Source of the DNA: an uncultured Thermococci archaeon
GTDB taxonomy: Archaea > Methanobacteriota_B > Thermococci > Methanofastidiosales > B48-G16
Length of the DNA: 64,000 nucleotides
Reading direction: 5' to 3'
Assembly (NCBI GenBank): GCA_964595645.1
Contig: CAZQQT010000005.1
Span: 104,999-168,998, forward strand
Made by a program: the position numbers and the translations under genes. A model generated the notes under the pieces. It was not told the origin of the DNA and did no database searches. It saw nothing but the letters and a program-made list of their open reading frames with translations. Within the stretch, counting starts at the first letter, position 1. Each line of letters opens with the position of its first letter. This document shows positions 1 to 64,000 of this stretch, piece after piece.

Positions 1-1
1 A

Positions 2-667
2 GTATTAGCGAAACATGCAACTACCCTTCATGATATCAGTAATGGCAGATTCTGGCTCAGTATTGGAGCAGGCTGGTTCAAACGGGAATATCAAGCATAT
101 GGTCTGCCATTTTACCCGCATGATGAACGCGTAGCTCGAACAAAAGAGGCAATCCAAATCATTACAAAATTGTGGGAAGAAGAAAGCGTAACTTTTAAAG
201 GTGAGTACTATTCGCTAAGTAATGGCATCCTTGAACCAAAACCAGATCCCAGACCCCCAATATGGTATGCCGGTATGTCTGAAGCCTCTCGCAGCCTTGT
301 TGCCGAAGAAGCAGATGGCTGGCTAATGCGTGGGTGCAGTCTTGAAGAAGCACAGAGTAATATTGTCGATATGCATGAACGCCTCAAGAAAAAGAGGAGG
401 GATACCATAGAATTTGCCATTCCAGCACTAACATTTATCAGGGATACAGCTGAAAAGGCGGAGGAATACATAGAAAAGGTAACAGGAGATAACAAGGATG
501 TCCCCGATCGTACCTTAGACACTGGACTTGTGGGCACTCCTGAGATGGTGGCTCGAAAGATAAATCAATTGGAGAACATAGGCATCGATCATGTACTATT
601 ACAGCTCACTCCAACACTGAGAGAATTGCAGCAGGTAAGAAAAGTGCTTGATTGCCTTAAAAGCTGA
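2..667 (+). CDS. LLM-class (luciferase-like) flavin/F420-dependent oxidoreductase, 5'-truncated by window edge
   Basis: Frame is open from base 2: VLAKHATTLHDISNGRFWLSIGAGW...EYQAYG...LWEEESVTFKGEYY...PKPDPRPPIWYAG...ADGW...LVGTPEMV, typical LLM motifs. Confidence 0.85.
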   Translation, partial: VLAKHATTLHDISNGRFWLSIGAGWFKREYQAYGLPFYPHDERVARTKEAIQIITKLWEEESVTFKGEYYSLSNGILEPKPDPRPPIWYAGMSEASRSLVAEEADGWLMRGCSLEEAQSNIVDMHERLKKKRRDTIEFAIPALTFIRDTAEKAEEYIEKVTGDNKDVPDRTLDTGLVGTPEMVARKINQLENIGIDHVLLQLTPTLRELQQVRKVLDCLKS

Positions 668-818
668 TTAAATCTGTTGTTGATCTCCACGAACTAGTAT
701 AACTGAGAGCCTACCGAATATCGTCGATTTAGAGGGAATTATATTCATGTTCCTGCGGAATTTAGACCGATTAACTCACCAAAGTATGTGGAGTTCTTCT
801 AGATATGTCTGTGAAATC

Positions 819-1277
819 CTAGTATTTCTCTTCTACTTTCTCTGCAAACTCTCGTGCACCTTCTAGATCTTCTTCATTGGGTCTCCCCTTGTGGATTCCC
901 CCAATAAGGCGGAGAAGGTTACTAGTGTCGTATCCTCGGCAGGAAAATGTCCCAATAACGATGAATCTCTTCTTTTCCAATTTTTTCTGTAACTTCTTAC
1001 TGTACGCGTGAAATATTGGAATCTCTGGCAAACCGCTTGTGGAGAAAATAAACGCTTTTTTGGTGTTCATTTCAGATAGATCATCAATAAACTCTAGAAT
1101 TTCCCGATGAAACGTTCCGTAGTAGATACCGGACCCAAACCCCACAAGATCGTACTTATCAAGTGACTCCACCTCGTGCGGTTCATAGAGTGGTGCATCG
1201 AGGACATCTGCGATCACTGAAGCAATTTTTTCAGTGTTGTCGTGGTGTACCGATTTGTAGATAACTACTGGCTTCAT
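819..1277 (-). CDS. Flavodoxin family protein
   Basis: IYKSVHHDNTEKIA FMN loop, YDLVGFGSGIY, FSTSG, FSCRGYD, GRPNEEDL; ATG at 1277. Confidence 0.88.
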   Translation of the reverse strand: MKPVVIYKSVHHDNTEKIASVIADVLDAPLYEPHEVESLDKYDLVGFGSGIYYGTFHREILEFIDDLSEMNTKKAFIFSTSGLPEIPIFHAYSKKLQKKLEKKRFIVIGTFSCRGYDTSNLLRLIGGIHKGRPNEEDLEGAREFAEKVEEKY

Positions 1278-1314
1278 CAACAAGAAGTATATACATGTAC
1301 CTTTTTATAGCATC

Positions 1315-1566
1315 GTGAAAAAATATTTTATGGAGCTTAATAACAGTACTATTTCTGTGATTTCTGTCCTTAGCGGAGTAATACTCATTTTTGTCGTGCC
1401 CACAGCCCATGAGGGCCCACTGCTTATTTACATCAATGAACGTCATGCCATTCGGCTTGTAGACGCGCTGGGCCTTACACTTGCTGTACCGGGCTGGCTC
1501 TACATCAACGTTCTTTTATTCCGGCGGTGGAGGAAGAGGCGTTCTCAAGAATATTATTTTAAATGA
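1315..1566 (+). CDS. Small hypothetical membrane protein (2 TM)
   Basis: 83-aa ORF with two hydrophobic stretches and a basic C-tail; fills the gap before the next gene. Confidence 0.5.
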   Translation: MKKYFMELNNSTISVISVLSGVILIFVVPTAHEGPLLIYINERHAIRLVDALGLTLAVPGWLYINVLLFRRWRKRRSQEYYFK

Positions 1567-1584
1567 GACCTCTATGTATTGTAT

Positions 1585-2622
1585 ATGCATGTACTTATTC
1601 TTGGTGGTGGATTCTGCGGCGCGCGCGTAGCGAAAACACTGGAAAATGACGTCAATGTTACGCTTATTGACAGCAATCCACAGTTTGAGTTCACACCCAG
1701 TGTACTCAAGTGTATTTTCGATCCACAATATTATAAGCAGATCGTTGTACCTTTCCGACAATTTCTGCATTCTACTCGAATAATAACAGACAATATAATC
1801 TCTATTACACCGAATTCGATAAAAACTAAAACAGCATCGTATACCTTTGATTATCTTGTTATTTCTACAGGAATTGAATATCCTATATTTCTTACCAATA
1901 AAAAAGATGTGTATACAGTTACTTCTGTCAACGAGGCACAGAACGTACATTCTGCTGTTCTCAGTGCTGATCGGATACTGGTTGTTGGAGGAGGACTTAT
2001 TGGCACAGAACTGGCCGGCGAAATCGTTACAAAAATACCAGAGAAGGAGGTAATTCTCGTGCATTCACATCCTCGATTACTCGAAAGGAACCCTTTCAAA
2101 GCCTCAGCATACGCTCATCGTTTTTTGGAAGAGAGAAGAGTCAAGATAGTGTACAATGAAAAAGTTCGCGGAAATACAAATGGGAGCTATACAACAGACA
2201 AAGGACGGTCTATTGAGGCAGATGTTGGTCTTTGGTGTGCGGGTATTCGGTGGGACACCTCTTTCATGAACCACTTTAAAAGTTCTATTTTTGCAGAAAA
2301 CGGTGCACTGCATGTGAATGAACATCTCCAACTAGTAGGATACCCAAATATCTTTGTAGGTGGGGATATCACTGCAATTCCAGAGGAAAAAACGGCACAA
2401 AATGCTGAACGTCATGCGGATGTCATCGTTGAAAATCTCCGCAGAGCCGTGGAAGGTACTCCACTGTGTGTGTACACACCACGAACAGGACCTTTACTGA
2501 TTAGTCTTGGCACATGGAGAGAGATCATGACTATAAAAGACCACGTTATTACAGGGGTAATACCTGGTATTCTCAAGCATCTTGTAGAATGGCGGGTACT
2601 GGGACAATACAGAGGATTCTAA
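1585..2622 (+). CDS. FAD-dependent pyridine nucleotide oxidoreductase, AIF/AMID (FSP1)/NDH-2-like
   Basis: GGGFCG and GGGLIGTELAGE dinucleotide motifs, FDYLVISTG, NIFVGGD; no redox cysteine pair. Confidence 0.8.
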   Translation: MHVLILGGGFCGARVAKTLENDVNVTLIDSNPQFEFTPSVLKCIFDPQYYKQIVVPFRQFLHSTRIITDNIISITPNSIKTKTASYTFDYLVISTGIEYPIFLTNKKDVYTVTSVNEAQNVHSAVLSADRILVVGGGLIGTELAGEIVTKIPEKEVILVHSHPRLLERNPFKASAYAHRFLEERRVKIVYNEKVRGNTNGSYTTDKGRSIEADVGLWCAGIRWDTSFMNHFKSSIFAENGALHVNEHLQLVGYPNIFVGGDITAIPEEKTAQNAERHADVIVENLRRAVEGTPLCVYTPRTGPLLISLGTWREIMTIKDHVITGVIPGILKHLVEWRVLGQYRGF

Positions 2623-2791
2623 AATAAAAATTGAAAAAAAACAACATGTTTTTATCTTTTACGAGAACACAGTACTGATATCCTGTGTATATATTCTGGA
2701 ATATGTTTGTTCCATGAATAATTTTAAATAGATAAAATTCATAGTAAGAATAGGTAAAATAGGGTAACAACAAGCGTTCAACGGTGAATAT

Positions 2792-5152
2792 ATGGAAAGT
2801 GATGCAAAGCCACAGGACACGCCCACGAAGGAATTATCCATTGTTTCAGAGGTAACATCGACACTGAATAGATGTGATACCCCTGAGGAAGTATACCGGG
2901 TAGTAGGCAGGGAAATATACGAGTTGAGTAAGCATTCATATGTAGTAGTGACCTCTCATGAAGGAGAAATGGAGACTATACGAATCAAAGAATATTTTGG
3001 ATTTGAGGGAGTAACAGAGTTATTATTGCGTTTGATTGGGAAAGATCCACGAGAAATGATTTTTTCCCCTGAAGACATGACAAAAGAGGAGTGGCAGATT
3101 TTTACTAGTGGGAAACTGGAATTACTTTCTGGAGGTCTTTACACTCTCATGACACGAAAGATCCCGAGAAGAGTGTGTGATGCCATTGAAGGAATTCTTG
3201 GTATCGATCGGATCTACACAATGGGATTTAGTTTTAAGCAAATTCCTCACGGTGGTGTTATAATTATGGTAAAAAAGAATGAACAGCTACGTCATGTACA
3301 CGTAATAGAAACAATCGTAAGCCACGCCGCCAATGTGATATACCGGAGAAAAACAGAGGAAGAATTAAGGATAACCAAAGAACGATTAGAGCTTGCCTTT
3401 AAAGGAGCAAATGAGGGGCTTTGGGATTGGAATATTACAACAAACGAGGTTTATTTTAGTCCAGAGTGGGCCAAGACGTTGGGATATGAGTCGGAGGAGA
3501 TTGAGGGGGTGCTTGAATCATGGAAAGCACGTGTTCACCCAGAGGATATGCCCAGAGTTCAAAGGGCCCTTGATGATCATTTGAATGGGAAAACGCCCTA
3601 TTACAAAACAGAACACAGAATGAAATCAAAATCCGGCGAGTGGATCTGGATCCTCGACACAGGGAAAGTAGTTGAGTGGGACGAAGAAGGAAATCCAGTG
3701 CGGGCTGTTGGAACGCATAAAGATATCACCGCACGAAAAAAGATGGAAAAGGAGCTCCGAGAGAGCGAAGAGAAGTACCGATTACTCGCTGAAAATATGT
3801 CCGATGTAGTATTTATAGAGGACATGGAGTTTAATCTGCAGTATATAAGTCCTTCAGTTTCATCGTTGCTCGGTTATAGTATAGATGAACTCTTACGATT
3901 GGAAAAAAGAGAGTATATGAAACCAGAATCTTTTAAAAAGGCAAAAGAGGGTTTTCGTACCTGTATGGAGCTGGCTAAAAAAGGAGAAAATGAGGAATTT
4001 CCCCTCATGCGGTATGAGTACGTACGGAAGGACGGCTCTACCTTCTGGGGGGAGTTACAAGTAAAATTTCTGCGGGATTCAAAGGGCCATCTTACAGGAG
4101 TCCAGGGATCCCTCAGAGATATTACTGAACGAAAAAAGATAGAAGAGGAACTGCGGGAGAACGAACAGAAGTATCGCTCCATCGTAGAAAATGCTCATAG
4201 TGGAATCCTCATCGTCGATGAAAATTACACATGTACCTATGTGAACGACAAATTGTGTGAAATACTTGGATATTCTCAGAATGAGATCATCGGCCATGAT
4301 TTTCGAGATTTCCTTGACGAAGAAAGTACACAGCTCGTAACGGATCGCTACATCCGACGGCAACGAGGAGAAGATGTTCCTTCAAAATACGAGTTCAATG
4401 TTGTCCAGAAGAGCGGTGAGAAAAGACGGGTGGAAATTAGATCCACGGTACTTAAAGATCCAGAGGGAAAACTGAGAACGGTGGCACAGATTCTGGATAT
4501 CACGGAAAGAAAAAAAGCAGAAGAAGCTCTCAAAAAACAGAAAGAAGAACTTTCTGAGTTTGCACATACTGTTTCTCATGATCTGAAGAATTATATCGGA
4601 ATAATCAAAAATAGAGCACAATTTACCCTTATAGAAAAGAATAAAGCTGAAGAAAACGTCAAAAAAATCATCGATACGACAGAAAAAATGGAACATTTTG
4701 TGAAAAAGCAACTCGAGCTTGCCGATGCAGGTAGAGCCATAGGGGAGATGACCTATACCGATCTTGCTACAGTACTTGGAAATGTAGCGGAGAATTATGA
4801 GATTAAATTAAAACTAGAGGATCTGCCATCGATACGTGGTGATCCGGAGCGCTTAGAAGAGATATTTTCCAATCTCATTGAGAATGCAATTGTTCACGGT
4901 GAAGCAAGTGAAATAGAAATATGTTCGCGGAAAAAGGAAGGTTTTTGTGCAATTACTGTAAAAGACAATGGCAGAGGCATTCCTGAGGAAGAGATTGAGA
5001 AGATCTTTGATACAGGATATTCAACGAGTGGGACGGGATTTGGTCTTTCTATCGTTCAGAAGATCGTTGAAGCGCACAATGGGAGTATTGTAGTGGATTC
5101 TAAAGAGGAAAAAGGAACAATTTTTGAGATTGTGTTTCCTCAAGAGAAGTAA
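2792..5152 (+). CDS. Cytoplasmic sensor histidine kinase (GAF-like + 3 PAS/PAC + HisKA + HATPase)
   Basis: PAS/PAC ends DITARKK, DITERKK x2; H-box SHDLKN; N-box NLIENA; DNGRGI; GTGFGL. Confidence 0.92.
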   Translation: MESDAKPQDTPTKELSIVSEVTSTLNRCDTPEEVYRVVGREIYELSKHSYVVVTSHEGEMETIRIKEYFGFEGVTELLLRLIGKDPREMIFSPEDMTKEEWQIFTSGKLELLSGGLYTLMTRKIPRRVCDAIEGILGIDRIYTMGFSFKQIPHGGVIIMVKKNEQLRHVHVIETIVSHAANVIYRRKTEEELRITKERLELAFKGANEGLWDWNITTNEVYFSPEWAKTLGYESEEIEGVLESWKARVHPEDMPRVQRALDDHLNGKTPYYKTEHRMKSKSGEWIWILDTGKVVEWDEEGNPVRAVGTHKDITARKKMEKELRESEEKYRLLAENMSDVVFIEDMEFNLQYISPSVSSLLGYSIDELLRLEKREYMKPESFKKAKEGFRTCMELAKKGENEEFPLMRYEYVRKDGSTFWGELQVKFLRDSKGHLTGVQGSLRDITERKKIEEELRENEQKYRSIVENAHSGILIVDENYTCTYVNDKLCEILGYSQNEIIGHDFRDFLDEESTQLVTDRYIRRQRGEDVPSKYEFNVVQKSGEKRRVEIRSTVLKDPEGKLRTVAQILDITERKKAEEALKKQKEELSEFAHTVSHDLKNYIGIIKNRAQFTLIEKNKAEENVKKIIDTTEKMEHFVKKQLELADAGRAIGEMTYTDLATVLGNVAENYEIKLKLEDLPSIRGDPERLEEIFSNLIENAIVHGEASEIEICSRKKEGFCAITVKDNGRGIPEEEIEKIFDTGYSTSGTGFGLSIVQKIVEAHNGSIVVDSKEEKGTIFEIVFPQEK

Positions 5153-5328
5153 AAACTTCTATACATCTTATTTCATTATAATATGATTTTTAGTTCATTT
5201 ATAGTACTTATTTTTTAAATTCTCCCAAAAAATCACAGAAAGATTTAAAAAAATTGTGTATTTTCTTAGGGGGAGCAACGTATGTGATCCCCAATCTTTA
5301 TAAACACCTCTCAAGTACACACCTCTCA

Positions 5329-7320
5329 ATGATGCTTATCCTCGCAGAGAAACCAAATGTCGCCAATAAAATAGCACTCTTTTTGGGCGATGCCACCCGA
5401 AAAAAGAACGGTCGTGTCAGCTATTACGTAATAGACGATAAAGACATTGTTGTCGCCTCTGCGGTAGGACATATTTACTCTCTTAGACAGACGAGGGCTG
5501 TGGACACCTATCCATTTTTTGAGTACGATTGGACACCTGTATACGACTACAATAAAAGCTCCAAGTATGTCAAAAAATATGAAACAACACTAAAAAAACT
5601 TTCTAAGGATTGTGATGAGTTTGTCAATGCGTGCGATTACGATACGGAGGGGAGCGTAATAGGATATAACGCACTGCGATTTGCGTGTGGTGCAGATCCC
5701 AAAAAAACAAAGAGAATGAAGTTCTCTACGCTCACAAAAGGAGATATTCAGGAGGCATTTGAGAATCTCCATTCTTTGAATTTTGCAATGGTGGAATCAG
5801 GCCTTACCCGACATGAAATGGATTGGATATGGGGGATAAGCACATCGAAGGCGCTTTCTTCCTCTGTGGAAACAGCGCTCGGACGGTTTGTTATGCTCTC
5901 TGCTGGAAGAGTACAAACACCAACGCTCTATTTTCTTGTCAAGCGGGAAAAGGAGATTGGTGCCTTTGAGCCGGAAACATACTATAAAGCCTATATTTTC
6001 TTTACTAAGGATGAGATCGAAGTAAAGGCGGTCCATTCCGGCAGATTGGAAAAGGATGAAGCCGAAAAAATAGAAAAAGACTGTAAAGGAAAGGATGGTA
6101 TCGTCGATAAGGTTACACGGAAAAAAAGAACACGAAAACCCCCAATCCCTATGAATTTAGGGATTTTACAGTCCGAATGTTACAAAAATTTCCGATTTTC
6201 TCCAAAAAAGACCCAAAAAATTGCACAATCCTTGTATGAGTCAGGATTAATTTCGTATCCGCGTACGTCTTCACAACAACTTCCAAAATCCATTGATTTC
6301 AAGGGAATACTTACACGCCTGAAAAAACAGTACCCATTAGTAGGTGATATCCTCAAAAAGAAAAAGCTTGTACCGAGACAGGGAAAAAAGAAGGATCCCG
6401 CGCATCCAGCTATTCATCCTACTGGTGAGCTTGGAAAAATGTCTAAAAATGAAAAAAGAGTATACGATCTCATTGTTCACAGATTCATGTCACATTTTGC
6501 CGACATTTCAGTCAAGGAAAGAATAAAGGTAGATATAGATGTAAATGGATATATCTTTCTTGCAAGAGGGACACAAACATTGAAACAGGGATGGCTCAAG
6601 TACTATGGAAGATATACGAAGCAGAAGAAAAGAAAACTTCCAGATCTCAATGAAAATGAAGAAATTCCCATCGATAAACTGGAAATACAGGAGAAACAGA
6701 CACAGCCGCCTCCCAGATACAATCCATCTTCCGTGGTGAAGGAGATGGAGCGACTGGGCATTGGTACCAAGGCTACCAGAGCAAGTATACTCGACACACT
6801 CTACAATAGGAATTACATCAAGGGAGGGAGGATAGAGGTTACCGAACTTGGGAAGAGAATCATTGGGACCTTGGAGAAGTACTGTGAGGACATTGTTTCT
6901 GTCGAGCTCACAAAGCACTTCGAAGAGGAAATGGAGAAAGTATACGAAGGAGAGACCAAAAGGGAAGAGGTAATTGAGGAAGCACGAACGAAGTTAGTAA
7001 AAATTTTTAAGAAATTTAGGAAAAAAGAAAATGAGATAGGGAAAGAGATTGCAGATGCTTTTAAGATAACGCAGAGAAATAAACGAATTGTAGGAGAATG
7101 TCCAGAATGTGGTGGAGATTTAAAGATCGTCACCTCAAAGAAAACGGGGAAACGATTTGTTGGATGTTCAAATTATCCAAAATGTAACAATTCTGTCCCC
7201 TTACCTCAAAAAGGAAAAATTTCCAAAACAAAAAAAGTGTGTGAGTGTGGCTACCCTGTACTGAGGATAGGACGATGGACGTTCTGTATCAACCCGAAAT
7301 GTCCAAAAAAAGAAGATTAA
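5329..7320 (+). CDS. topA: DNA topoisomerase IA (archaeal TopA/Topo III type) with C-terminal zinc ribbons
   Basis: AEKP Toprim start, DYDTEG, SAGRVQTP, catalytic ISYPRT, AHPAIHPT, GIGTKATR, CPECG..GCSNYPKC; TATA ctttataaa about 25 nt before ATG 5329. Confidence 0.95.
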   Translation: MMLILAEKPNVANKIALFLGDATRKKNGRVSYYVIDDKDIVVASAVGHIYSLRQTRAVDTYPFFEYDWTPVYDYNKSSKYVKKYETTLKKLSKDCDEFVNACDYDTEGSVIGYNALRFACGADPKKTKRMKFSTLTKGDIQEAFENLHSLNFAMVESGLTRHEMDWIWGISTSKALSSSVETALGRFVMLSAGRVQTPTLYFLVKREKEIGAFEPETYYKAYIFFTKDEIEVKAVHSGRLEKDEAEKIEKDCKGKDGIVDKVTRKKRTRKPPIPMNLGILQSECYKNFRFSPKKTQKIAQSLYESGLISYPRTSSQQLPKSIDFKGILTRLKKQYPLVGDILKKKKLVPRQGKKKDPAHPAIHPTGELGKMSKNEKRVYDLIVHRFMSHFADISVKERIKVDIDVNGYIFLARGTQTLKQGWLKYYGRYTKQKKRKLPDLNENEEIPIDKLEIQEKQTQPPPRYNPSSVVKEMERLGIGTKATRASILDTLYNRNYIKGGRIEVTELGKRIIGTLEKYCEDIVSVELTKHFEEEMEKVYEGETKREEVIEEARTKLVKIFKKFRKKENEIGKEIADAFKITQRNKRIVGECPECGGDLKIVTSKKTGKRFVGCSNYPKCNNSVPLPQKGKISKTKKVCECGYPVLRIGRWTFCINPKCPKKED

Positions 7321-7616
7321 GATTTATACGGAATTCTTCGTATATGACCACACTCAAGACATGTCATGACCTTTTTTTTGTTTCTGAAGCGTATCCGTAG
7401 ATTCTCTCCTGGCTTGAGGAATTTGTGGCAGTTTTTACAGTACATCCTTCTCCATTTTTTTGGGATCTGTACTCTACATCTCATGGAGACTCTCCTCGCT
7501 ATCCTCACGTACCTGTGTGCCAGTTCTGGGCGCTCGTCAAATACCTTTTCAGCTTCTTTGAACAGCCTGTCAATGCTTTTTTTCGCACGTCTCTTGATTC
7601 TCGACTTCCGCTTCAT
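7317..7616 (-). CDS. rnp4: Ribonuclease P protein component 4 (Rpp21)
   Basis: LAHRYVRIARRVSMR..RMYCKNCHKFLKPG..MTCLECGHIRRIPY; true start likely ATG 7616. Confidence 0.93.
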   Translation of the reverse strand: MKRKSRIKRRAKKSIDRLFKEAEKVFDERPELAHRYVRIARRVSMRCRVQIPKKWRRMYCKNCHKFLKPGENLRIRFRNKKKVMTCLECGHIRRIPYKS

Positions 7617-7660
7617 TGAGAAGAAAAAGGTTTTAAAAAATAAAAGCCTATGGGAGAAGT

Positions 7661-8545
7661 ATGCAAATGGTAGAATGTGTTCCAAACTTTAGTGAAGGGA
7701 AAGATACTCAAACGATCGATGCTATCCTCGATGCTATCACGAGTGTGGAAGGCGTGAAGATCCTAGACAGTGAACATGATAAGGATCACAACAGAAGTGT
7801 CATATCGTTTGTGGCGGGTCCAGACGATGCTGTAGAGGCGGCCTTCCGTGGGTGCAAAAAGGCCTCAGAGCTGATAGATCTCAATACGCACGAGGGAGAA
7901 CATCCACGGATGGGCGCCACCGATGTGATTCCGTTTATCCCTGTCTCAGATGTAACGATGAAGGACTGTGTAGCACTTGCCGAAAAACTGGGTGAGCGAA
8001 TATGGAACGAACTGGAAATTCCAGTGTACCTCTACGAACAAGCGGCGAAAACACGGAAACGGAAGAATCTGGCGAATATACGGAAGGGAGAGTTCGAGTG
8101 GCTCAAGGAGAATATCGAGAAACGCCCCCCTGATTTTGGAGATGCAATTCACCCTACCGCCGGTGCTACTGCAGTGGGCGCCCGTGAGTTTCTGATAGCA
8201 TTTAATGTGAATCTTGGTACGAATGATCTCGGCGTTGCGAAAAAGATAGCAAAGGCGGTGAGACACTCCAGCGGTGGACTACGATATGTGAAGGCCTTGG
8301 GATTTGAGATAAAGGAAAGAGACATTGTACAAGTATCGATGAATCTCACAAACTACAAAAAAACACCGATATTCCGGGTCTTTGAGCTAATAAAAAGTGA
8401 AGCGGATCGATATGGTGTTCCTATTATTGGCAGTGAGCTGATAGGACTAGCGCCTATGAACGCATTTGTGGATGTAGCAGAATTCTACCTCAAACTTGAG
8501 GACTTCAAGAAGGATCAGATATTTGAACGGAGGATATGGGAATGA
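7661..8545 (+). CDS. ftcD: Glutamate formimidoyltransferase
   Basis: VECVPNFSEG, DHNRSV, HEGEHPRMGATDVIPF, GAREFLIAFN, VQVSMNL. Confidence 0.95.
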   Translation: MQMVECVPNFSEGKDTQTIDAILDAITSVEGVKILDSEHDKDHNRSVISFVAGPDDAVEAAFRGCKKASELIDLNTHEGEHPRMGATDVIPFIPVSDVTMKDCVALAEKLGERIWNELEIPVYLYEQAAKTRKRKNLANIRKGEFEWLKENIEKRPPDFGDAIHPTAGATAVGAREFLIAFNVNLGTNDLGVAKKIAKAVRHSSGGLRYVKALGFEIKERDIVQVSMNLTNYKKTPIFRVFELIKSEADRYGVPIIGSELIGLAPMNAFVDVAEFYLKLEDFKKDQIFERRIWE

Positions 8546-9081
8546 AGGAATTTTTGGACAGACTTGCGTCAAAAAGCTCCGTACCCGGTGGGGGAAGTGT
8601 CTCCGCACTTTCTGGTGCGCTTGCTGCGTCCCTTGGGTTGATGGTGTGCAATCTCTCTGACCTTCCCACTGTACGATTGGAAACACTGAAGGAAGAGCTT
8701 GAAAAGCTCATGAAAGAAGATGAAGAAGCTTTTAAAGAGGTAATGAAAGCATATAAGAAAAAAAACAAAGAAAAAAAGGAAGAAGCACTTAAAGAAGCCA
8801 GTAGGGTACCTTTGAGAACGGCAGAAAAATGTCTCGATGTGCTGAAAGAACTTAAACCGCTCAGCAAGGAAGGAAAAAAATCCGCGATCACTGACGTGGC
8901 AGTAGCCGCTGTGCTTGCGGAGTCTGGTATTCAGGGAGCAATTTTTAACATACGGATCAACCACAAGTATATTAAGGACGAAAAATTTATAAAAGACACC
9001 ACACGATGGTACGAAGAGATAGTGAAGGAAGGAAAAGACCTCAAAACATATGTACTGTCTATTGTTGAGGAGTCGTTATGA
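8542..9081 (+). CDS. Formiminotetrahydrofolate cyclodeaminase (FTCD_C family)
   Basis: EFLDRLASKSSVPGGGSVSALSGALAASL, DEEAF, SAITD; ATGA overlap with ftcD and with fhs. Confidence 0.9.
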   Translation: MKEFLDRLASKSSVPGGGSVSALSGALAASLGLMVCNLSDLPTVRLETLKEELEKLMKEDEEAFKEVMKAYKKKNKEKKEEALKEASRVPLRTAEKCLDVLKELKPLSKEGKKSAITDVAVAAVLAESGIQGAIFNIRINHKYIKDEKFIKDTTRWYEEIVKEGKDLKTYVLSIVEESL

Positions 9082-10661
9082 ACGATTACGAGATAGCACA
9101 GAATGCTGAGATGCAGAGGATAGGTGAGATAGCTGAGAAAGTCGATCTCCCCATTGAACCATTGGGCTCATACAAAGCCAAAATTCCACTCCACAGCAGA
9201 AATGCCCGGGGGAAGTTAATACTCGTCACCGCGAGCACACCTACAGCCATGGGCGAAGGAAAAACTACTGTGGCTATCGGCCTATCCCAGGCGCTCTGGA
9301 ACGTAGGGAAAAAAAGCATTGTGACAGTACGGGAACCCTCCCTTGGTCCTGTGTTTGGAATAAAAGGAGGTGCATGCGGCGGAGGTTACGCCCAGATCGT
9401 TCCCATGGATGATATCAACCTCCACTTCACTGGTGATATGCACGCAATCACCTCTGCTCACAATTTACTCTCTGCACTTATCTCTAACGATCTCTATCGT
9501 GGCAATACACTGAACCTGAAGACCGTGGAATGGAATAGAGTCATGGATATGAACGATCGTGCCCTTCGGAGAGTGATTGTTGGAATCGATTCGTATATGC
9601 AGGAAGATTCCTTTGCAATTACCGCTGCCTCGGAAATTATGGCGATTCTCTGTCTTTCACAAGATCGTGAGGATTTGAAAAGGAGAATAGCAGATATTAT
9701 TGTAGGATACACCTTTGATGAAAAGATCGTGAGAACAGAGGATCTGAATGCGGAAGGGGCAATGGCTATTCTTTTAGAGGATGCAATTAAGCCCAATCTA
9801 GTGCAGACCCTTGAGAACACGCCTGCCATTGTGCATGGCGGCCCTTTTGCAAATATCGCTCATGGCACGAACTCTCTTATCGCCACAAAAATTGCGCTGC
9901 AGCACTCGGAGTACACCGTGACTGAAGCAGGATTTGGATCGGACCTCGGCGCTGAGAAATTCTTCAATATATTCTGTAGGGCTGCAGAAGAGACGGTTGA
10001 CTGTATTGTTCTCACCACGACAGTACGTTCTCTCAAAGAGCAGGGAGACACACTGGAAGACGGCTTTGAGAATCTCAAACACCACATAGAGAATATACAG
10101 CAGTTTGGAGTACCATTAGTTGTGGCGATAAATCGGTTTCCAGACGATACGGACGATGAGATCGGACTGATCCGAACATTGTGCGTGAGAGAAGGTGTGG
10201 ATGCTGTTGAATGCAACGTGTATCAGAAAGGAGGCGAAGGGGGAACTGTCCTCGGTGAGAAGGTCATTGAACTCTGCGAAAAAAAGAACGACTTTGAATT
10301 TTTATATGATCCAAAAGAGAGTATTAAGAAAAAAATAGAGAAAATAGCGACGAATGTGTACGGTGCAAGCTCCGTGAGGTATAGGAAGAAGGCGAGGAAT
10401 ATGATAAAGACACTCGAGTCACATGGGCTTGATGATAAGATGATCTGCATGGCAAAAACGCAGTACTCCTTCACCGACGATCCAAAAAAACGTGGTGCAC
10501 CGACGGACTTTTCCATCACCGTAAGGGATATGAAGCTCGCCAACGGCGCCGGATTCATCGTTCCTCTCTGCGGAAATATCATGACCATGCCCGGGCTCCC
10601 GAAGAAACCTGCTGCTATGGACATGAGTATTGCCGATGGAAAAATAGAGGGACTTTTCTAA
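9078..10661 (+). CDS. fhs: Formate--tetrahydrofolate ligase
   Basis: TPTAMGEGKTT, REPSLGPVFGIKGGACGGGY, INLHFTGD, HGGPFANIAHG, TEAGFGSDLGAEKF, MAKTQYSF, MTMPGLP. Confidence 0.96.
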   Translation: MNDYEIAQNAEMQRIGEIAEKVDLPIEPLGSYKAKIPLHSRNARGKLILVTASTPTAMGEGKTTVAIGLSQALWNVGKKSIVTVREPSLGPVFGIKGGACGGGYAQIVPMDDINLHFTGDMHAITSAHNLLSALISNDLYRGNTLNLKTVEWNRVMDMNDRALRRVIVGIDSYMQEDSFAITAASEIMAILCLSQDREDLKRRIADIIVGYTFDEKIVRTEDLNAEGAMAILLEDAIKPNLVQTLENTPAIVHGGPFANIAHGTNSLIATKIALQHSEYTVTEAGFGSDLGAEKFFNIFCRAAEETVDCIVLTTTVRSLKEQGDTLEDGFENLKHHIENIQQFGVPLVVAINRFPDDTDDEIGLIRTLCVREGVDAVECNVYQKGGEGGTVLGEKVIELCEKKNDFEFLYDPKESIKKKIEKIATNVYGASSVRYRKKARNMIKTLESHGLDDKMICMAKTQYSFTDDPKKRGAPTDFSITVRDMKLANGAGFIVPLCGNIMTMPGLPKKPAAMDMSIADGKIEGLF

Positions 10662-10671
10662 CCCTTATTTT

Positions 10672-11433
10672 TTATTTTCCACACCTTGTTTTTTCGTCAC
10701 ATGCCCTATTTTCATAGAGGGTCATGCCTCTTACCAGTGTCTTTTCGATTTTTCTCTGTACATTCATCCCGTCAAAAATCGTGACATGGGATTTGTGAAC
10801 ATATCCTCGTTTTTCAGCGTGTATGTCTTTTTCATATCTACAATTACGAGATCGGCATCCTCGCCCACAGAAATGTATCCTTTCTGCGGATAAATACCAA
10901 ATCGTTTTGCAGGTGAGCTAGATGTGACCTCTACAAGTCTTTTCAGCGTTGTTCTCTTCTTGTTTACAGCGTGAAGCATTAGAGGAAGCAGTCTCTACTC
11001 CAAGAGTTCCAGAGCCACACTCGAAGCTGCTGTTGTCGTACCATGTCATGTCTTTCTCTTCTTGAGTGTATGGAGAGTGGTCGCTGGCAACTATATCGAT
11101 GGTTCCACTGTTCAAGGCATCCCACGTTGTAGCAACATCCCTCTTTGTTTGTAAGGGCGGATTTACTTTTGCCCACGGGCCGATTTTTTCCCGTAGTGTT
11201 TAACTGCACATTGAATGCCACTATTGAAGTGATACCTCTAGAGGCAGTAACTTGTGTTCCAGTAATGAAATCTTCCCTATACGCGTAGGTTAGATCGAGT
11301 ATATAGGTGTGTACATCTACTCCTCTAGGAATAACTATTTTCTTTGAGGCGTCTATTGTCTTCTCAGCTCGAGAGAGAACATTTTTTTATGAATCCCTAC
11401 TATTTTCCCTTTATCTATATTCAGATCCACCAT
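10672..11433 (-). pseudogene. Degraded cyclic amidohydrolase (allantoinase/dihydropyrimidinase/dihydroorotase family)
   Basis: Pieces in shifting frames: MVDLNIDKGKIVGI / AEKTIDASKKIVIPRGVDVHTY..REDFITGT..RGITSIV / GPWAKVNPPLQ..WDALNSGTIDIVASDHSP..GVET / PAKRFGIYPQKGYISVGEDADLVIVD / TIFDG..TLVRG; several frameshifts and a large central deletion. Confidence 0.85.
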
Positions 11434-11543
11434 GATTTCACCTTCTCTTCTCTCTATTCTTCTATTATTAAGATTTTTCATATTACTTTAGAAAAGTATT
11501 ATAATATGCTTGTAGAGAGAACAAATAAGCGAAGAGGGATATC

Positions 11544-11676
11544 ATGAGATTTGAAGAGTTGAATTTTGAAGAGGCACCAAAAATTATCACGGAACTTCTT
11601 GGAAAGAGAACTGGCAGACAAAGGAATAGGAAGAGTTGCGGAGGCTATAGAGGAGGTGGAGCGTAATGAAGGATAA
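11544..11676 (+). pseudogene. Probable remnant of a creatininase-family gene (N- and C-termini only)
   Basis: Purine-rich leader then MRFEELNFEEAPKII; a shifted frame gives ELADKGIGRVAEAIEEVERNEG* overlapping the next start; these resemble creatininase termini. Confidence 0.4.
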
Positions 11677-13042
11677 CAAAATGTACTCTGGTGCCTCACC
11701 GATGGAGGTAAAGGAAGATCTGAAACTCCTCGTTGATTTCGAGGACGAGGGACTCACTCTCGATGAGCTTTCTTCACTTATCGAAGAGAGACTCGTTCCG
11801 CATCTTATGCGGTATAATCTCCCTGGATTTCAATCAATGTTTAATATGGTGCCGGAGAAAGGAGCGAAGCTCGGTTCAAAGATTGCTCTTCAACATAATC
11901 AAGGAGTAACAAACTGGCAGGTATCACCAGGAGGTGCAGCGCTTGAGGAACTTTGTTGTGAGGCGCTGTGTGCCCTCTTTGGGTTTTCTTCTGGTGCTGA
12001 CGCCACCTTCATGTACTCCGGTACCTATGCGAATCAAGAAGCCATCTATCTGGCGCTCCATCGGAAAGCAGAGGAACACGGATTTGATCTCGGAAAAAAA
12101 GGAATAAAAGGATTCTCAGATCCGAGTCTTCTAGCAGTAATAACCTCAAAAGATGCGCATTTCTCAGTAATCCATGCGCTTCGTATGCTGGGGCTTGGTG
12201 AGGAGAGTATTGTGTCTGTGGATCTCAATGAGAACTTTCGTATGGATCTTGATCATCTGAAAGAAACTATCGAGACGTGTAAGAATCAAGAGATTTTCTG
12301 TGTAGTTGCCACCGCTGGTACTACTTCTACAGGTGCTGTGGATCCAATAAAACCCATTGTATCTTTCTGTAAAGAAATTGGAGCATGGTTGCATGTGGAC
12401 GGTGCGTATGGGCTGGCTTACAGTCTCGTTTCTGGATGGAAACATCTTTTTGAAGGAGTAACTGACGCAGACTCCGTTTGTTGGGATCCGCATAAACAGA
12501 TGGGCGTTCCCATTCCATCTTCTGTACTTTTTGTCCGCCAGAAAGAAAATTTTCGAAGAATGACAGTGCACAGTCACTATTTTAACATATCTGGAGATCC
12601 TAGACCAAACCCCGGATTGAAGTCTCCTCCTTCTACACGCCCAATGTCTGCACTGCCACTGGTTGCGACTATTCGGCATCTCGGATTGAAGAAACTCATT
12701 GAGCGGCTTCAAACGCCTCTTAATGTAGTGAAAAATATAGCAGAGAAACTTAGAGAGTACAAAGATATCGAAGTGTGTCTCTCCCCGGATCTTGGCATTC
12801 TTTGTTTTCGTGTCATTCCGGAGGGAATTTCAGAAGAAAAATTGAATTATATACAACAGTATCTTTATCGTAGAGTCATGAGTGAGGGGAGACGTACTAT
12901 CTCTCTCACAGAGTTGAATGGTAGAACGGTGTTACGACTTGTTGCAGTTTCTCCTTCTGTTACTGAGAAGACGTTGATAGGAACAATAGACTACGTCAGG
13001 AACCTAGCCAAGGAGTATACAAGAAGAAAGGAGAAGAGATGA
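11666..13042 (+). CDS. Group II PLP-dependent amino acid decarboxylase
   Basis: SGTYAN, AHFSV, VVATAGTTSTGAVD, WLHVDGAYG, WDPHK (PLP lysine); SD ggaggtg. Confidence 0.9.
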   Translation: MKDNKMYSGASPMEVKEDLKLLVDFEDEGLTLDELSSLIEERLVPHLMRYNLPGFQSMFNMVPEKGAKLGSKIALQHNQGVTNWQVSPGGAALEELCCEALCALFGFSSGADATFMYSGTYANQEAIYLALHRKAEEHGFDLGKKGIKGFSDPSLLAVITSKDAHFSVIHALRMLGLGEESIVSVDLNENFRMDLDHLKETIETCKNQEIFCVVATAGTTSTGAVDPIKPIVSFCKEIGAWLHVDGAYGLAYSLVSGWKHLFEGVTDADSVCWDPHKQMGVPIPSSVLFVRQKENFRRMTVHSHYFNISGDPRPNPGLKSPPSTRPMSALPLVATIRHLGLKKLIERLQTPLNVVKNIAEKLREYKDIEVCLSPDLGILCFRVIPEGISEEKLNYIQQYLYRRVMSEGRRTISLTELNGRTVLRLVAVSPSVTEKTLIGTIDYVRNLAKEYTRRKEKR

Positions 13043-13046
13043 TCGC

Positions 13047-13697
13047 TTGAGAATATTCGTGATAAACCCCAATAGTGATCGGAGAATGACAGAGGCTATC
13101 TGTCGAACGGCAAATAGTTTCGCAGGGGATCATGAGATCATGTGTAGATCAGTGCCAGGGGCACCTACATTCATTGAAACGTATCGTGATGAAGTGGATA
13201 CCGCCCCAGGAATGGTTCAATTGGTACGGGATAATGAAGACGATTACGATGCATTTATTGTTGCTTGTCATTGTGATCCTAACCTTGATCTGATGAAGGA
13301 GATCACAAAAAAACCGGTAGTAGGTATCGGTGAGGCATCCATGAAGATAGCATCCATGTTAGGGCATCGATTTTCTGTGCTCTCATCTACTGCACACTCT
13401 GTTCCGAACAAAGAGGCTTTGATACAAAAGTATCATCTTCAGGGTCTCGTAGCTTCAGTAAGACCAGTAGAGAGCAATGAGAAAGAGAACTACTGCAAAA
13501 CTGCGAGACAGGCAGTGAAAAAAGATAATGCGGAGGTAATCGTCTTGGGATGTGCAGGAATGACAGGACTGGACAGATGGCTGGAGAAACGAGTTAATGT
13601 GCCGGTGTTGGATGGTGTCGTATGTGCATTGATCATTGCTATAGGTCTCGCGAAATATGGTGTATCAACGAGTAAAGTCAGACGATATAGAGGCTGA
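13047..13697 (+). CDS. Hydantoin/allantoin racemase (Asp/Glu/hydantoin racemase family)
   Basis: INPNS..MT, IVACHCDP, PVVGIGEA, VLGCAGM, VPVLDGV. Confidence 0.9.
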   Translation: MRIFVINPNSDRRMTEAICRTANSFAGDHEIMCRSVPGAPTFIETYRDEVDTAPGMVQLVRDNEDDYDAFIVACHCDPNLDLMKEITKKPVVGIGEASMKIASMLGHRFSVLSSTAHSVPNKEALIQKYHLQGLVASVRPVESNEKENYCKTARQAVKKDNAEVIVLGCAGMTGLDRWLEKRVNVPVLDGVVCALIIAIGLAKYGVSTSKVRRYRG

Positions 13698-13774
13698 TCC
13701 ATTACCACAGTTGTTCAACAACCCTTACACTATTATACCAAAAAGCTTATATAGTCTCATACAGTATCCCATTT

Positions 13775-14602
13775 ATGATGCTTAGAGATCTCACCTTTTT
13801 CCAGCTCGAAATCTTAAAGGAATTAAAATTTGGGCCCAAATATGGACTGGAGCTTATAAAAACGTTAAATGTTTCTTCGGGAAGGCTCTACCCTAATTTA
13901 AAGCGTCTGGAAAAGTTGGGGCTCATAGAAGGAAAGAAACGAGATAACCGAATTTATTACTCCCTCTCAGAGGAGGGGCTTCAGGAATTTCATAACATTT
14001 TTCGCTGGATAGCAGATTATATTCTTTCCATCGGAGTGAGCATGCTGGATGATTACCTAAATTTTATTATTGGCGCTCTTGATCTTCATGAAGGCGAAAA
14101 AATTTTTATCATGTCAAAAAAACGTCCAATGCATCCTTTTCTCATGCGCATGGGATTGCAGTTCATTCGAGAGATATTAAAAAAGGTCACCATCTCCGGA
14201 AGGATCTTCATGCTCAAGGGAACAGGAGTCCACGATGCTGATCTCCCTGACATAGAGGATGTAGATCTTTCTCCTGTGACGTTTGTGGAGGATTTTGAAG
14301 CACTTCCAAACAATATTGTGGACAAATCATGTGTGCTGTTAATGGATCCTGATGAAGCAATCATCAAGGGATGTGAGAGGATCACACGTTCTGAAATAAA
14401 GATCATCGGGAAGCTTTACAGTGATTTTTTCATTGAGCGATGCTTCCGGACTACACTTGATCAGATAAAACAGGAAATGATTCCTCCCTTCCTGATAGGA
14501 TTTAAAAAGGAAGAACTCCTGAAAAAACTGGAAGAAATGGGGTATGAGAATGTAGGATTCTCGTCATGGGGAGGAGCCTTTGTTGCAAGCATCTCTCTTT
14601 AA
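13775..14602 (+). CDS. PadR-family transcriptional regulator with C-terminal methyltransferase-like domain
   Basis: N-terminal wHTH GPKYGLELIK..SSGRLYPNLKRLEKLGLI..RIYYSLSEEG; TATA cttatata upstream. Confidence 0.75.
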   Translation: MMLRDLTFFQLEILKELKFGPKYGLELIKTLNVSSGRLYPNLKRLEKLGLIEGKKRDNRIYYSLSEEGLQEFHNIFRWIADYILSIGVSMLDDYLNFIIGALDLHEGEKIFIMSKKRPMHPFLMRMGLQFIREILKKVTISGRIFMLKGTGVHDADLPDIEDVDLSPVTFVEDFEALPNNIVDKSCVLLMDPDEAIIKGCERITRSEIKIIGKLYSDFFIERCFRTTLDQIKQEMIPPFLIGFKKEELLKKLEEMGYENVGFSSWGGAFVASISL

Positions 14603-14637
14603 GTAACATTTTTAAACCGATCCTCCAAGATGTACTG

Positions 14638-16545
14638 ATGTCATCACTGCTCGGTGTAGATGTAGGCGGGACGTTCACGGATTTTATTTTTATCAGAGAT
14701 GGCAGAGTCGAGACGCTGAAAATTCCTTCTACACCGAAAAATCCTGCAGAGGCAGTGATTGAAGGAGTAGAACGGTTGGGGGGTGCAGAGAATGTTGCTC
14801 ACGGCACCACCCACGCAACGAATATTTTAATAGAAAAAAAAGGCGCAAAGATTGCACTGCTCACCACAGAGGGGTTTGAGGACGTGCTGGAAATAGGAAG
14901 ACAGAATAGGCCGGAACTTTACAATTTCTTCACAGAAAAACCAAAACCTCTCGTGGACAAAAAGGATAGATACGGTATTGAGGAAAGAATTAGTGCGGAA
15001 GGAAAAATAATAAAGCCGTTAAATGAAAAAATTCTGAAAAAAATGGATTTTAGTGAGTATGATGCGGTCACTGTGTGTTTTTTGTTTTCGTATGTGAATC
15101 CAGTACACGAAAAAGAGATAAAAAAGATACTTGATGTTCCTGTCTCACTGTCCTCTGAGGTACTCCCTGAGTTTAGAGAGTATGAGCGAATGTCTACCAC
15201 TGTGGTAAACACCTACGTCATGCCTGCCATGCGTCGTTACCTTTCATTTCTTGAGGATTCGTTGGATGCGAAGCTCACTGTTATCCAGTCGAATGGGAAT
15301 ACGATCTCCTCGGAAAACGCTCGAGCAGTCCCGGCGAAGACGATACTCTCCGGTCCGGCAGCTGGTGTGAGGGTCGCCATCTTCCTCGCAGAGAAGATAG
15401 GATTTGAAAATGTTATTTCTATGGATATGGGTGGGACATCCTGCGATGTCTCACTCATCGAGAACGGAACTCCTACTCTCACGACCGAATCGATAATAGA
15501 TGGATACCCTATTAAGTTCCCTTCAATAGATATCCATACCGTAGGTGCGGGTGGAGGGAGCATTGCGTGGGTGGATGAGGGGCTCTTGCGGGTTGGCCCT
15601 GAGAGTATGGGTGCAGATCCCGGTCCCGCATGTTACGATCTCGGCGGTGAGCGTCCCACTGTCACTGATGCCAACCTACTTCTGGGATACTTACCGAGAA
15701 CACTGGCTGACGGTACACCCTTAAACAAGGAGAAGAGTTTCCAGGCGATTGAGAAGTTAGGTGAGAGGCTCGATCTCGATCCAATTGAGACAGCGTGGGG
15801 CATTCTAAAGGTAGCGGATTCCAATATGTCCAGTGCCATCAGAGTCGTCTCTGTACAGAAGGGTCACGATCCCCGAGATTTTTCCCTTTTTGTGTTTGGA
15901 GGTGCCGGACCATTACATTCAGGGAGAATTGCAGAGGATCTCGGTATCACTACAGTACTGATTCCCCAACATTCCGGTGTGCTCTCAGCCCTTGGCACCC
16001 TCGTCTCTACGCCTGCCTGCGATTTCGTTCGGTCTGTCGTCACACCATTGAGGGAGAGCGATTCGAAGGAACTGGAGGAGTATTATGAACAAATGGAAGA
16101 GGAGGGAACGTCGATTGTAGAAAATGTGGAGCGAATAGAGCTTTCCATGGATTTACGATACAAAGGACAGAGTTATGAGATTAAAGTTCCTGTGCAATCC
16201 TTCAATTTCGATGAAATAGAAAATAATTTTCATAGAGCACATAAAAAGCTCTACGGATACACGAGTGAGGAAGTGGAGCTTGTCAACCTCAGAAGTAAAG
16301 TATTTGGAGAAAAACCTTCTATAGAGCTAAAGAAGGCTGAGAAAAAGAAACTGGAGAGCTACAGACGAGAAGCGTACTTTGGAGAGATGAAGAAAGTTCC
16401 GGTGTACCAATATGGAACACTTTCCCCCGAGATGACGGTAGAGGGCCCCTGCGTGATAGAAGGTACTGAAACAACAGTGCTGGTCCGTCCGCACGAGATG
16501 GTCCGTGTCGATCCGTATCTCAACCTTATTTTGAGGAGGCGGTAG
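14638..16545 (+). CDS. hyuA: Hydantoinase A / 5-oxoprolinase subunit (ATP-binding)
   Basis: GVDVGGTFTD, HGTT, REYERMSTT, LSGPAAG, DMGGTSCD, GAGGGSIA, GADPGPACY, FGGAGPLH; ATG 14638 follows TATA tttttaaa. Confidence 0.92.
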   Translation: MSSLLGVDVGGTFTDFIFIRDGRVETLKIPSTPKNPAEAVIEGVERLGGAENVAHGTTHATNILIEKKGAKIALLTTEGFEDVLEIGRQNRPELYNFFTEKPKPLVDKKDRYGIEERISAEGKIIKPLNEKILKKMDFSEYDAVTVCFLFSYVNPVHEKEIKKILDVPVSLSSEVLPEFREYERMSTTVVNTYVMPAMRRYLSFLEDSLDAKLTVIQSNGNTISSENARAVPAKTILSGPAAGVRVAIFLAEKIGFENVISMDMGGTSCDVSLIENGTPTLTTESIIDGYPIKFPSIDIHTVGAGGGSIAWVDEGLLRVGPESMGADPGPACYDLGGERPTVTDANLLLGYLPRTLADGTPLNKEKSFQAIEKLGERLDLDPIETAWGILKVADSNMSSAIRVVSVQKGHDPRDFSLFVFGGAGPLHSGRIAEDLGITTVLIPQHSGVLSALGTLVSTPACDFVRSVVTPLRESDSKELEEYYEQMEEEGTSIVENVERIELSMDLRYKGQSYEIKVPVQSFNFDEIENNFHRAHKKLYGYTSEEVELVNLRSKVFGEKPSIELKKAEKKKLESYRREAYFGEMKKVPVYQYGTLSPEMTVEGPCVIEGTETTVLVRPHEMVRVDPYLNLILRRR

Positions 16546-16546
16546 G

Positions 16547-18073
16547 ATGGATCCCATTACTCTCGAAATTGTGAAAAACAAGCTGGTGGGCATTACGGAG
16601 GAAATGGGTGCGTCACTGGTAAGAACGGCATACTCTCCGAACATTAAGGAGAGACGAGATTGTTCATGTGCAATATTTGACAGACACGGCAGATTGATGG
16701 CTCAGGCGGAGCATATACCCGTCCATCTTGGTGCTATGCCTTTTGCAGTTAATAGCATTATGAACAAGGAGTTTAATGAGGGGGATATATTCATCTTAAA
16801 CGATCCATATCTCGGCGGAACACACCTTCCGGATATCACGCTTGTCTCTCCTGTATTCGAGAAAGAGCTCATCGGATTCGCTGTCAGCCGTGCACACCAT
16901 GCCGATGTCGGAGGAAAAACACCCGGAAGTATGCCGTCGGATTCTAAAGAGATCTACGAAGAGGGAATCATTATCCCTCCAATCAAGATCGTCTCAGAAG
17001 GGACCATTCAGCAAGATGTGATGGATCTTATCTTGAGCAACGTGAGGACAGAAAAGGAGCGGAGAGGGGATATCAAGGCGCAAATAGCAGCGAATACTAT
17101 TGGAACCACGAGATTCCGAGAACTTTATAGGGCGTATTCCTCCTTCGATGCGTACGTAGAAGAAGTTCTCCGGTATTCAGAACGGATCATACGAAAAGAA
17201 CTATCTAAAATGCCCAAAATGAAAGTCAAGAGTCAGGATTACCTCGAATGGGACGAAAAGATAGCGATAAAGGTAGAACTGGAGAAAAAGAACGATGAAC
17301 TCTACATTGATTTTTCTGGGACGGCAGAAGACATTCCAGGAAATTTAAACTCTGTAGAGTCAATTACTCTTTCTGCAGTGTACTATACGCTTGTAGGGCT
17401 GATACAGCGGGATCTCATGATAAATGAGGGGTGTTACAGACCGTTGTACGTGACCGTTCCGGAAAAAACGATTGTGAATGCACAGAAACCCCGGGCACTT
17501 GTAGCAGGTAACGTCGAGACCTCGCAGAGGATTGTGGACGTTCTCATGAATGCTTTTTCACAGATAGTACCCGAAAGAGTAATCGCACAATCGCAGGGGA
17601 CCATGAACAATATAATCATTGGTGGGAGCTACAACGGCGAGAATTTTACGTACTATGAGACGATAGGAGGGGGTATGGGTGCATCCTCCTCGAAGGACGG
17701 TGAGAGTGGTGTTCACTCCCATATGACGAATACGCTCAACACACCTATCGAGGCGCTGGAAACAGAGTATCCTCTCTACGTTCGACGGTACGCTCTCCGT
17801 GGGGGATCAGGGGGTCCGGGTGGTCATAGAGGGGGCGATGGGATCATCAAAGAGATTCAAGTACTGACCGACTGCACAATGTCAATTATCTCGGAACGAA
17901 GAAAGATAGCACCTACTGGTCTTTTTGGAGGATTGGATGGAAAAAAGGGGGTGAATCTCCTGAACGGTGAAGAAATTCCCGGAAAATGCACACTAAACTT
18001 AAAAAAGGGAGATATAATCACAATAAAGACTCCGGGAGGGGGAGGGTACGGGAAGATGGGTGGTGTTACATAA
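16547..18073 (+). CDS. hyuB: Hydantoinase B / 5-oxoprolinase subunit
   Basis: RTAYSPNIKERRDCS, HIPVHLG, NDPYLGGTHLPD, AHHADVGG, GNVETSQR, QGTMNN, TPGGGGYG. Confidence 0.92.
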   Translation: MDPITLEIVKNKLVGITEEMGASLVRTAYSPNIKERRDCSCAIFDRHGRLMAQAEHIPVHLGAMPFAVNSIMNKEFNEGDIFILNDPYLGGTHLPDITLVSPVFEKELIGFAVSRAHHADVGGKTPGSMPSDSKEIYEEGIIIPPIKIVSEGTIQQDVMDLILSNVRTEKERRGDIKAQIAANTIGTTRFRELYRAYSSFDAYVEEVLRYSERIIRKELSKMPKMKVKSQDYLEWDEKIAIKVELEKKNDELYIDFSGTAEDIPGNLNSVESITLSAVYYTLVGLIQRDLMINEGCYRPLYVTVPEKTIVNAQKPRALVAGNVETSQRIVDVLMNAFSQIVPERVIAQSQGTMNNIIIGGSYNGENFTYYETIGGGMGASSSKDGESGVHSHMTNTLNTPIEALETEYPLYVRRYALRGGSGGPGGHRGGDGIIKEIQVLTDCTMSIISERRKIAPTGLFGGLDGKKGVNLLNGEEIPGKCTLNLKKGDIITIKTPGGGGYGKMGGVT

Positions 18074-18115
18074 TACATTTATTTCCTCTAATCTGTCAGC
18101 CTCACAGAGCAATAA

Positions 18116-18143
18116 CTTTATATAGCTGTGTATGCATACACAG
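18116..18143 (+). promoter_or_regulatory. vapBC promoter: TATA box followed by perfect 18-bp palindromic operator CTGTGTATGCATACACAG (18126-18143)
   Basis: ctttatata at 18116-18124; the palindrome ends 4 nt before the antitoxin ATG. Confidence 0.75.
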
Positions 18144-18147
18144 TTAC

Positions 18148-18366
18148 ATGGGAACAAAGACAATATCTATAAAGGAAAGCGTGTACGAGATCCTCAAACG
18201 ATCGAAAAGAGAAAACGAGAGCTTCAGTGATGTCATAGAGAGATTAGCGAGGAAAAAAAATATAGACTTAATGAGTTTTTTTGGGGAACTAAAGGGCAAA
18301 GAAGTGTTGGATGCTATAGAAGAGGATTCCAAGAAAATAAGAGAACTCTCAAAAGTGAGATCATGA
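18148..18366 (+). CDS. vapB: VapB-type antitoxin (DUF217/UPF0330-like)
   Basis: MGTKTISIKESVYEILKRSKRENESFSDVIERL; ATGA overlap with the PIN gene. Confidence 0.85.
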   Translation: MGTKTISIKESVYEILKRSKRENESFSDVIERLARKKNIDLMSFFGELKGKEVLDAIEEDSKKIRELSKVRS

Positions 18367-18749
18367 TAGTCTTGGATACAAGTTTTCTCATTGATTTTTT
18401 TCGAGGGGAAGAAGGAACGTTACGCGTTTTCACCGACACGGAGATGACAACCACTGTGATTACATACTACGAAATCTTCTCCGGTGTATTTCACAAAGGA
18501 GCGAAAAGAGAAGAGAAATTTTTTAGAAGATTTTTTTCCGAGATACGGATCTTAAACTTGGATGCACGTGCAGCCGAGCACTCCAGTGAGATAATGGCAA
18601 GACTCCTCAAGATGGGCGTTTCGGTAAACGCACTTGACGTACTTATTGCCGGTATCGCAGTAACTCATGGGGCAAAGACCGTAGTATCGAAAGATACGGA
18701 TTTTTTGGAGATATCGAAGGTGACGGATTTGGACGTGAGTATCTACTGA
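18363..18749 (+). CDS. vapC: VapC PIN-domain ribonuclease toxin
   Basis: IVLDTSFLID, TYYE, DVLIAGIA, SKDTDF acidic PIN residues. Confidence 0.9.
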   Translation: MIVLDTSFLIDFFRGEEGTLRVFTDTEMTTTVITYYEIFSGVFHKGAKREEKFFRRFFSEIRILNLDARAAEHSSEIMARLLKMGVSVNALDVLIAGIAVTHGAKTVVSKDTDFLEISKVTDLDVSIY

Positions 18750-18788
18750 GAGGAAAGCTGATCCGTACAGTGAGCAGTATTCTTTGAG

Positions 18789-19988
18789 GTGCCTGTAACA
18801 ACCGAAAAGCAGCTTTTTTATGGGATATATACAGCATCTGGGAGATCTTTATATCTAAATTCTAAATACATAAATCTAAAAAATAACACAATTGCAGTTT
18901 ATACTGCGAAGAAATCGTATCTTCCCGGAGAGACGGTAACTGTTTTTGTTGAAACAGGGACAGAAGGTACTCTGCACATTGAAGCTCCTGAGTATTCAGA
19001 GGATTTTGATATAAATGGAAACATGAATTTCAGTTTTACAGCGCCAGATCTACCGTCTGGTAGTTATCCTATAAGGTACACTTTTACTTGTCCCGGTAAA
19101 GAGACAAAGGGAATATGTTACTTTGATATAGAGGGACTCGATATAAAGATACGTGAGTTGCAATTGAAAAAAAGAGATTACAAGCCTTTGGACACACTGA
19201 AAATACATTCAAGTATCTATTCTAACCGCTCGTTTAATGCTACGTTTTCGTTTGAGCTCTACGATTTCAGCAATGAACAGATAGAAAAAATAGAGACGGA
19301 AAGAGTTTTAGATGTAGGTGAGAACACCCTTTCTTTCAAGATACCGTTCTCAACTCCTTCCTCAGGAATACACAAACTTCTTTATGAGATAGGGGATTTC
19401 TATGGCACAGAGTACTTTGATGTCCGAGGACCTATTATCTATTCTATTACTACAAGTAAAGGTGTATATACTCCAGGAGAAGAAAAGTATGTCACTATAG
19501 AAACGAGAGGGGAAGATATGGTACGAATATATTTAGATGGGAATGCGATATATGAAGGTTATGTAGATTCAGACGAATTAGTAGTTCCTTTATATACTGC
19601 CAGTGAAGGATTTCATAGTGTAAAAGCTAAAATTGTCTCGAACATTTCAAATGAAAAAAAAGTTGGTTTTTTTGTTTTTAAAACGTCAAAATCTGAGTCT
19701 CCAGAACGTTCAGAAACGTTCACTGCAAACCCTCTAGCTTATAAGTCCTTGGCCGAAGCAACGTTATCGAAGATTAATCAGGAGATGTTAGTAGTGGAAG
19801 GCCTTATTGAAGTTAAAAAGGATGAACTCGATCTAGAAAATATAGAAAAAACGTTAACTACGATTAAAACTTATATAGCCGAAGGAAAAAAGGCGATGGA
19901 CTCTAGAAATTATATAACAGCCAATAGTAAGTTTAATACAGCACTTGACGAGATAGTGGAACTGGAAGACTATCTAATAAATGTATAA
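18789..19988 (+). CDS. Hypothetical beta-rich (Ig-like) surface-protein fragment, probably 5'-truncated
   Basis: Repeated 'Y.PGE.V' Ig-like units (SYLPGETVTV, DYKPLDTLKI, VYTPGEEKYV) and a helical C-terminus; no signal peptide; GTG start 40 nt after vapC. Confidence 0.55.
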   Translation: MPVTTEKQLFYGIYTASGRSLYLNSKYINLKNNTIAVYTAKKSYLPGETVTVFVETGTEGTLHIEAPEYSEDFDINGNMNFSFTAPDLPSGSYPIRYTFTCPGKETKGICYFDIEGLDIKIRELQLKKRDYKPLDTLKIHSSIYSNRSFNATFSFELYDFSNEQIEKIETERVLDVGENTLSFKIPFSTPSSGIHKLLYEIGDFYGTEYFDVRGPIIYSITTSKGVYTPGEEKYVTIETRGEDMVRIYLDGNAIYEGYVDSDELVVPLYTASEGFHSVKAKIVSNISNEKKVGFFVFKTSKSESPERSETFTANPLAYKSLAEATLSKINQEMLVVEGLIEVKKDELDLENIEKTLTTIKTYIAEGKKAMDSRNYITANSKFNTALDEIVELEDYLINV

Positions 19989-20032
19989 ACCCTGATCCAA
20001 ACCTATATTAACCGACGTTCAGAACACCCTTT

Positions 20033-20833
20033 ATGCGAATCGGTGCTCATGTATCAATAAGAGGAGGACTTCCAACGATTTTTGATAGTATTAAATCACT
20101 CGGCGGTAACTGCTGCCAGATATTTTCCCATTCACCGAGAACGTGGCGATTCAAGGATGTGGAGGAGAGGGATATTGAAACATTTAAAGAACGGTACAAA
20201 GGAGAGGATATTGTGCCTATAGTAGTGCATAACTCCTACCTGGTGAATCTCGCCTCCCCTAAACGAGATCTCCATAAAAAATCAATGGATAATATGCGTC
20301 AGGAGTTTGAGACTGCAGAGATTCTCGGCATTGATTATGTGAATATCCATCCTGGATCGCATGACGATACAAAAGAGGGGATAAACAGGATAATTGAGTC
20401 ACTTAACACCATGGATACTGATGCCTACTTGCTCCTCGAGAACACAGCCGATAAAATAGGGGGTGAATTTGATCATCTGGCGTATATTATGGATCACATA
20501 AGAATTACCTGCGGTGTGACACTGGACACGTGCCACGCATACGACGCAGGACATGATATCGTCAACAACCTCGACAATGTACTGGATGAGTTTGATAATA
20601 CTGTGGGGTTGAAGAACCTAAAACTGATACATCTCAACGATTCGAAGCATGGACTCGGCTCGAAACGGGATAGACATGAGCACATTGGTCTCGGTGAGAT
20701 AGGGAAAGAAGGATTCAGGAATTTTATCAATCACCCAAAGCTGAGAGAGATCCCGATGATCCTTGAAACGCCAAAAGATGAACGTCGTGGATTTAAGGAG
20801 AACATTGCAGTAGTGAAGGACTTGATTGAATAG
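20033..20833 (+). CDS. nfo: Endonuclease IV (AP endonuclease)
   Basis: IGAHVS, QIFSHSPR, HNSYLVNL, HPGS, LLENTA, LDTCHAY, HLNDSK, DRHEHIGLG, ILETP. Confidence 0.95.
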   Translation: MRIGAHVSIRGGLPTIFDSIKSLGGNCCQIFSHSPRTWRFKDVEERDIETFKERYKGEDIVPIVVHNSYLVNLASPKRDLHKKSMDNMRQEFETAEILGIDYVNIHPGSHDDTKEGINRIIESLNTMDTDAYLLLENTADKIGGEFDHLAYIMDHIRITCGVTLDTCHAYDAGHDIVNNLDNVLDEFDNTVGLKNLKLIHLNDSKHGLGSKRDRHEHIGLGEIGKEGFRNFINHPKLREIPMILETPKDERRGFKENIAVVKDLIE

Positions 20834-20918
20834 TTATTTATTGCCACACGCTGATTTTTCAGCTCACGGTTTTTACAGGAAGGAGTAACTTTATATATTC
20901 TCAGCTGTATAATTCCAC

Positions 20919-21223
20919 TGGCTAGACCGGGAGGTTAGGCGTCTCCTGTCACCTAAGATCGTCTAGAGGTAGGGGTCGAAGTCCGAAGAGCGAGAGATAA
21001 ATCCAGTGGGAAGAGCTGCCTACGCCGATGAGATCCTGTCTCTCTTGATCGGCGTGGGGAGGGCCTCTTCTGGAGGGAAGAGGCTACTCCCCTAACTTCT
21101 GAACCCCGTGAGGCCCGGAAGGGAACAACGGTAGGGAGGATGTCCGATGCTTGAGAGGTCGCAGGATTGAGAACGGGGCAGTTTCGACCCGTTGGAGGAG
21201 TCTTTCCATCTTCGGGCGTGCCA
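20919..21223 (+). ncRNA. ffs: Archaeal signal recognition particle (7S) RNA
   Basis: 5' ggctagaccgggaggttaggcgtctcctgt Alu-like domain; helix 6 cctcttct-GGAG-ggaagagg; helix 8 aggccc-GGAA-ggg; 5' tggc pairs with 3' gcca; about 305 nt; TATA ctttatata about 25 nt upstream. Confidence 0.92.
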
Positions 21224-21236
21224 TTCATCATTGAAC

Positions 21237-21505
21237 TCAGGAGAATTCAGTCCCACACATTGTACAGAACTTAGCTCTTTCTTTATTTGCAGACCCACAA
21301 TATCTGCAACGTTTGTCGTTCGGATGAGTTTTAGCCCGAGGTTTATATTGTAGCTGGGTACTACCACAATGTGAACATTGAGAGGATTTTGCAAGATACT
21401 AAAACAAATACAGAACTCCAAACAGCAAAAATGCTACGATATCAAATTTTTTTGTAGGCTCCACAATCGTTCACAAAATTTCACTGGGCCTTTAACTATA
21501 GGCAT
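21237..21505 (-). pseudogene. Decayed LITAF-like membrane zinc-ribbon protein with C-terminal double zinc ribbon
   Basis: SD ggagggg + MPIVKGPVKFCER / frameshift / VEPTKKFDIVAFLLFGVLYLF*YLAKSSQCSHCGS..CRYCGSANKERAKFCTMCGTEFS*. Confidence 0.6.
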
Positions 21506-21651
21506 ATTCCCCCTCCTGCAGTATTCATATAACCACCTCGATCTTCTTTTCTCTTGGATCTTTAAATAGATATCGGAACAATTTATCGGAACAATTTTAA
21601 TTAAAAAAGAAAATACCTCTATCTTCCATACATTTCTCTGGAGAATGTTCT

Positions 21652-23031
21652 CTATATCTTCTTTTTCCACGTCGTTTTTTCCCCATCTTCAAGAATGATG
21701 CCGATGTCACGTAGCCGTGCTCTGATTTCATCTGCCGTATCAAACTCTTTTTTTTGCCGTAGTTCTTCTCTGATATCAATGAGGAGTTCAATCAGTTCTT
21801 CCTCGCGCCCTTCTTCTTTTTCTTCTCTCAACACTCCAAAAACATTTCCTATCTCTTCAAAAAGATTTTTTGCATCTTTGAGTTGAGATTTGTTTGCAGA
21901 CTCCGTGTATTTATTTATTTTTTTAATGAATTCATAGTATGCAGCGAAGGCCTCAGGCGTGTTGAAGTCATCGTCCATCGCGGCCTCGAAATCTCTTCTC
22001 GCTGTTTTCACGGCCTCTTCAAGCTCGGTACTTCCTTTCCCAGGATTCTTAAGGGAAATTTCGAGTTCTCTTCGAGCGTTGTAGATTCTTTCAAGGGATC
22101 GTTCTGCAGATTTCACACCATCTTCGCTAAAATCCATCCTGCTCCTGTAATAGATAGATGCCAAATATAGCCTGAGTACCATGGGGTTGTACTTCTCGAG
22201 TAATTCCCGAATTGTAGTGAAATTTCCCAATGATTTTGACATTTTTTCTCCTTCTACAGTCAATACACCCGTGTGAAGCCAGTAGTTCACAAACTGTTCA
22301 TCGTAGTATGCTTCAGATTGGGCAATTTCGTTTTCATGATGAGGGAATGCCAGTTCTATTGCACCTCCATGGATATCCAACGGAACGCCAAGATACTTGG
22401 TTGACATTACGGAGCACTCAATATGCCATCCCGGTCTTCCCTCCCCCCATGGAGATTCCCAGAATATCTCTCCTTCTTTGGCTGTTTTCCACAGCGCAAA
22501 GTCTACTGGATTCTTTTTTGTTTCGTCGGGTTTCACCCGGGCACCGGAAAGGATATCTTCCACTGATTGATTGGAAAGCTTTCCGTACTCTTCAAAGGCA
22601 CTGATATCAAAATACACATTCCCTCCTGACTCATACGCGTATCCTTTCTCTATGAGAACCTTGATAAACTCGATAATATCGTCAATGTGGTTAGAAACCT
22701 TGGGATAAAGATCGGCTCTCTTTATATTCAGGGCGTCAAACTCCTTCTGAGCCTCCTTAGAAAAACGTTCGGCGATTTCTAGGGGGTTTTCATCGATTTG
22801 TTTTGATCGATTGATGAGTTTGTCCTCTACATCGGTAATATTCTGGATATGAAAGATATCGTATCCTTTGTACTCAAGGTATCGTTTGATGACATCAAAG
22901 GCCACGTAGGTTTTTGCATGTCCAAGATGTGCATAGTCATAGGGTGTGAGCCCGCAGACATACATTCTCACTCTTTTTTCTTCTGGCTTAAATTCTTCTT
23001 TTTTTCTATGCAGTGTGTTGTATACTTTCAT
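21652..23031 (-). CDS. cysS: Cysteine--tRNA ligase
   Basis: MKVYNTL, MYVCGLTPY, HLGH, DFALWK, GRPGWHIECS, FPHHENE, KMSKSLGN; true start ATG 23031. Confidence 0.96.
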   Translation of the reverse strand: MKVYNTLHRKKEEFKPEEKRVRMYVCGLTPYDYAHLGHAKTYVAFDVIKRYLEYKGYDIFHIQNITDVEDKLINRSKQIDENPLEIAERFSKEAQKEFDALNIKRADLYPKVSNHIDDIIEFIKVLIEKGYAYESGGNVYFDISAFEEYGKLSNQSVEDILSGARVKPDETKKNPVDFALWKTAKEGEIFWESPWGEGRPGWHIECSVMSTKYLGVPLDIHGGAIELAFPHHENEIAQSEAYYDEQFVNYWLHTGVLTVEGEKMSKSLGNFTTIRELLEKYNPMVLRLYLASIYYRSRMDFSEDGVKSAERSLERIYNARRELEISLKNPGKGSTELEEAVKTARRDFEAAMDDDFNTPEAFAAYYEFIKKINKYTESANKSQLKDAKNLFEEIGNVFGVLREEKEEGREEELIELLIDIREELRQKKEFDTADEIRARLRDIGIILEDGEKTTWKKKI

Positions 23032-23157
23032 ACCAGCGTTTTTCGTTTTGATATTTAAATGCTTTATGAAAGAGGCAATGAATGATCGCATTTGTACATG
23101 GATGGAGAGAATAAATTTAAAAAGTCTATTAATATACATTGACGAAGAGGTATTACT

Positions 23158-23430
23158 GTGACGAAGATAAAAATTACCGTAGAACGCATCGATGGATATT
23201 GCAATCTCCCCATGCTTGTAGGCGATCACTTCTTTGTGGAAAACTCCAAACTCTCGGTTCCTGAGGGAACATATATCTGCATCTGGGCACTTCAGAGTAT
23301 GATGCCCATATTTCCTATTCTCACAGAGAGAGAGCGACTGGAGAACGGTCACTGGGTAAAAACTGTGAAGCATTTCTCCTGTCCCGATCCGAAGGGGAAG
23401 GTACTCTTCCGTTTGGAGGTCGAGGAGTGA
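23158..23430 (+). CDS. TIGR04076-like small Cys-containing protein
   Basis: KITVERIDGYC...VGDHF...ICIWALQSMMP...SCPDP..VLFRLE; first gene of the AOR unit. Confidence 0.7.
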   Translation: MTKIKITVERIDGYCNLPMLVGDHFFVENSKLSVPEGTYICIWALQSMMPIFPILTERERLENGHWVKTVKHFSCPDPKGKVLFRLEVEE

Positions 23431-23434
23431 AGCC

Positions 23435-23929
23435 ATGATCCACGTGGATACTAGTAAATGTACGGGATGTGGGCGGTGTGAAACCGTGTGCGCTTTTTTC
23501 CATACAGGAAAAATTAACAGAACACTTTCACGGATAAAGGTAATGCACCTCTACAATAGGGGGATTGACGGTCCTGTGGTCTGTACGCAGTGTGAGGAAC
23601 GGTACTGTATGCCGTGTCCAGTCGATGCACTGTCTATCGGTCCGAATGGACAGGTAATAGTAACGCCCACAATATGTGAGCTTTGTGGTATATGCGAGGT
23701 GCGATGTCCCATCGGCGCTATCGAGGTTACAGAGAAGTTTGTCGTTGTCTGCGATCTCTGTGGTGGAGAGCCACGATGTGTGGATGCGTGTACGGAAAAT
23801 GCCCTTACGTACCAGCCCGAGAAACTAGGCCCTTCATTAGAACAATACATGAAAAAGACCGACGGGATGAATACGAGTGAGAAACGGTATCTCTATATAA
23901 AAAAGAAAGGATCTTCTGGGAGGCAGTAG
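23435..23929 (+). CDS. 4x[4Fe-4S] polyferredoxin subunit (DmsB/AorA-like) of the AOR
   Basis: CTGCGRCETVC, CTQC...CMPCP, CELCGICEVRCP, CDLC...CVDAC. Confidence 0.88.
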   Translation: MIHVDTSKCTGCGRCETVCAFFHTGKINRTLSRIKVMHLYNRGIDGPVVCTQCEERYCMPCPVDALSIGPNGQVIVTPTICELCGICEVRCPIGAIEVTEKFVVVCDLCGGEPRCVDACTENALTYQPEKLGPSLEQYMKKTDGMNTSEKRYLYIKKKGSSGRQ

Positions 23930-23930
23930 C

Positions 23931-25716
23931 ATGTACGGATACGGCGGTAAGGTGCTGTGGGTTGATCTCACCGATAGGGAGGTTCGCATCGAAACGGTGG
24001 CAGAGTCGTGGATAAAACCTGTTATCGGCGGCCGTGCTGCCAATACAAAGCGACTTATAGAAAAAATCGATCCCTCATGCGATCCACTAGGGCCTGAGAA
24101 TGTACTCATCTTCGGAGTTGGTCCGCTTACCGGCTCGCTCCTTCCGGCCTCTGTCTACCATACCATTACTGCAAAATCACCGCTCACCGGAATACTTGGC
24201 GATTCTGCGGCTGGCGGTCAGTTCGGTGCGGCAATGAAGCGCACGGGGTTTGACCAGATTGTTATCAGCGGGAAAGCAGAGTCTCTTAGCTATCTTCTGA
24301 TCACTGATGACGGCGTAGAGTTCATTGCGTGTCCTGAGTATGAAGGAACGTCGATTTTGGAAACCACACATCGTATTCGAAAGGATCAGCGCGATCATTC
24401 CATCGAAGTGGCAGCCATTGGGCCTGCAGGAGAGAACGAAGTCCTCTTTGCTTCGGTTGTTTCCAGCGGAAACAGAGTGAATGGTCGTACCGGTATGGGT
24501 GCTGTGATGGGATCAAAAAATCTCAAGGCGGTGGCTGTTACAGGATCCCGTTCGGTGGAACTGGCAGATCCATTGCAGTTTTTCTCACTTGTCAGGGAGC
24601 TTGAGAAGAAAATCCGGAATCATCCCGAGTATGAGAAGCGGTACCATCTTGGGACTACGATGCTTATGAAAGATCTTAACAGCATCGGTATTCTTCCTAC
24701 CAATCATTTTCAAAAAGGGATCTGTTCCTATGTTGACAAAATTTCAGGAGAGACGCTCGCAAAGAAATTTAAAATGAAAAATAAATCTTGTTTTAACTGC
24801 AACGTCCACTGTTCCCGTTACTATCGGTGCAACGGTCTGGAAGCAGAGGGACCGGAGTTCGAAACGCTCTGCAGCTTTACCTCACGTATAGGAAACGATA
24901 ATCTTGCCTTCGCCTTGGAGATGAACAGGTACCTCAACCAGATGGGTCTCGATTCTATCTCCACTGGTGAGATCATTGGGTGGATAATGGAGTGTCAAGA
25001 AAGGGGACTGATCGCACCGAAAGAGCTCGATGGGGTTAGTATTTCATGGGGAGAGAGAAAAGATCCGCGAGATCGTGAGGAAGATAGTACATCGGGAAGG
25101 TATAGGCGATGAGTTAGCCGCCGGTGCAAGAAATTTTTCGAAATCATTCAGTAAAGAAGCACAGGAATTAGTAATGCATGTGAAGGGACTGGACGTGATC
25201 TGCGGCGATCCTCGAGGAATAAAAGCATATGGTCTTACCTACGCAATTGCTTCTCGTGGAGCAGATCACCTCCGAGCAGAACCGTATTTTGAGCTCACCA
25301 ACAGAAAAAAAGAGGCAAAAAGACGATTTGGTACAGAAAAAGCTGCCGATAGATTATCAGAAGAGGGAAAAGCTGCACTGGTAACGTATTCCGAGAAAAT
25401 TTCGCTTCTCTGCGATTCATTAACGATGTGTAAGAATATTGGACTTTGTATGGACATCTTAGATTTTGAGAATGCTGCTTCCCTCTTAAAGGCGGGTACC
25501 GGGATTCACTACACACTAGAATATCTAAAAAAGACACTGGAAGAAGCTATCACGCGGGACCGAGAGCTCAATGGTAGGTTCGGGCTTATTGAAGAAGAGG
25601 ATACCCTCCCAGATCGGTTTGTCCATGAGCCACTGGGAGAGGGAGCAACACAAGGCTCCGTAGTGGATATCGATAGGATGGTGGAGGAGTATTATAAACT
25701 CCATGGATGGAAGTAA
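23931..25716 (+). pseudogene. aor: Tungsten aldehyde:ferredoxin oxidoreductase, split by one frameshift at about 25051-25060
   Basis: MYGYGGKVLWVDL, KSPLTG, IGPAGEN, GRTGMGAVMGSKNLKAV, CFNCNVHC, EGPEFE, GLDSIS; second half REGIGDELA, HVKGL, RGADHL, DSLTMC, YYKLHGW. Confidence 0.85.
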
Positions 25717-25728
25717 TTCTCGGTCTTT

Positions 25729-26536
25729 TTATTCCTTCGGTTTCCTTCTCAATGAAAATCCTGTCTTTTTCTTTACAAATTTGTATGCACTGTACAGAAT
25801 TGCGGCCATGGCAGCAACAGGTACTGTAATGAAGAATCCGATGATTATTACTCTAATCGTTGCCATAAAAGCCTGTATTCCTGTTTCAAGAGCTCCCTTT
25901 AGTCCCCACTCATACGATATCGGTTTCGGCTCCGAGATGCGAATGGTGATTGTCGAGTACTCGACTCTGTTTTTCAGGTAGTTCATCTCTCCCTGAAGTC
26001 TTTCAATCGCTTCTCTTGTATCTGAGAGTCTTGATTCTATTTTGAGGATTTCTTCTACCGTGTCCGCCTTTTCAAGTATCTCGAGATACCGTTGTTCTTC
26101 AGCTTTCCTATTTTTCAACCGTGATTCAAGATCGATATATTGTTTTGTGACATCTTCTCTCCGTACATCAGTACTTTGTACCGTTCCCAGCAATTTTATT
26201 TCTTTCTACCACCTGCGAAAAGTGTTTTTCAGGTATTCGTAGGGTAACGTACCCTTCTCTATAGTTTTCCTCAGTTTCAGAGGATGATTGCGCGATGTAT
26301 CCTTCGTATTTTTCTGTGATTTTTTCTATCTTCTTCAATGTTATCTCAAAATTTCCTGTCTCTATCTCTATCTGAGAGGCGGTAATCACTTTTCTCTCAG
26401 AGATTGACTCTTCGGAAGTTGAGGTACTTGGCTCTTTCTCTCCTCCTGTTCCTTTTTGGAGGTCCAAAGCCTCCTCTCCACCGATGCATCCCACAAAAAG
26501 TACAACAACCACTACTGCAAGTAAAATTTTTCTCAT
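25729..26536 (-). pseudogene. DUF4349-domain lipoprotein, split by a one-base frameshift at about 26200
   Basis: Lipobox LFVGC; YEGYIAQS..VTLRIP; then LGTV..EDVTKQYIDLESRLKN..IERLQGEMNYLKNRVEYSTITIRISE and a C-terminal TM; removing one A gives VEEIKLLGTV. Confidence 0.78.
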
Positions 26537-26605
26537 GTAAAAGAGCCTGTCTCTATTTATTTATATTTTTTGGTAAAGTTCAATTTATATTGAACATTGA
26601 CAGAA

Positions 26606-26878
26606 TCAGGTCTTTGCAACAGCTTTATTATTGTTCTCTGGAAGATCCATCCCTAACGTTTCATATATCTTCTTTTCAGTCTCTATCACAGCCTCTGCCT
26701 TTCCTACCAGTTCTATATAAATGCCAAGAGGAGATTTATAAACATTTGTTGTCATATCTTTGGGAATTAGATCGGACTCGAGGATATCAGCTTCTTCAGG
26801 ATTTATGAGTATCCTTGCTTTGTACTCATCTCTTACATTTCTTATTGCTTTCTCTATCAATTTTTTCATATTACTCAC
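26606..26878 (-). CDS. Hypothetical protein
   Basis: 90-aa ORF with normal composition, SD-like aggtga at the GTG start; divergent from nfnA. Confidence 0.65.
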   Translation of the reverse strand: MSNMKKLIEKAIRNVRDEYKARILINPEEADILESDLIPKDMTTNVYKSPLGIYIELVGKAEAVIETEKKIYETLGMDLPENNNKAVAKT

Positions 26879-27030
26879 CTATAAATTATTAAAAAAGGAA
26901 AGTTTAAAAAGTTTTCCAAGATCAAAGTAATATTTATCCCTTATGCTTTTTTTCCTTTAAATACAGTCTCATCAATATTTCTGCGATTGTCGAACACAAC
27001 CTTTAAATTAGCATCTTCGTAGAACCCTGT

Positions 27031-27909
27031 ATGACTATGCATGAGATCCTTCATAAAGAAGAATTAAGTGATACCATTAAGCTTTTAGATGTGGAAGCGC
27101 CTTTAATTGCAAAGAAATTTGAGCCCGGACAGTTTTTAACAATTCGTATCGATGAAAAAGGAGAAAGAGTGCCGTTGACTATTGTAGATACCGACGAATA
27201 CAAGGGGAGCGTCCGAATAATATTTCAAGAGGTAGGAAAAACAACTAAACAGCTGGGACTGCTCGATGAGGAAGATTTCATCGAGGACATCGTCGGCCCC
27301 TTAGGAACTGCTTCTGAGATAGAGAACTTTGGAAAGGTCGTGTGCGTTGGAGGGGGTGTCGGCGCTGCACCACTCTACCCTCAAGCTCGTGCCCTCCATG
27401 AAGCGGGAAATGAGGTTATTACTATTATAGGTGCACGAACAAAGGATTTACTAATATTGGAGGACGAGATGAAAGAGGTTTCTGATAGGTTCTATATCAC
27501 TACAGATGACGGTTCCTATGGGAGGAAGGGATTCGTATCCGATGTGTTACAGGAAATACTTGAGGAAGAGGAGATTAACAGAGTGATCACTATTGGTCCT
27601 GCGATAATGATGATGGTCACGGCAAGGGTAACCAAACCCCATGGCGTGAAAACAATAGCGTCCTTGAACTCCATTATGGTTGATGGAACAGGGATGTGCG
27701 GAGCATGTAGGGTGAAAGTAGGTGGGGAAACAAAGTTCGCCTGCGTTGATGGCCCCGATTTCGATGCCCATAAAGTTGACTTTGAGTTGCTCATGGAAAG
27801 ACAAAAAATGTATCTCGAGGAGGAAATTCGGGCGATAGAATCGTATGAAGATGAGCTATTCGAAAAACTAAGTGCTGTCCGTTCCCTCGTTAAAGAAAAA
27901 AGGAGATAA
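27031..27909 (+). CDS. nfnA: NfnA/SudB: small FAD/[2Fe-2S] subunit of bifurcating transhydrogenase, copy 1
   Basis: PGQF, GERVPLTI, GPLG, VGGGVGAAPLYP, TDDGSYG, IGPAIMM, MVDGTGMCGACR..FACVDGPDF. Confidence 0.92.
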   Translation: MTMHEILHKEELSDTIKLLDVEAPLIAKKFEPGQFLTIRIDEKGERVPLTIVDTDEYKGSVRIIFQEVGKTTKQLGLLDEEDFIEDIVGPLGTASEIENFGKVVCVGGGVGAAPLYPQARALHEAGNEVITIIGARTKDLLILEDEMKEVSDRFYITTDDGSYGRKGFVSDVLQEILEEEEINRVITIGPAIMMMVTARVTKPHGVKTIASLNSIMVDGTGMCGACRVKVGGETKFACVDGPDFDAHKVDFELLMERQKMYLEEEIRAIESYEDELFEKLSAVRSLVKEKRR

Positions 27910-27923
27910 AGGAGGGATCATGA

Positions 27924-29306
27924 ATGGTTGTCAAAGAAAAAACAAAAATAAAGGAACAGGATCCAGAAGAGAGAATCAATAATTTTTACGAGGTTGTACA
28001 GGGTTACAGCATTGAAGAGGCAATGAAAGAGGCTGAGAGATGTTTACAATGTAAAAATTCGCCGTGTGTAAATGGTTGTCCAGTAGAAATAGATATCCCT
28101 GCATTTGTACAACTTATAAAAGAAGGAAACTTTGATGAAGCAATAGCAAAAATAAAAGAGAAGAATAACCTTCCTGGAATTACTGGTCGTGTTTGCCCCC
28201 AGGAGGAGCAGTGTGAGAAAAAATGTACCCTAGGAAAAAAATTTGAGCCTGTGGCAATTGGCAAATTGGAACGATTTGCAACAGACTGGGAAATGAAGAA
28301 GGGAGTAGCGCCACCAGAAGTACCGGAGTCTACGGGAAAAAAAGTTGCTATTGTGGGTTCAGGACCAGCTGGGCTTACCTGTGCAGGAGATCTCGCACGG
28401 AAGGGTCACGAAGTTACACTGTACGAATCACTCCATAAACCGGGTGGGGTGCTGGTCTATGGTATCCCAGAGTTCCGACTGCCGAATAAAACAGTTGAGG
28501 ACGAGATCGAATACATAGAGAAGCTTGGTGCCAAGATAAAGGTAAATCATGTGATAGGGAAAATACTCACCATGGAAGAGTTGCTGGAAGAGTACAACGC
28601 TGTGTTTGTTGGCACTGGTGCAGGCCTTCCCAGATTTTTGGGAGTTCCTGGTGAGAACCTTAATGGAGTATACTCCGCAAACGAATTTTTAACGAGAGTA
28701 AATCTTATGAAAGCATATAAGTTTCCCGAATATGACACTCCGGTGAAGATAGGAAAGCGAGTTGCAGTGGTTGGTGCAGGCAATGTGGCCATGGACTCAG
28801 CGAGAACGGCGTTGCGACTTGGTGCTGATAAATCGTATATAGTTTACAGGCGGTCTGAGAATGAAATGCCTGCCAGAGATGAGGAGATCGAACATGCCCG
28901 GGAAGAGGGCGTTGAGTTTCTTCTCCTGACAAATCCAACAAAGTTTGTAGATGATGGTAGTGGATGGGTAAATAAAATGGAGTGTATCAAGATGAAGCTC
29001 GGTGAGCCCGATAAATCAGGGAGACCGAGACCGATACCCATTGATGGAAGCGAGTTCCCTATCGACGTTGATCTTGTGGTGATCGCTTGCGGTCAGAGAC
29101 CTAATCCACTTCTTCCTGATGCAACGGAGGGTCTTGAGACTACAGAATGGGGAACGGTTAAAGCCGATGAGAATGGAAGAACTACACTCGATCGTGTGTG
29201 GGCTGGTGGGGATATTACCTCTGGAGCGGCAACAGTGATTGCAGCGATGGGTGCAGGAAAAAAGGCAGCAGCGGATATGCACGCATTCCTTACAGAGGAT
29301 ACATAA
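27924..29306 (+). CDS. nfnB: NfnB/SudA (GltD-like, often annotated gltA), copy 1
   Basis: RCLQC..PCVNGCP, GRVCPQEEQCE, VGSGPAG, YGIPEFRLP, GAGNVAMD, YRRS NADP motif, AGGD. Confidence 0.92.
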   Translation: MVVKEKTKIKEQDPEERINNFYEVVQGYSIEEAMKEAERCLQCKNSPCVNGCPVEIDIPAFVQLIKEGNFDEAIAKIKEKNNLPGITGRVCPQEEQCEKKCTLGKKFEPVAIGKLERFATDWEMKKGVAPPEVPESTGKKVAIVGSGPAGLTCAGDLARKGHEVTLYESLHKPGGVLVYGIPEFRLPNKTVEDEIEYIEKLGAKIKVNHVIGKILTMEELLEEYNAVFVGTGAGLPRFLGVPGENLNGVYSANEFLTRVNLMKAYKFPEYDTPVKIGKRVAVVGAGNVAMDSARTALRLGADKSYIVYRRSENEMPARDEEIEHAREEGVEFLLLTNPTKFVDDGSGWVNKMECIKMKLGEPDKSGRPRPIPIDGSEFPIDVDLVVIACGQRPNPLLPDATEGLETTEWGTVKADENGRTTLDRVWAGGDITSGAATVIAAMGAGKKAAADMHAFLTEDT

Positions 29307-29405
29307 GAGTATTTTTCTCTTCTTTAATTTTAAATATCTTTTTTTATACCTTTTTTATTAGGGGGTATTTTTTGTTCCTATATATCCAAATTTTTCCTTT
29401 TTTAT
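29307..29405 (+). terminator. Long T-rich tract after nfnB copy 1, probable archaeal terminator region
   Basis: Several T5-T7 runs; followed by a TATA-like tttttaaa about 30 nt before ATG 29454. Confidence 0.5.
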
Positions 29406-29453
29406 CACACAGTAAGATTTTTAAACCTCGATGTGGAATACAAAGCGATATAC

Positions 29454-29933
29454 ATGGGTAATCCTCCGGTGGAAGATGAGATAAGAAAGATTGTTCATGA
29501 ACACGGTCCGCAACCTGAAAATCTGATCGCGATTCTGCAGGCATTGCAGGAAAACTACGGCTTTCTCCCTGAGAAAGCATTTCCACTTCTTGCAAGTGAA
29601 ATGGAAATTTCAGAGTCGAGAATATATGGGGTAGCTACCTTTTATGCGCAGTTTAAATTTATAAAGCCAGGGAAGCACGAGATAAAAGTCTGCATGGGAA
29701 CAGCATGTCATGTGAAGGGATCAGAAACACTTCTTAATGCCATGAAATCAGAACTCGAAATAGAGCCAGGAGAGACGACTGAAGACGAGTTTTTCAGTCT
29801 GGAACGGGTAGCATGTCTGGGGTGTTGTGCGCTTTCCCCAGTAGCCATGATCGACGGCAAAGTTCACGCACGGATGACCCGACCAAAACTCATCTCATTA
29901 CTCGATAGGTTCAACGAGGAAAGAGAGGGATAA
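29454..29933 (+). CDS. NuoE/HydC-like [2Fe-2S] subunit
   Basis: LIAILQALQENYGFL, GVATFYAQF, CMGTACHVKG, ACLGCCALSP. Confidence 0.92.
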   Translation: MGNPPVEDEIRKIVHEHGPQPENLIAILQALQENYGFLPEKAFPLLASEMEISESRIYGVATFYAQFKFIKPGKHEIKVCMGTACHVKGSETLLNAMKSELEIEPGETTEDEFFSLERVACLGCCALSPVAMIDGKVHARMTRPKLISLLDRFNEEREG

Positions 29934-29934
29934 T

Positions 29935-31803
29935 ATGAACGAAAAATCTACTATTCTAGTGTGTAGGGGTACAGGGTGTACCTCATCGGATTCACCAAAG
30001 ATATATGATGCGTTAAGGGAGAAGGTCTCCGAGGAGAATCTGGACAATGTTGAAGTGAAACAGACAGGTTGCCATGGATTTTGTCAGCGGGGTCCCATCG
30101 TTGTTATCGAACCTGAAGGCACATTTTACTGTGAGGTAACACTGGATGATGTTTCCGAGATTATAGAGTCTCATATCAAAAATGATACACCCGTGGAACG
30201 CCTGTTCTACCGAGAATCAGAACATAAGGAACCAGTACGCTTTTATGAAGACATCTCCTTTTATAAAAATCAACACAGGATCATTCTGCGAAATTGTGGG
30301 AAGATCGATCCTGAAAATATTGACGACTACATTAATGCAGGGGGATATGACGGACTCAATCAAGTGCTTTCCTCTATGGCACCTGAGAATGTGGTAAGTG
30401 AAATAAAACGATCGGGTCTTCGTGGGAGAGGAGGCGCAGGTTTTTCCACTGGATTAAAATGGATGTTTTGTCGCGGCGAAGAGAGCGATGAGAAATACAT
30501 TATATGCAACGCAGATGAGGGCGATCCCGGAGCGTTCATGGACCGCAGTATTCTAGAGGCAGATCCACACAGTGTGCTCGAGGGGCTGACAATTGGTGGA
30601 TACGCAATTGGTGCGACACAGGGATATATCTACATACGTGAAGAGTATCCCCTTGCCATTCATCGAATAAAAATTGCCATCGAACAGTCGAGAGATCGCG
30701 GTTTTTTGGGTAAAAATATCCTTGATTCTGGAGTTAACTTTGATATTAAAATAAGCAAGGGAGCAGGTGCATTTGTATGCGGCGAAGAAACAGCACTTAT
30801 TGCATCTGTAGAAGGAAAACGAGGGATGCCTCGTCCTCGTCCTCCTTATCCCACTCAAAAAGGATTATGGGGAAAACCAACAGTGATAAACAATGTGAAA
30901 ACGCTGGCAAATATTCCTATAATCATCACGAAAGGAGCGGACTGGTTCTCATCCATCGGTTCGGAAAGATCCGCAGGTACTGCTGTCTTTGCTCTCACAG
31001 GAAAGGCTACAAACAGTGGACTTGTAGAAGTCCCCATGGGAACGAGGCTTCAAGACATCATCTACAATATAGGTGGCGGGATTCCTGGCGACAAAATGGT
31101 GAAAGCTGTGCAGACAGGGGGGCCCTCAGGTGGCTGTATCCCAGCACACATGGTGGGTCTTACCTTCGATTATGAATCGCTCATACAAGAAACGTACATT
31201 CCAGCCAACTATGTGGATCTTCCCATTGACTATGAAACCCTCGCTAGAGTTGGTTCTATTATGGGTTCTGGTGGAATGGTGATAATGGATGAGGATACCT
31301 GTATGGTTGATGTTGCTCATTTTTTTCTGAGTTTTACTCAGTACGAGTCCTGCGGAAAATGTCCTCCTTGTCGTGAAGGAACGAAGAAAATGAAGGATAT
31401 CTTGGAGAGAATCATTGAAGGAAGAGGAAAGATGGGAGATATAAACCTCTTAGAAGAGCTTGCTATTACTGTGAAGAGAGGTTCACTTTGCGGGTTGGGT
31501 CAAACAGCGCCAAACCCCGTATTAACAACATTGCGATATTTCAGGCACGAGTATGAGGCCCATATAAAGGATAAACGGTGTCCGGCGAAGGCCTGCAAAG
31601 CGTTGATATGGTTTGAGATCGATCCAGACACGTGCATCGGCTGCACAAAGTGCGCACGGAACTGTCCGGTGGATGCTATTACAGGTGAGGCAAAGGAACC
31701 GCATGAAATCGATCAGGATCCGTGCATAAAATGTGGAACATGTCTGGAGGTATGTCCTGTGAATGCTGTGGAGAAGAAGACTAACAAGCCCGGAGGTGTG
31801 TAA
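29935..31803 (+). CDS. NuoF/HydB-like FMN/NAD-binding subunit with N-terminal [2Fe-2S] and C-terminal 2x[4Fe-4S]
   Basis: CRGTGC..GCHGFC, GRGGAGF, CNADEGDPGAFMDR, GAFVCGEE, GGPSG, ESCGKCPPCREG, CGLG, CIGCTKCARNCP, CIKCGTCLEVCP. Confidence 0.93.
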   Translation: MNEKSTILVCRGTGCTSSDSPKIYDALREKVSEENLDNVEVKQTGCHGFCQRGPIVVIEPEGTFYCEVTLDDVSEIIESHIKNDTPVERLFYRESEHKEPVRFYEDISFYKNQHRIILRNCGKIDPENIDDYINAGGYDGLNQVLSSMAPENVVSEIKRSGLRGRGGAGFSTGLKWMFCRGEESDEKYIICNADEGDPGAFMDRSILEADPHSVLEGLTIGGYAIGATQGYIYIREEYPLAIHRIKIAIEQSRDRGFLGKNILDSGVNFDIKISKGAGAFVCGEETALIASVEGKRGMPRPRPPYPTQKGLWGKPTVINNVKTLANIPIIITKGADWFSSIGSERSAGTAVFALTGKATNSGLVEVPMGTRLQDIIYNIGGGIPGDKMVKAVQTGGPSGGCIPAHMVGLTFDYESLIQETYIPANYVDLPIDYETLARVGSIMGSGGMVIMDEDTCMVDVAHFFLSFTQYESCGKCPPCREGTKKMKDILERIIEGRGKMGDINLLEELAITVKRGSLCGLGQTAPNPVLTTLRYFRHEYEAHIKDKRCPAKACKALIWFEIDPDTCIGCTKCARNCPVDAITGEAKEPHEIDQDPCIKCGTCLEVCPVNAVEKKTNKPGGV

Positions 31804-31804
31804 C

Positions 31805-34003
31805 ATGGTCATGCTCACAATAAATAATAAAGAAGTGGAGGGCAACGAAGGAGATACAATTCTCGAAGTGGCAGAAGCAGCAGATATTTATATCCCCACA
31901 CTCTGTAACCATCCACAGTTACCACCCTTCGGTAGCTGTAGAATGTGTCTTGTTAAGGTTCAAGATATGCAGAACTACGTCCCTGCATGCACCACCCCTA
32001 TTGATGAGGGGATGGTAGTGTATACAGATATAGAGGAATTGAAAAGGCTCAAACGCAACATACTTGAGCTCATACTCTGTGATCATCCAAGTGCTTGCAT
32101 CGTTTGTGATGATCGAGAACTATGTTTCAAGTATCACAAAGACCCTGAGAAAGCAGGTACAACGACCGGCTGTCGTTTCTGCCCGAACAAGGATGATTGT
32201 GAACTTTACGAAATAGCGGATCATCTTGATATAAAGGATCTGCGTTTGGAGGTAAGGTACAAAGAGTTACCAATACATCGAGATGATTTCTTTATTGAGC
32301 GAAATTATAATCTCTGTATATTATGCGGAAGATGTGTGAGAGAATGTCGTGAGATCAGAGGTGTTTCTGCCGTAGCGTTTACGGAGAGAAGCCATAAAGC
32401 TACGGTAGGAACGGCCTTCGATAAACCATTAATAGAGAGTGAGTGTATCTTCTGTGGGGCATGCATTGATGTGTGCCCCACGGGCGCACTGTCAGAGAAG
32501 GCGTTAAAGTGGGGAGGAAAAGCTGAAAAGATAACTTCTACTACCTGCATGCTCTGTCCCTTCGGTTGCAATATCAATGTGGAGTCGAGAAGAGAAAGGG
32601 TCATGAATGTCTGGTCACCGAGAGAGAATATAAATGAGGGGCAGTTGTGCATGAAAGGCCGCTTCATTATACCACCCCTCATGAATTCTCCGAATAGAGC
32701 CCGGCATCCAATGATACGAAAAAATGGTACATTACAACCTGTGTCGTGGGAAAAAGCCATTGCTTACGCAGCAGAACATCTAATGAAATACAATGGAGGG
32801 GAAGTGGGTATTGGTGTTTCTTCGTGGCTCACAAACGAGGATGCATATCTCCTTCAGAAGTTTGCACGAGGTGTAATGGGTACCGACAACTTACTTCCGA
32901 TATCGTCCATGATACAGGGTGTTGCCCGCCCACTTGCCGAAAATTTTGGATTCTGCGGCCCTACAGGAACGATAGAGAAGCTCGATACCGCAGATACGAT
33001 TCTTATCATCGGTACAGATCTCAATCTCTCGGCACCTGTGCTCCTCGTTCCTACATATAGGGCGAAAACAAGAGGTGCTACAGTCATCATGATCGGTACC
33101 AATACAACGAAAGTCCCAAAGTATGTGGACACATACGTTTCTCCCAAAAAGTATAGATCATTTTTCACTGAAGTAATGAAAAAAATGGAGAAAGAAAAAG
33201 AAAATCCTGAAGGAGATAGTGGGAAGGTAGCCGAGGCGTTAAAGCATGGAAACACTGTGATTATCTTTGGTCCGGGTCTTACCGGTGAAGATGGTGCCGA
33301 AACTGTAAAAATTCTTAGTGATACTCTCTCCCAGAAACATATCACTGTGCTACCGGCATGGGATGGCGGTAACCTGCAGGGAATACTGGATATGGGCGCC
33401 GTATCGGGAATACTACCAGGACAGCACTCTCTTTCCTCTGAGGATGCAAAAACACGTATAGAACATTTATGGAATCTCCCGATAGCTGAAAGTACCGGAA
33501 AACAGGAAAACATGAAGGTTCTCTATCTCACAGAACCTGTGTCGTCTGTTCCCGAGAATGTGGAGTTCCTCGTGCTTCATACTATCTTCGATACGGATCT
33601 CGCTGAAAGGGCCGATGTTGTCTTTCCCACTACTGCGTTCACAGAAATGGAGGGCACAGTAACGAATCTTGAAGGGAGGGTACAACGTGTTACTCAATGC
33701 ACCAACCCTCCTGCCATGGCGATGAGCCCCTGGAGGGCAATTACTAACCTCGCAGAAGCGATGGACGCTTCAGGATTTGAATATGAGGCTGTGAGTGAGG
33801 TGACAGATGAGATATTCCAATGTATACCAGAAATGGATATAGGAATTTATTCCAGACAGAAGAAGAAATCGGAACAACTGAGTATCGGTGAAGATGAAAT
33901 CCCTCCCCCCCATGGAGAGCTTGGATACGGAGGTACATATCTCGGCGATCTCGTAAAGGATTTTGATGCTATCGTTTCATACTGGAGGTCTAACAATGAA
34001 TAA
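31805..34003 (+). CDS. NuoG/FdhA-like Fe-S subunit with non-catalytic molybdopterin-oxidoreductase domain
   Basis: IPTLC..GSCRMC..PAC, HPSACIVC, CILCGRCVREC, CIFCGACIDVCP, CMLCPFGC..LCMKGRF; no Cys/Sec-His Mo ligand; no C-terminal molydop-binding domain. Confidence 0.85.
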   Translation: MVMLTINNKEVEGNEGDTILEVAEAADIYIPTLCNHPQLPPFGSCRMCLVKVQDMQNYVPACTTPIDEGMVVYTDIEELKRLKRNILELILCDHPSACIVCDDRELCFKYHKDPEKAGTTTGCRFCPNKDDCELYEIADHLDIKDLRLEVRYKELPIHRDDFFIERNYNLCILCGRCVRECREIRGVSAVAFTERSHKATVGTAFDKPLIESECIFCGACIDVCPTGALSEKALKWGGKAEKITSTTCMLCPFGCNINVESRRERVMNVWSPRENINEGQLCMKGRFIIPPLMNSPNRARHPMIRKNGTLQPVSWEKAIAYAAEHLMKYNGGEVGIGVSSWLTNEDAYLLQKFARGVMGTDNLLPISSMIQGVARPLAENFGFCGPTGTIEKLDTADTILIIGTDLNLSAPVLLVPTYRAKTRGATVIMIGTNTTKVPKYVDTYVSPKKYRSFFTEVMKKMEKEKENPEGDSGKVAEALKHGNTVIIFGPGLTGEDGAETVKILSDTLSQKHITVLPAWDGGNLQGILDMGAVSGILPGQHSLSSEDAKTRIEHLWNLPIAESTGKQENMKVLYLTEPVSSVPENVEFLVLHTIFDTDLAERADVVFPTTAFTEMEGTVTNLEGRVQRVTQCTNPPAMAMSPWRAITNLAEAMDASGFEYEAVSEVTDEIFQCIPEMDIGIYSRQKKKSEQLSIGEDEIPPPHGELGYGGTYLGDLVKDFDAIVSYWRSNNE

Positions 34004-34829
34004 AATAATCACTATAAAGGAAATTGTACCCAATGTTCATGAAATCACAGTAAAAGCTCCAGAAGTGGCAGTAAAGGCAAAACCCGGTCAGTTTGCAGTG
34101 ATCATCCCTGATAAAGTAGGAGAGCGGATTCCATTGAGCCTTGCGAATTGGGATACATCTGAGGGGACTGTTACTATGGATTTTTTAGAGGTGGGCGTGT
34201 CAACAATGAAGCTCGCTAGGAAAAAGGCAGGCGACATGATAGATTTTATGGCACCATTAGGCGAACCTGCAACAATAAAGGAGTATGGTACAGTGTTTAT
34301 TGGAGGAGGATGTTATGGGATCGGTGCAATATATCCTATTTTAAAAGCGATGAAAGAGGCAGGTAACCGTACGATTACAGCTATTGAGGCAAGGAGTGAG
34401 TATTTACTCTACAATGAAGAACTGTTGAAGAATTATTCAGATAGATTTATCATTACAACGTCGGATGGAAGTAGAGGAGAGAAAGGAAAGGTAAAATCAA
34501 TGTTCAACGCATTGATAGAAAGTGGTGAAAAAATAGACATGGCGTACTTCATGGGATGTACCTTTATGATGATGATATCCGCCGAGAGGGCAAAAGAGCA
34601 CGATATAAAAAATTTTGTGTATCTCAATCCACTAATGGTGGATGCCACAGGTATGTGCGGCGTATGCAGAGTGAATGTGGGAGGAAAGACGAAATTCGCC
34701 TGTGTTGATGGTCCAGAGTTCCCAGGGAACGAGGTAGATTGGGAAGAGCTGTTCACACGAAAGGATCAGTATGCAGTACATGAGAGAGAGGCGTATCAGC
34801 ACAAATGTAGGTTAGAGGGAGGTGAGTAA
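33996..34829 (+). CDS. NfnA/SudB-like subunit, copy 2 (divergent)
   Basis: PGQF, GERIPLS, GGGCYGIG, TSDGSRG, MGCTFMMM, MVDATGMCGVCR..FACVDGPEF; overlaps the NuoG-like stop. Confidence 0.88.
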   Translation: MNKIITIKEIVPNVHEITVKAPEVAVKAKPGQFAVIIPDKVGERIPLSLANWDTSEGTVTMDFLEVGVSTMKLARKKAGDMIDFMAPLGEPATIKEYGTVFIGGGCYGIGAIYPILKAMKEAGNRTITAIEARSEYLLYNEELLKNYSDRFIITTSDGSRGEKGKVKSMFNALIESGEKIDMAYFMGCTFMMMISAERAKEHDIKNFVYLNPLMVDATGMCGVCRVNVGGKTKFACVDGPEFPGNEVDWEELFTRKDQYAVHEREAYQHKCRLEGGE

Positions 34830-34831
34830 CA

Positions 34832-36310
34832 ATGCCGTACAAATACGAGGGAAAACAGCTTTCTCCTGAAGAAAGAAAAGAAAGAATGAAAAAATCCAGA
34901 AAAAAAATGCCCGAGCAAGATCCAAAAGTACGAATTACAAATTTCAACGAGGTAAACTTAGGTTACAATGCCGAAACAGCTATTAAGGAGGCGAAAAGAT
35001 GCCTTCTCTGTGCGAACTCACCATGTGTGAGGGGATGCCCAGTCAGCATTAAGATCCCTGAGTTCCTTGATAAAGTAACGGAGGGTAAGTTCGTTGAGGC
35101 ACTTGAGATAGTAAAGGAGGACAATGTACTCCCCGCAGTTACTGGGAGAGTATGCCCACAAGAAATCCAATGTGAAGGAGAGTGTACCCAGGGAAAGGTC
35201 AACGATCATCCTCTTGGGATTGGTTATCTCGAACGGTTTGTGGCGGATTACGAGCGTACTTCCTCCGAGTCGTGTTGCGTAGAGGTAAAGCCCTCTTCCG
35301 GGAAAAAGGTGGCTGTAGTAGGATCTGGTCCTGGAGGTCTCACTGTGGCAGCAGATGCAGCGAGAGAGGGGCATGAGGTGCATGTCTTCGAAGCGCTCCA
35401 CAAACCAGGAGGTGTGCTCATCTACGGTATTCCAGAATTCCGGCTACCAAAGGATATTGTCGCGTATGAGATTGAAGGACTCCGTGAGATGGGAGTCACA
35501 TTTCATACGAGCCATGTCATCGGGAGAATCTATACCATCGATGATCTTCTGGATAAGAAAGGATTCGATGCAGTCTATCTCGGCATTGGCGCAGGACTCC
35601 CTCGATTCATGAGGATCAGTGGCGAGAACCTCAATGGGATCTACAGTGCCAACGAGTACCTCACCAGATCGAACCTGATGAAAGCGTACGATTTTCCCGC
35701 TTACGACACTCCAATTTTACGAGGAAGAAATGTAGCAGTAATCGGAGGAGGAAATGTTGCCATGGACTCGGTACGGACTGCCCTGCGGCTCGGAGCAGAG
35801 AATGCGTATCTCGTCTACCGACGTGCCAGAAAACAAATGCCCGCGAGAGATGAAGAAATAAAACATGCAGAGGAAGAAGGGGTCGATTTTAGACTGTTAA
35901 GAAATCCTGTGAAGTATATTGGTAATGAAAACGGATGGGTGGAGCAGATGGAATGCATCAAGATGGAGCTCGGCGAGCCCGATGAGTCAGGGAGAAAGCG
36001 TCCTGTTCCTATCGAAGGAAGTGAGTTTACTCTCGATGTAGATCTCGTTGTCGTTGCCATTGGTACCGGTGCCAACCCACTATTGACTCATGCAACTCCA
36101 GGACTTGAGACGGATGACTGGGGATATATAAAGGTCAACGAACAGTTCCAGACGGCAAAAGAGGGCGTGTTTGCAGGAGGAGATATTGTAAGGGGTGGAG
36201 CAACGGTAATTCTTGCCATGGGTGATGGCCGCAGCGCGGCGAAATCCATAAATGCGTATCTTGAAACAGAAGGGTGGCCCGAAGAGATAACACCACAGGA
36301 CTTCTGGTAG
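34832..36310 (+). CDS. nfnB: NfnB/SudA (GltD-like), copy 2
   Basis: RCLLC..PCVRGCP, GRVCPQEIQCE, YGIPEFRLP, GGGNVAMD, YRRAR, AGGDIVRG; SD ggaggtga. Confidence 0.9.
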   Translation: MPYKYEGKQLSPEERKERMKKSRKKMPEQDPKVRITNFNEVNLGYNAETAIKEAKRCLLCANSPCVRGCPVSIKIPEFLDKVTEGKFVEALEIVKEDNVLPAVTGRVCPQEIQCEGECTQGKVNDHPLGIGYLERFVADYERTSSESCCVEVKPSSGKKVAVVGSGPGGLTVAADAAREGHEVHVFEALHKPGGVLIYGIPEFRLPKDIVAYEIEGLREMGVTFHTSHVIGRIYTIDDLLDKKGFDAVYLGIGAGLPRFMRISGENLNGIYSANEYLTRSNLMKAYDFPAYDTPILRGRNVAVIGGGNVAMDSVRTALRLGAENAYLVYRRARKQMPARDEEIKHAEEEGVDFRLLRNPVKYIGNENGWVEQMECIKMELGEPDESGRKRPVPIEGSEFTLDVDLVVVAIGTGANPLLTHATPGLETDDWGYIKVNEQFQTAKEGVFAGGDIVRGGATVILAMGDGRSAAKSINAYLETEGWPEEITPQDFW

Positions 36311-36396
36311 TAGAGCGAATAATATTCACCACAAAATTTTTAAAGATTTTTAGGTTTTTTTGTGTAGATACAAGAGGACAGTAGAGGCGATTGAAT

Positions 36397-37746
36397 ATGA
36401 AAAAAACAGATGTTCTGGTAATAGGTGGAGGTCCCGCAGGCATTATTACAGCAGTAACTGCAAAGTCAAACTACCCCAAAAAAGATATTTTAGTCATTCG
36501 GAAGGAAGAGAAGGTACTTGTACCATGTGGTATTCCGTATATCTTCGGTACTCTCGAAAGTAGCGATAAAAATGTTATTTCAGATACAGTATTAGACAAT
36601 GCTGATGTAGATCTAAAAAGTGATGAGGTAGTTTCTGTAGACAAGGAGGATAAGATTGTAAAAACACAAGATGGTACAGAGATACGCTTTGAAAAGTTGA
36701 TTTTTGCCACAGGTTCCTCCCCATACTTTCCAAAGTGGTTGAAAGGTGCCGATTTGGAAAATGTTTTTACTATAAAGAAAAATAAGAGTTATTTGGAGAA
36801 GATCAAGAAAAAGCTCCAGAACTGTAAAAAAGTGGTGGTGGTTGGAGGAGGATTTATTGGCGTTGAAGTATCTGATGAATTAAATAAGATGGGTAAAGAG
36901 GTAACTATCGTTGAGATCCTTCCTCATGTCTTAGGGCTTGTATTTGATGACGGGTTTGCGAGTACAGCGGAAGAAACACTTCGATCTCGAGGAATATCAC
37001 TCAAGACCGGTGCGGGAATAAAAGAAATTTTGGGAGATAAGAAGGTAGAGTCTGTCTTGTTGGAAAATGGAGAAAAAATAGAATGTGATGTAGTGATTCT
37101 ATCAATGGGGTACCGTCCTAACTCTGCACTTGCAGAAGAAGCAGGGCTGAAAGTTGGAGAGAACAAGGGAATCTGGGTAGATGAGTATATGAGAACGGAT
37201 CATCTTGATATTTTTGCTGTGGGCGATTGTGCGGAGAAAAGATCCTTCATAACAAGAAAAGTAAGTAATGTAATGCTAGCCTCTACTGCTACTACTGAGG
37301 CACGCGTAGCAGGAATGAATCTCTACAATCTCGAAATCTTAAAAACGTTCAACGGGACTATTAGTATCTTTTCTACTGCGCTAGGAGATGCAGGGTTTGC
37401 TGCAGCTGGAATAACTGAATCTCAAGCAAAAGAAAAAGGATTTAAAACTGTTACAGGTACTTTTGAGACGGTTGATAAACATCCCGGATCGCTTCCAAAT
37501 ACTCACAAGCAAAAAGTCAAACTTATAGCTTCTAGTTCATCCGGCATAGTTCTTGGAGGGCAGATTGCAGGAGGCGAAAGCGTTGGAGAGCTCATAAATG
37601 TCATTGGTTTGGCGATTCAGAATAAGATGAGTGCAACATCACTTCTAACGTCTCAGATAGGAACACACCCACTGCTCACTGCGCCTCCAACAGCGTATCC
37701 AATTATAAAATGTGCAGAAATTATTTCTAAAAAATTGAGAAAATAA
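36397..37746 (+). CDS. CoA-disulfide reductase / NAD(P)H:sulfur oxidoreductase-like flavoprotein
   Basis: GGGPAG, single redox Cys VPCGIPY, ATGS, GGGFIGVE, FAVGDC, C-terminal dimerisation domain (GTHPLLT). Confidence 0.8.
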   Translation: MKKTDVLVIGGGPAGIITAVTAKSNYPKKDILVIRKEEKVLVPCGIPYIFGTLESSDKNVISDTVLDNADVDLKSDEVVSVDKEDKIVKTQDGTEIRFEKLIFATGSSPYFPKWLKGADLENVFTIKKNKSYLEKIKKKLQNCKKVVVVGGGFIGVEVSDELNKMGKEVTIVEILPHVLGLVFDDGFASTAEETLRSRGISLKTGAGIKEILGDKKVESVLLENGEKIECDVVILSMGYRPNSALAEEAGLKVGENKGIWVDEYMRTDHLDIFAVGDCAEKRSFITRKVSNVMLASTATTEARVAGMNLYNLEILKTFNGTISIFSTALGDAGFAAAGITESQAKEKGFKTVTGTFETVDKHPGSLPNTHKQKVKLIASSSSGIVLGGQIAGGESVGELINVIGLAIQNKMSATSLLTSQIGTHPLLTAPPTAYPIIKCAEIISKKLRK

Positions 37747-37783
37747 GTTTCTTTAAGTCGATCTGGAAGGAGGAGACAAAAAA

Positions 37784-39703
37784 ATGAAAGCTATACCAAA
37801 AAAAGAACTTTTTGCATTTGTTGATGCATTAATAGAAACTGAGTCAATGAACGTTGAGGGTCCAAAGGCGAAAGGCGAAAAATTTGTCTTCGGACCGCTC
37901 GAATCAAGCAACGAACTTCGACTTGATTATGATGTGACTATTCTGCCGCCCAAAAAGTATTTTTTACCACAATATGAAGATATACTGAGCTACGATCTCT
38001 CGCAGCCATTTTCTGTTGAAAAAAAAGAAAAACGCACACCCACAGTAATTGTGGGGATGCATCCCTACGATATCGTGGCAATACAGCAGATGGATACGTA
38101 CTATTTCGATACCTTTGTGGACGATGCGTATCTTCAAAAGCGGAAAAATGCAATAATTATAGGATTAAACGTGACGAATGTTGCAGAAAAAGCATTTTTT
38201 GGAGATATGGGTACAGGGTCTGTCGATTCTGGATACGATCTGATGCTTACAGATTTAGGAGATACAATAGCTATTGAAGTAGGTACAGAGGAGGGAGAAA
38301 GCCTTTTGGACGAGTACGCATCTTCTGTACGTGAGGCAACACCTGAAGAAGTTCAGAAGGTGAAAAAACTCATAGAAAAAGCAAACAAAGAAGCAACGCG
38401 CGATCTTGCCGTGGAACCATCAGGGTGGCACGATCTCTTAGAAAAAAATTATGATAGTGAGGTATGGAAGGAACAATCAGAGAAATGTCTCAGCTGTGGA
38501 ACGTGCACGCTCGTATGCCCCACCTGTTTCTGTTACGATGTGAATGATGAAGTGAACCTCGATCTTACCACAGGGAAAAGGATACGAACATGGGATGGAT
38601 GTCTACTCAGAAACTTCACCAAAGTAGGCTCCGGTGAGGTCTTCCGAGAGGATGTGGAAGACAGATACAGGCACCGATACTACAGGAAGGGGAAATACCT
38701 TCCAGAGATGCTAGAGTTCGTTGCATGTGTTGGGTGTGGCCGTTGTTCCACACAGTGTATCCCTGATATCGCCGATCCCGTGGATGTAATAAATAAGATA
38801 GTTGAAGGATCCTCTCGTCTTGTTGAAGAGTCTGAAATCACCCCTCACACAACGATGAAGGCTCCGGGTACCGTTACAGCAGAAGAGCCCCTTTACAAAC
38901 CCCAACCTGCCACTGTTACACGAGTTGAAGAACTCACAGAGCTTGAAACACTGTTTGAGATCGAACTTGACAGCGGCGATCCATTGGGGCACGAACCAGG
39001 CCAGTTTGTCGAAGTTTCAGTAATGGGCTACGGAGAGGCGCCTATCTCTGTGTCCTCTGCACCTGACGGCAACAGCTTTGAACTTGTGGTAAGGAGGGTG
39101 GGAGATGTCACTACAAAACTCCACACCATGAAATCCGGTGATAAAATTGGGATTCGAGGTCCCTTCGGAAATGGATTCGATGTGAATGCCTTGGAAGGTG
39201 AAAATATTCTCTTCATCGGAGGAGGTATTGGTATCGTCCCCATGCGGTCACTCATTAACTACGTACTGGACAATCGGGAAGATTTTAAAGATGTTACCAT
39301 TCTCTACGGCTGTAAAAAACCGTGCGAACTTCTCTTTGAAGATGAAGTATCTACGTGGGGAGCTCGTGAGGATGTACAGTTCCTCAAATCTGTGGACAGA
39401 TGTCCAGAAGGAGAGGAATGGGACGGTGAGATCGGTGTGATCACATGCCTTATCCCCAAAGCAAAGTTCGATCCGGAGAATACCGTTGCCATCGTAGTAG
39501 GACCACCAATCATGTATAAGTTCGTTATCGGTGACCTGCTCGATCTGGGCATGCCCGAGGAAAACATCGTTGTGTCCCTGGAGCGGAGAATGAAATGCGG
39601 TGTAGGGAAATGTGGACACTGTCAGATCAATGGACTGTATGTCTGCAAAGATGGACCGGTATTCAATTATAAAGATATAAAGGATCTTCCGGAGGCGATC
39701 TAA
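37784..39703 (+). CDS. Fused sulfhydrogenase beta (AsrA-like) and gamma (AsrB-like FAD/NAD(P)) subunits
   Basis: Beta part: LPPKKYF, CLSCGTCTLVCPTCFC, WDGC, CVGCGRCSTQC. Gamma part: PGQF, GEAPIS, RGPFGNGF, GGIGIVP, LERRMKCGVGKCGHC..VCKDGPVF. One open frame. Confidence 0.9.
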   Translation: MKAIPKKELFAFVDALIETESMNVEGPKAKGEKFVFGPLESSNELRLDYDVTILPPKKYFLPQYEDILSYDLSQPFSVEKKEKRTPTVIVGMHPYDIVAIQQMDTYYFDTFVDDAYLQKRKNAIIIGLNVTNVAEKAFFGDMGTGSVDSGYDLMLTDLGDTIAIEVGTEEGESLLDEYASSVREATPEEVQKVKKLIEKANKEATRDLAVEPSGWHDLLEKNYDSEVWKEQSEKCLSCGTCTLVCPTCFCYDVNDEVNLDLTTGKRIRTWDGCLLRNFTKVGSGEVFREDVEDRYRHRYYRKGKYLPEMLEFVACVGCGRCSTQCIPDIADPVDVINKIVEGSSRLVEESEITPHTTMKAPGTVTAEEPLYKPQPATVTRVEELTELETLFEIELDSGDPLGHEPGQFVEVSVMGYGEAPISVSSAPDGNSFELVVRRVGDVTTKLHTMKSGDKIGIRGPFGNGFDVNALEGENILFIGGGIGIVPMRSLINYVLDNREDFKDVTILYGCKKPCELLFEDEVSTWGAREDVQFLKSVDRCPEGEEWDGEIGVITCLIPKAKFDPENTVAIVVGPPIMYKFVIGDLLDLGMPEENIVVSLERRMKCGVGKCGHCQINGLYVCKDGPVFNYKDIKDLPEAI

Positions 39704-40479
39704 TGAAACCAAGAGTAGCATTCTTTGATTTCGCCAGCTGTGAGGGATGTCAGCTGCAGATAGCGAACCTCGAAGAAGCAGTGATTGATGTGACGAAGAT
39801 AGTGGATATTGTCTCCTTCCGTGAGGTAATGAAGGAGCACAGCGACGATTACGATATCGCCGTAGTGGAAGGATCGGTAATGAGGCCTATGGACGAGGAA
39901 CGGTTGAAAAACATCAGAGAAAATGCAGATATTCTCGTAGCGCTCGGGGCGTGTGCGTGCATAGGATGTGTACAGCGTATGCTCAATCAGTGGCCAATGA
40001 AGGAGAATAAGGAGGTTGTGTACGGTGAGGCTGATCCTTCTGACATTGAAGATAATCCCTACTTCGAAAATTTCCCCACAAAGGCACTGGATGAGATAGT
40101 GGAGGTGGATGCGTATATTCCCGGATGCCCCATCGATAGAGATGAATTCGCAAAAACACTCGTGGCCTTGGTTCAGGGTAAAAAACCACCCATCCCCGAC
40201 TATCCACTCTGTGTCGAGTGTAAGAAAAAAGAAAATGTGTGCGTATTTGAGCTAGGAATGGTATGTTTAGGACCTATCACACGGGCAGGATGCGGTGCTA
40301 TCTGTCCTTCCTATGGGAACGAATGCGAGGCGTGCAGGGGGCTAATAAGTCACCCCGAGGAACGGGCGCATAAAGAGGTGCTGGAGAAATACGACCTTAC
40401 AGTAGAAGAAATCTTGCAGAGAAAATCAATGTTTACCTACCGGCATGTAGAAGAAAAGGAGGCTGAAGACGATGAGTGA
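39703..40479 (+). CDS. hydD: Group 3b [NiFe]-hydrogenase small (delta) subunit
   Basis: ASCEGCQ, VEGS, LGACA, IPGCP, CVECK..C..CLGPITRAGCGAICP..CEACRG. Confidence 0.92.
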   Translation: MKPRVAFFDFASCEGCQLQIANLEEAVIDVTKIVDIVSFREVMKEHSDDYDIAVVEGSVMRPMDEERLKNIRENADILVALGACACIGCVQRMLNQWPMKENKEVVYGEADPSDIEDNPYFENFPTKALDEIVEVDAYIPGCPIDRDEFAKTLVALVQGKKPPIPDYPLCVECKKKENVCVFELGMVCLGPITRAGCGAICPSYGNECEACRGLISHPEERAHKEVLEKYDLTVEEILQRKSMFTYRHVEEKEAEDDE

Positions 40480-41770
40480 GATCAACATCGATGTGGAACA
40501 TTTAACGCGAGTAGAAGGCCATGGTAATGTAGTATTCAACGCAAAAAATGGCGAGATAGAGAAGGTGCAGTGGCAGGTGTCCGAGGCGCCGAGAATGTTT
40601 GAATCTTTTGTTCGGGGGAGACCATACCATCAGATGTCACATGTGACCTCCCGAATCTGTGGTATCTGTTCTATTGGACATGCGCTCTGCTCACTAAAAG
40701 CTACGGAGAACGCAATGGACATCGATGTCACGGAACAAACCGTGAAGCTGAGGAAGATCGCGCTTCATGCAGAGAACATGCAGAGCCATATCCTCCATGT
40801 AGGGTATCTTGTGGCACCGGATCTCTTTGGTGCAGGGAGCGTCTTCCCTATGATCGAGACACACAAAGATGCAGTGCTCAAGATTATTAAAATGCACAGA
40901 CTCGCCAACGAGATGTCGGCGCTGATGTGTGGACGAACGACACACCCCATTACATTAATACCGGGAGGATTCACCCAGATCCCGTCCGAACGACAGCTCA
41001 AAAATCTCAGAAAGCGGTTGGAGGATATTATTCCTGTATGCGACGATGTTGCGCAGATAGTACTCGACAACGCTGATGCACTCCCCGCTTTCAGTAGAGA
41101 AACGGAGTATGTCGGGCTCACGACAGCGGAGGAGTACGCACTGTACGATGGAGATATCGGGTCGACAGATACGGGGATACATCCTGTTGAGGAGTACAAA
41201 TCTGTGACGAACGAGTTTGTGGTGCCCTACTCTACCGCCAAGTTCACGAAGCATGCACGAGATTCGTATATGGTTGGTGCGCTGGCACGATTCAACCTGA
41301 ACTCGGATCAACTGCGTCCATTAGCAAAGGAATGCGCTGAGAAGTTTGGATTAAAGGCAATAAACTACAACCCCTTCATGAACAACATTGCACAGCTGGT
41401 GGAGTACTACCATTCCGTAGAGGATTCAATCGCATTTATCGATGAGGTCCTCGAGAAGGGCCTGAAGAAAAACGACAATACCGAGTACGATGTGAAGGCA
41501 GGGCGAGGCATTGGTGCTGTAGAGGTTCCACGAGGAATTCTCTTTCACGACTACACGTACAATAGTAATGGTATTTGTACAGAGGCAAATCTCGTGATAC
41601 CCACGAACCAAAACCACAATAACATCAACAAAGACATGGAAGCATTCGCACCGACGCTTCTGAACAAACCGGAGAAAGAGATCGAACTGAACCTCGAGAT
41701 GCTCGTGCGTGCGTACGATCCTTGTATCTCATGTTCGACACACTATCTGAATGTCGAGTTCAAAAAATAA
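40472..41770 (+). CDS. hydA: Group 3b [NiFe]-hydrogenase large (alpha) subunit
   Basis: LTRVEGHG, L1 SRICGICS, EVPRGILFH, L2 RAYDPCISCSTH plus a cleavable tail. Confidence 0.94.
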   Translation: MSEINIDVEHLTRVEGHGNVVFNAKNGEIEKVQWQVSEAPRMFESFVRGRPYHQMSHVTSRICGICSIGHALCSLKATENAMDIDVTEQTVKLRKIALHAENMQSHILHVGYLVAPDLFGAGSVFPMIETHKDAVLKIIKMHRLANEMSALMCGRTTHPITLIPGGFTQIPSERQLKNLRKRLEDIIPVCDDVAQIVLDNADALPAFSRETEYVGLTTAEEYALYDGDIGSTDTGIHPVEEYKSVTNEFVVPYSTAKFTKHARDSYMVGALARFNLNSDQLRPLAKECAEKFGLKAINYNPFMNNIAQLVEYYHSVEDSIAFIDEVLEKGLKKNDNTEYDVKAGRGIGAVEVPRGILFHDYTYNSNGICTEANLVIPTNQNHNNINKDMEAFAPTLLNKPEKEIELNLEMLVRAYDPCISCSTHYLNVEFKK

Positions 41771-41800
41771 CCTTTTCTTTTTTTAATTTTCATTGAATCA

Positions 41801-42292
41801 ATGAGCGAATCCCAATCTGGTCAGCGAAAGAGAAAAGATATCGGGGTAATTGCTGTGGGCAATGAGCTGATGGGGGACGATGGTATTGGTCCGGCGGTGT
41901 TAGACGCTCTCAAAAGGGAACAGCTACCGCGCAGCGTTGACTTGGTTCACGGTGGAACGGGTGGTGTTTCACTACTCCACACTATAAAGGATTACTCCAC
42001 AGTAATTTTCATCGATTCCGCTGATTTTGGTGGTGATCCTGGAGAAATAAAAGTTTTTACTCCTTCAGATGTTGCATCGACGAAGGAGGTAACAGGGCTC
42101 TCACTGCACGAAACAGACCTTATAAAGGTTATTCGCCTCTCACAGGAACTCGGAGAAGCCCCCGAAACTATCGTGATCGTAGCAGTCCAGCCTAAACAGA
42201 TAACAATGAAGGATTCACTTTCACCGGAAGTCGCTAGTGCAGTGCCTCACGCGGTAAAAAAAGTACTGTCACAAATAGAGCAAGTGGGATAA
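41801..42292 (+). CDS. Hydrogenase maturation endopeptidase (HycI/HybD family)
   Basis: VGNELMGDDGIG, VIFIDSA, PGEI, SLHE, LSPEV. Confidence 0.9.
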   Translation: MSESQSGQRKRKDIGVIAVGNELMGDDGIGPAVLDALKREQLPRSVDLVHGGTGGVSLLHTIKDYSTVIFIDSADFGGDPGEIKVFTPSDVASTKEVTGLSLHETDLIKVIRLSQELGEAPETIVIVAVQPKQITMKDSLSPEVASAVPHAVKKVLSQIEQVG

Positions 42293-42299
42293 CGGGATA

Positions 42300-42980
42300 T
42301 TATTTTTTCGTGATAAGTATTCTCAATCTGTGGGCAGCCGCCTCTGTCTTGTCGGAAATATCAGAGCTTATATCAATAATTTTTGTTGTGTAGTAAAGAG
42401 ACACCGGCGAGATGTCCTTGAATTTAAAGAAAGAGTTTCGGAGGGAGAACTGGATCCTGTCAATCTTCCCTTCCAACTTTTCTACCGTCTGGATATGGTT
42501 CATCACATCAGTTATCTCTTTTTTCATGAAGACTGTGTCGATCACATCCTGAAACTCTCTCACAGCGTTTGCGTATGCTTTTACAATCTTTACGTTCGTT
42601 TTCATGATTTTTTCCATATGTTCTACCATTTCTGAGGGTATACTCTCCTTTTCTTCAATAAGAAGCCACTGTGCCAGATTTTCCGCCTGATCCGCTACTT
42701 TGTCTTGGTGATTTATTAGATCGAGGATGTCCTCTCTGTTTACTGGCATGAATATTCCAGAAGGCAGATTTTCTCTCACTTCTGCCTTTACAGTATCTGC
42801 TTCTGTTTCGAGCTCTATAACCTCCTTACACAACTCTTCCATTTTGGGATATTCCTTTTTAAAAAAGAGGATAAACGCTTCATTGAGTTTTTTAACAGCT
42901 ACCTTCGTTGTCTCTGCATGGGTCACTATTGGTTCGAATGGGGCCTTTACAAACAGTTTCGTTAGAGGATTTGTTGTCAT
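42300..42980 (-). CDS. DUF47/TIGR00153 PhoU-like phosphate transport accessory protein
   Basis: LETEADTVK..LPSGIFMPVNREDILDLINHQDKVAD; ISDKTE; directly downstream of pit. Confidence 0.88.
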   Translation of the reverse strand: MTTNPLTKLFVKAPFEPIVTHAETTKVAVKKLNEAFILFFKKEYPKMEELCKEVIELETEADTVKAEVRENLPSGIFMPVNREDILDLINHQDKVADQAENLAQWLLIEEKESIPSEMVEHMEKIMKTNVKIVKAYANAVREFQDVIDTVFMKKEITDVMNHIQTVEKLEGKIDRIQFSLRNSFFKFKDISPVSLYYTTKIIDISSDISDKTEAAAHRLRILITKK

Positions 42981-42988
42981 CGTATCTC

Positions 42989-44203
42989 CTATCCTATATT
43001 TATGAGTACCTTATATATAAAAATTGTCGTTAGTGCGGTTGTGGGGATTGTTACCGCCCATGAGACCACTATCTTTTTAATGATACCCAGATCGATAGCT
43101 TTTAGTCCACGCGCGATACCAACACCTACAACACTTCCGACCACAGCGTGGGATGTTGAGATAGGTAGTCCGATCTTGGACGCGAGCAGGACGGTGGTGG
43201 CAGCCGAGAAATCGATAGTGAATCCTCTGGTGTTTGTCAGTTCCGTGATTTTCTCTCCCACAGTTCCGATTACCTTGTAACCCCATGTCGAGATACCAAG
43301 CATGATGCCAAAGCCTCCAACGCCTAATAGGAAGATCGGCACCTCGACCTGAGAGCAAATTTCCTCTGTTTTTGAGATAGTATAGACGGTGGCTACAGGA
43401 CCTATTGCGTTGGCAACATCATTCGCACCCTGAGAAAATGCGACATAACATGAGGTAAATACCTGTACCCATCGAAATATGGGTTCCACGCTTTCGATTT
43501 TCGATGACGCTCTATAAAATTTTTTTATGAGAAAGTAACTTCCAATTAGCGCAAAAAATCCTATAGCTCCCGCGTAAATAAACGCTCCCGACTCAGAAAC
43601 TTTTAAGATGTCTCCCAAACGGGTCTTGAACAGGAAGGAGAGAGCAATAATAAAGAAAGCGAGCCCAATAAAGGGAGGAGCAACGACTTTTCCTCGTTCG
43701 ATTGGATCTTGTGAACTGAGTATAGAGTGGTACAGTATTTTAAATACGATAAACGCGAGCAAACATCCAAATATAGGTGAGATTATCCATGCTGCCGTTA
43801 CTTCTCCAACCTTCGTCCAACTAATTGTTCCTCCGGCCACGAGGCCAAATCCGAGAAGACCACCGACAATGGAGTGGGTAGTGGACACAGGAAGTTCCTT
43901 CCATGTAGACAGAGTAATCCATAGACTCGCTGCGAGGAGCGCTGAGAACGCACCATAAACCACGAGTGTGGGATCGGGGATACTTGTTGGATCTACAATT
44001 CCCTTTCGTATTGTCTCTGTGACGTGTCCTCCCACCAATACAGCTCCCAGAAAGTTCAGTATCCCCGCAATGAATATTGCCTGTTTCAGTGTTATCGCCT
44101 TCGCTCCAACGGCGGAAGCCATGGAGTTTGCCACGTCGTTGGCCCCAATATTCCATGCCATATAGAGACCTACGGCGATTGCGAGGATAACCCAAATGAG
44201 CAT
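42989..44203 (-). CDS. pit: PiT-family inorganic phosphate transporter
   Basis: Two GANDVAN motifs, PVSTTH and PISTSH; ATG 44203. Confidence 0.93.
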   Translation of the reverse strand: MLIWVILAIAVGLYMAWNIGANDVANSMASAVGAKAITLKQAIFIAGILNFLGAVLVGGHVTETIRKGIVDPTSIPDPTLVVYGAFSALLAASLWITLSTWKELPVSTTHSIVGGLLGFGLVAGGTISWTKVGEVTAAWIISPIFGCLLAFIVFKILYHSILSSQDPIERGKVVAPPFIGLAFFIIALSFLFKTRLGDILKVSESGAFIYAGAIGFFALIGSYFLIKKFYRASSKIESVEPIFRWVQVFTSCYVAFSQGANDVANAIGPVATVYTISKTEEICSQVEVPIFLLGVGGFGIMLGISTWGYKVIGTVGEKITELTNTRGFTIDFSAATTVLLASKIGLPISTSHAVVGSVVGVGIARGLKAIDLGIIKKIVVSWAVTIPTTALTTIFIYKVLINIG

Positions 44204-44271
44204 AAAATGTATCAATAGTACAATATAAAAAATCTTGGTCCGAAAGGATCTTTCACATGTGATGGAGCATC

Positions 44272-44832
44272 TCACTCATACTTGTAGCCACCAGGCTGCT
44301 CTTCCAGCTCAACACCGAGGGCTAGTACGATTCTGTTCACGAAGTTGAAGTAGCTTACTACAAGCGTGGCATCCAGTACTGCCCTATCTAATAATCCCAC
44401 TTTCTTTAATGCGTTAACAAGGTTCTTTTTATCTACTGATTTTGGATTTTTTGTGAGGTGCCACGCGTACTCACAGAGTGTACGGTCAATGTCATTAAGC
44501 TCTATTTTCCTATAATCTTCTTTCAGCTGCTCCACTTTCTTTTTGTCCTTCCAGAAGTGCTGTACTGCTTCCGCGTGGTGAGTGATACAATACTCACACC
44601 CATTTGCTTTTGACACAACAACAGCCATCATCTCTCGTTGCGCTCGTGTAAGTGGAGATTTCCCGAACATCACAGTCATGTAAAGATTCATATGATTTTT
44701 GATTGAAGGAGGATTGAGACTCTGTATTTTATGTATTTCTGCGATCTTTCCTCTTTTTTTGCGAAGATCATCATATATTTCTCTAAGCTCCCCTTCTGCA
44801 TTTTCCGGTTCTATTGTTTTTATTTTCGTCAT
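44272..44832 (-). CDS. AhpD/CMD-family peroxidase-related protein
   Basis: REMMAVVVSKANGCEYCITHH, YFNFVNRI. Confidence 0.88.
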   Translation of the reverse strand: MTKIKTIEPENAEGELREIYDDLRKKRGKIAEIHKIQSLNPPSIKNHMNLYMTVMFGKSPLTRAQREMMAVVVSKANGCEYCITHHAEAVQHFWKDKKKVEQLKEDYRKIELNDIDRTLCEYAWHLTKNPKSVDKKNLVNALKKVGLLDRAVLDATLVVSYFNFVNRIVLALGVELEEQPGGYKYE

Positions 44833-44939
44833 GAGATCATCCCTTTTCTCCATAAAGAATCTTATCCTTTTAACTGTTTGTCAGACAGAACACACCGTAC
44901 AATACCAAGATTTTTATACGCTCACTCTATCCAAAGAAC

Positions 44940-46232
44940 ATGAAAAAGTTGGCGCTGATACTTATAGTCGTCATGATGTTTCCCAGTGTTTTCACTCAGG
45001 AAACTGTAATAACGGTTGATTATTACTACGTAGATGGTTGTCCTTACTGTGAAGAGGTGGAAAATATCATTGATGATATAGGAGACGAGTATTCCACCGT
45101 GAAAGTTGTGAGAATGAACGTATACGAATCTACGGTGTATATGGAAGAGTTTACAAGTTACGGATTCTGGAAGGTACCGGCTGTTGTGATTAATGGGAAG
45201 GCTACATTTCAGGGAGAGGAAGAAGTCACAGAAGAAAATATTCGAGAGACAATTGAGGAGTATCAGCACTCATACACTCAAGGAAACTCTTTTTTTGAGC
45301 AAGGAAAAGAATATTATACTAATAAAGAGTATAAGAAGGCCCAGATATATTTAGGAGAGGCTAAAAAGCTCTTTGACAAAGGAAATTTTAATACAAATGC
45401 AACGGTAGCAATGCTCGAAGACTGTAATAGTTGTATAGGAGCTGATAGACTTATTTTTGCAGGAGATACATTTCTTGAAAATGGATATACTGGGAGAGCG
45501 AAGGAAATGTACTCCCAGGTAGCATGTGAAAGTCTTGATGAGATAGCAGCAACACGGATCGAACATATTGCTGTGTACGAAGAGACTCTTCAAAAGTTTG
45601 ATACAGCAGTTGAATACTACGAGGAAGAAAAGTACTCTCAAGCGCTCACAGTATTTAATTCTATCGAAAGTATCTTGGTGGGAGAAAAAAAGGAAAAATG
45701 TAAGGACTACATAGAAAAATGCGGTAAATATGAAGAGGTAGGGGGTCTCTATAGTGAAGCAGTAGCTATGATTTTTACCGATCCCATTGTTGCACAAAAA
45801 AAATTCTTAGAAGCAGGAAAAATCCACGCGTTGTTGGGAAATCACGTAGAGAAATACAGAACGTTTGCCGACGCGTCCCTCCATTTTTACCTCGGAAAGG
45901 AATTTATAGAAGTAGATGCAGAGTCTGCGTCTTACCATTTTGAAGAGGCAAAAAAAGACTTCGCATCGCTACATTTTCAGAGAGGTGTAGAAAAGTGTGA
46001 GGAGTATATAGAAAAATCTAGAACTAATAACATGCTCTACTGGATTTCCTTTATCTTAGTTCTGATTTTTGCATTCGTTCTTGCGTATTTCTTTTATTTT
46101 AGAAAAAAAAAGAAAGAAGAGAAGAATAAAAAGGATAATAAGGGCGAATTGAAAGATCTGATAGAAAAATATGCAAATGGAAAAATGTCATTAAAAGAGT
46201 ATGATAAGAAAAAGAAGAGAGTGATTAAATGA
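44940..46232 (+). CDS. Secreted thioredoxin-domain (CPYC) protein with TPR-like helices and C-terminal TM anchor
   Basis: Signal peptide MKKLALILIVVMM; YYVDGCPYC..KVPAVVING; helical repeats; TM YWISFILVLIFAFVLAYFFYF; SHOCT-like tail. Confidence 0.7.
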   Translation: MKKLALILIVVMMFPSVFTQETVITVDYYYVDGCPYCEEVENIIDDIGDEYSTVKVVRMNVYESTVYMEEFTSYGFWKVPAVVINGKATFQGEEEVTEENIRETIEEYQHSYTQGNSFFEQGKEYYTNKEYKKAQIYLGEAKKLFDKGNFNTNATVAMLEDCNSCIGADRLIFAGDTFLENGYTGRAKEMYSQVACESLDEIAATRIEHIAVYEETLQKFDTAVEYYEEEKYSQALTVFNSIESILVGEKKEKCKDYIEKCGKYEEVGGLYSEAVAMIFTDPIVAQKKFLEAGKIHALLGNHVEKYRTFADASLHFYLGKEFIEVDAESASYHFEEAKKDFASLHFQRGVEKCEEYIEKSRTNNMLYWISFILVLIFAFVLAYFFYFRKKKKEEKNKKDNKGELKDLIEKYANGKMSLKEYDKKKKRVIK

Positions 46233-47380
46233 ATGAGGAAATAAAGGAATTAAAACCGTTGCTCTATTCTGTTAGTAAAGAAATTTTTGAAAATCCAGAG
46301 CTCGCATACAAAGAGTACCAAGCATCTAAGTTACTAACGAAAACACTCAAAAATGAAGACTTCAAAGTAGAAAAGGAAATATGTGGGTACGAGACATCCT
46401 TTAGAGCTCAATATGGAAATGGAAATACAAAGGTCGCTTTTTTAGCAGAGTATGATGCACTACCGAAGATAGGGCATGGTTGTGGCCATAATATCATTGC
46501 AGCTGCAGCGTTAGGAGCGGGAATTGCTTTAAAACGAAGAATAGAAAAGGACAACCTCAACGCTACTGTGTATGTGATAGGTTGTCCTGGTGAAGAGGCA
46601 GAGGGTGCGAAGGTTAAATTTGCAGAGGAAGGCGTCTTTGATGACATCGATGTAGCGATGATGATCCATCCCTCAACAAGAAACCTTACAGAACGAGGAT
46701 CCCTTGCGATCAAAGAGATGCGATTCAAGTTCCATGGAAAACCTACCCACGCAGCAGCATCTCCAGAACATGGAATCAATGCGCTCGATGGTGTTATTCT
46801 CACATTCAATAATATCAATGCATTAAGAGAGCATCTGCGAGAGGATGTGAGGATTCATGGCATTATCACTCATGGCGGGGATGCACCCAATATCGTACCA
46901 AAATATGCGGAAGCATACTTTTTTGTTCGAGCCATGGACAGTGAATATCTCATAGAAGTATTAGACAAGGTGAAAAACTGTGCGAAAGGTGCGAGTACAA
47001 CCACGGGAGCAGATGTGGAGATTGAGGTGGGGAAAGGGTACAAGGCCTTTAACCCAAGCGGCCCTCTTGCAAAAACATTTAGGGAACATCTTCAGTCCCT
47101 CGGCATCAAGTTGGACACTCCAAAGAAGTATGGCGGGATGGGATCCAGCGATATTGGCGATGTGAGCTGTGTTGTGCCGTGCATCCACCCTTACATCAAG
47201 ATCGCTGAAGAAGACGTGAAAGGACATTCCGAAGAGTTTGCCCAGGCAGCTATATCAGAAAAAGGTAATGAAGCTATTGTAATTGGTGCGAATGCGATGT
47301 TAGGTACTGCGCTTGACGTGATAGAAGATTCAGAACTTTTGAAAAAGATAAAGGATGTGTTTGTACCGCGTGAATTATGA
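46229..47380 (+). CDS. M20-family metallo-amidohydrolase (Acy1L2/M20D-like)
   Basis: NPELAYKE, AEYDALP, GHGCGHN, PGEE, MMIHP, HAAASP..GINALD, GSSDIG. Confidence 0.9.
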   Translation: MNEEIKELKPLLYSVSKEIFENPELAYKEYQASKLLTKTLKNEDFKVEKEICGYETSFRAQYGNGNTKVAFLAEYDALPKIGHGCGHNIIAAAALGAGIALKRRIEKDNLNATVYVIGCPGEEAEGAKVKFAEEGVFDDIDVAMMIHPSTRNLTERGSLAIKEMRFKFHGKPTHAAASPEHGINALDGVILTFNNINALREHLREDVRIHGIITHGGDAPNIVPKYAEAYFFVRAMDSEYLIEVLDKVKNCAKGASTTTGADVEIEVGKGYKAFNPSGPLAKTFREHLQSLGIKLDTPKKYGGMGSSDIGDVSCVVPCIHPYIKIAEEDVKGHSEEFAQAAISEKGNEAIVIGANAMLGTALDVIEDSELLKKIKDVFVPREL

Positions 47381-48498
47381 AACGAAGAATGCTCTATACG
47401 ACGTTTTTGGCCCATATGGTTGATGATGGGTGCGAAATGGTGTTATTCCCGCTATTTCCATTGATCGGAAAAGAATTTTCATTCTCAGAGGCACAGATAG
47501 GGCTTCTTGCAGGGACATTGGCAATTACTGCAGGTTTTTTTCAGTTTATCACAGGGTACCTCTCAGATTACCTCGAAAGAAAAAAGGATCTTGTCAGCGT
47601 GGCGTTTTTCATCTTGGCGTTATCTTTTTTCTTTGTGTCGTTCGGCGATTCTTTTTATACCATCTTTATTGCTGTGTGTTTGGCAGGATTTGGCCTTTCA
47701 TTTTATCATCCCATCGGTATCTCAGTAATTACAACACATTTTCGAGCGGAACGAGGAAAGGCTATTGGTGTTCACGGGACGGGAGGCGCAGTAGGGTTAT
47801 TGGTGTTTCCTACATACAGTGGATTTCTCGCCGATATTTTTGGATGGCGTCCCGTACTGTGGATTACGGCTGCGATTTGCATAACTATTGCAGTACTCTA
47901 CTACGTTTTTGTTACCGATGTTCCATTCAACCGCTCGAGAGGGAGAATCACGGTGCTCCTCTCTATTACAGCGATTCTCGTGATGATTGTACTTGGAGTC
48001 ACGACAATGTGCAGCAAGGGATTTTCTACCTTCTTTCCCGTACATCTCGATAGGTTAGGATACAGCTCTGGATTTTACGGTTCACTGCTCTCAGTGTTTT
48101 TAGGCATGGGTATTTTCGGGCAGTATGTAGGCGGATCACTTGCAGATGAGATTTCTCCCAGGAAAATTGTTTCTTCTTCCCTCATTCTCACCGCCGTATT
48201 TTTTGTCTTGCTCCTCCAAACAGAAAATAACTATCTGCTGTATGCGTACGCAGCACTCTCCGGATTGTTCATGTCGATCGTGTGGCCAGCACTTTTTGCG
48301 TACGTAGCAAAAATTATGCCCGAGAACATGCACAGTCGGGGACTCGGTGTGTTTCTCACCGTGTCGGCAGTGATGGGTGGCTCTTCACCCATTTTTATGG
48401 GATCGATAGCCGGCATGATCGGTCTCGAGACAACACTGTTCATACTTCCCCTCCTTGCTCTCCTGGGTGCTGTAATCATGCTCGGCGTGCGAAAATGA
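47377..48498 (+). CDS. MFS transporter (Fsr-like)
   Basis: About 12 TM; AHMVDD, GYLSDY, FYHPIG, ERGKAIG; ATGA overlap with the M20 gene. Confidence 0.88.
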   Translation: MKRRMLYTTFLAHMVDDGCEMVLFPLFPLIGKEFSFSEAQIGLLAGTLAITAGFFQFITGYLSDYLERKKDLVSVAFFILALSFFFVSFGDSFYTIFIAVCLAGFGLSFYHPIGISVITTHFRAERGKAIGVHGTGGAVGLLVFPTYSGFLADIFGWRPVLWITAAICITIAVLYYVFVTDVPFNRSRGRITVLLSITAILVMIVLGVTTMCSKGFSTFFPVHLDRLGYSSGFYGSLLSVFLGMGIFGQYVGGSLADEISPRKIVSSSLILTAVFFVLLLQTENNYLLYAYAALSGLFMSIVWPALFAYVAKIMPENMHSRGLGVFLTVSAVMGGSSPIFMGSIAGMIGLETTLFILPLLALLGAVIMLGVRK

Positions 48499-48547
48499 AA
48501 GATAGTTGCATATAAGAAGTGAATACCTCTCTTTCATATGTTGGGGG

Positions 48548-48964
48548 TCATTGCAAAGAGTATTCAAATTTTTCTTTAAATAATAGATCAAGATCCTTAT
48601 CATGTACATAAAGTGTATTATTTACGTCCCAAGAGATTAATTCATTATACCTAATTTCGTCATTACTCAATTTAATATCTCCTAACTTTATCTCTTTCAC
48701 GTTACTGTCAACCTCAATTGAAAGAGGGCTTCTAAGTGACGCAGCATTCGATATTATAATTCTTGAATCAAAAGTTCCATAAATTAACTCTTTTTTATCT
48801 TTATTTCCCATTCTACTAAGAAAATTCCCAGTCATGGTAGTAGTGATGTTTATATTTTCTAATAATATAGGGAAGGATGAAGATGTATACAAAACAATAA
48901 TTCCCATGCCACTTATAGTTAGTAAAACTAATACGATCCGCCCTACAAATCTGAAATATCCCAT
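48548..48964 (-). CDS. AT-rich hypothetical protein with N-terminal TM
   Basis: 138-aa ORF, visibly lower GC than neighbours, TATA-like element upstream; no recognisable family. Confidence 0.4.
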   Translation of the reverse strand: MGYFRFVGRIVLVLLTISGMGIIVLYTSSSFPILLENINITTTMTGNFLSRMGNKDKKELIYGTFDSRIIISNAASLRSPLSIEVDSNVKEIKLGDIKLSNDEIRYNELISWDVNNTLYVHDKDLDLLFKEKFEYSLQ

Positions 48965-49058
48965 ATTCTACCAAGTGAGTCCTTATATTTATATTTTTTC
49001 ATTAAACCGATTAATATATATTACCAGTGAAAAAAACTGAGGGTCTTAAATTGCTCTT

Positions 49059-50216
49059 TTACTTCATATGAAGTTCGACAATATCGCCATCCTCTACCCT
49101 GTGGTCTGCACCCGCCTGCTGACCATCATACTTCACTGAGTCACCCCATATCTTCGCATACTTGAAATTTCTATAGAATTGTTTGTGGACTCCTCTGGCA
49201 ACATCCAGTACTGTGTCTCCTTTTTTCATTGCGATAGGAGGATAATCGGGATCGGACCCTGGTGATTTTGTGAATACTCGCACGATATTGAGTGTATCAT
49301 AGATTTTTCGCTTTGTTTTCTCAATATTTATCTCTTTCTTTGCAGAGAGAGGAACGATATCGAACGCCGGATATGTTTCTTTAAGACGCTTCAAATTTTT
49401 CTTGCTCTGTCCGAGATCCCCTTTGTTTCCGAGGATAAAGGCTTTTTTATAGGTTAAATTCCTATTTAAGGAGTCTAAAAAGTCTTCAAGTGTTATTTCT
49501 TCTTTAATAATTACAAGTGCATTGGGTATTTTATGTTCCACCAGCATCTGTCTGATCTCACTTACATCGGGAACGTATTTCTTCCCTCGAACTTCTATTC
49601 CGCCTGTAGATTGCCTCTTTATTTCTATTTCAGGCCTTTTTTTATTGATTCTAAATCCTGATTTGTGCAGTTCGTCGAGCAGAATGTCCATCTCGTTTAC
49701 AGGGTCCCTGCTGAGGTCTACTACAAAGGCGAGACAGTCCGCATTTCGTATGGCGCTGATGAGCTGAAATCCAAATCCTTTTCCCACAGAGACCCCCTCG
49801 ATTATCGCCGGCATATCAATAATTTGGATCTGGATATCCTTGTATTCCAACATCCCGGGGGTAGGAAGTGTGGTGGTGAGCGGGTAGGCCGCTATCTCTG
49901 CGTCCGCGTGAGTAAGAACGTTGAGAATGGATGATTTTCCTGTATTTGGAAGGCCTACCAACGCTACTTGGGCCGTACCTTCCTTTTTTATGGAGAAACT
50001 CGGTCCTCCCCCCTTTTTGGTAGCCTTCGTTTTCTCCAGTTCCTCCCGATACTTGGAGAGTCTCTTCTTGATGTGCAGCCTCATTTTTTCAGTACCCTTA
50101 TGTTTGGGTATTGTTGAGTACATCCTTTCCAAGGCCCTCACCTTTTCCGCAGGTGTCTGCGCCTTTCTGTACTCTTCTTCTGCTACGAGGTATTCTTTTG
50201 TCACGTTGGCAGGCAT
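49059..50216 (-). CDS. DRG/OBG-family GTPase with TGS domain
   Basis: MPANVT..PKHKGTEK, GLPNTGKS, YPLTT, DMPA, NKGD, SAK, TGS tail FKYAKIWG..DGDIVELH. Confidence 0.93.
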   Translation of the reverse strand: MPANVTKEYLVAEEEYRKAQTPAEKVRALERMYSTIPKHKGTEKMRLHIKKRLSKYREELEKTKATKKGGGPSFSIKKEGTAQVALVGLPNTGKSSILNVLTHADAEIAAYPLTTTLPTPGMLEYKDIQIQIIDMPAIIEGVSVGKGFGFQLISAIRNADCLAFVVDLSRDPVNEMDILLDELHKSGFRINKKRPEIEIKRQSTGGIEVRGKKYVPDVSEIRQMLVEHKIPNALVIIKEEITLEDFLDSLNRNLTYKKAFILGNKGDLGQSKKNLKRLKETYPAFDIVPLSAKKEINIEKTKRKIYDTLNIVRVFTKSPGSDPDYPPIAMKKGDTVLDVARGVHKQFYRNFKYAKIWGDSVKYDGQQAGADHRVEDGDIVELHMK

Positions 50217-50296
50217 ACATCTACTATCCTGAAAAATTTAAAAAAGGTAACTGATAGATGAAAAAGTATTTAAAGATAGAACTATAAAAATGGACT

Positions 50297-50563
50297 ATGG
50301 ATGAAGACATAGTGAATCTATTTTTTAAAGAAAAAACTTTAAAAATATTTCTCCATACAAAAGAAGAGGAATATGCAACTAAAATAAGGGATAAAGCTGT
50401 TTGTATGTACAGTTATGTAATAACGACGCTACGAAAGTTTGAGGAATTAGGGCTCGTTACTTCAAAAAAGGAAGGAAGAATTAAGCGGTACTCCCTGACG
50501 AAAAAGGGAAAAAAATTGGATAAAAACCTGAGAGATTTACTTGACACTACAAAAAACACGTGA
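50297..50563 (+). CDS. Small winged-helix transcriptional regulator
   Basis: YATKI..YSYVITTLRKFEELGLVTSKKEGRIKRYSLTKKG. Confidence 0.8.
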   Translation: MDEDIVNLFFKEKTLKIFLHTKEEEYATKIRDKAVCMYSYVITTLRKFEELGLVTSKKEGRIKRYSLTKKGKKLDKNLRDLLDTTKNT

Positions 50564-51812
50564 TATCTTCACCAGCGTACATAGTGGACGGCTCTTCTCC
50601 TATTTTCAGTAGTCTGTTGTATTTGGCCACTCTTTCTCCTCTGCATGGTGCTCCCGTCTTGATTTGTCCAGCGTTGAGTGCTACGCTTATATCTGCAATA
50701 CTTGTATCTTCTGTTTCCCCGGATCTGTGCGAAACAACTACGTTGTAGTTATTTCTCAGTGCAATTTCCGCTGCTTCTATTGCTTCTGTGATCGTCCCTA
50801 TTTGGTTTATTTTTAGTAACAATGCGTTGCACATCCCTTCGTCTATACCTTTCCACAGAAGCTTTGGATTCGTTACGAAGATATCGTCGCCTACTATCTG
50901 TATATCAAGCTCTTCAGTAATCGCTTTAAATCCGTCATAATCATCTTCATAGAACGGATCTTCAATGGATATGATATCGTACGTAGAAATGAGCTCCTTG
51001 TACTGTTCAAGAAGTTCCATGTTTGTGTATTCTTTGTTCCCAATGGCATATTTCTCTGTTTTTTTATCATAAAAATATGAAGGAGCTGCATCGATAGCAA
51101 ACTTGATATTTTCTCCATACCCGAGGTTTTCTCTCGCTTTTGCTATTACCTCAAATGGTTCCTCGATATCTTTCATGGCGGGTGCAAACCCACCTTCGTC
51201 TCCAACATTCACTGCACTTTTTCCATAGTCCTCCTTTAACACGGTTTTTAGTTCATGGTACATTTCACTCCCAATTCTGAGAGCTTCTTTGAACTCCTTG
51301 ACGTTTACTGGCAGTATCATGAACTCCTGGAACTCCAGATCATTCCCTGCATGCTCACCGCCGTTGATAATGTTCATCAAAGGTACCGGAAGGATAAAGC
51401 TGTTGGGATTGAGGTATTTGTATAGTGGGAGGCCCAAAGAACTGGCTGCAGCCCTGGCACATCCTAAGGAGACACTCAGCATAGCATTCGCCCCAAGGTG
51501 CGACTTATTTTCAGTACCATCCATCTCAAGCATCAAAAGATCAATTTCTCTCTGGTTCAGTATATTTTTTCCGATGAGTGCCGGTGCAATTTTTTCGTTC
51601 ACATGCGTTACAGCTTTCTGTACCCCCCTTCCTTGATATCTCTCTTTACCATCTCTTAGTTCTAAGGCTTCTTTTTCCCCTACAGAAGCTCCAGATGGCA
51701 CCATTGCATATCCAAAACCGTATCCTGTCTCTACCTCACATGCAATTGTTGGGTTTCCTCTCGAGTCAAGAATTTCTCGTGCCCTTATATATGTTATATC
51801 AATCTCATTCAT
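50547..51812 (-). CDS. eno: Enolase
   Basis: REILDSRGNPT, VPSGAS, NGGEHA, GDEGGF, EDPF, GDD, KINQIG, SHRSGET, KTGAP; true start ATG 51812. Confidence 0.96.
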   Translation of the reverse strand: MNEIDITYIRAREILDSRGNPTIACEVETGYGFGYAMVPSGASVGEKEALELRDGKERYQGRGVQKAVTHVNEKIAPALIGKNILNQREIDLLMLEMDGTENKSHLGANAMLSVSLGCARAAASSLGLPLYKYLNPNSFILPVPLMNIINGGEHAGNDLEFQEFMILPVNVKEFKEALRIGSEMYHELKTVLKEDYGKSAVNVGDEGGFAPAMKDIEEPFEVIAKARENLGYGENIKFAIDAAPSYFYDKKTEKYAIGNKEYTNMELLEQYKELISTYDIISIEDPFYEDDYDGFKAITEELDIQIVGDDIFVTNPKLLWKGIDEGMCNALLLKINQIGTITEAIEAAEIALRNNYNVVVSHRSGETEDTSIADISVALNAGQIKTGAPCRGERVAKYNRLLKIGEEPSTMYAGEDITCFL

Positions 51813-51906
51813 AGCATTAGATTGAGAGCACAAGTTAAAATATTTTTTCATGTCATATCCAACCGAAAATCGCAATGTATAAATATTTCTCTCCCAGTAC
51901 GAAAGC

Positions 51907-52290
51907 ATGCAGCAGTTTACCGTGAGTACAAAAGGAGAGACCGATCTGATGAATATCACACGAGAAATTGAACATCGTGTGGAAGGTACCGGTGTAATTG
52001 CAGTGTTCACTCCCCATACAACATGTTCATTACTGATCAACGAGGATGAATCTGGACTGCGCGAGGATATTCTAAATTTTTACTCAGAACTGGCACCTAA
52101 AGGAGCTTACAAACATAATAGAGTAGACAACAACGCACATGCACACCTCAGATCCCTTTTTAATACAGGACTCACGATCCTTGTGGAAAATGGGAAATTA
52201 GCGTTGGGAACATGGCAGAGCGTATTTTTAATGGAGAGTGATGGACCGAGAACAAGAAAGGTTTATATTGCGATGATCGGTAAAAAGTAA
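51907..52290 (+). CDS. yjbQ: YjbQ/UPF0047 family protein
   Basis: PHTTCSLLINE, HNRVDNNAHAHL, LGTWQSVF..E.DGPRTR. Confidence 0.9.
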   Translation: MQQFTVSTKGETDLMNITREIEHRVEGTGVIAVFTPHTTCSLLINEDESGLREDILNFYSELAPKGAYKHNRVDNNAHAHLRSLFNTGLTILVENGKLALGTWQSVFLMESDGPRTRKVYIAMIGKK

Positions 52291-52342
52291 GAAGACCAAA
52301 AAAATAATAAATAAAGAAAAGAATCAGGATGTAGGTGAGGTC

Positions 52343-53002
52343 ATGGAAGAAGAGAATGAAAACGAGATAAAAGAAGAAGAGGGATTTTGGACGCTGAAGA
52401 AGATTATAGGTGTAGTCCTGGCTGTACTAATAATCTCATTTGTGTTGATGGGTACAGCTGTATGGAGAGGGCTGAGAGATATTGCAGACGATGAGAAAAT
52501 ACTGACGGTTGTGGAGCAAGGTGATGTTGCAAAAGCAGCATCTATTTATGATACCCCTTCTGGTGAGGGAAAAGCAGTCAATGTAGAGGTGCTTCCTGCA
52601 CTGAGCAATATCGAAACGTTCTATAACGCTGTTGTGGATGAGTATGGGCATATTGATAGGATGATAATTGCCGATACCGAAGCAGTCTACACGCTTAGTC
52701 TGGATCCTTCCATTTCGTTTAGAGGTACAGATGTTGACAGAAATACACTGGTCGAATGGGTGGTGGGACGAGAGTACCCGCCGGAGAGTGTCCAGCAGGG
52801 TCAGGTAGCCTGGGAGTTCAGGGCTGACCTTCTCAACGAGTGGTTCGACTACTACTATGACAGACTTGATCAGGGAAAGTACAGGCAGCCATTAATTGAG
52901 AATGTAATGGACCTCTATAGAAATGATCATGTCACTATCTACAAATCGAATATGGCGTTGACACTGATGAAGTACCTTTCGATCGAAAAAATAATTCCTT
53001 AA
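52343..53002 (+). CDS. Hypothetical membrane-anchored protein
   Basis: SD aggtgagg; single N-terminal TM; no recognised domain. Confidence 0.7.
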   Translation: MEEENENEIKEEEGFWTLKKIIGVVLAVLIISFVLMGTAVWRGLRDIADDEKILTVVEQGDVAKAASIYDTPSGEGKAVNVEVLPALSNIETFYNAVVDEYGHIDRMIIADTEAVYTLSLDPSISFRGTDVDRNTLVEWVVGREYPPESVQQGQVAWEFRADLLNEWFDYYYDRLDQGKYRQPLIENVMDLYRNDHVTIYKSNMALTLMKYLSIEKIIP

Positions 53003-53016
53003 TTTTTCTTTTTGGC

Positions 53017-53088
53017 GGGCTCGTAGCTCAGTGGAAGAGCACTGCCTTCGCAAGGCAGGGGCCGCGGGTTCAAATCCCGCCGAGTCCA
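53017..53088 (+). tRNA. tRNA-Ala (anticodon CGC)
   Basis: Acceptor GGGCTCG/CGAGTCC with G3:U70; anticodon arm ctgcc-ttCGCaa-ggcag; T-loop ggttcaaatcc; CCA not encoded; T-run follows. Confidence 0.96.
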
Positions 53089-53233
53089 TTCTTTTTTTCC
53101 TGAAGATGCAGAACTTTATGGGGTTTCTACTTTCACCATATTCTGCTGACATGATCAACACAGAAAAATTTGTACGAAAGATAGTGCCCATAGAGTTTTC
53201 TCATATTCTTAGAAAAGATGAATATTTTTTCAT

Positions 53234-53270
53234 CGAAACCTTTTTATGTGTATCACAGTCATCAGTGATA
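53234..53270 (+). promoter_or_regulatory. gdhA promoter (BRE-TATA cgaaacctttttat) plus inverted repeat TATCAC-N8-GTGATA (53251-53270)
   Basis: Read directly; the inverted repeat lies between the TATA box and the SD ggtga. Confidence 0.55.
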
Positions 53271-53280
53271 GGGTGAAATC

Positions 53281-54621
53281 ATGCCTGAAGAACTAAACCC
53301 GTTTAAGATAGCACAGAAACAGCTGGATACTGCAGCTGAGGTAATGGAGCTCGATGAGGATGTACATGCGTACCTCAGAGAACCCAAACGATTTTTACGG
53401 ATCACCGTGCCGGTGAGAATGGACGATGGTTGTACAAAAACATTTATTGGATTTCGCTGTCAGTACAACGATGACCGAGGACCGACGAAAGGAGGACTCA
53501 GATGGCACCCCGAAGAGACTGCAGATACCGTGAAAGCATTGGCCGCGTGGATGACGTGGAAATGTGCTGTAGTGGATGTACCCTACGGTGGGGGGAAAGG
53601 AGGAGTTATCTGCAATCCCAAGAAAATGAGCGATGAAGAGAAAGAACGGCTGGCACGAGGCTATATACGTGCAGTCGGTGAGTTCATCGGTCCTGAAAAG
53701 GATATACCTGCGCCTGATGTGTATACGGATCCTCAAATCATGGCCTGGATGATGGATGAGTTCAGTACAATTCGAGGATACTATACTCCTGGTGTCATTA
53801 CAGGTAAACCTGTTAGTGTGGGTGGCTGCAAAGGACGAGGGGATGCCACCGCTCGAGGGGGGATGTACGTCTTGAGAGAAGGTGCCAAATCTGTGGGCCT
53901 CAAACTGGAAGAAAATGCTAAGAATGTGTACAAACCGTATGAAGAACTGAGAAAGATAGAGGATCCCACTCCACCGAAGGATGCGTTGACTGTTGCGATA
54001 CAAGGCTATGGAAACGCAGGTCAGTATGCACACTTGCTGTTAACTAGACTGTTCAAGAACGTAAAGGTTGTAGCAGTAAGTGATTCTAAAGGTGGGATAT
54101 ACAATGAAGACGGATTAATGTTCAATAAGACTGTTGATGTTAAACAGAGCACTGGCACTGTTACAAACCATAAAAATGCCAAAAAGATATCAAACGAAGA
54201 ACTTCTCGAGTTAGATGTGGATATTCTTGTCCCGGCAGCATTAGAGAATGTTATAAGAGAAGATAACGCTGGCAATATACGAGCGAATATACTTTTAGAG
54301 TTGGCAAACGGCCCCACAACCCCAGACGCTGACAATATACTGCATGAGAACAATGTACTTGTGCTACCTGACTTCCTGGCAAACGCTGGTGGTGTAACTG
54401 TGTCGTACTTTGAATGGGTACAGAACAACTATGGTTACTACTGGGAGTTTGAAGAGGTGTATGAGAGGCTCGATAAGAAGATGAGTCAGGCCACCTGGGA
54501 CGTACTCAATAAACAGGAGGAGTACCAAGATAAGGGGAAGGATATTCATACGAGAACAGCAGCGTATATTGTAAGCGTTGGACGAGTTGCAGAAGCAGTA
54601 ACGACAAGAGGTATCGTGTAA
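53281..54621 (+). CDS. gdhA: Glutamate dehydrogenase (Glu/Leu/Phe/Val family)
   Basis: [55 protein letters not shown]. Confidence 0.93.
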
Positions 54622-54679
54622 CTCTTACTCTTCTTTCCTTTATTTTTTTCACTCTTCTAAAAATCAAAAAAATCTGTGT

Positions 54680-54910
54680 TCATTCATTATGGTTTGGAGG
54701 TCTACGTTTTATTTCTATTCCCCCTCGTTCCGGCCAGTTCTCTGCCTTCTGTATAATAATCATATTCTCTCTCACGCGGACAAATACTTCATCTCCTATT
54801 TTGAATCCTGCTGCCTGCAGCTCGTCTTCGTTCAGACTTAAGTGAGCATTGTGATATTTTCCATCTTCGCCTTTTCTTCCACTCGGACTTAGTTTCTTTT
54901 TACGAACCAT
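54680..54910 (-). CDS. Small AbrB/SpoVT(SymE)-like swapped-hairpin protein
   Basis: LSLNEDELQAAGFKIGDEVFVRVRENMIIIQK pattern. Confidence 0.6.
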   Translation of the reverse strand: MVRKKKLSPSGRKGEDGKYHNAHLSLNEDELQAAGFKIGDEVFVRVRENMIIIQKAENWPERGGIEIKRRPPNHNE

Positions 54911-55129
54911 TCGATTACCCTTATGTTGTAGGAGAGTTACACTCTTCTTTATATTTCTTTCTGTTATTTATTTGGGATTTTTAAATCTTCTCCCATAATA
55001 GAGGGTCGCGTTATCATGTCTTTTCAGATGATTTTGTAGACCGAAACCTTTTATATCACTAACTATAGATGTATGTATGCTATATGTATTATACAGATAT
55101 CAGTTAAATAGGATAAAAAGGGGATATAA

Positions 55130-55291
55130 ATGGAATTTATAGAGGAACATGAGGTAGGATATACTGCCCGATCGCTGGATGAATTATCCATCCGAGAGAG
55201 AATGAAAATAGAGGAAACTACTGTGAAAAGAATTCTGGGTGCCATTCTCATGTACTGTGTACTGATGGTGTTGTTTGGTACGTTTCTATAG
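55130..55291 (+). CDS. 53-aa single-TM small protein upstream of tauE (absent from ORF track)
   Basis: MEFIEEHEVGYTARSLDELSIRERMKIEETTVKRILGAILMYCVLMVLFGTFL*; purine-rich SD aagggga; 17 nt before the TauE start. Confidence 0.55.
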   Translation: MEFIEEHEVGYTARSLDELSIRERMKIEETTVKRILGAILMYCVLMVLFGTFL

Positions 55292-55308
55292 CCTGCAGAG
55301 GTAAGTAA

Positions 55309-56109
55309 ATGGAACTCCTCCTCACAATAATATTACTTGCATTTATCTTCGAATTAATGGATTCCTCTGCAGGGATGGGATTTGGAACGGGACTGGCACC
55401 CCTCCTGTTTTTTATAGGGTATGATCCATTACAGGTAGTCCCAGTACTCTTGATCTCAGAGATGATCACAGGGATCACTGCAGGATGGTTCCATAATGAG
55501 TTTGAGAATGTCCGATTTTCATTTCGGCGTCCTTTAACCAAGGCAACGAGAATCATGATATTAATTGCTTTTTTCGGCTGTTTTGCGATATTTAGTTCAG
55601 TGATGCTCAGTTATTTTACAATAAAATTTTCAAAAACTGTTATTAAAATGTATGTAGCAATTATGGTAATATTTATGGGCCTTTTTGGTCTAGCGAGGAT
55701 CAAAATGGATCAAATGACTGATCTTGACACTAGTACGTACAGACCGAAGCTACTCGTCGTCTTTTCGGCAGTAGCAGGATTTAATAAAGGCATCGGCGGC
55801 GGTGGATATGGGCCTGTCGTCACCATGGGGCAGATTTTCTCAGGTATCTACGAAAAAAGTGCGACAGCCATTGTGTCTCTTGCAGAGGGAATAGTTTCTG
55901 CTGTAGGCGTGGCAACATTTTTCATGATAGAGGCTGTAGGTGTAAATGTTGATCTTGTCCTCTTACCTTCCGTTTTTACCGGTGGATTTTTTGCGGCTAT
56001 TCTGTCCCCTTATATAGTGAGAGTACTGCCAAACAAACTCTGGCGATTTGTAATACCGACCTATGCGCTTATCATCGGTGGAGCGAGTCTTCTTAAACTA
56101 TCTTTCTAA
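55309..56109 (+). CDS. TauE/SafE-family sulfite/anion exporter
   Basis: DSSAGMGFGTGLAP, AGFNKGIGGGGYGPVV; about 8 TM. Confidence 0.88.
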   Translation: MELLLTIILLAFIFELMDSSAGMGFGTGLAPLLFFIGYDPLQVVPVLLISEMITGITAGWFHNEFENVRFSFRRPLTKATRIMILIAFFGCFAIFSSVMLSYFTIKFSKTVIKMYVAIMVIFMGLFGLARIKMDQMTDLDTSTYRPKLLVVFSAVAGFNKGIGGGGYGPVVTMGQIFSGIYEKSATAIVSLAEGIVSAVGVATFFMIEAVGVNVDLVLLPSVFTGGFFAAILSPYIVRVLPNKLWRFVIPTYALIIGGASLLKLSF

Positions 56110-56299
56110 TTCTCTCTTCTCGGCTTCTTTCATCATCCCCCTGTCGCAGTAAGAATGATACTATCCATGTAATATAGCAGGTATTTTTATGGGAGTATAC
56201 GGATGAGGAGGAATTATTTTCCATTTACTCATCGTTAGACGAAAAGCTTTTTAAATTTCCCTGCACTATACCTACAGTTAATCTCAATGGGATGATACT

Positions 56300-58708
56300 A
56301 TGGAACGAGAAAAGAAATATGTACTGTGGTTTGACGAGATCAGCATGGACGACGTCCCCCTCGTGGGTGGAAAAAATGCTTCACTGGGAGAGATGTACAG
56401 AAACCTTACCTCAAAAGGTGTAGAGGTCCCTGGTGGATTTGCAGTAACAGCATACGCGTATAGGTACCTTATTAAAGAGACAGAAATCGAAGATAAAATT
56501 GTGAATGTCCTCTCGGATTTAGATGTTCATGATCTGAGTAACCTTCGGGAAAAGGGTGAGAAGGTCCGAAACCTTATCGCCAATGTAGAGTTCCCAGATG
56601 ATCTGCGAGAGGCTATTCTGGATGCGTATCACAAAATGCTCGAAGAGGACGAAAATCTCACTGTTGCTGTACGATCCTCTGCTACAGCTGAGGATCTGCC
56701 CGACGCGAGTTTTGCAGGACAACAGGAGACCTATCTCAATGTAAAGGGAGATGAAGATCTTATAGAAGCGTGTAAGAACTGCTTTGCTTCATTGTTCACC
56801 AATAGGGCAATATCGTACCGTGAAGATAAAGGATTTAATCATTTCGATGTTTACCTCTCAATAGGTGTCCAAAAAATGGTGAGAAGTGATCTTGCATCCT
56901 CCGGCGTGTTGTTCTCCATCGATACAGAGTCTGGATTGGAGGATGTGGTGTTCATCACAGGATCGTGGGGGCTAGGAGAGAATGTTGTACAGGGAACAGT
57001 AAACCCTGATGAGTACTACGTATTCAAACCTACCTTGAAAAAGGGATACAACTCCATTGTCGGAAAAAAACTTGGATCGAAGGAAGTAAAAATGATCTAC
57101 ACCTCCGGCAAAGAGCGCACAAAAAATGTCGAGACTACAGAGGAGGAAAGAAACTCCTATGTACTCGATGATGATGAGATAGTTCAGCTCGCAAAATGGG
57201 GTACAGTTATCGAGGAGCACTACGACAAGCCTATGGACATCGAATGGGCGAAGGATGGAAACACCGGTAGACTTTACATTGTGCAGGCACGCCCTGAGAC
57301 CGTCCACTCACAGCGGGATATGAGTGTCATAAAAACGTATAAACTCAAAGAACACGGCAATTTACTGGTAGAAGGACAGGCCGTTGGCCAGAAAATTGGG
57401 AAAGGAACAGTAAATGTCATCGAATCCGCAGAAGAGATTGAGAAGTTTAAAAAAGGAGAAGTGCTAGTCACTGATATGACTGACCCAGACTGGGAGCCGA
57501 TAATGAAGATAGCCTCTGCAATTGTCACAAATAAAGGAGGACGAACATGCCACGCTGCTATTGTCTCACGGGAGCTTGGAATTCCTTGTATTATCGGTAC
57601 CGAAGATGGTACAGACCATCTGAAAAGCAGTCAGGAAGTCACAGTAAGCTGCGCTGAAGGTGAGAAAGGAAAGGTCTATGATGGACTACTGGAGTACGAG
57701 GTTGAAGAGACAAAGCTCGAGCGTTTGGATACAAAGACACAGATCATGATGAACGTCGGTATTCCCGAGAAGGCATTTATTCAGGGGCAGATACCCTGTG
57801 ACGGCGTGGGGCTTGCGCGAGAGGAGTTTATTATCAACTCCTATATTGGTATCCATCCTCTGGCGCTGATACATTATGAGAAACTCAAGGCGTCGGATGA
57901 TCCTGAGAAGAGAGAGATTGTGAAAAAGATAGAGGAGCAGACAAAAGCATACTCCGATAAGGTGCAGTTTTTCATCGACACACTTGCCCATGGAATTGGG
58001 AAGATAGCTGCAGGATTCTACCCCGACGATGTCATTGTAAGGCTCTCCGACTTCAAGACCAACGAGTACGCTAATCTCATCGGCGGACAGCTCTACGAAC
58101 CAGAGGAACACAACCCGATGATCGGATGGAGAGGTGCTTCCCGATACTACGACGAGGACTTTAAGCCCGCATTTGGACTCGAGTGTGAAGCACTCATGAA
58201 GGTGCGGGATGAGATGGGACTGACCAATGTGAAGGTGATGGTCCCCTTCTGTAGAACGCCAAAAGAGGGCAAGAAGGTCATCGAGGTCATGGAAGAATAC
58301 GGTCTCAAGCAGGGAGAAAACGATCTAGAAGTCTACGTAATGTGCGAGATACCCAGCAACGTGGTGACAGCAGACAAATTTGCTGAGATCTTTGATGGGT
58401 TCAGTATTGGATCCAACGATCTTACCCAGTTGACACTGGGGCTCGATAGAGACTCCGAACTCGTGGCACATATCTTCGATGAGCGAGATGAGGCAGTGAA
58501 ACGGCTGGTGAAACAGGTGATAGATACTGCGCATCAGCACAATCCCCGACGGAAGGTAGGTATCTGTGGCCAGGCACCGTCGGACTACCCAGAGTTCGCG
58601 GAGTACCTTGTGGAGTGTGGGATTGATTCCATGTCGCTGAACCCAGATACGGTCATGCGAACAAAACTCCTCGTCGCAGAAAAGGAAGAAGAGATGGAAA
58701 AGAGATAA
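56300..58708 (+). CDS. ppsA: Phosphoenolpyruvate synthase (pyruvate, water dikinase)
   Basis: VGGKNASLGE, AVRSSATAEDLPDASFAGQQET, DIEWA, QARPET, GGRTCHAAIVSRE, NPMIGWRG, SIGSNDLTQ, ICGQAP. Confidence 0.96.
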   Translation: MEREKKYVLWFDEISMDDVPLVGGKNASLGEMYRNLTSKGVEVPGGFAVTAYAYRYLIKETEIEDKIVNVLSDLDVHDLSNLREKGEKVRNLIANVEFPDDLREAILDAYHKMLEEDENLTVAVRSSATAEDLPDASFAGQQETYLNVKGDEDLIEACKNCFASLFTNRAISYREDKGFNHFDVYLSIGVQKMVRSDLASSGVLFSIDTESGLEDVVFITGSWGLGENVVQGTVNPDEYYVFKPTLKKGYNSIVGKKLGSKEVKMIYTSGKERTKNVETTEEERNSYVLDDDEIVQLAKWGTVIEEHYDKPMDIEWAKDGNTGRLYIVQARPETVHSQRDMSVIKTYKLKEHGNLLVEGQAVGQKIGKGTVNVIESAEEIEKFKKGEVLVTDMTDPDWEPIMKIASAIVTNKGGRTCHAAIVSRELGIPCIIGTEDGTDHLKSSQEVTVSCAEGEKGKVYDGLLEYEVEETKLERLDTKTQIMMNVGIPEKAFIQGQIPCDGVGLAREEFIINSYIGIHPLALIHYEKLKASDDPEKREIVKKIEEQTKAYSDKVQFFIDTLAHGIGKIAAGFYPDDVIVRLSDFKTNEYANLIGGQLYEPEEHNPMIGWRGASRYYDEDFKPAFGLECEALMKVRDEMGLTNVKVMVPFCRTPKEGKKVIEVMEEYGLKQGENDLEVYVMCEIPSNVVTADKFAEIFDGFSIGSNDLTQLTLGLDRDSELVAHIFDERDEAVKRLVKQVIDTAHQHNPRRKVGICGQAPSDYPEFAEYLVECGIDSMSLNPDTVMRTKLLVAEKEEEMEKR

Positions 58709-58722
58709 ATTTTCCACTTTTT

Positions 58723-59586
58723 TTATTTTTCATTTTTTCTTTCCAACATCATATTCAATACGATGAAAAAGACTAATTCGAAAGGTATTGCAATTACAGA
58801 ACTCAAACTTGCCTGTTTTCCAAAAATATCAAGTGCAATAGCTGCAGCCATTCCACAGTTTTTGTAGGAGGAAAAGAGGGTAAAACTGATTCTTTTTTTC
58901 GTTTCTACGTTTTTTAGGAGATAAAATACAGAAAATCCCAATACAAATGTTTTAATAAATCCAATGATAAACAAGTTTAACACTTCCATTCTAAAGAAAC
59001 TTTCGCTATTGAGTCCTATTATTGTGTAGATCACCAAAAACATGAGAATGTTCACCAGATAATCGCGATTACTTTTTATTTTTGTGTAAAAGTGAGTCCG
59101 GGAAACAATGTACGCAAGGAGTATTGGGAGGATAATAAACTCAAGCAAGGTTTTGAGGAGCTCGATATAGCTTACAGTCTCCCCAAAAATAACAAAAACC
59201 ACTACAGGCGCGATAATGACTGAACTGAGATATGTAAAGGTTTCTCCCATGAGAGAGAGCTTTATGTCTCCTTTGAGAATATAGGTGAAAGGTATTACTG
59301 CGACGGCAGGAGGAACAGTAGCCATGATTACGTAGCCTTCAAAAAATACTTGATCCACCAGCGATCCCATTCCAATCAAAAATACGCCGAGAATTCCATA
59401 ATTGAGAATCATTACCAACAGTATGTCTCTTTTATTACCTATATCTCTCGTAAACTCTAAATCGAGCAGTGAGAGGAACATCACCGTACCAAGCATCAGG
59501 AAGAAGTAGTTCTCGAGTACTGGTGAGAGCTGAGGAAAGAGCAGTCCGAGGATAAATGCACAGATAAAGGCGATGCTGAGGTTCAT
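58723..59586 (-). CDS. Bile acid:Na+ symporter (BASS) family transporter
   Basis: About 9-10 TM; VPPAVAVIPFT..KGD, SYKNCGMA. Confidence 0.75.
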   Translation of the reverse strand: MNLSIAFICAFILGLLFPQLSPVLENYFFLMLGTVMFLSLLDLEFTRDIGNKRDILLVMILNYGILGVFLIGMGSLVDQVFFEGYVIMATVPPAVAVIPFTYILKGDIKLSLMGETFTYLSSVIIAPVVVFVIFGETVSYIELLKTLLEFIILPILLAYIVSRTHFYTKIKSNRDYLVNILMFLVIYTIIGLNSESFFRMEVLNLFIIGFIKTFVLGFSVFYLLKNVETKKRISFTLFSSYKNCGMAAAIALDIFGKQASLSSVIAIPFELVFFIVLNMMLERKNEK

Positions 59587-59625
59587 GGAAGCACTTTCTC
59601 AGTGAATCCTTATAAATGGATCACT

Positions 59626-60759
59626 TTATGGAATGGGAACGGTAGCTGCTCCATCTGGCACTAATAATGTGTCACCTTCGAGCATTTCTGTATCCTCAAA
59701 GGTAAATGGCTGTATATGACCCTTTTTGAGTAATTCATTTTTTATCTCTGTAATTGCATAGAGATGAAATTGTTGCATTCCCTCAAGAAGTTTCGCTGTT
59801 TTGTGCCACCCTAATTTATAATTGGTTTTGATTTTCTTGAAGACATTCTCAGGAGAGTCGCTGATCAATAGATCGTAGTAGTGGGACGGATGGCCGAGAC
59901 CGTCTTTACACTGTGACACGAGGATCAGATTTCCGTTCTCCTTTACTACGGCTTTGACGTTTTCTATTGCCTTATGAGACTGATCGAGGTTGAGATCCAT
60001 TGGGGTGTTTGCAACGGTGATGACATTGTCGTATTTTTTACCTGTGTCGACGGCAAAGATCTCCTTAGCTTTCTCAGCCGCACGATAAAATGAATCAAGG
60101 ATATCGCCGTATTCTACACTCACTAGTTCTCCCTCTTTATCCAGCACAAGATTAATGCCAAAGACATCCTTCTGTTCCAGTACCATTTGGCAGATCTCTA
60201 CCATTTCCTCGTGTACCGGATTCCCCTCAAGTTTCATTACTTGTGCCGCATTGTCCAGTGCCAGTTGATGATTCCTCTCGATAGTTTCGTAGGCCGCTAC
60301 ACCCGGAATAAAGCTTTTTCTGCCTCCTGTGAATCCAGCAAAATAGTGGGGTTCTACCGAATTGATTGCCACAATTTTTTCAAAGGCGTCCAGTGTACTG
60401 TTTAGATATACGGCGTTACCGTTGGATGTTTCACCGTAAAAGGTCACATCGCTCTTTTCCGCATCATGCACAGCGACGTCTTTCTTGAATTGAGCGAGAA
60501 ACTCATTACTTGGGGGCTCATGTGCTCCGGTAGCTACGAGTATCCCGTCCTCTCTCTTCACATGGAGAGATGAGAGGATTTTATTGGACGGCGTAGGCCG
60601 TTGATCATCATTCACTATGTAGAGCACTCTTTCGTCTACGAACGCTTCAGTGGCTTCTATGCACCTCTCTAATGTAACGTGAGACGGAGTATCCTTTGGT
60701 TCTGCAACATCTGCTTCGATATTCACATCCACGTATTCTCCTGCATAGTAGATCTCCAT
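59626..60759 (-). CDS. larA: LarA-family nickel-pincer racemase/epimerase
   Basis: VNDDQRPTP, ATGAH, VEPHYFAGFTGGRKS, IERNH, GNPVHEEM, NLDQSHKA. Confidence 0.85.
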   Translation of the reverse strand: MEIYYAGEYVDVNIEADVAEPKDTPSHVTLERCIEATEAFVDERVLYIVNDDQRPTPSNKILSSLHVKREDGILVATGAHEPPSNEFLAQFKKDVAVHDAEKSDVTFYGETSNGNAVYLNSTLDAFEKIVAINSVEPHYFAGFTGGRKSFIPGVAAYETIERNHQLALDNAAQVMKLEGNPVHEEMVEICQMVLEQKDVFGINLVLDKEGELVSVEYGDILDSFYRAAEKAKEIFAVDTGKKYDNVITVANTPMDLNLDQSHKAIENVKAVVKENGNLILVSQCKDGLGHPSHYYDLLISDSPENVFKKIKTNYKLGWHKTAKLLEGMQQFHLYAITEIKNELLKKGHIQPFTFEDTEMLEGDTLLVPDGAATVPIP

Positions 60760-60763
60760 GGTA

Positions 60764-61468
60764 TCACGATTTTATCTTGTCAACAATGTACTTTGCAGTA
60801 ACATTCATTGGATCGATAACAGGGATTCCTATATCCACATTTTCTAATGCAAGAGGTATCTCTGTGCACCCTGCAATAAGTACCCTTGCACCTCTATCTC
60901 TCATTTTTTCACCGAGCTCTTTCAAGAAAGGCTGAGCTTTCTCTACTTTTCCTTTCTTTATTTTTTTATAAATAACATCCATGAGTTTATCCTGTTCATC
61001 TTTTTCCGGTGTTAAAATTGTAAATCCTGTCTCTTTAAAGATCCGATGGTATATTTTAGATTTTATTGTTCCTTCAGTGGCCAATAATGCAACATTTCCT
61101 ATTTTAGGATATTTTTTCTTTACATAATCTCTTGTTTGCTCTATAATACTAACTATTTCACTTTTTGCCTCTTTACGAAGATCATCTACAAAGTAATGTG
61201 CAGTATTACAGGGAATTGCTACGAGATCTACTCCACACTTTTCAAGCAATTTTAAACTCTCTAGAAGTTCCGAGTAGGGGCAGGGGCCCTCTCCAAGGAT
61301 ATACTTCGTCCTGTCAGGTACCTGCGGATTACTGTCTATAAGGGTGTGAATATGATCCTGGTCTTTTTCTACCTTCGTTGCGTCGATGATCTTTTTGTAG
61401 AAGTATATTGTTGCTTCGGGTCCCATTCCTCCTATTATACCAAGTTTTTTCTCTTTCATTGACGTCAT
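60764..61468 (-). CDS. Aspartate/glutamate racemase (PLP-independent, RacX/YgeA-like)
   Basis: GIIGGMGPEAT, DQDHI, PDRT, IPCNTAH, LLATEGT, AGCTEIP (both catalytic Cys). Confidence 0.92.
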   Translation of the reverse strand: MTSMKEKKLGIIGGMGPEATIYFYKKIIDATKVEKDQDHIHTLIDSNPQVPDRTKYILGEGPCPYSELLESLKLLEKCGVDLVAIPCNTAHYFVDDLRKEAKSEIVSIIEQTRDYVKKKYPKIGNVALLATEGTIKSKIYHRIFKETGFTILTPEKDEQDKLMDVIYKKIKKGKVEKAQPFLKELGEKMRDRGARVLIAGCTEIPLALENVDIGIPVIDPMNVTAKYIVDKIKS

Positions 61469-62608
61469 CTAGAGACACGCTTCTATTTTTTCGAATGCCT
61501 CTTTTATCTTCTCATTGGGGATCGTGTATGCCAATCGCAAGTGATTTTCCATTCCAAAGGCGAACCCTGGTACCGTTGCGACGTGTGCATCTTGAAGTAG
61601 TTTTTTCGCAAAGTCCATTGAGCCCATGTCGAGGTTGTAGGAAGGGAAGACATAAAACGCACCGGACGGCTTTTGACATTCAAAAAGATCCGAATCATCT
61701 ATTAAGTCTACAATACAGTCTCTTCTTTTTTTGTACTCTGCTACCATTTCTTGTACGAATTTCTCCGATTTTTCTGACGTGAGTGCTTCCAATGCCCCCA
61801 TCTGTGCGAAAGCCGTAACACATGAGGCAGAATGCTGATATATTTTTACCATTCCTTCTACCACATCCCTTGGTGCATGCACATATCCTAGTCTCCACCC
61901 GGTCATCGCATAACTTTTAGAAAATCCGTTGACCGTAATGATGTTATCGTACTCTGATCCCGGACTGTAGAACTCACCTTCGTAGAGCAGCCGCTCGTAT
62001 ATCTCATCTGAGAGTACGTAACTTCCATTATCCTCAGCAATTTCTGCAATGCCCTTAAGAATTTTTGGCGGATAGACTGCACCTGTTGGATTACACGGGG
62101 AGTTTACTAGGATTATTTTTGTAGATTTGTCTATATTTTCTGCTAAAGTATCTAAATCAGGTATAAATCCATTTTTTTCTTCTGTAGTTATTCTCTTTAC
62201 ATCTGCACCAGCGAGTTTTGCGATAGGATCGTAAGAAACCCACGAAGGATCGAGGAGTACCATATTGTCCCCTTCTTCGAGAATTGCCTGAGCAGCAAGG
62301 TAGATTCCAAATTTTGCACCTACTGTTACCACAAGATCTTCTGTATCAGCGTCAATGTTGTTATCATTCTTTAACTTTTTTGCGATAGCTTCTCGTAGAT
62401 CGAAGTCTCCCTTTGTCGGTTCGTAGTGTGTTTTTCCAGTATGTAATGCTTCTGTTGCCGCATCACGGATGTTCTTCGGCGTGTCAAAGTCTGGTTCACC
62501 TACACCTAACGATATAATTTCTACTCCCTGTCGTCTCAGTGTCTTTACCTCATTGTCTACCTCTTCTGTGGCAGACGGTTCTACATTTCTTACCTTTTGA
62601 GATAACAT
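61469..62608 (-). CDS. Class I PLP aminotransferase (aspartate/aromatic type)
   Basis: GEPDF, NSPCNPTG, SDEIY, NGFSKSYAMTGWRLGY, GAFY. Confidence 0.93.
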   Translation of the reverse strand: MLSQKVRNVEPSATEEVDNEVKTLRRQGVEIISLGVGEPDFDTPKNIRDAATEALHTGKTHYEPTKGDFDLREAIAKKLKNDNNIDADTEDLVVTVGAKFGIYLAAQAILEEGDNMVLLDPSWVSYDPIAKLAGADVKRITTEEKNGFIPDLDTLAENIDKSTKIILVNSPCNPTGAVYPPKILKGIAEIAEDNGSYVLSDEIYERLLYEGEFYSPGSEYDNIITVNGFSKSYAMTGWRLGYVHAPRDVVEGMVKIYQHSASCVTAFAQMGALEALTSEKSEKFVQEMVAEYKKRRDCIVDLIDDSDLFECQKPSGAFYVFPSYNLDMGSMDFAKKLLQDAHVATVPGFAFGMENHLRLAYTIPNEKIKEAFEKIEACL

Positions 62609-62688
62609 ATTCTCACCAACATATTTTTCGATTTAATATTTTCTCCCTATCATAAAAGGGCAATGATGTATACTCTATCATAAATACT

Positions 62689-63696
62689 TCAGCCTTTATA
62701 TTTTCTTCTGAGTGCACCCTTCACACTATATCTGAGAAACTCTACCATTTGTGCGTGAACTGTGTCTGGAAGATCATCACAAAATGGTCCTGGGTAGGGG
62801 CTTCCGTTCATGCCCACACCTCCTGCATCCACGCATTCTCGTATAGCCCGCATCTCGTAGTCACCAGTGTGAAGAATTTCCATATTTTCTTTTTTTCCTG
62901 CTAAAACAGCAGCAATACCGTACGCTCCCCAGTTTGATACAGAGGCAGCAACAAGGACGTCTGTTTTTGTGGTACACGCAATTCCACCTTTACAAGGACA
63001 TTGACAGCGGTTTCCATAGGCCACTTCCTTTCTTACTGTGTCTACAACATTTCCCATACCTACTTCGTTGCCGCCATCGCCTATCCCCATTGTGAGGATA
63101 TTATGGGTCTTGGCCACCTCTATTAGTTCATCGATTTCGGCAGTGGACTCTGAAATATCGCGTCCTGTCATATTGTGGTATACACCCTCTTTGTTTTTTC
63201 CAATCCGTTCTATTGAGATTACTGCTGACGGATTAAACTTTTCTATGAGCTCTTCTGATTGTTTTTTTTCATTTCCCTTAGAAAATTCTGTGATAGTGGC
63301 GACTCGTTCGTACTTTTGTGCATTCTCAAAGGACAGTACATTGAGCCCAATCCCTCGTAGTGTATGGAGCATCATGTTCATATGAACATTTTCCACTACG
63401 ATTATCGGTTTTACGCCGAAACTGATACAGAGAGCACGAGCGAGTGAGGCAGCGCCGATGGGACCGTCTGTTTCCCCTGCTCCTAGACCCGGATAGGTGC
63501 AACCCGTGGTAATAAACACTGTATCGTCTTCATCGAGGGTATCAGAAAGTTTTTCGGCTGCTTTGAAAGTAAGTGGGTCACCATTTTTTCGTGCACTTTT
63601 ATAAATAGATGTTATCGCGCCTCTAGCGAGGATATCTGTCGTAATAAGCTTATCAACTGTATCACCAAGTTTTTTTTCCGTTTTTTCATCTAACAT
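62689..63696 (-). CDS. D-glutamate cyclase-like protein (DUF4392)
   Basis: ITTG, GETDGPIGAA, ISIERIG..YHNMTG, GIGDGGNEVGMG, ASVSNWGAY. Confidence 0.85.
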   Translation of the reverse strand: MLDEKTEKKLGDTVDKLITTDILARGAITSIYKSARKNGDPLTFKAAEKLSDTLDEDDTVFITTGCTYPGLGAGETDGPIGAASLARALCISFGVKPIIVVENVHMNMMLHTLRGIGLNVLSFENAQKYERVATITEFSKGNEKKQSEELIEKFNPSAVISIERIGKNKEGVYHNMTGRDISESTAEIDELIEVAKTHNILTMGIGDGGNEVGMGNVVDTVRKEVAYGNRCQCPCKGGIACTTKTDVLVAASVSNWGAYGIAAVLAGKKENMEILHTGDYEMRAIRECVDAGGVGMNGSPYPGPFCDDLPDTVHAQMVEFLRYSVKGALRRKYKG

Positions 63697-63960
63697 TTCA
63701 TGTAACCTCCATGAATTACCTTGTTAGTTCGTCTGGTGCGGAGAACTTAAATATTTTTTTCCCATTATATTAATATGAAGATCATTCAGTAATTTTCTGG
63801 CTGATCATGATAGAACATATATAAGAAAATAATAGTTATTCTGTATAAGCAATTATTTTAGGAAAAACCTATAAAAGGTAGATGTATATTGAATAAAAGT
63901 ATACTAACATAAATACCATTTGCATTTGGAATCATTTGGAATTTTTAAGGAGGATATCAT

Positions 63961-64000
63961 ATGAATAAGACAATCGTGATCGCACTCGGAGGGAACGCCA
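63961..64000 (+). CDS. arcC: Probable carbamate kinase, N-terminus only (runs off window)
   Basis: SD aaggagg then MNKTIVIALGGNA. Confidence 0.75.
   Translation, partial: MNKTIVIALGGNA

Follow-up and report, generated by a model that had tools for sequence, protein, structure and literature searches.

A BfuABC-type core encoded with a specialised NfnSL pair in an uncultured archaeon: a candidate five-subunit transhydrogenase

Introduction

In the literature, NfnSL and the Bfu-type NfnABC stand as two unrelated alternative answers to the balancing of NADPH, NADH and ferredoxin. NfnSL, or NfnAB (T. maritima 4YLF, P. furiosus NfnI 5JCA), is a free heterodimer. In the Type 1 Nfn-Bfu enzymes NfnABC and StnABC (T. 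sibiricus 9N5U, C. saccharolyticus 9BOV, S. ovata 8OH5), an NfnL-like domain is inserted in BfuA (955-1178 aa), NfnS is absent and the FAD serves as an entry point that does not bifurcate. The characterised archaeal enzyme of this kind is the NfnABC of T. sibiricus; the name "Nso", used for a Thermococcus enzyme in the first-pass annotation of the DNA described here, was not found in the literature that we examined.

Three further systems bear on the comparison. In A. mobile NiFe-HydABCSL (Type 3 Bfu, 7T2R), a non-catalytic, NuoG-like BfuA is fed by two extra subunits, which are a NiFe hydrogenase and not a flavin-based bifurcating pair. P. furiosus Xfn/NfnII (5VJ7) is an NfnSL paralogue with an altered nucleotide domain in its S subunit and no NAD+-dependent activity, and the Xfn literature examined mentions no BfuA-, BfuB- or BfuC-type partner. 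Finally, two bifurcating modules per complex have been proposed, but not demonstrated, for Bam-Bfu (BamBCDEFGHI) and for the ANME-1 HdrA-NfnB fusions (PMC9012536 for the latter); in both cases, the second module is HdrA-based, and neither contains BfuABC together with NfnSL.

Here, we describe a five-gene unit from an uncultured Thermococci archaeon, located in a stretch of 64,000 nucleotides that was analysed as a whole (the window), in which genes for a BfuABC-type module are followed by an NfnSL pair.

Results

Organisation of the locus

The unit comprises five co-directional genes at positions 29454-36310 (Table 1), and the ORF list gives junctions of +1, +1, -8 and +2 nt, exactly as the first-pass annotation had stated. 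The TATA element and the T-rich region that it had placed ahead of the unit are likewise present, as the T7 and T6 runs and the TTTTTAAA box, and these T-runs and TATA boxes are putative archaeal terminator and promoter elements. At the BfuA/NfnS2 junction, the two genes share an 8-nt overlap (ATGAATAA), with a GGAGG ribosome-binding site 8 nt upstream. By this arrangement, NfnS2 is apparently translationally coupled to BfuA, and not part of a free two-gene unit as in NfnSL/NfnAB. A canonical NfnS1L1 pair lies just upstream of the unit, beyond the T-runs, and the downstream spacer probably marks where the unit ends on its 3′ side; directly after this spacer follows a CoA-disulfide-reductase-like gene (Pfam, NCBIfam). 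The unit also has an NADPH-linked group 3b hydrogenase as a neighbour.

Table 1. Features of the five-gene unit and its flanks (positions in the window)
Feature	Position	Strand	Basis
5′ AT-rich spacer (147 nt), from the nfnS1L1 pair to the unit	29307-29453	+	read from sequence
T7 run; T6 run (in 5′ spacer)	29339-29345; 29351-29356	+	read from sequence
TATA-like TATATAT	29379-29385	+	read from sequence
TTTTTAAA box, ~30 nt before the BfuC ATG	29418-29425	+	read from sequence
BfuC (NuoE/HydC-like, 159 aa)	29454-29933	+	PF01257, E 8.8e-47
BfuB (NuoF/HydB-like, 622 aa)	29935-31803	+	Pfam and motifs
BfuA (NuoG/FdhA-like, 732 aa)	31805-34003	+	Pfam and alignments
NfnS2 (277 aa)	33996-34829	+	PyrK-like; solved-structure matches, signature, clade
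NfnL2 (492 aa)	34832-36310	+	Fer4_20 and Pyr_redox_2; solved-structure match
3′ AT-rich spacer with T-runs and TTTTTAAAG box	36311-36396	+	read from sequence

BfuB and BfuC have the motifs of a bifurcating core

BfuB, the sole PF01512 (NuoF-type) gene product of the genome, combines Complex1_51K and NADH_4Fe-4S domains with a thioredoxin-like 2Fe-2S part at the N terminus and a 2x[4Fe-4S] part at the C terminus. It carries the motifs DEGDPGAF at 194, GAFVCGEE at 278 and GGPSG at 395. Bifurcating and non-bifurcating versions of such motifs have been tabulated (Schut 2022 Suppl. Figs 9-10, where the bifurcating proteins form the upper block of Suppl. Fig. 10), and all three agree with the bifurcating versions; those at 194 and 278 (DEGDPGAFMDR, GAGAFVCGEE) agree with that upper block. 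Ligands for five clusters are predicted: B1 (C473, C476, C479, C519), B2 (Cys/His/Cys/Cys; C456, H543, C549, C554), B3/B4 in the C-terminal part (C567-577, C597-607) and B5 in the N-terminal part (C10, C15, C46, C50), which is a set expected of the Bfu family (Schut et al. 2022). Two further sequence features of the family are found as well: BfuC has a 2Fe-2S_thioredx domain with putative [2Fe-2S] C1 ligands (C80, C85, C121, C125) and a NuoG-like BfuA homologue is the next gene in the operon. The closest solved structure to BfuB is A. mobile NiFe-HydB (7t2r_B, E 2.5e-252), and this and the other top solved relatives, A. woodii HydB, C. saccharolyticus NfnB (9bov_B) and T. sibiricus NfnB (9n5u_B), are all bifurcating BfuB proteins. 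In summary, the predicted FMN/NADH site of BfuB is of the bifurcating type, and the BfuBC core is, as far as its motifs tell, intact, carrying every motif of the bifurcating type together with ligands for B1-B5 and C1; the full HydB Fe-S set and bifurcating signatures claimed for the NuoF-like subunit are thus borne out.

BfuA is a putative Fe-S wire

Pfam assigns Fer2_4, Fer4_Nqo3, Molybdop_Fe4S4 and Molybdopterin (E 5e-35) domains to BfuA, and finds neither the PF01568 cap domain nor a Fer4_20/Pyr_redox_2 (flavin) domain. In alignments to 6tg9_A, 9wxb_B and 9bov_A, Ile and Gln stand at the places of the Mo-ligand Cys of R. capsulatus FdsA and its neighbouring His, in agreement with the earlier description of a NuoG-like subunit without a catalytic centre. 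An NAD-linked or Bfu-type formate dehydrogenase was rejected for BfuA because it has no Mo/W-ligand Cys/Sec and His and no PF01568. The ligand sets comprise a [2Fe-2S] cluster (C34, C45, C48, C62), a His-ligated cluster (H94, C98, C101, C107), 2x[4Fe-4S] at 171-224 and a further [4Fe-4S] (C248, C251, C255, C282), to which an extra motif is added (C123-x2-C126-x5-C132, plus H111). The loop that holds this extra motif is the place where the NfnL-like domain is inserted in C. saccharolyticus NfnA (between the equivalents of BfuA-98 and -126). The pterin domain is degenerate and the C-terminal tail 677-732 is conserved (from the invariant columns of 24 close homologues and a survey of motifs in 120). 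By these features, BfuA is predicted to act as an Fe-S wire that lacks a catalytic site.

NfnS2 and NfnL2 are specialised paralogues

By the published NfnL motif definitions (PMC6405883) and in alignment with 4ylf_B and 5jca_L, NfnL2 retains both [4Fe-4S] motifs (RCx2Cx4Cx3CPV, and GRVCPQExQC with the Glu ligand of the proximal cluster), the Rossmann folds for FAD and NADPH, and YGIPEFRLPK, which carries the Arg at flavin N5. Among solved structures, T. maritima NfnB (4ylf_B, E 1.9e-169) matches it best. Its family-specific residues, which include an N-terminal arm (Y3, G7, L10) and a C-terminal W482, lie mostly in the Fe-S domain and the termini.

In NfnS2, an FAD motif (E43-R44-x-P46) and Asp/Cys3 ligands for a [2Fe-2S] cluster (D216, C221, C224, C236) are retained, and cofactor ligands are ~100% conserved among its homologues. 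The canonical NAD(H)-pocket motifs, however, are altered at 11 invariant positions (N13, W52, G103, C106, Y107, G110, E131, Y139, F185, C188, F190); NfnS2 has GGCYG...GC in place of the GGGVG...GP of canonical NfnSL, and nine more residues of the signature. C106 and C188 occur in all 120 close homologues and in 27/27 representatives of the NfnS2 clade. This signature marks one clade (SH-aLRT 91) that includes neither NfnS1 of the window nor the NfnS of Thermococcaceae. From these residues, we conclude that the NAD pocket of NfnS2 is remodelled, which may mean that the classical NAD(H) site has changed or been replaced. Both NfnS2 and the S subunit of Xfn/NfnII come from NfnSL paralogues in which the nucleotide domain of that subunit has changed, but the Xfn motif differs (GAYTG...VGP); an Xfn-type S subunit was rejected on these pocket motifs and on the weaker match to 5vj7_B (E 2.5e-45) than to the best solved match, P. 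furiosus NfnI-S (5jca_S, E 1.6e-70). Hence, the "whole NfnAB" of the first-pass annotation holds for the subunit pair and for all cofactor ligands, but the two proteins are specialised paralogues and the NAD pocket of NfnS2 is invariantly remodelled.

The NfnSL pair is linked to BfuA in other genomes

Relatives of BfuA, NfnS2 and NfnL2 lie on common contigs in more than 20 lineages. At least 21 pairs of BfuA and NfnS2 homologues are co-located, as inferred from an identical source and a contig of equal length in nt, several of them on contigs of just 3.7-10 kb. BfuA/NfnS/NfnL triples are found on contigs of 17709, 11027, 71203 and 10858 nt, a BfuA/NfnL pair on one of 117681 nt, and consecutive accessions in two MAGs (MBW2569191/2, MBW2661800/799). 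In one locus (L012), a 905-aa version of BfuA with PF01568 is directly followed by a signature NfnS, the same adjacency as in the window. All 10 of the long representatives scanned (550-1080 aa) are natural NuoG-like::NfnS fusions, which occur in at least two subclades and which drop most or all of the pterin domain while retaining the Fe-S part. Linkage to BfuC or BfuB beyond the window is seen in few loci, chiefly one (L026) where BfuB lies directly upstream of a BfuA::NfnS fusion gene. Wherever context is visible, the signature clade has BfuA-type partners only.

The recurrent fusions, the shared contigs and the consecutive accessions support the view that NfnSL and the NuoG-like subunit are physically joined and that the five genes form one unit. 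Neither a genome of the same genus nor 132 others from the phylum yielded this unit, which suggests that it is accessory in the source archaeon. A BfuABC core with a specialised NfnSL copy appears to recur in many uncultured anaerobes, in which such genes are now annotated separately as "NuoEFG", "formate dehydrogenase" and "glutamate synthase/sulfide dehydrogenase".

Discussion

The five-gene unit resembles the Type 1 Nfn-Bfu enzymes in its BfuBC core with bifurcation-type motifs, its NuoG/Fdh-like BfuA wire and its NfnL-type FAD/2x[4Fe-4S] module as the NADP(H) site. It differs from them in a BfuA of 732 aa without a flavin domain, a separate NfnL2 with the N5 Arg motif and a complete NfnS2, and the flavin-proximal [4Fe-4S] (A7) is ligated by Lys-165 in NfnA and by Glu (CPQE) in NfnL2. 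A Type 1 Nfn-Bfu identity was rejected for these reasons, namely the missing fused NfnL-like domain, the presence of NfnS2 and the Glu ligand. With NfnSL/NfnAB, the unit shares the subunit pair, the Asp/Cys3 [2Fe-2S], the Glu-ligated [4Fe-4S] and both FAD sites, but NfnS2 is encoded with BfuA, and fused to BfuA in other lineages. No BfuABC+NfnSL enzyme was described in the literature searched, and none of the characterised enzymes searched has this subunit set, in agreement with the first-pass annotation.

The gene linkage, fusions included, lends good support to one complex built from all five products. Our main reading, to which we give a probability of roughly 0.65, is a single soluble five-subunit Fe-S flavoprotein of the Bfu (HydABC) type whose third-substrate module is a dedicated NfnSL pair, where other members use a hydrogenase or formate dehydrogenase or, in NfnABC/StnABC, a fused NfnL-like domain. 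Besides the linkage, it is supported by the tight junctions between T-rich spacers, the intact motifs of BfuBC, the missing catalytic site of BfuA, the joint specialisation of NfnS2 and NfnL2, and the BfuA loop at which the NfnL-like domain is inserted in C. saccharolyticus NfnA. BfuB and BfuC would form the NAD(H)- and ferredoxin-reactive flavobicluster core and BfuA a catalytically empty Fe-S wire and scaffold, while the FAD of NfnL2 would bind NADP(H). NfnS2, tethered at the C-terminal side of BfuA, would provide a second conserved electron branch ([2Fe-2S] and FAD), with the remodelled nucleotide pocket at its outer end. The net chemistry would be that of an NADP(H)/NAD(H)/ferredoxin transhydrogenase. 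What we observe directly is the layout of the genes, the ligands for cofactors, the linkage and the fusions; formation of the complex in the source archaeon, its substrates and its electron path are what we infer from them.

The invariance of C106 and C188, which take the places of Gly and Pro in the two FNR-type nucleotide motifs, raises another reading, in which the third substrate, at NfnS2, is not, or not only, a pyridine nucleotide. The two cysteines beside the S-FAD would then be a redox-active dithiol/disulfide or a metal site, the S-branch would end on a thiol/disulfide, sulfur or another acceptor as the high-potential partner, and the complex would couple reduction of that acceptor to NADPH and Bfu; the CoA-disulfide-reductase-like gene directly after the unit fits this. 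However, the same signature also makes G103-x-G105-x-x-G108, with E131 where the following strand ends, a pattern that resembles the classical fingerprint of dinucleotide binding; R133 is retained as well, and we consider this reading improbable.

Two separate co-transcribed enzymes, a BfuABC-type module with its true partner elsewhere and a second free NfnSL, are more improbable still. Schut 2022 itself raises this caveat on Bfu gene clusters, and NfnS2L2 has, by its ligands, every cofactor of a free-standing NfnSL. Against this stand the recurrent BfuA::NfnS fusions, the exclusively BfuA-type partners of the signature clade wherever context is visible and the location here of the genome's only NuoF-type gene; moreover, with a BfuA that lacks a catalytic site, a BfuABC module alone would have no third substrate. 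A cryptic catalytic BfuA (a formate or other pterin-dependent dehydrogenase), with NfnSL merely supplying NADP(H), is very improbable, since, despite the Molybdopterin domain hit and the 905-aa version that still has its cap next to a signature NfnS, BfuA of the window has Ile/Gln for the Mo ligands and no cap, and natural fusions lose most or all of the pterin domain and keep the Fe-S part.

Returning to the five-subunit transhydrogenase, it is a tentative proposal, and one that we would not favour over its negation, that two bifurcation sites act together, as the first-pass annotation had suggested, with the crossed-potential FAD in NfnL2 and the FMN flavobicluster in BfuBC both working, in series through BfuA. 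Three wirings predict different, directly measurable stoichiometries of NADPH, NADH and ferredoxin, and each is unlikely when taken singly. First in our ranking, the S-branch would lead into BfuA with the NfnL2 clusters facing ferredoxin (4 NADPH : 1 NADH : 6 Fd); second, the net reaction would be Stn-like (2:1:2), with a single effective bifurcation; and third, the NfnL2 clusters would feed BfuA, as A7-A6-A3 do in the solved NfnABC, with NfnS2 still reducing NAD+ (4:3:2). Given physiological potentials of about -380 mV for NADPH, -280 mV for NADH and -500 mV for ferredoxin (PMC9304861), the 4:3:2 and 4:1:6 wirings would be far from equilibrium, unlike known bifurcating enzymes, and a plain 2:1:2 transhydrogenase would be redundant because the canonical NfnS1L1 is already next door. 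If true, the 4:3:2 wiring could poise an acceptor near -680 mV, and the 4:1:6 wiring could over-reduce the NADPH pool, for example pushing the group 3b hydrogenase.

If both flavin junctions work, the complex would be a transhydrogenase with a non-canonical "gear" and the first enzyme shown to unite two bifurcation sites that differ in mechanism. A BfuBC core hard-wired to a complete NfnSL would, if true, extend the Bfu classification by a new type of subunit and offer a natural test system for the coupling of two bifurcation mechanisms. It would also hint at the origin of the fused NfnA of NfnABC, because the domain insertion there lies at the same BfuA loop. Finally, if this reading is true, redox-balance models would change for many uncultured anaerobes.

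Organization of the Five-Gene Unit

The first-pass annotation had treated five tightly packed genes as one unit, and the ORFs, their junctions and their domains all agree with that description. The junctions between the plus-strand ORFs are +1, +1, -8 and +2 nt, and that between BfuA and NfnS2 is a ATGAATAA overlap with GGAGG ahead of it. The 147-nt spacer 5′ of the unit carries T7 and T6 runs, together with a TTTTTAAA box that lies ~30 nt 5′ of the ATG, and T-runs are also present 3′ of NfnL2; from the sequence, we infer regulatory roles for these T-runs and the box. A sigma-70/hairpin scan, of a bacterial type that is not applicable to an archaeon, was no different from shuffled sequences.

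Features of the five-gene unit and its surroundings (window positions; domains of the five proteins from Pfam and NCBIfam)
Feature	Position	Strand	Length	Description
AFOR-family gene	23931-25716		393 and 228 aa	Two overlapping ORFs: AFOR_N plus AFOR_C positions 2-164; AFOR_C positions 161-370
DUF4349 gene	25729-26536	-		Two overlapping ORFs: profile positions 1-71 and 70-210
NfnS1L1	27031-29306	+		Canonical NfnSL pair directly 5′ of the unit, behind T-runs; pocket GGGVG...GP
Five-gene unit	29454-36310	+		BfuC, BfuB, BfuA, NfnS2, NfnL2
BfuC		+	159 aa	NuoE-like [2Fe-2S] protein
BfuB		+	622 aa	Long NuoF-like; N-terminal thioredoxin-like and C-terminal 2x[4Fe-4S] extensions
BfuB repeat loop	31135-31265			Residues ~401-445
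BfuA		+	732 aa	NuoG/FdhA-like; Fer2_4, Fer4_Nqo3, Molybdop_Fe4S4, Molybdopterin; without PF01568 cap
NfnS2		+	277 aa	PyrK-like
NfnL2		+	492 aa	GltD-like
Hydrogenase beta-gamma	37784-39703		639 aa	Single fused ORF
Hydrogenase delta	39703-40479			After the beta-gamma ORF
Hydrogenase alpha	40472-41770
Hydrogenase protease	41801-42292			HycI-type

On the 3′ side, a CoA-disulfide-reductase-like gene is followed by a group 3b (sulfhydrogenase-type) [NiFe]-hydrogenase, whose beta and gamma subunits are fused, and its protease. Upstream of NfnS1L1, an aldehyde:ferredoxin-oxidoreductase (AFOR)-family gene, preceded by a polyferredoxin, is broken in two, perhaps through a frameshift or an assembly error or because it is a pseudogene; the nearby DUF4349 gene has an apparent second frameshift.

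BfuB Is of the Bifurcating Type and BfuA Lacks a Catalytic Centre

BfuB carries DEGDPGAFMDR and GAGAFVCGEE, the bifurcating versions in the tabulation of Schut et al., in which non-bifurcating NuoF, FdsB and HoxF have other versions of both motifs. At ligand site B2 it has the Cys/His/Cys/Cys set, at B3/B4 the dicluster and at B5 four Cys. Every one of its top solved relatives is a bifurcating BfuB subunit, the first being A. mobile NiFe-HydB (E 2.5e-252), followed by A. woodii HydB, C. saccharolyticus NfnB and T. sibiricus NfnB. Motifs, B2-B5 ligand sets and solved relatives thus agree with the earlier assignment to the bifurcating HydB type, and BfuB is the sole PF01512 gene of the genome (99.96% complete). 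A short internal repeat, LTFDYESL ... LPIDYETL, makes the loop after GGPSG longer, and the match to T. kivui-type HydB falls into two stretches at this point.

BfuA aligns with R. capsulatus FdsA and with NfnA subunits. Since the Mo-ligand Cys and the neighbouring His of FdsA are replaced by Ile and Gln and the cap domain is missing, BfuA would serve as a wire, in line with the first-pass view of a NuoG-like subunit without a catalytic centre. A second CxxCx5C motif (C123, C126 and C132, with H111) lies beside the His-ligated cluster and does not vary among the 24 closest homologues. We rejected the idea that this motif is specific to NfnS-linked proteins, as cap-bearing FdhA-like relatives within the set of 120 closest homologues have it too. 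The loop that carries this motif is also the insertion point of the NfnL-like domain (~101-567) of C. saccharolyticus NfnA, which lies between the equivalents of BfuA positions 98 and 126.

BfuA and NfnS2 Are Very Likely Physically Associated

Linkage outside the window was scored indirectly, by a shared source and an equal longest-contig size, together with accession order. For the closest homologues of BfuA (45-59% identity) and NfnS2 (55-76%), source and longest-contig size match in at least 21 cases, several of them on contigs of only 3.7-10 kb. NfnL2 homologues were also matched on contigs of 17709, 11027, 71203 and 10858 nt, and a 117681-nt contig gave matches for the BfuA and NfnL homologues only. 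Two Deltaproteobacteria MAGs have consecutive accessions for their BfuA and NfnS homologues.

A scan of genome contigs gave a single unrelated Balneolaceae locus. The metagenome scan used very generic Fe-S patterns and returned mostly FdhA/NuoG loci with 27-34% identity, of which L012 and L026 alone were informative. In L012 (78-3435), a 905-aa FdhA-like BfuA relative with a PF01568 cap is followed by an NfnS with C106/E131/C188, suggesting that some members of the BfuA-NfnS system may keep a pterin site; in L026, the end of BfuB is followed by an 829-aa BfuA::NfnS fusion. Many metagenome loci (L016, L017, L022, L023, L025, L032, L054 and L062) have BfuC-BfuB followed by a GltD/NfnL-like gene on its own that adjoins a full FdhA-like gene, without NfnS.

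Among 1.84 billion 50%-identity representatives, 243 matched at E<=1e-30, and long proteins with a C-terminal NfnS part are numerous among the best of these matches. Each of the ten long representatives scanned proved to be a NuoG-like::NfnS fusion (550-1080 aa). Those with an intact N-terminal end retain its Fe-S domains, and the share of the pterin domain that is left varies. The sequences with C106/E131/C188 form one clade (27 of the 143 sequences in the tree, SH-aLRT 91), apart from NfnS1 of the window and from Thermococcaceae NfnS, with fusions in at least two subclades. In summary, the co-location, the consecutive accessions, L012 and L026, the fusions and the clade, taken together, make it very likely that BfuA and NfnS2 are physically associated, and comparison at the sequence level shows NfnS2L2 to be a dedicated lineage, not a spare NfnSL. 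The first-pass proposal of a HydBC module tied through a blind NuoG to a whole NfnAB therefore holds as regards the linkage, which recurs and includes BfuA::NfnS fusions, but its NfnAB part has to be read as a specialised NfnSL.

NfnS2 and NfnL2 Keep Their Cofactor Ligands

NfnS2 is nearest to NfnI-S (E 1.6e-70), with Xfn-S more distant, and its FAD motif and Asp/Cys3 [2Fe-2S] ligands are kept in ~100% of 121 sequences. Eleven positions (N13, W52, G103, C106, Y107, G110, E131, Y139, F185, C188 and F190) do not vary among its relatives and hold other residues in canonical NfnS, with C106 and C188 in all 120 of the closest homologues, and these signature positions line both FNR-type nucleotide motifs. 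The signature could mean a blocked NAD site, but it can also be read as a dinucleotide fingerprint, so NfnS2 may still bind NAD(H): G103-x-G105-x-x-G108 and E131 match the classical form, and R133 is retained. In 75 of the 121 family members (homologues P0121-P0240), the [2Fe-2S] motif is MCGCC, with an extra Cys at position 223 between ligand Cys; in NfnS2 of the window, this position is Val.

The closest solved relatives of NfnL2 are T. maritima NfnB (E 1.9e-169) and P. furiosus NfnI-L. NfnL2 retains both cluster motifs of PMC6405883, including the Glu-ligated CPQE, and the arginine of YGIPEFRLPK, whereas the solved T. sibiricus NfnABC has Lys at the ligand position where NfnL2 has Glu, and the FAD there is a non-bifurcating entry point. 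The NfnL2 signature comprises Y3, G7 and L10 in the N-terminal arm, then K74, E77, D97, S144, C148, G168, H184, Y212 and W482, mostly in the Fe-S domain and the termini. All cofactor ligands of NfnS2 and NfnL2 are strictly conserved, which argues for an NfnL2 FAD that still lies at a two-branch junction.

Possible Wirings of the Complex

Judged from its components, the unit most likely acts as an oxidoreductase of NADP(H), NAD(H) and ferredoxin, in which NADP(H) would have its site in NfnL2, NAD(H) in BfuB and ferredoxin in BfuB/BfuC. We worked out stoichiometries for three wirings, (a) to (c), by our own arithmetic and judged their energetics with physiological potentials of ~-380 mV for NADPH, ~-280 mV for NADH and ~-500 mV for Fd (PMC9304861). 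Wiring (a), Stn-like with one effective bifurcation, would run at 2 NADPH : 1 NADH : 2 Fd, near equilibrium, and energetic economy argues for it; it would leave one conserved branch idle and duplicate NfnS1L1. In wiring (c), which would have the NfnL2 clusters point toward ferredoxin, the S-branch would enter BfuA, a connection suggested by the fusions and the remodelled pocket; at 4:1:6 in the NADPH-forming direction, this wiring would be strongly exergonic. It could leave the NADPH pool over-reduced, and the neighbouring NADPH-linked hydrogenase could make use of this. Wiring (b), in which the NfnL2 clusters would lead into BfuA, as A7-A6-A3 do in the solved NfnABC, and NfnS2 would reduce NAD+ (4:3:2), would be balanced only with an acceptor near -680 mV. 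We accordingly make no claim of double bifurcation within one complex, but put it at roughly one chance in three.

Distribution and Relation to Described Enzymes

Class-mates of the genome encode NfnA-like proteins of 951-959 aa, and we infer that these are Thermococcaceae, as T. sibiricus NfnA has 955 aa. A methanogen context was rejected, the genome having no McrA. Among 133 phylum genomes, the NfnS2 type was found only in the source genome (others <=47% identity), and a same-genus genome (94% complete) has no BfuA relative; hence, the unit is accessory in this archaeon and was probably acquired. Vertical descent from Thermococcus NfnABC is contradicted by this single occurrence and by BfuB, whose A. 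mobile and A. woodii relatives are closer to it than T. sibiricus NfnB is. Elsewhere, the unit is widespread: homologue names include Thermoplasmatota, Thorarchaeota, Promethearchaeota and Desulfobacterales, and the Atlas clusters are mostly Thermodesulfobacteriota, Aminicenantota and Chloroflexota.

Schut 2022 lists no BfuABC+NfnSL enzyme, either among the four Bfu types or in Supplementary Table 1, fusion patterns A-D of the 2019 Nfn review (PMC6405883) include no NuoG-like partner, and full-text literature searches found no description of such an enzyme. Of published proposals, those for Bam-Bfu and for the HdrA-NfnB fusions of ANME-1 come closest to an enzyme with two bifurcating modules. 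Thermococcaceae carry Nfn-Bfu or NfnAB, never both (Schut 2022), whereas the source archaeon has a free NfnSL together with a Bfu-linked one. On the basis of these comparisons, the five-gene unit is a predicted new subunit type of the Bfu family, incorporating a specialised NfnSL, and this prediction is of interest because it is directly testable.
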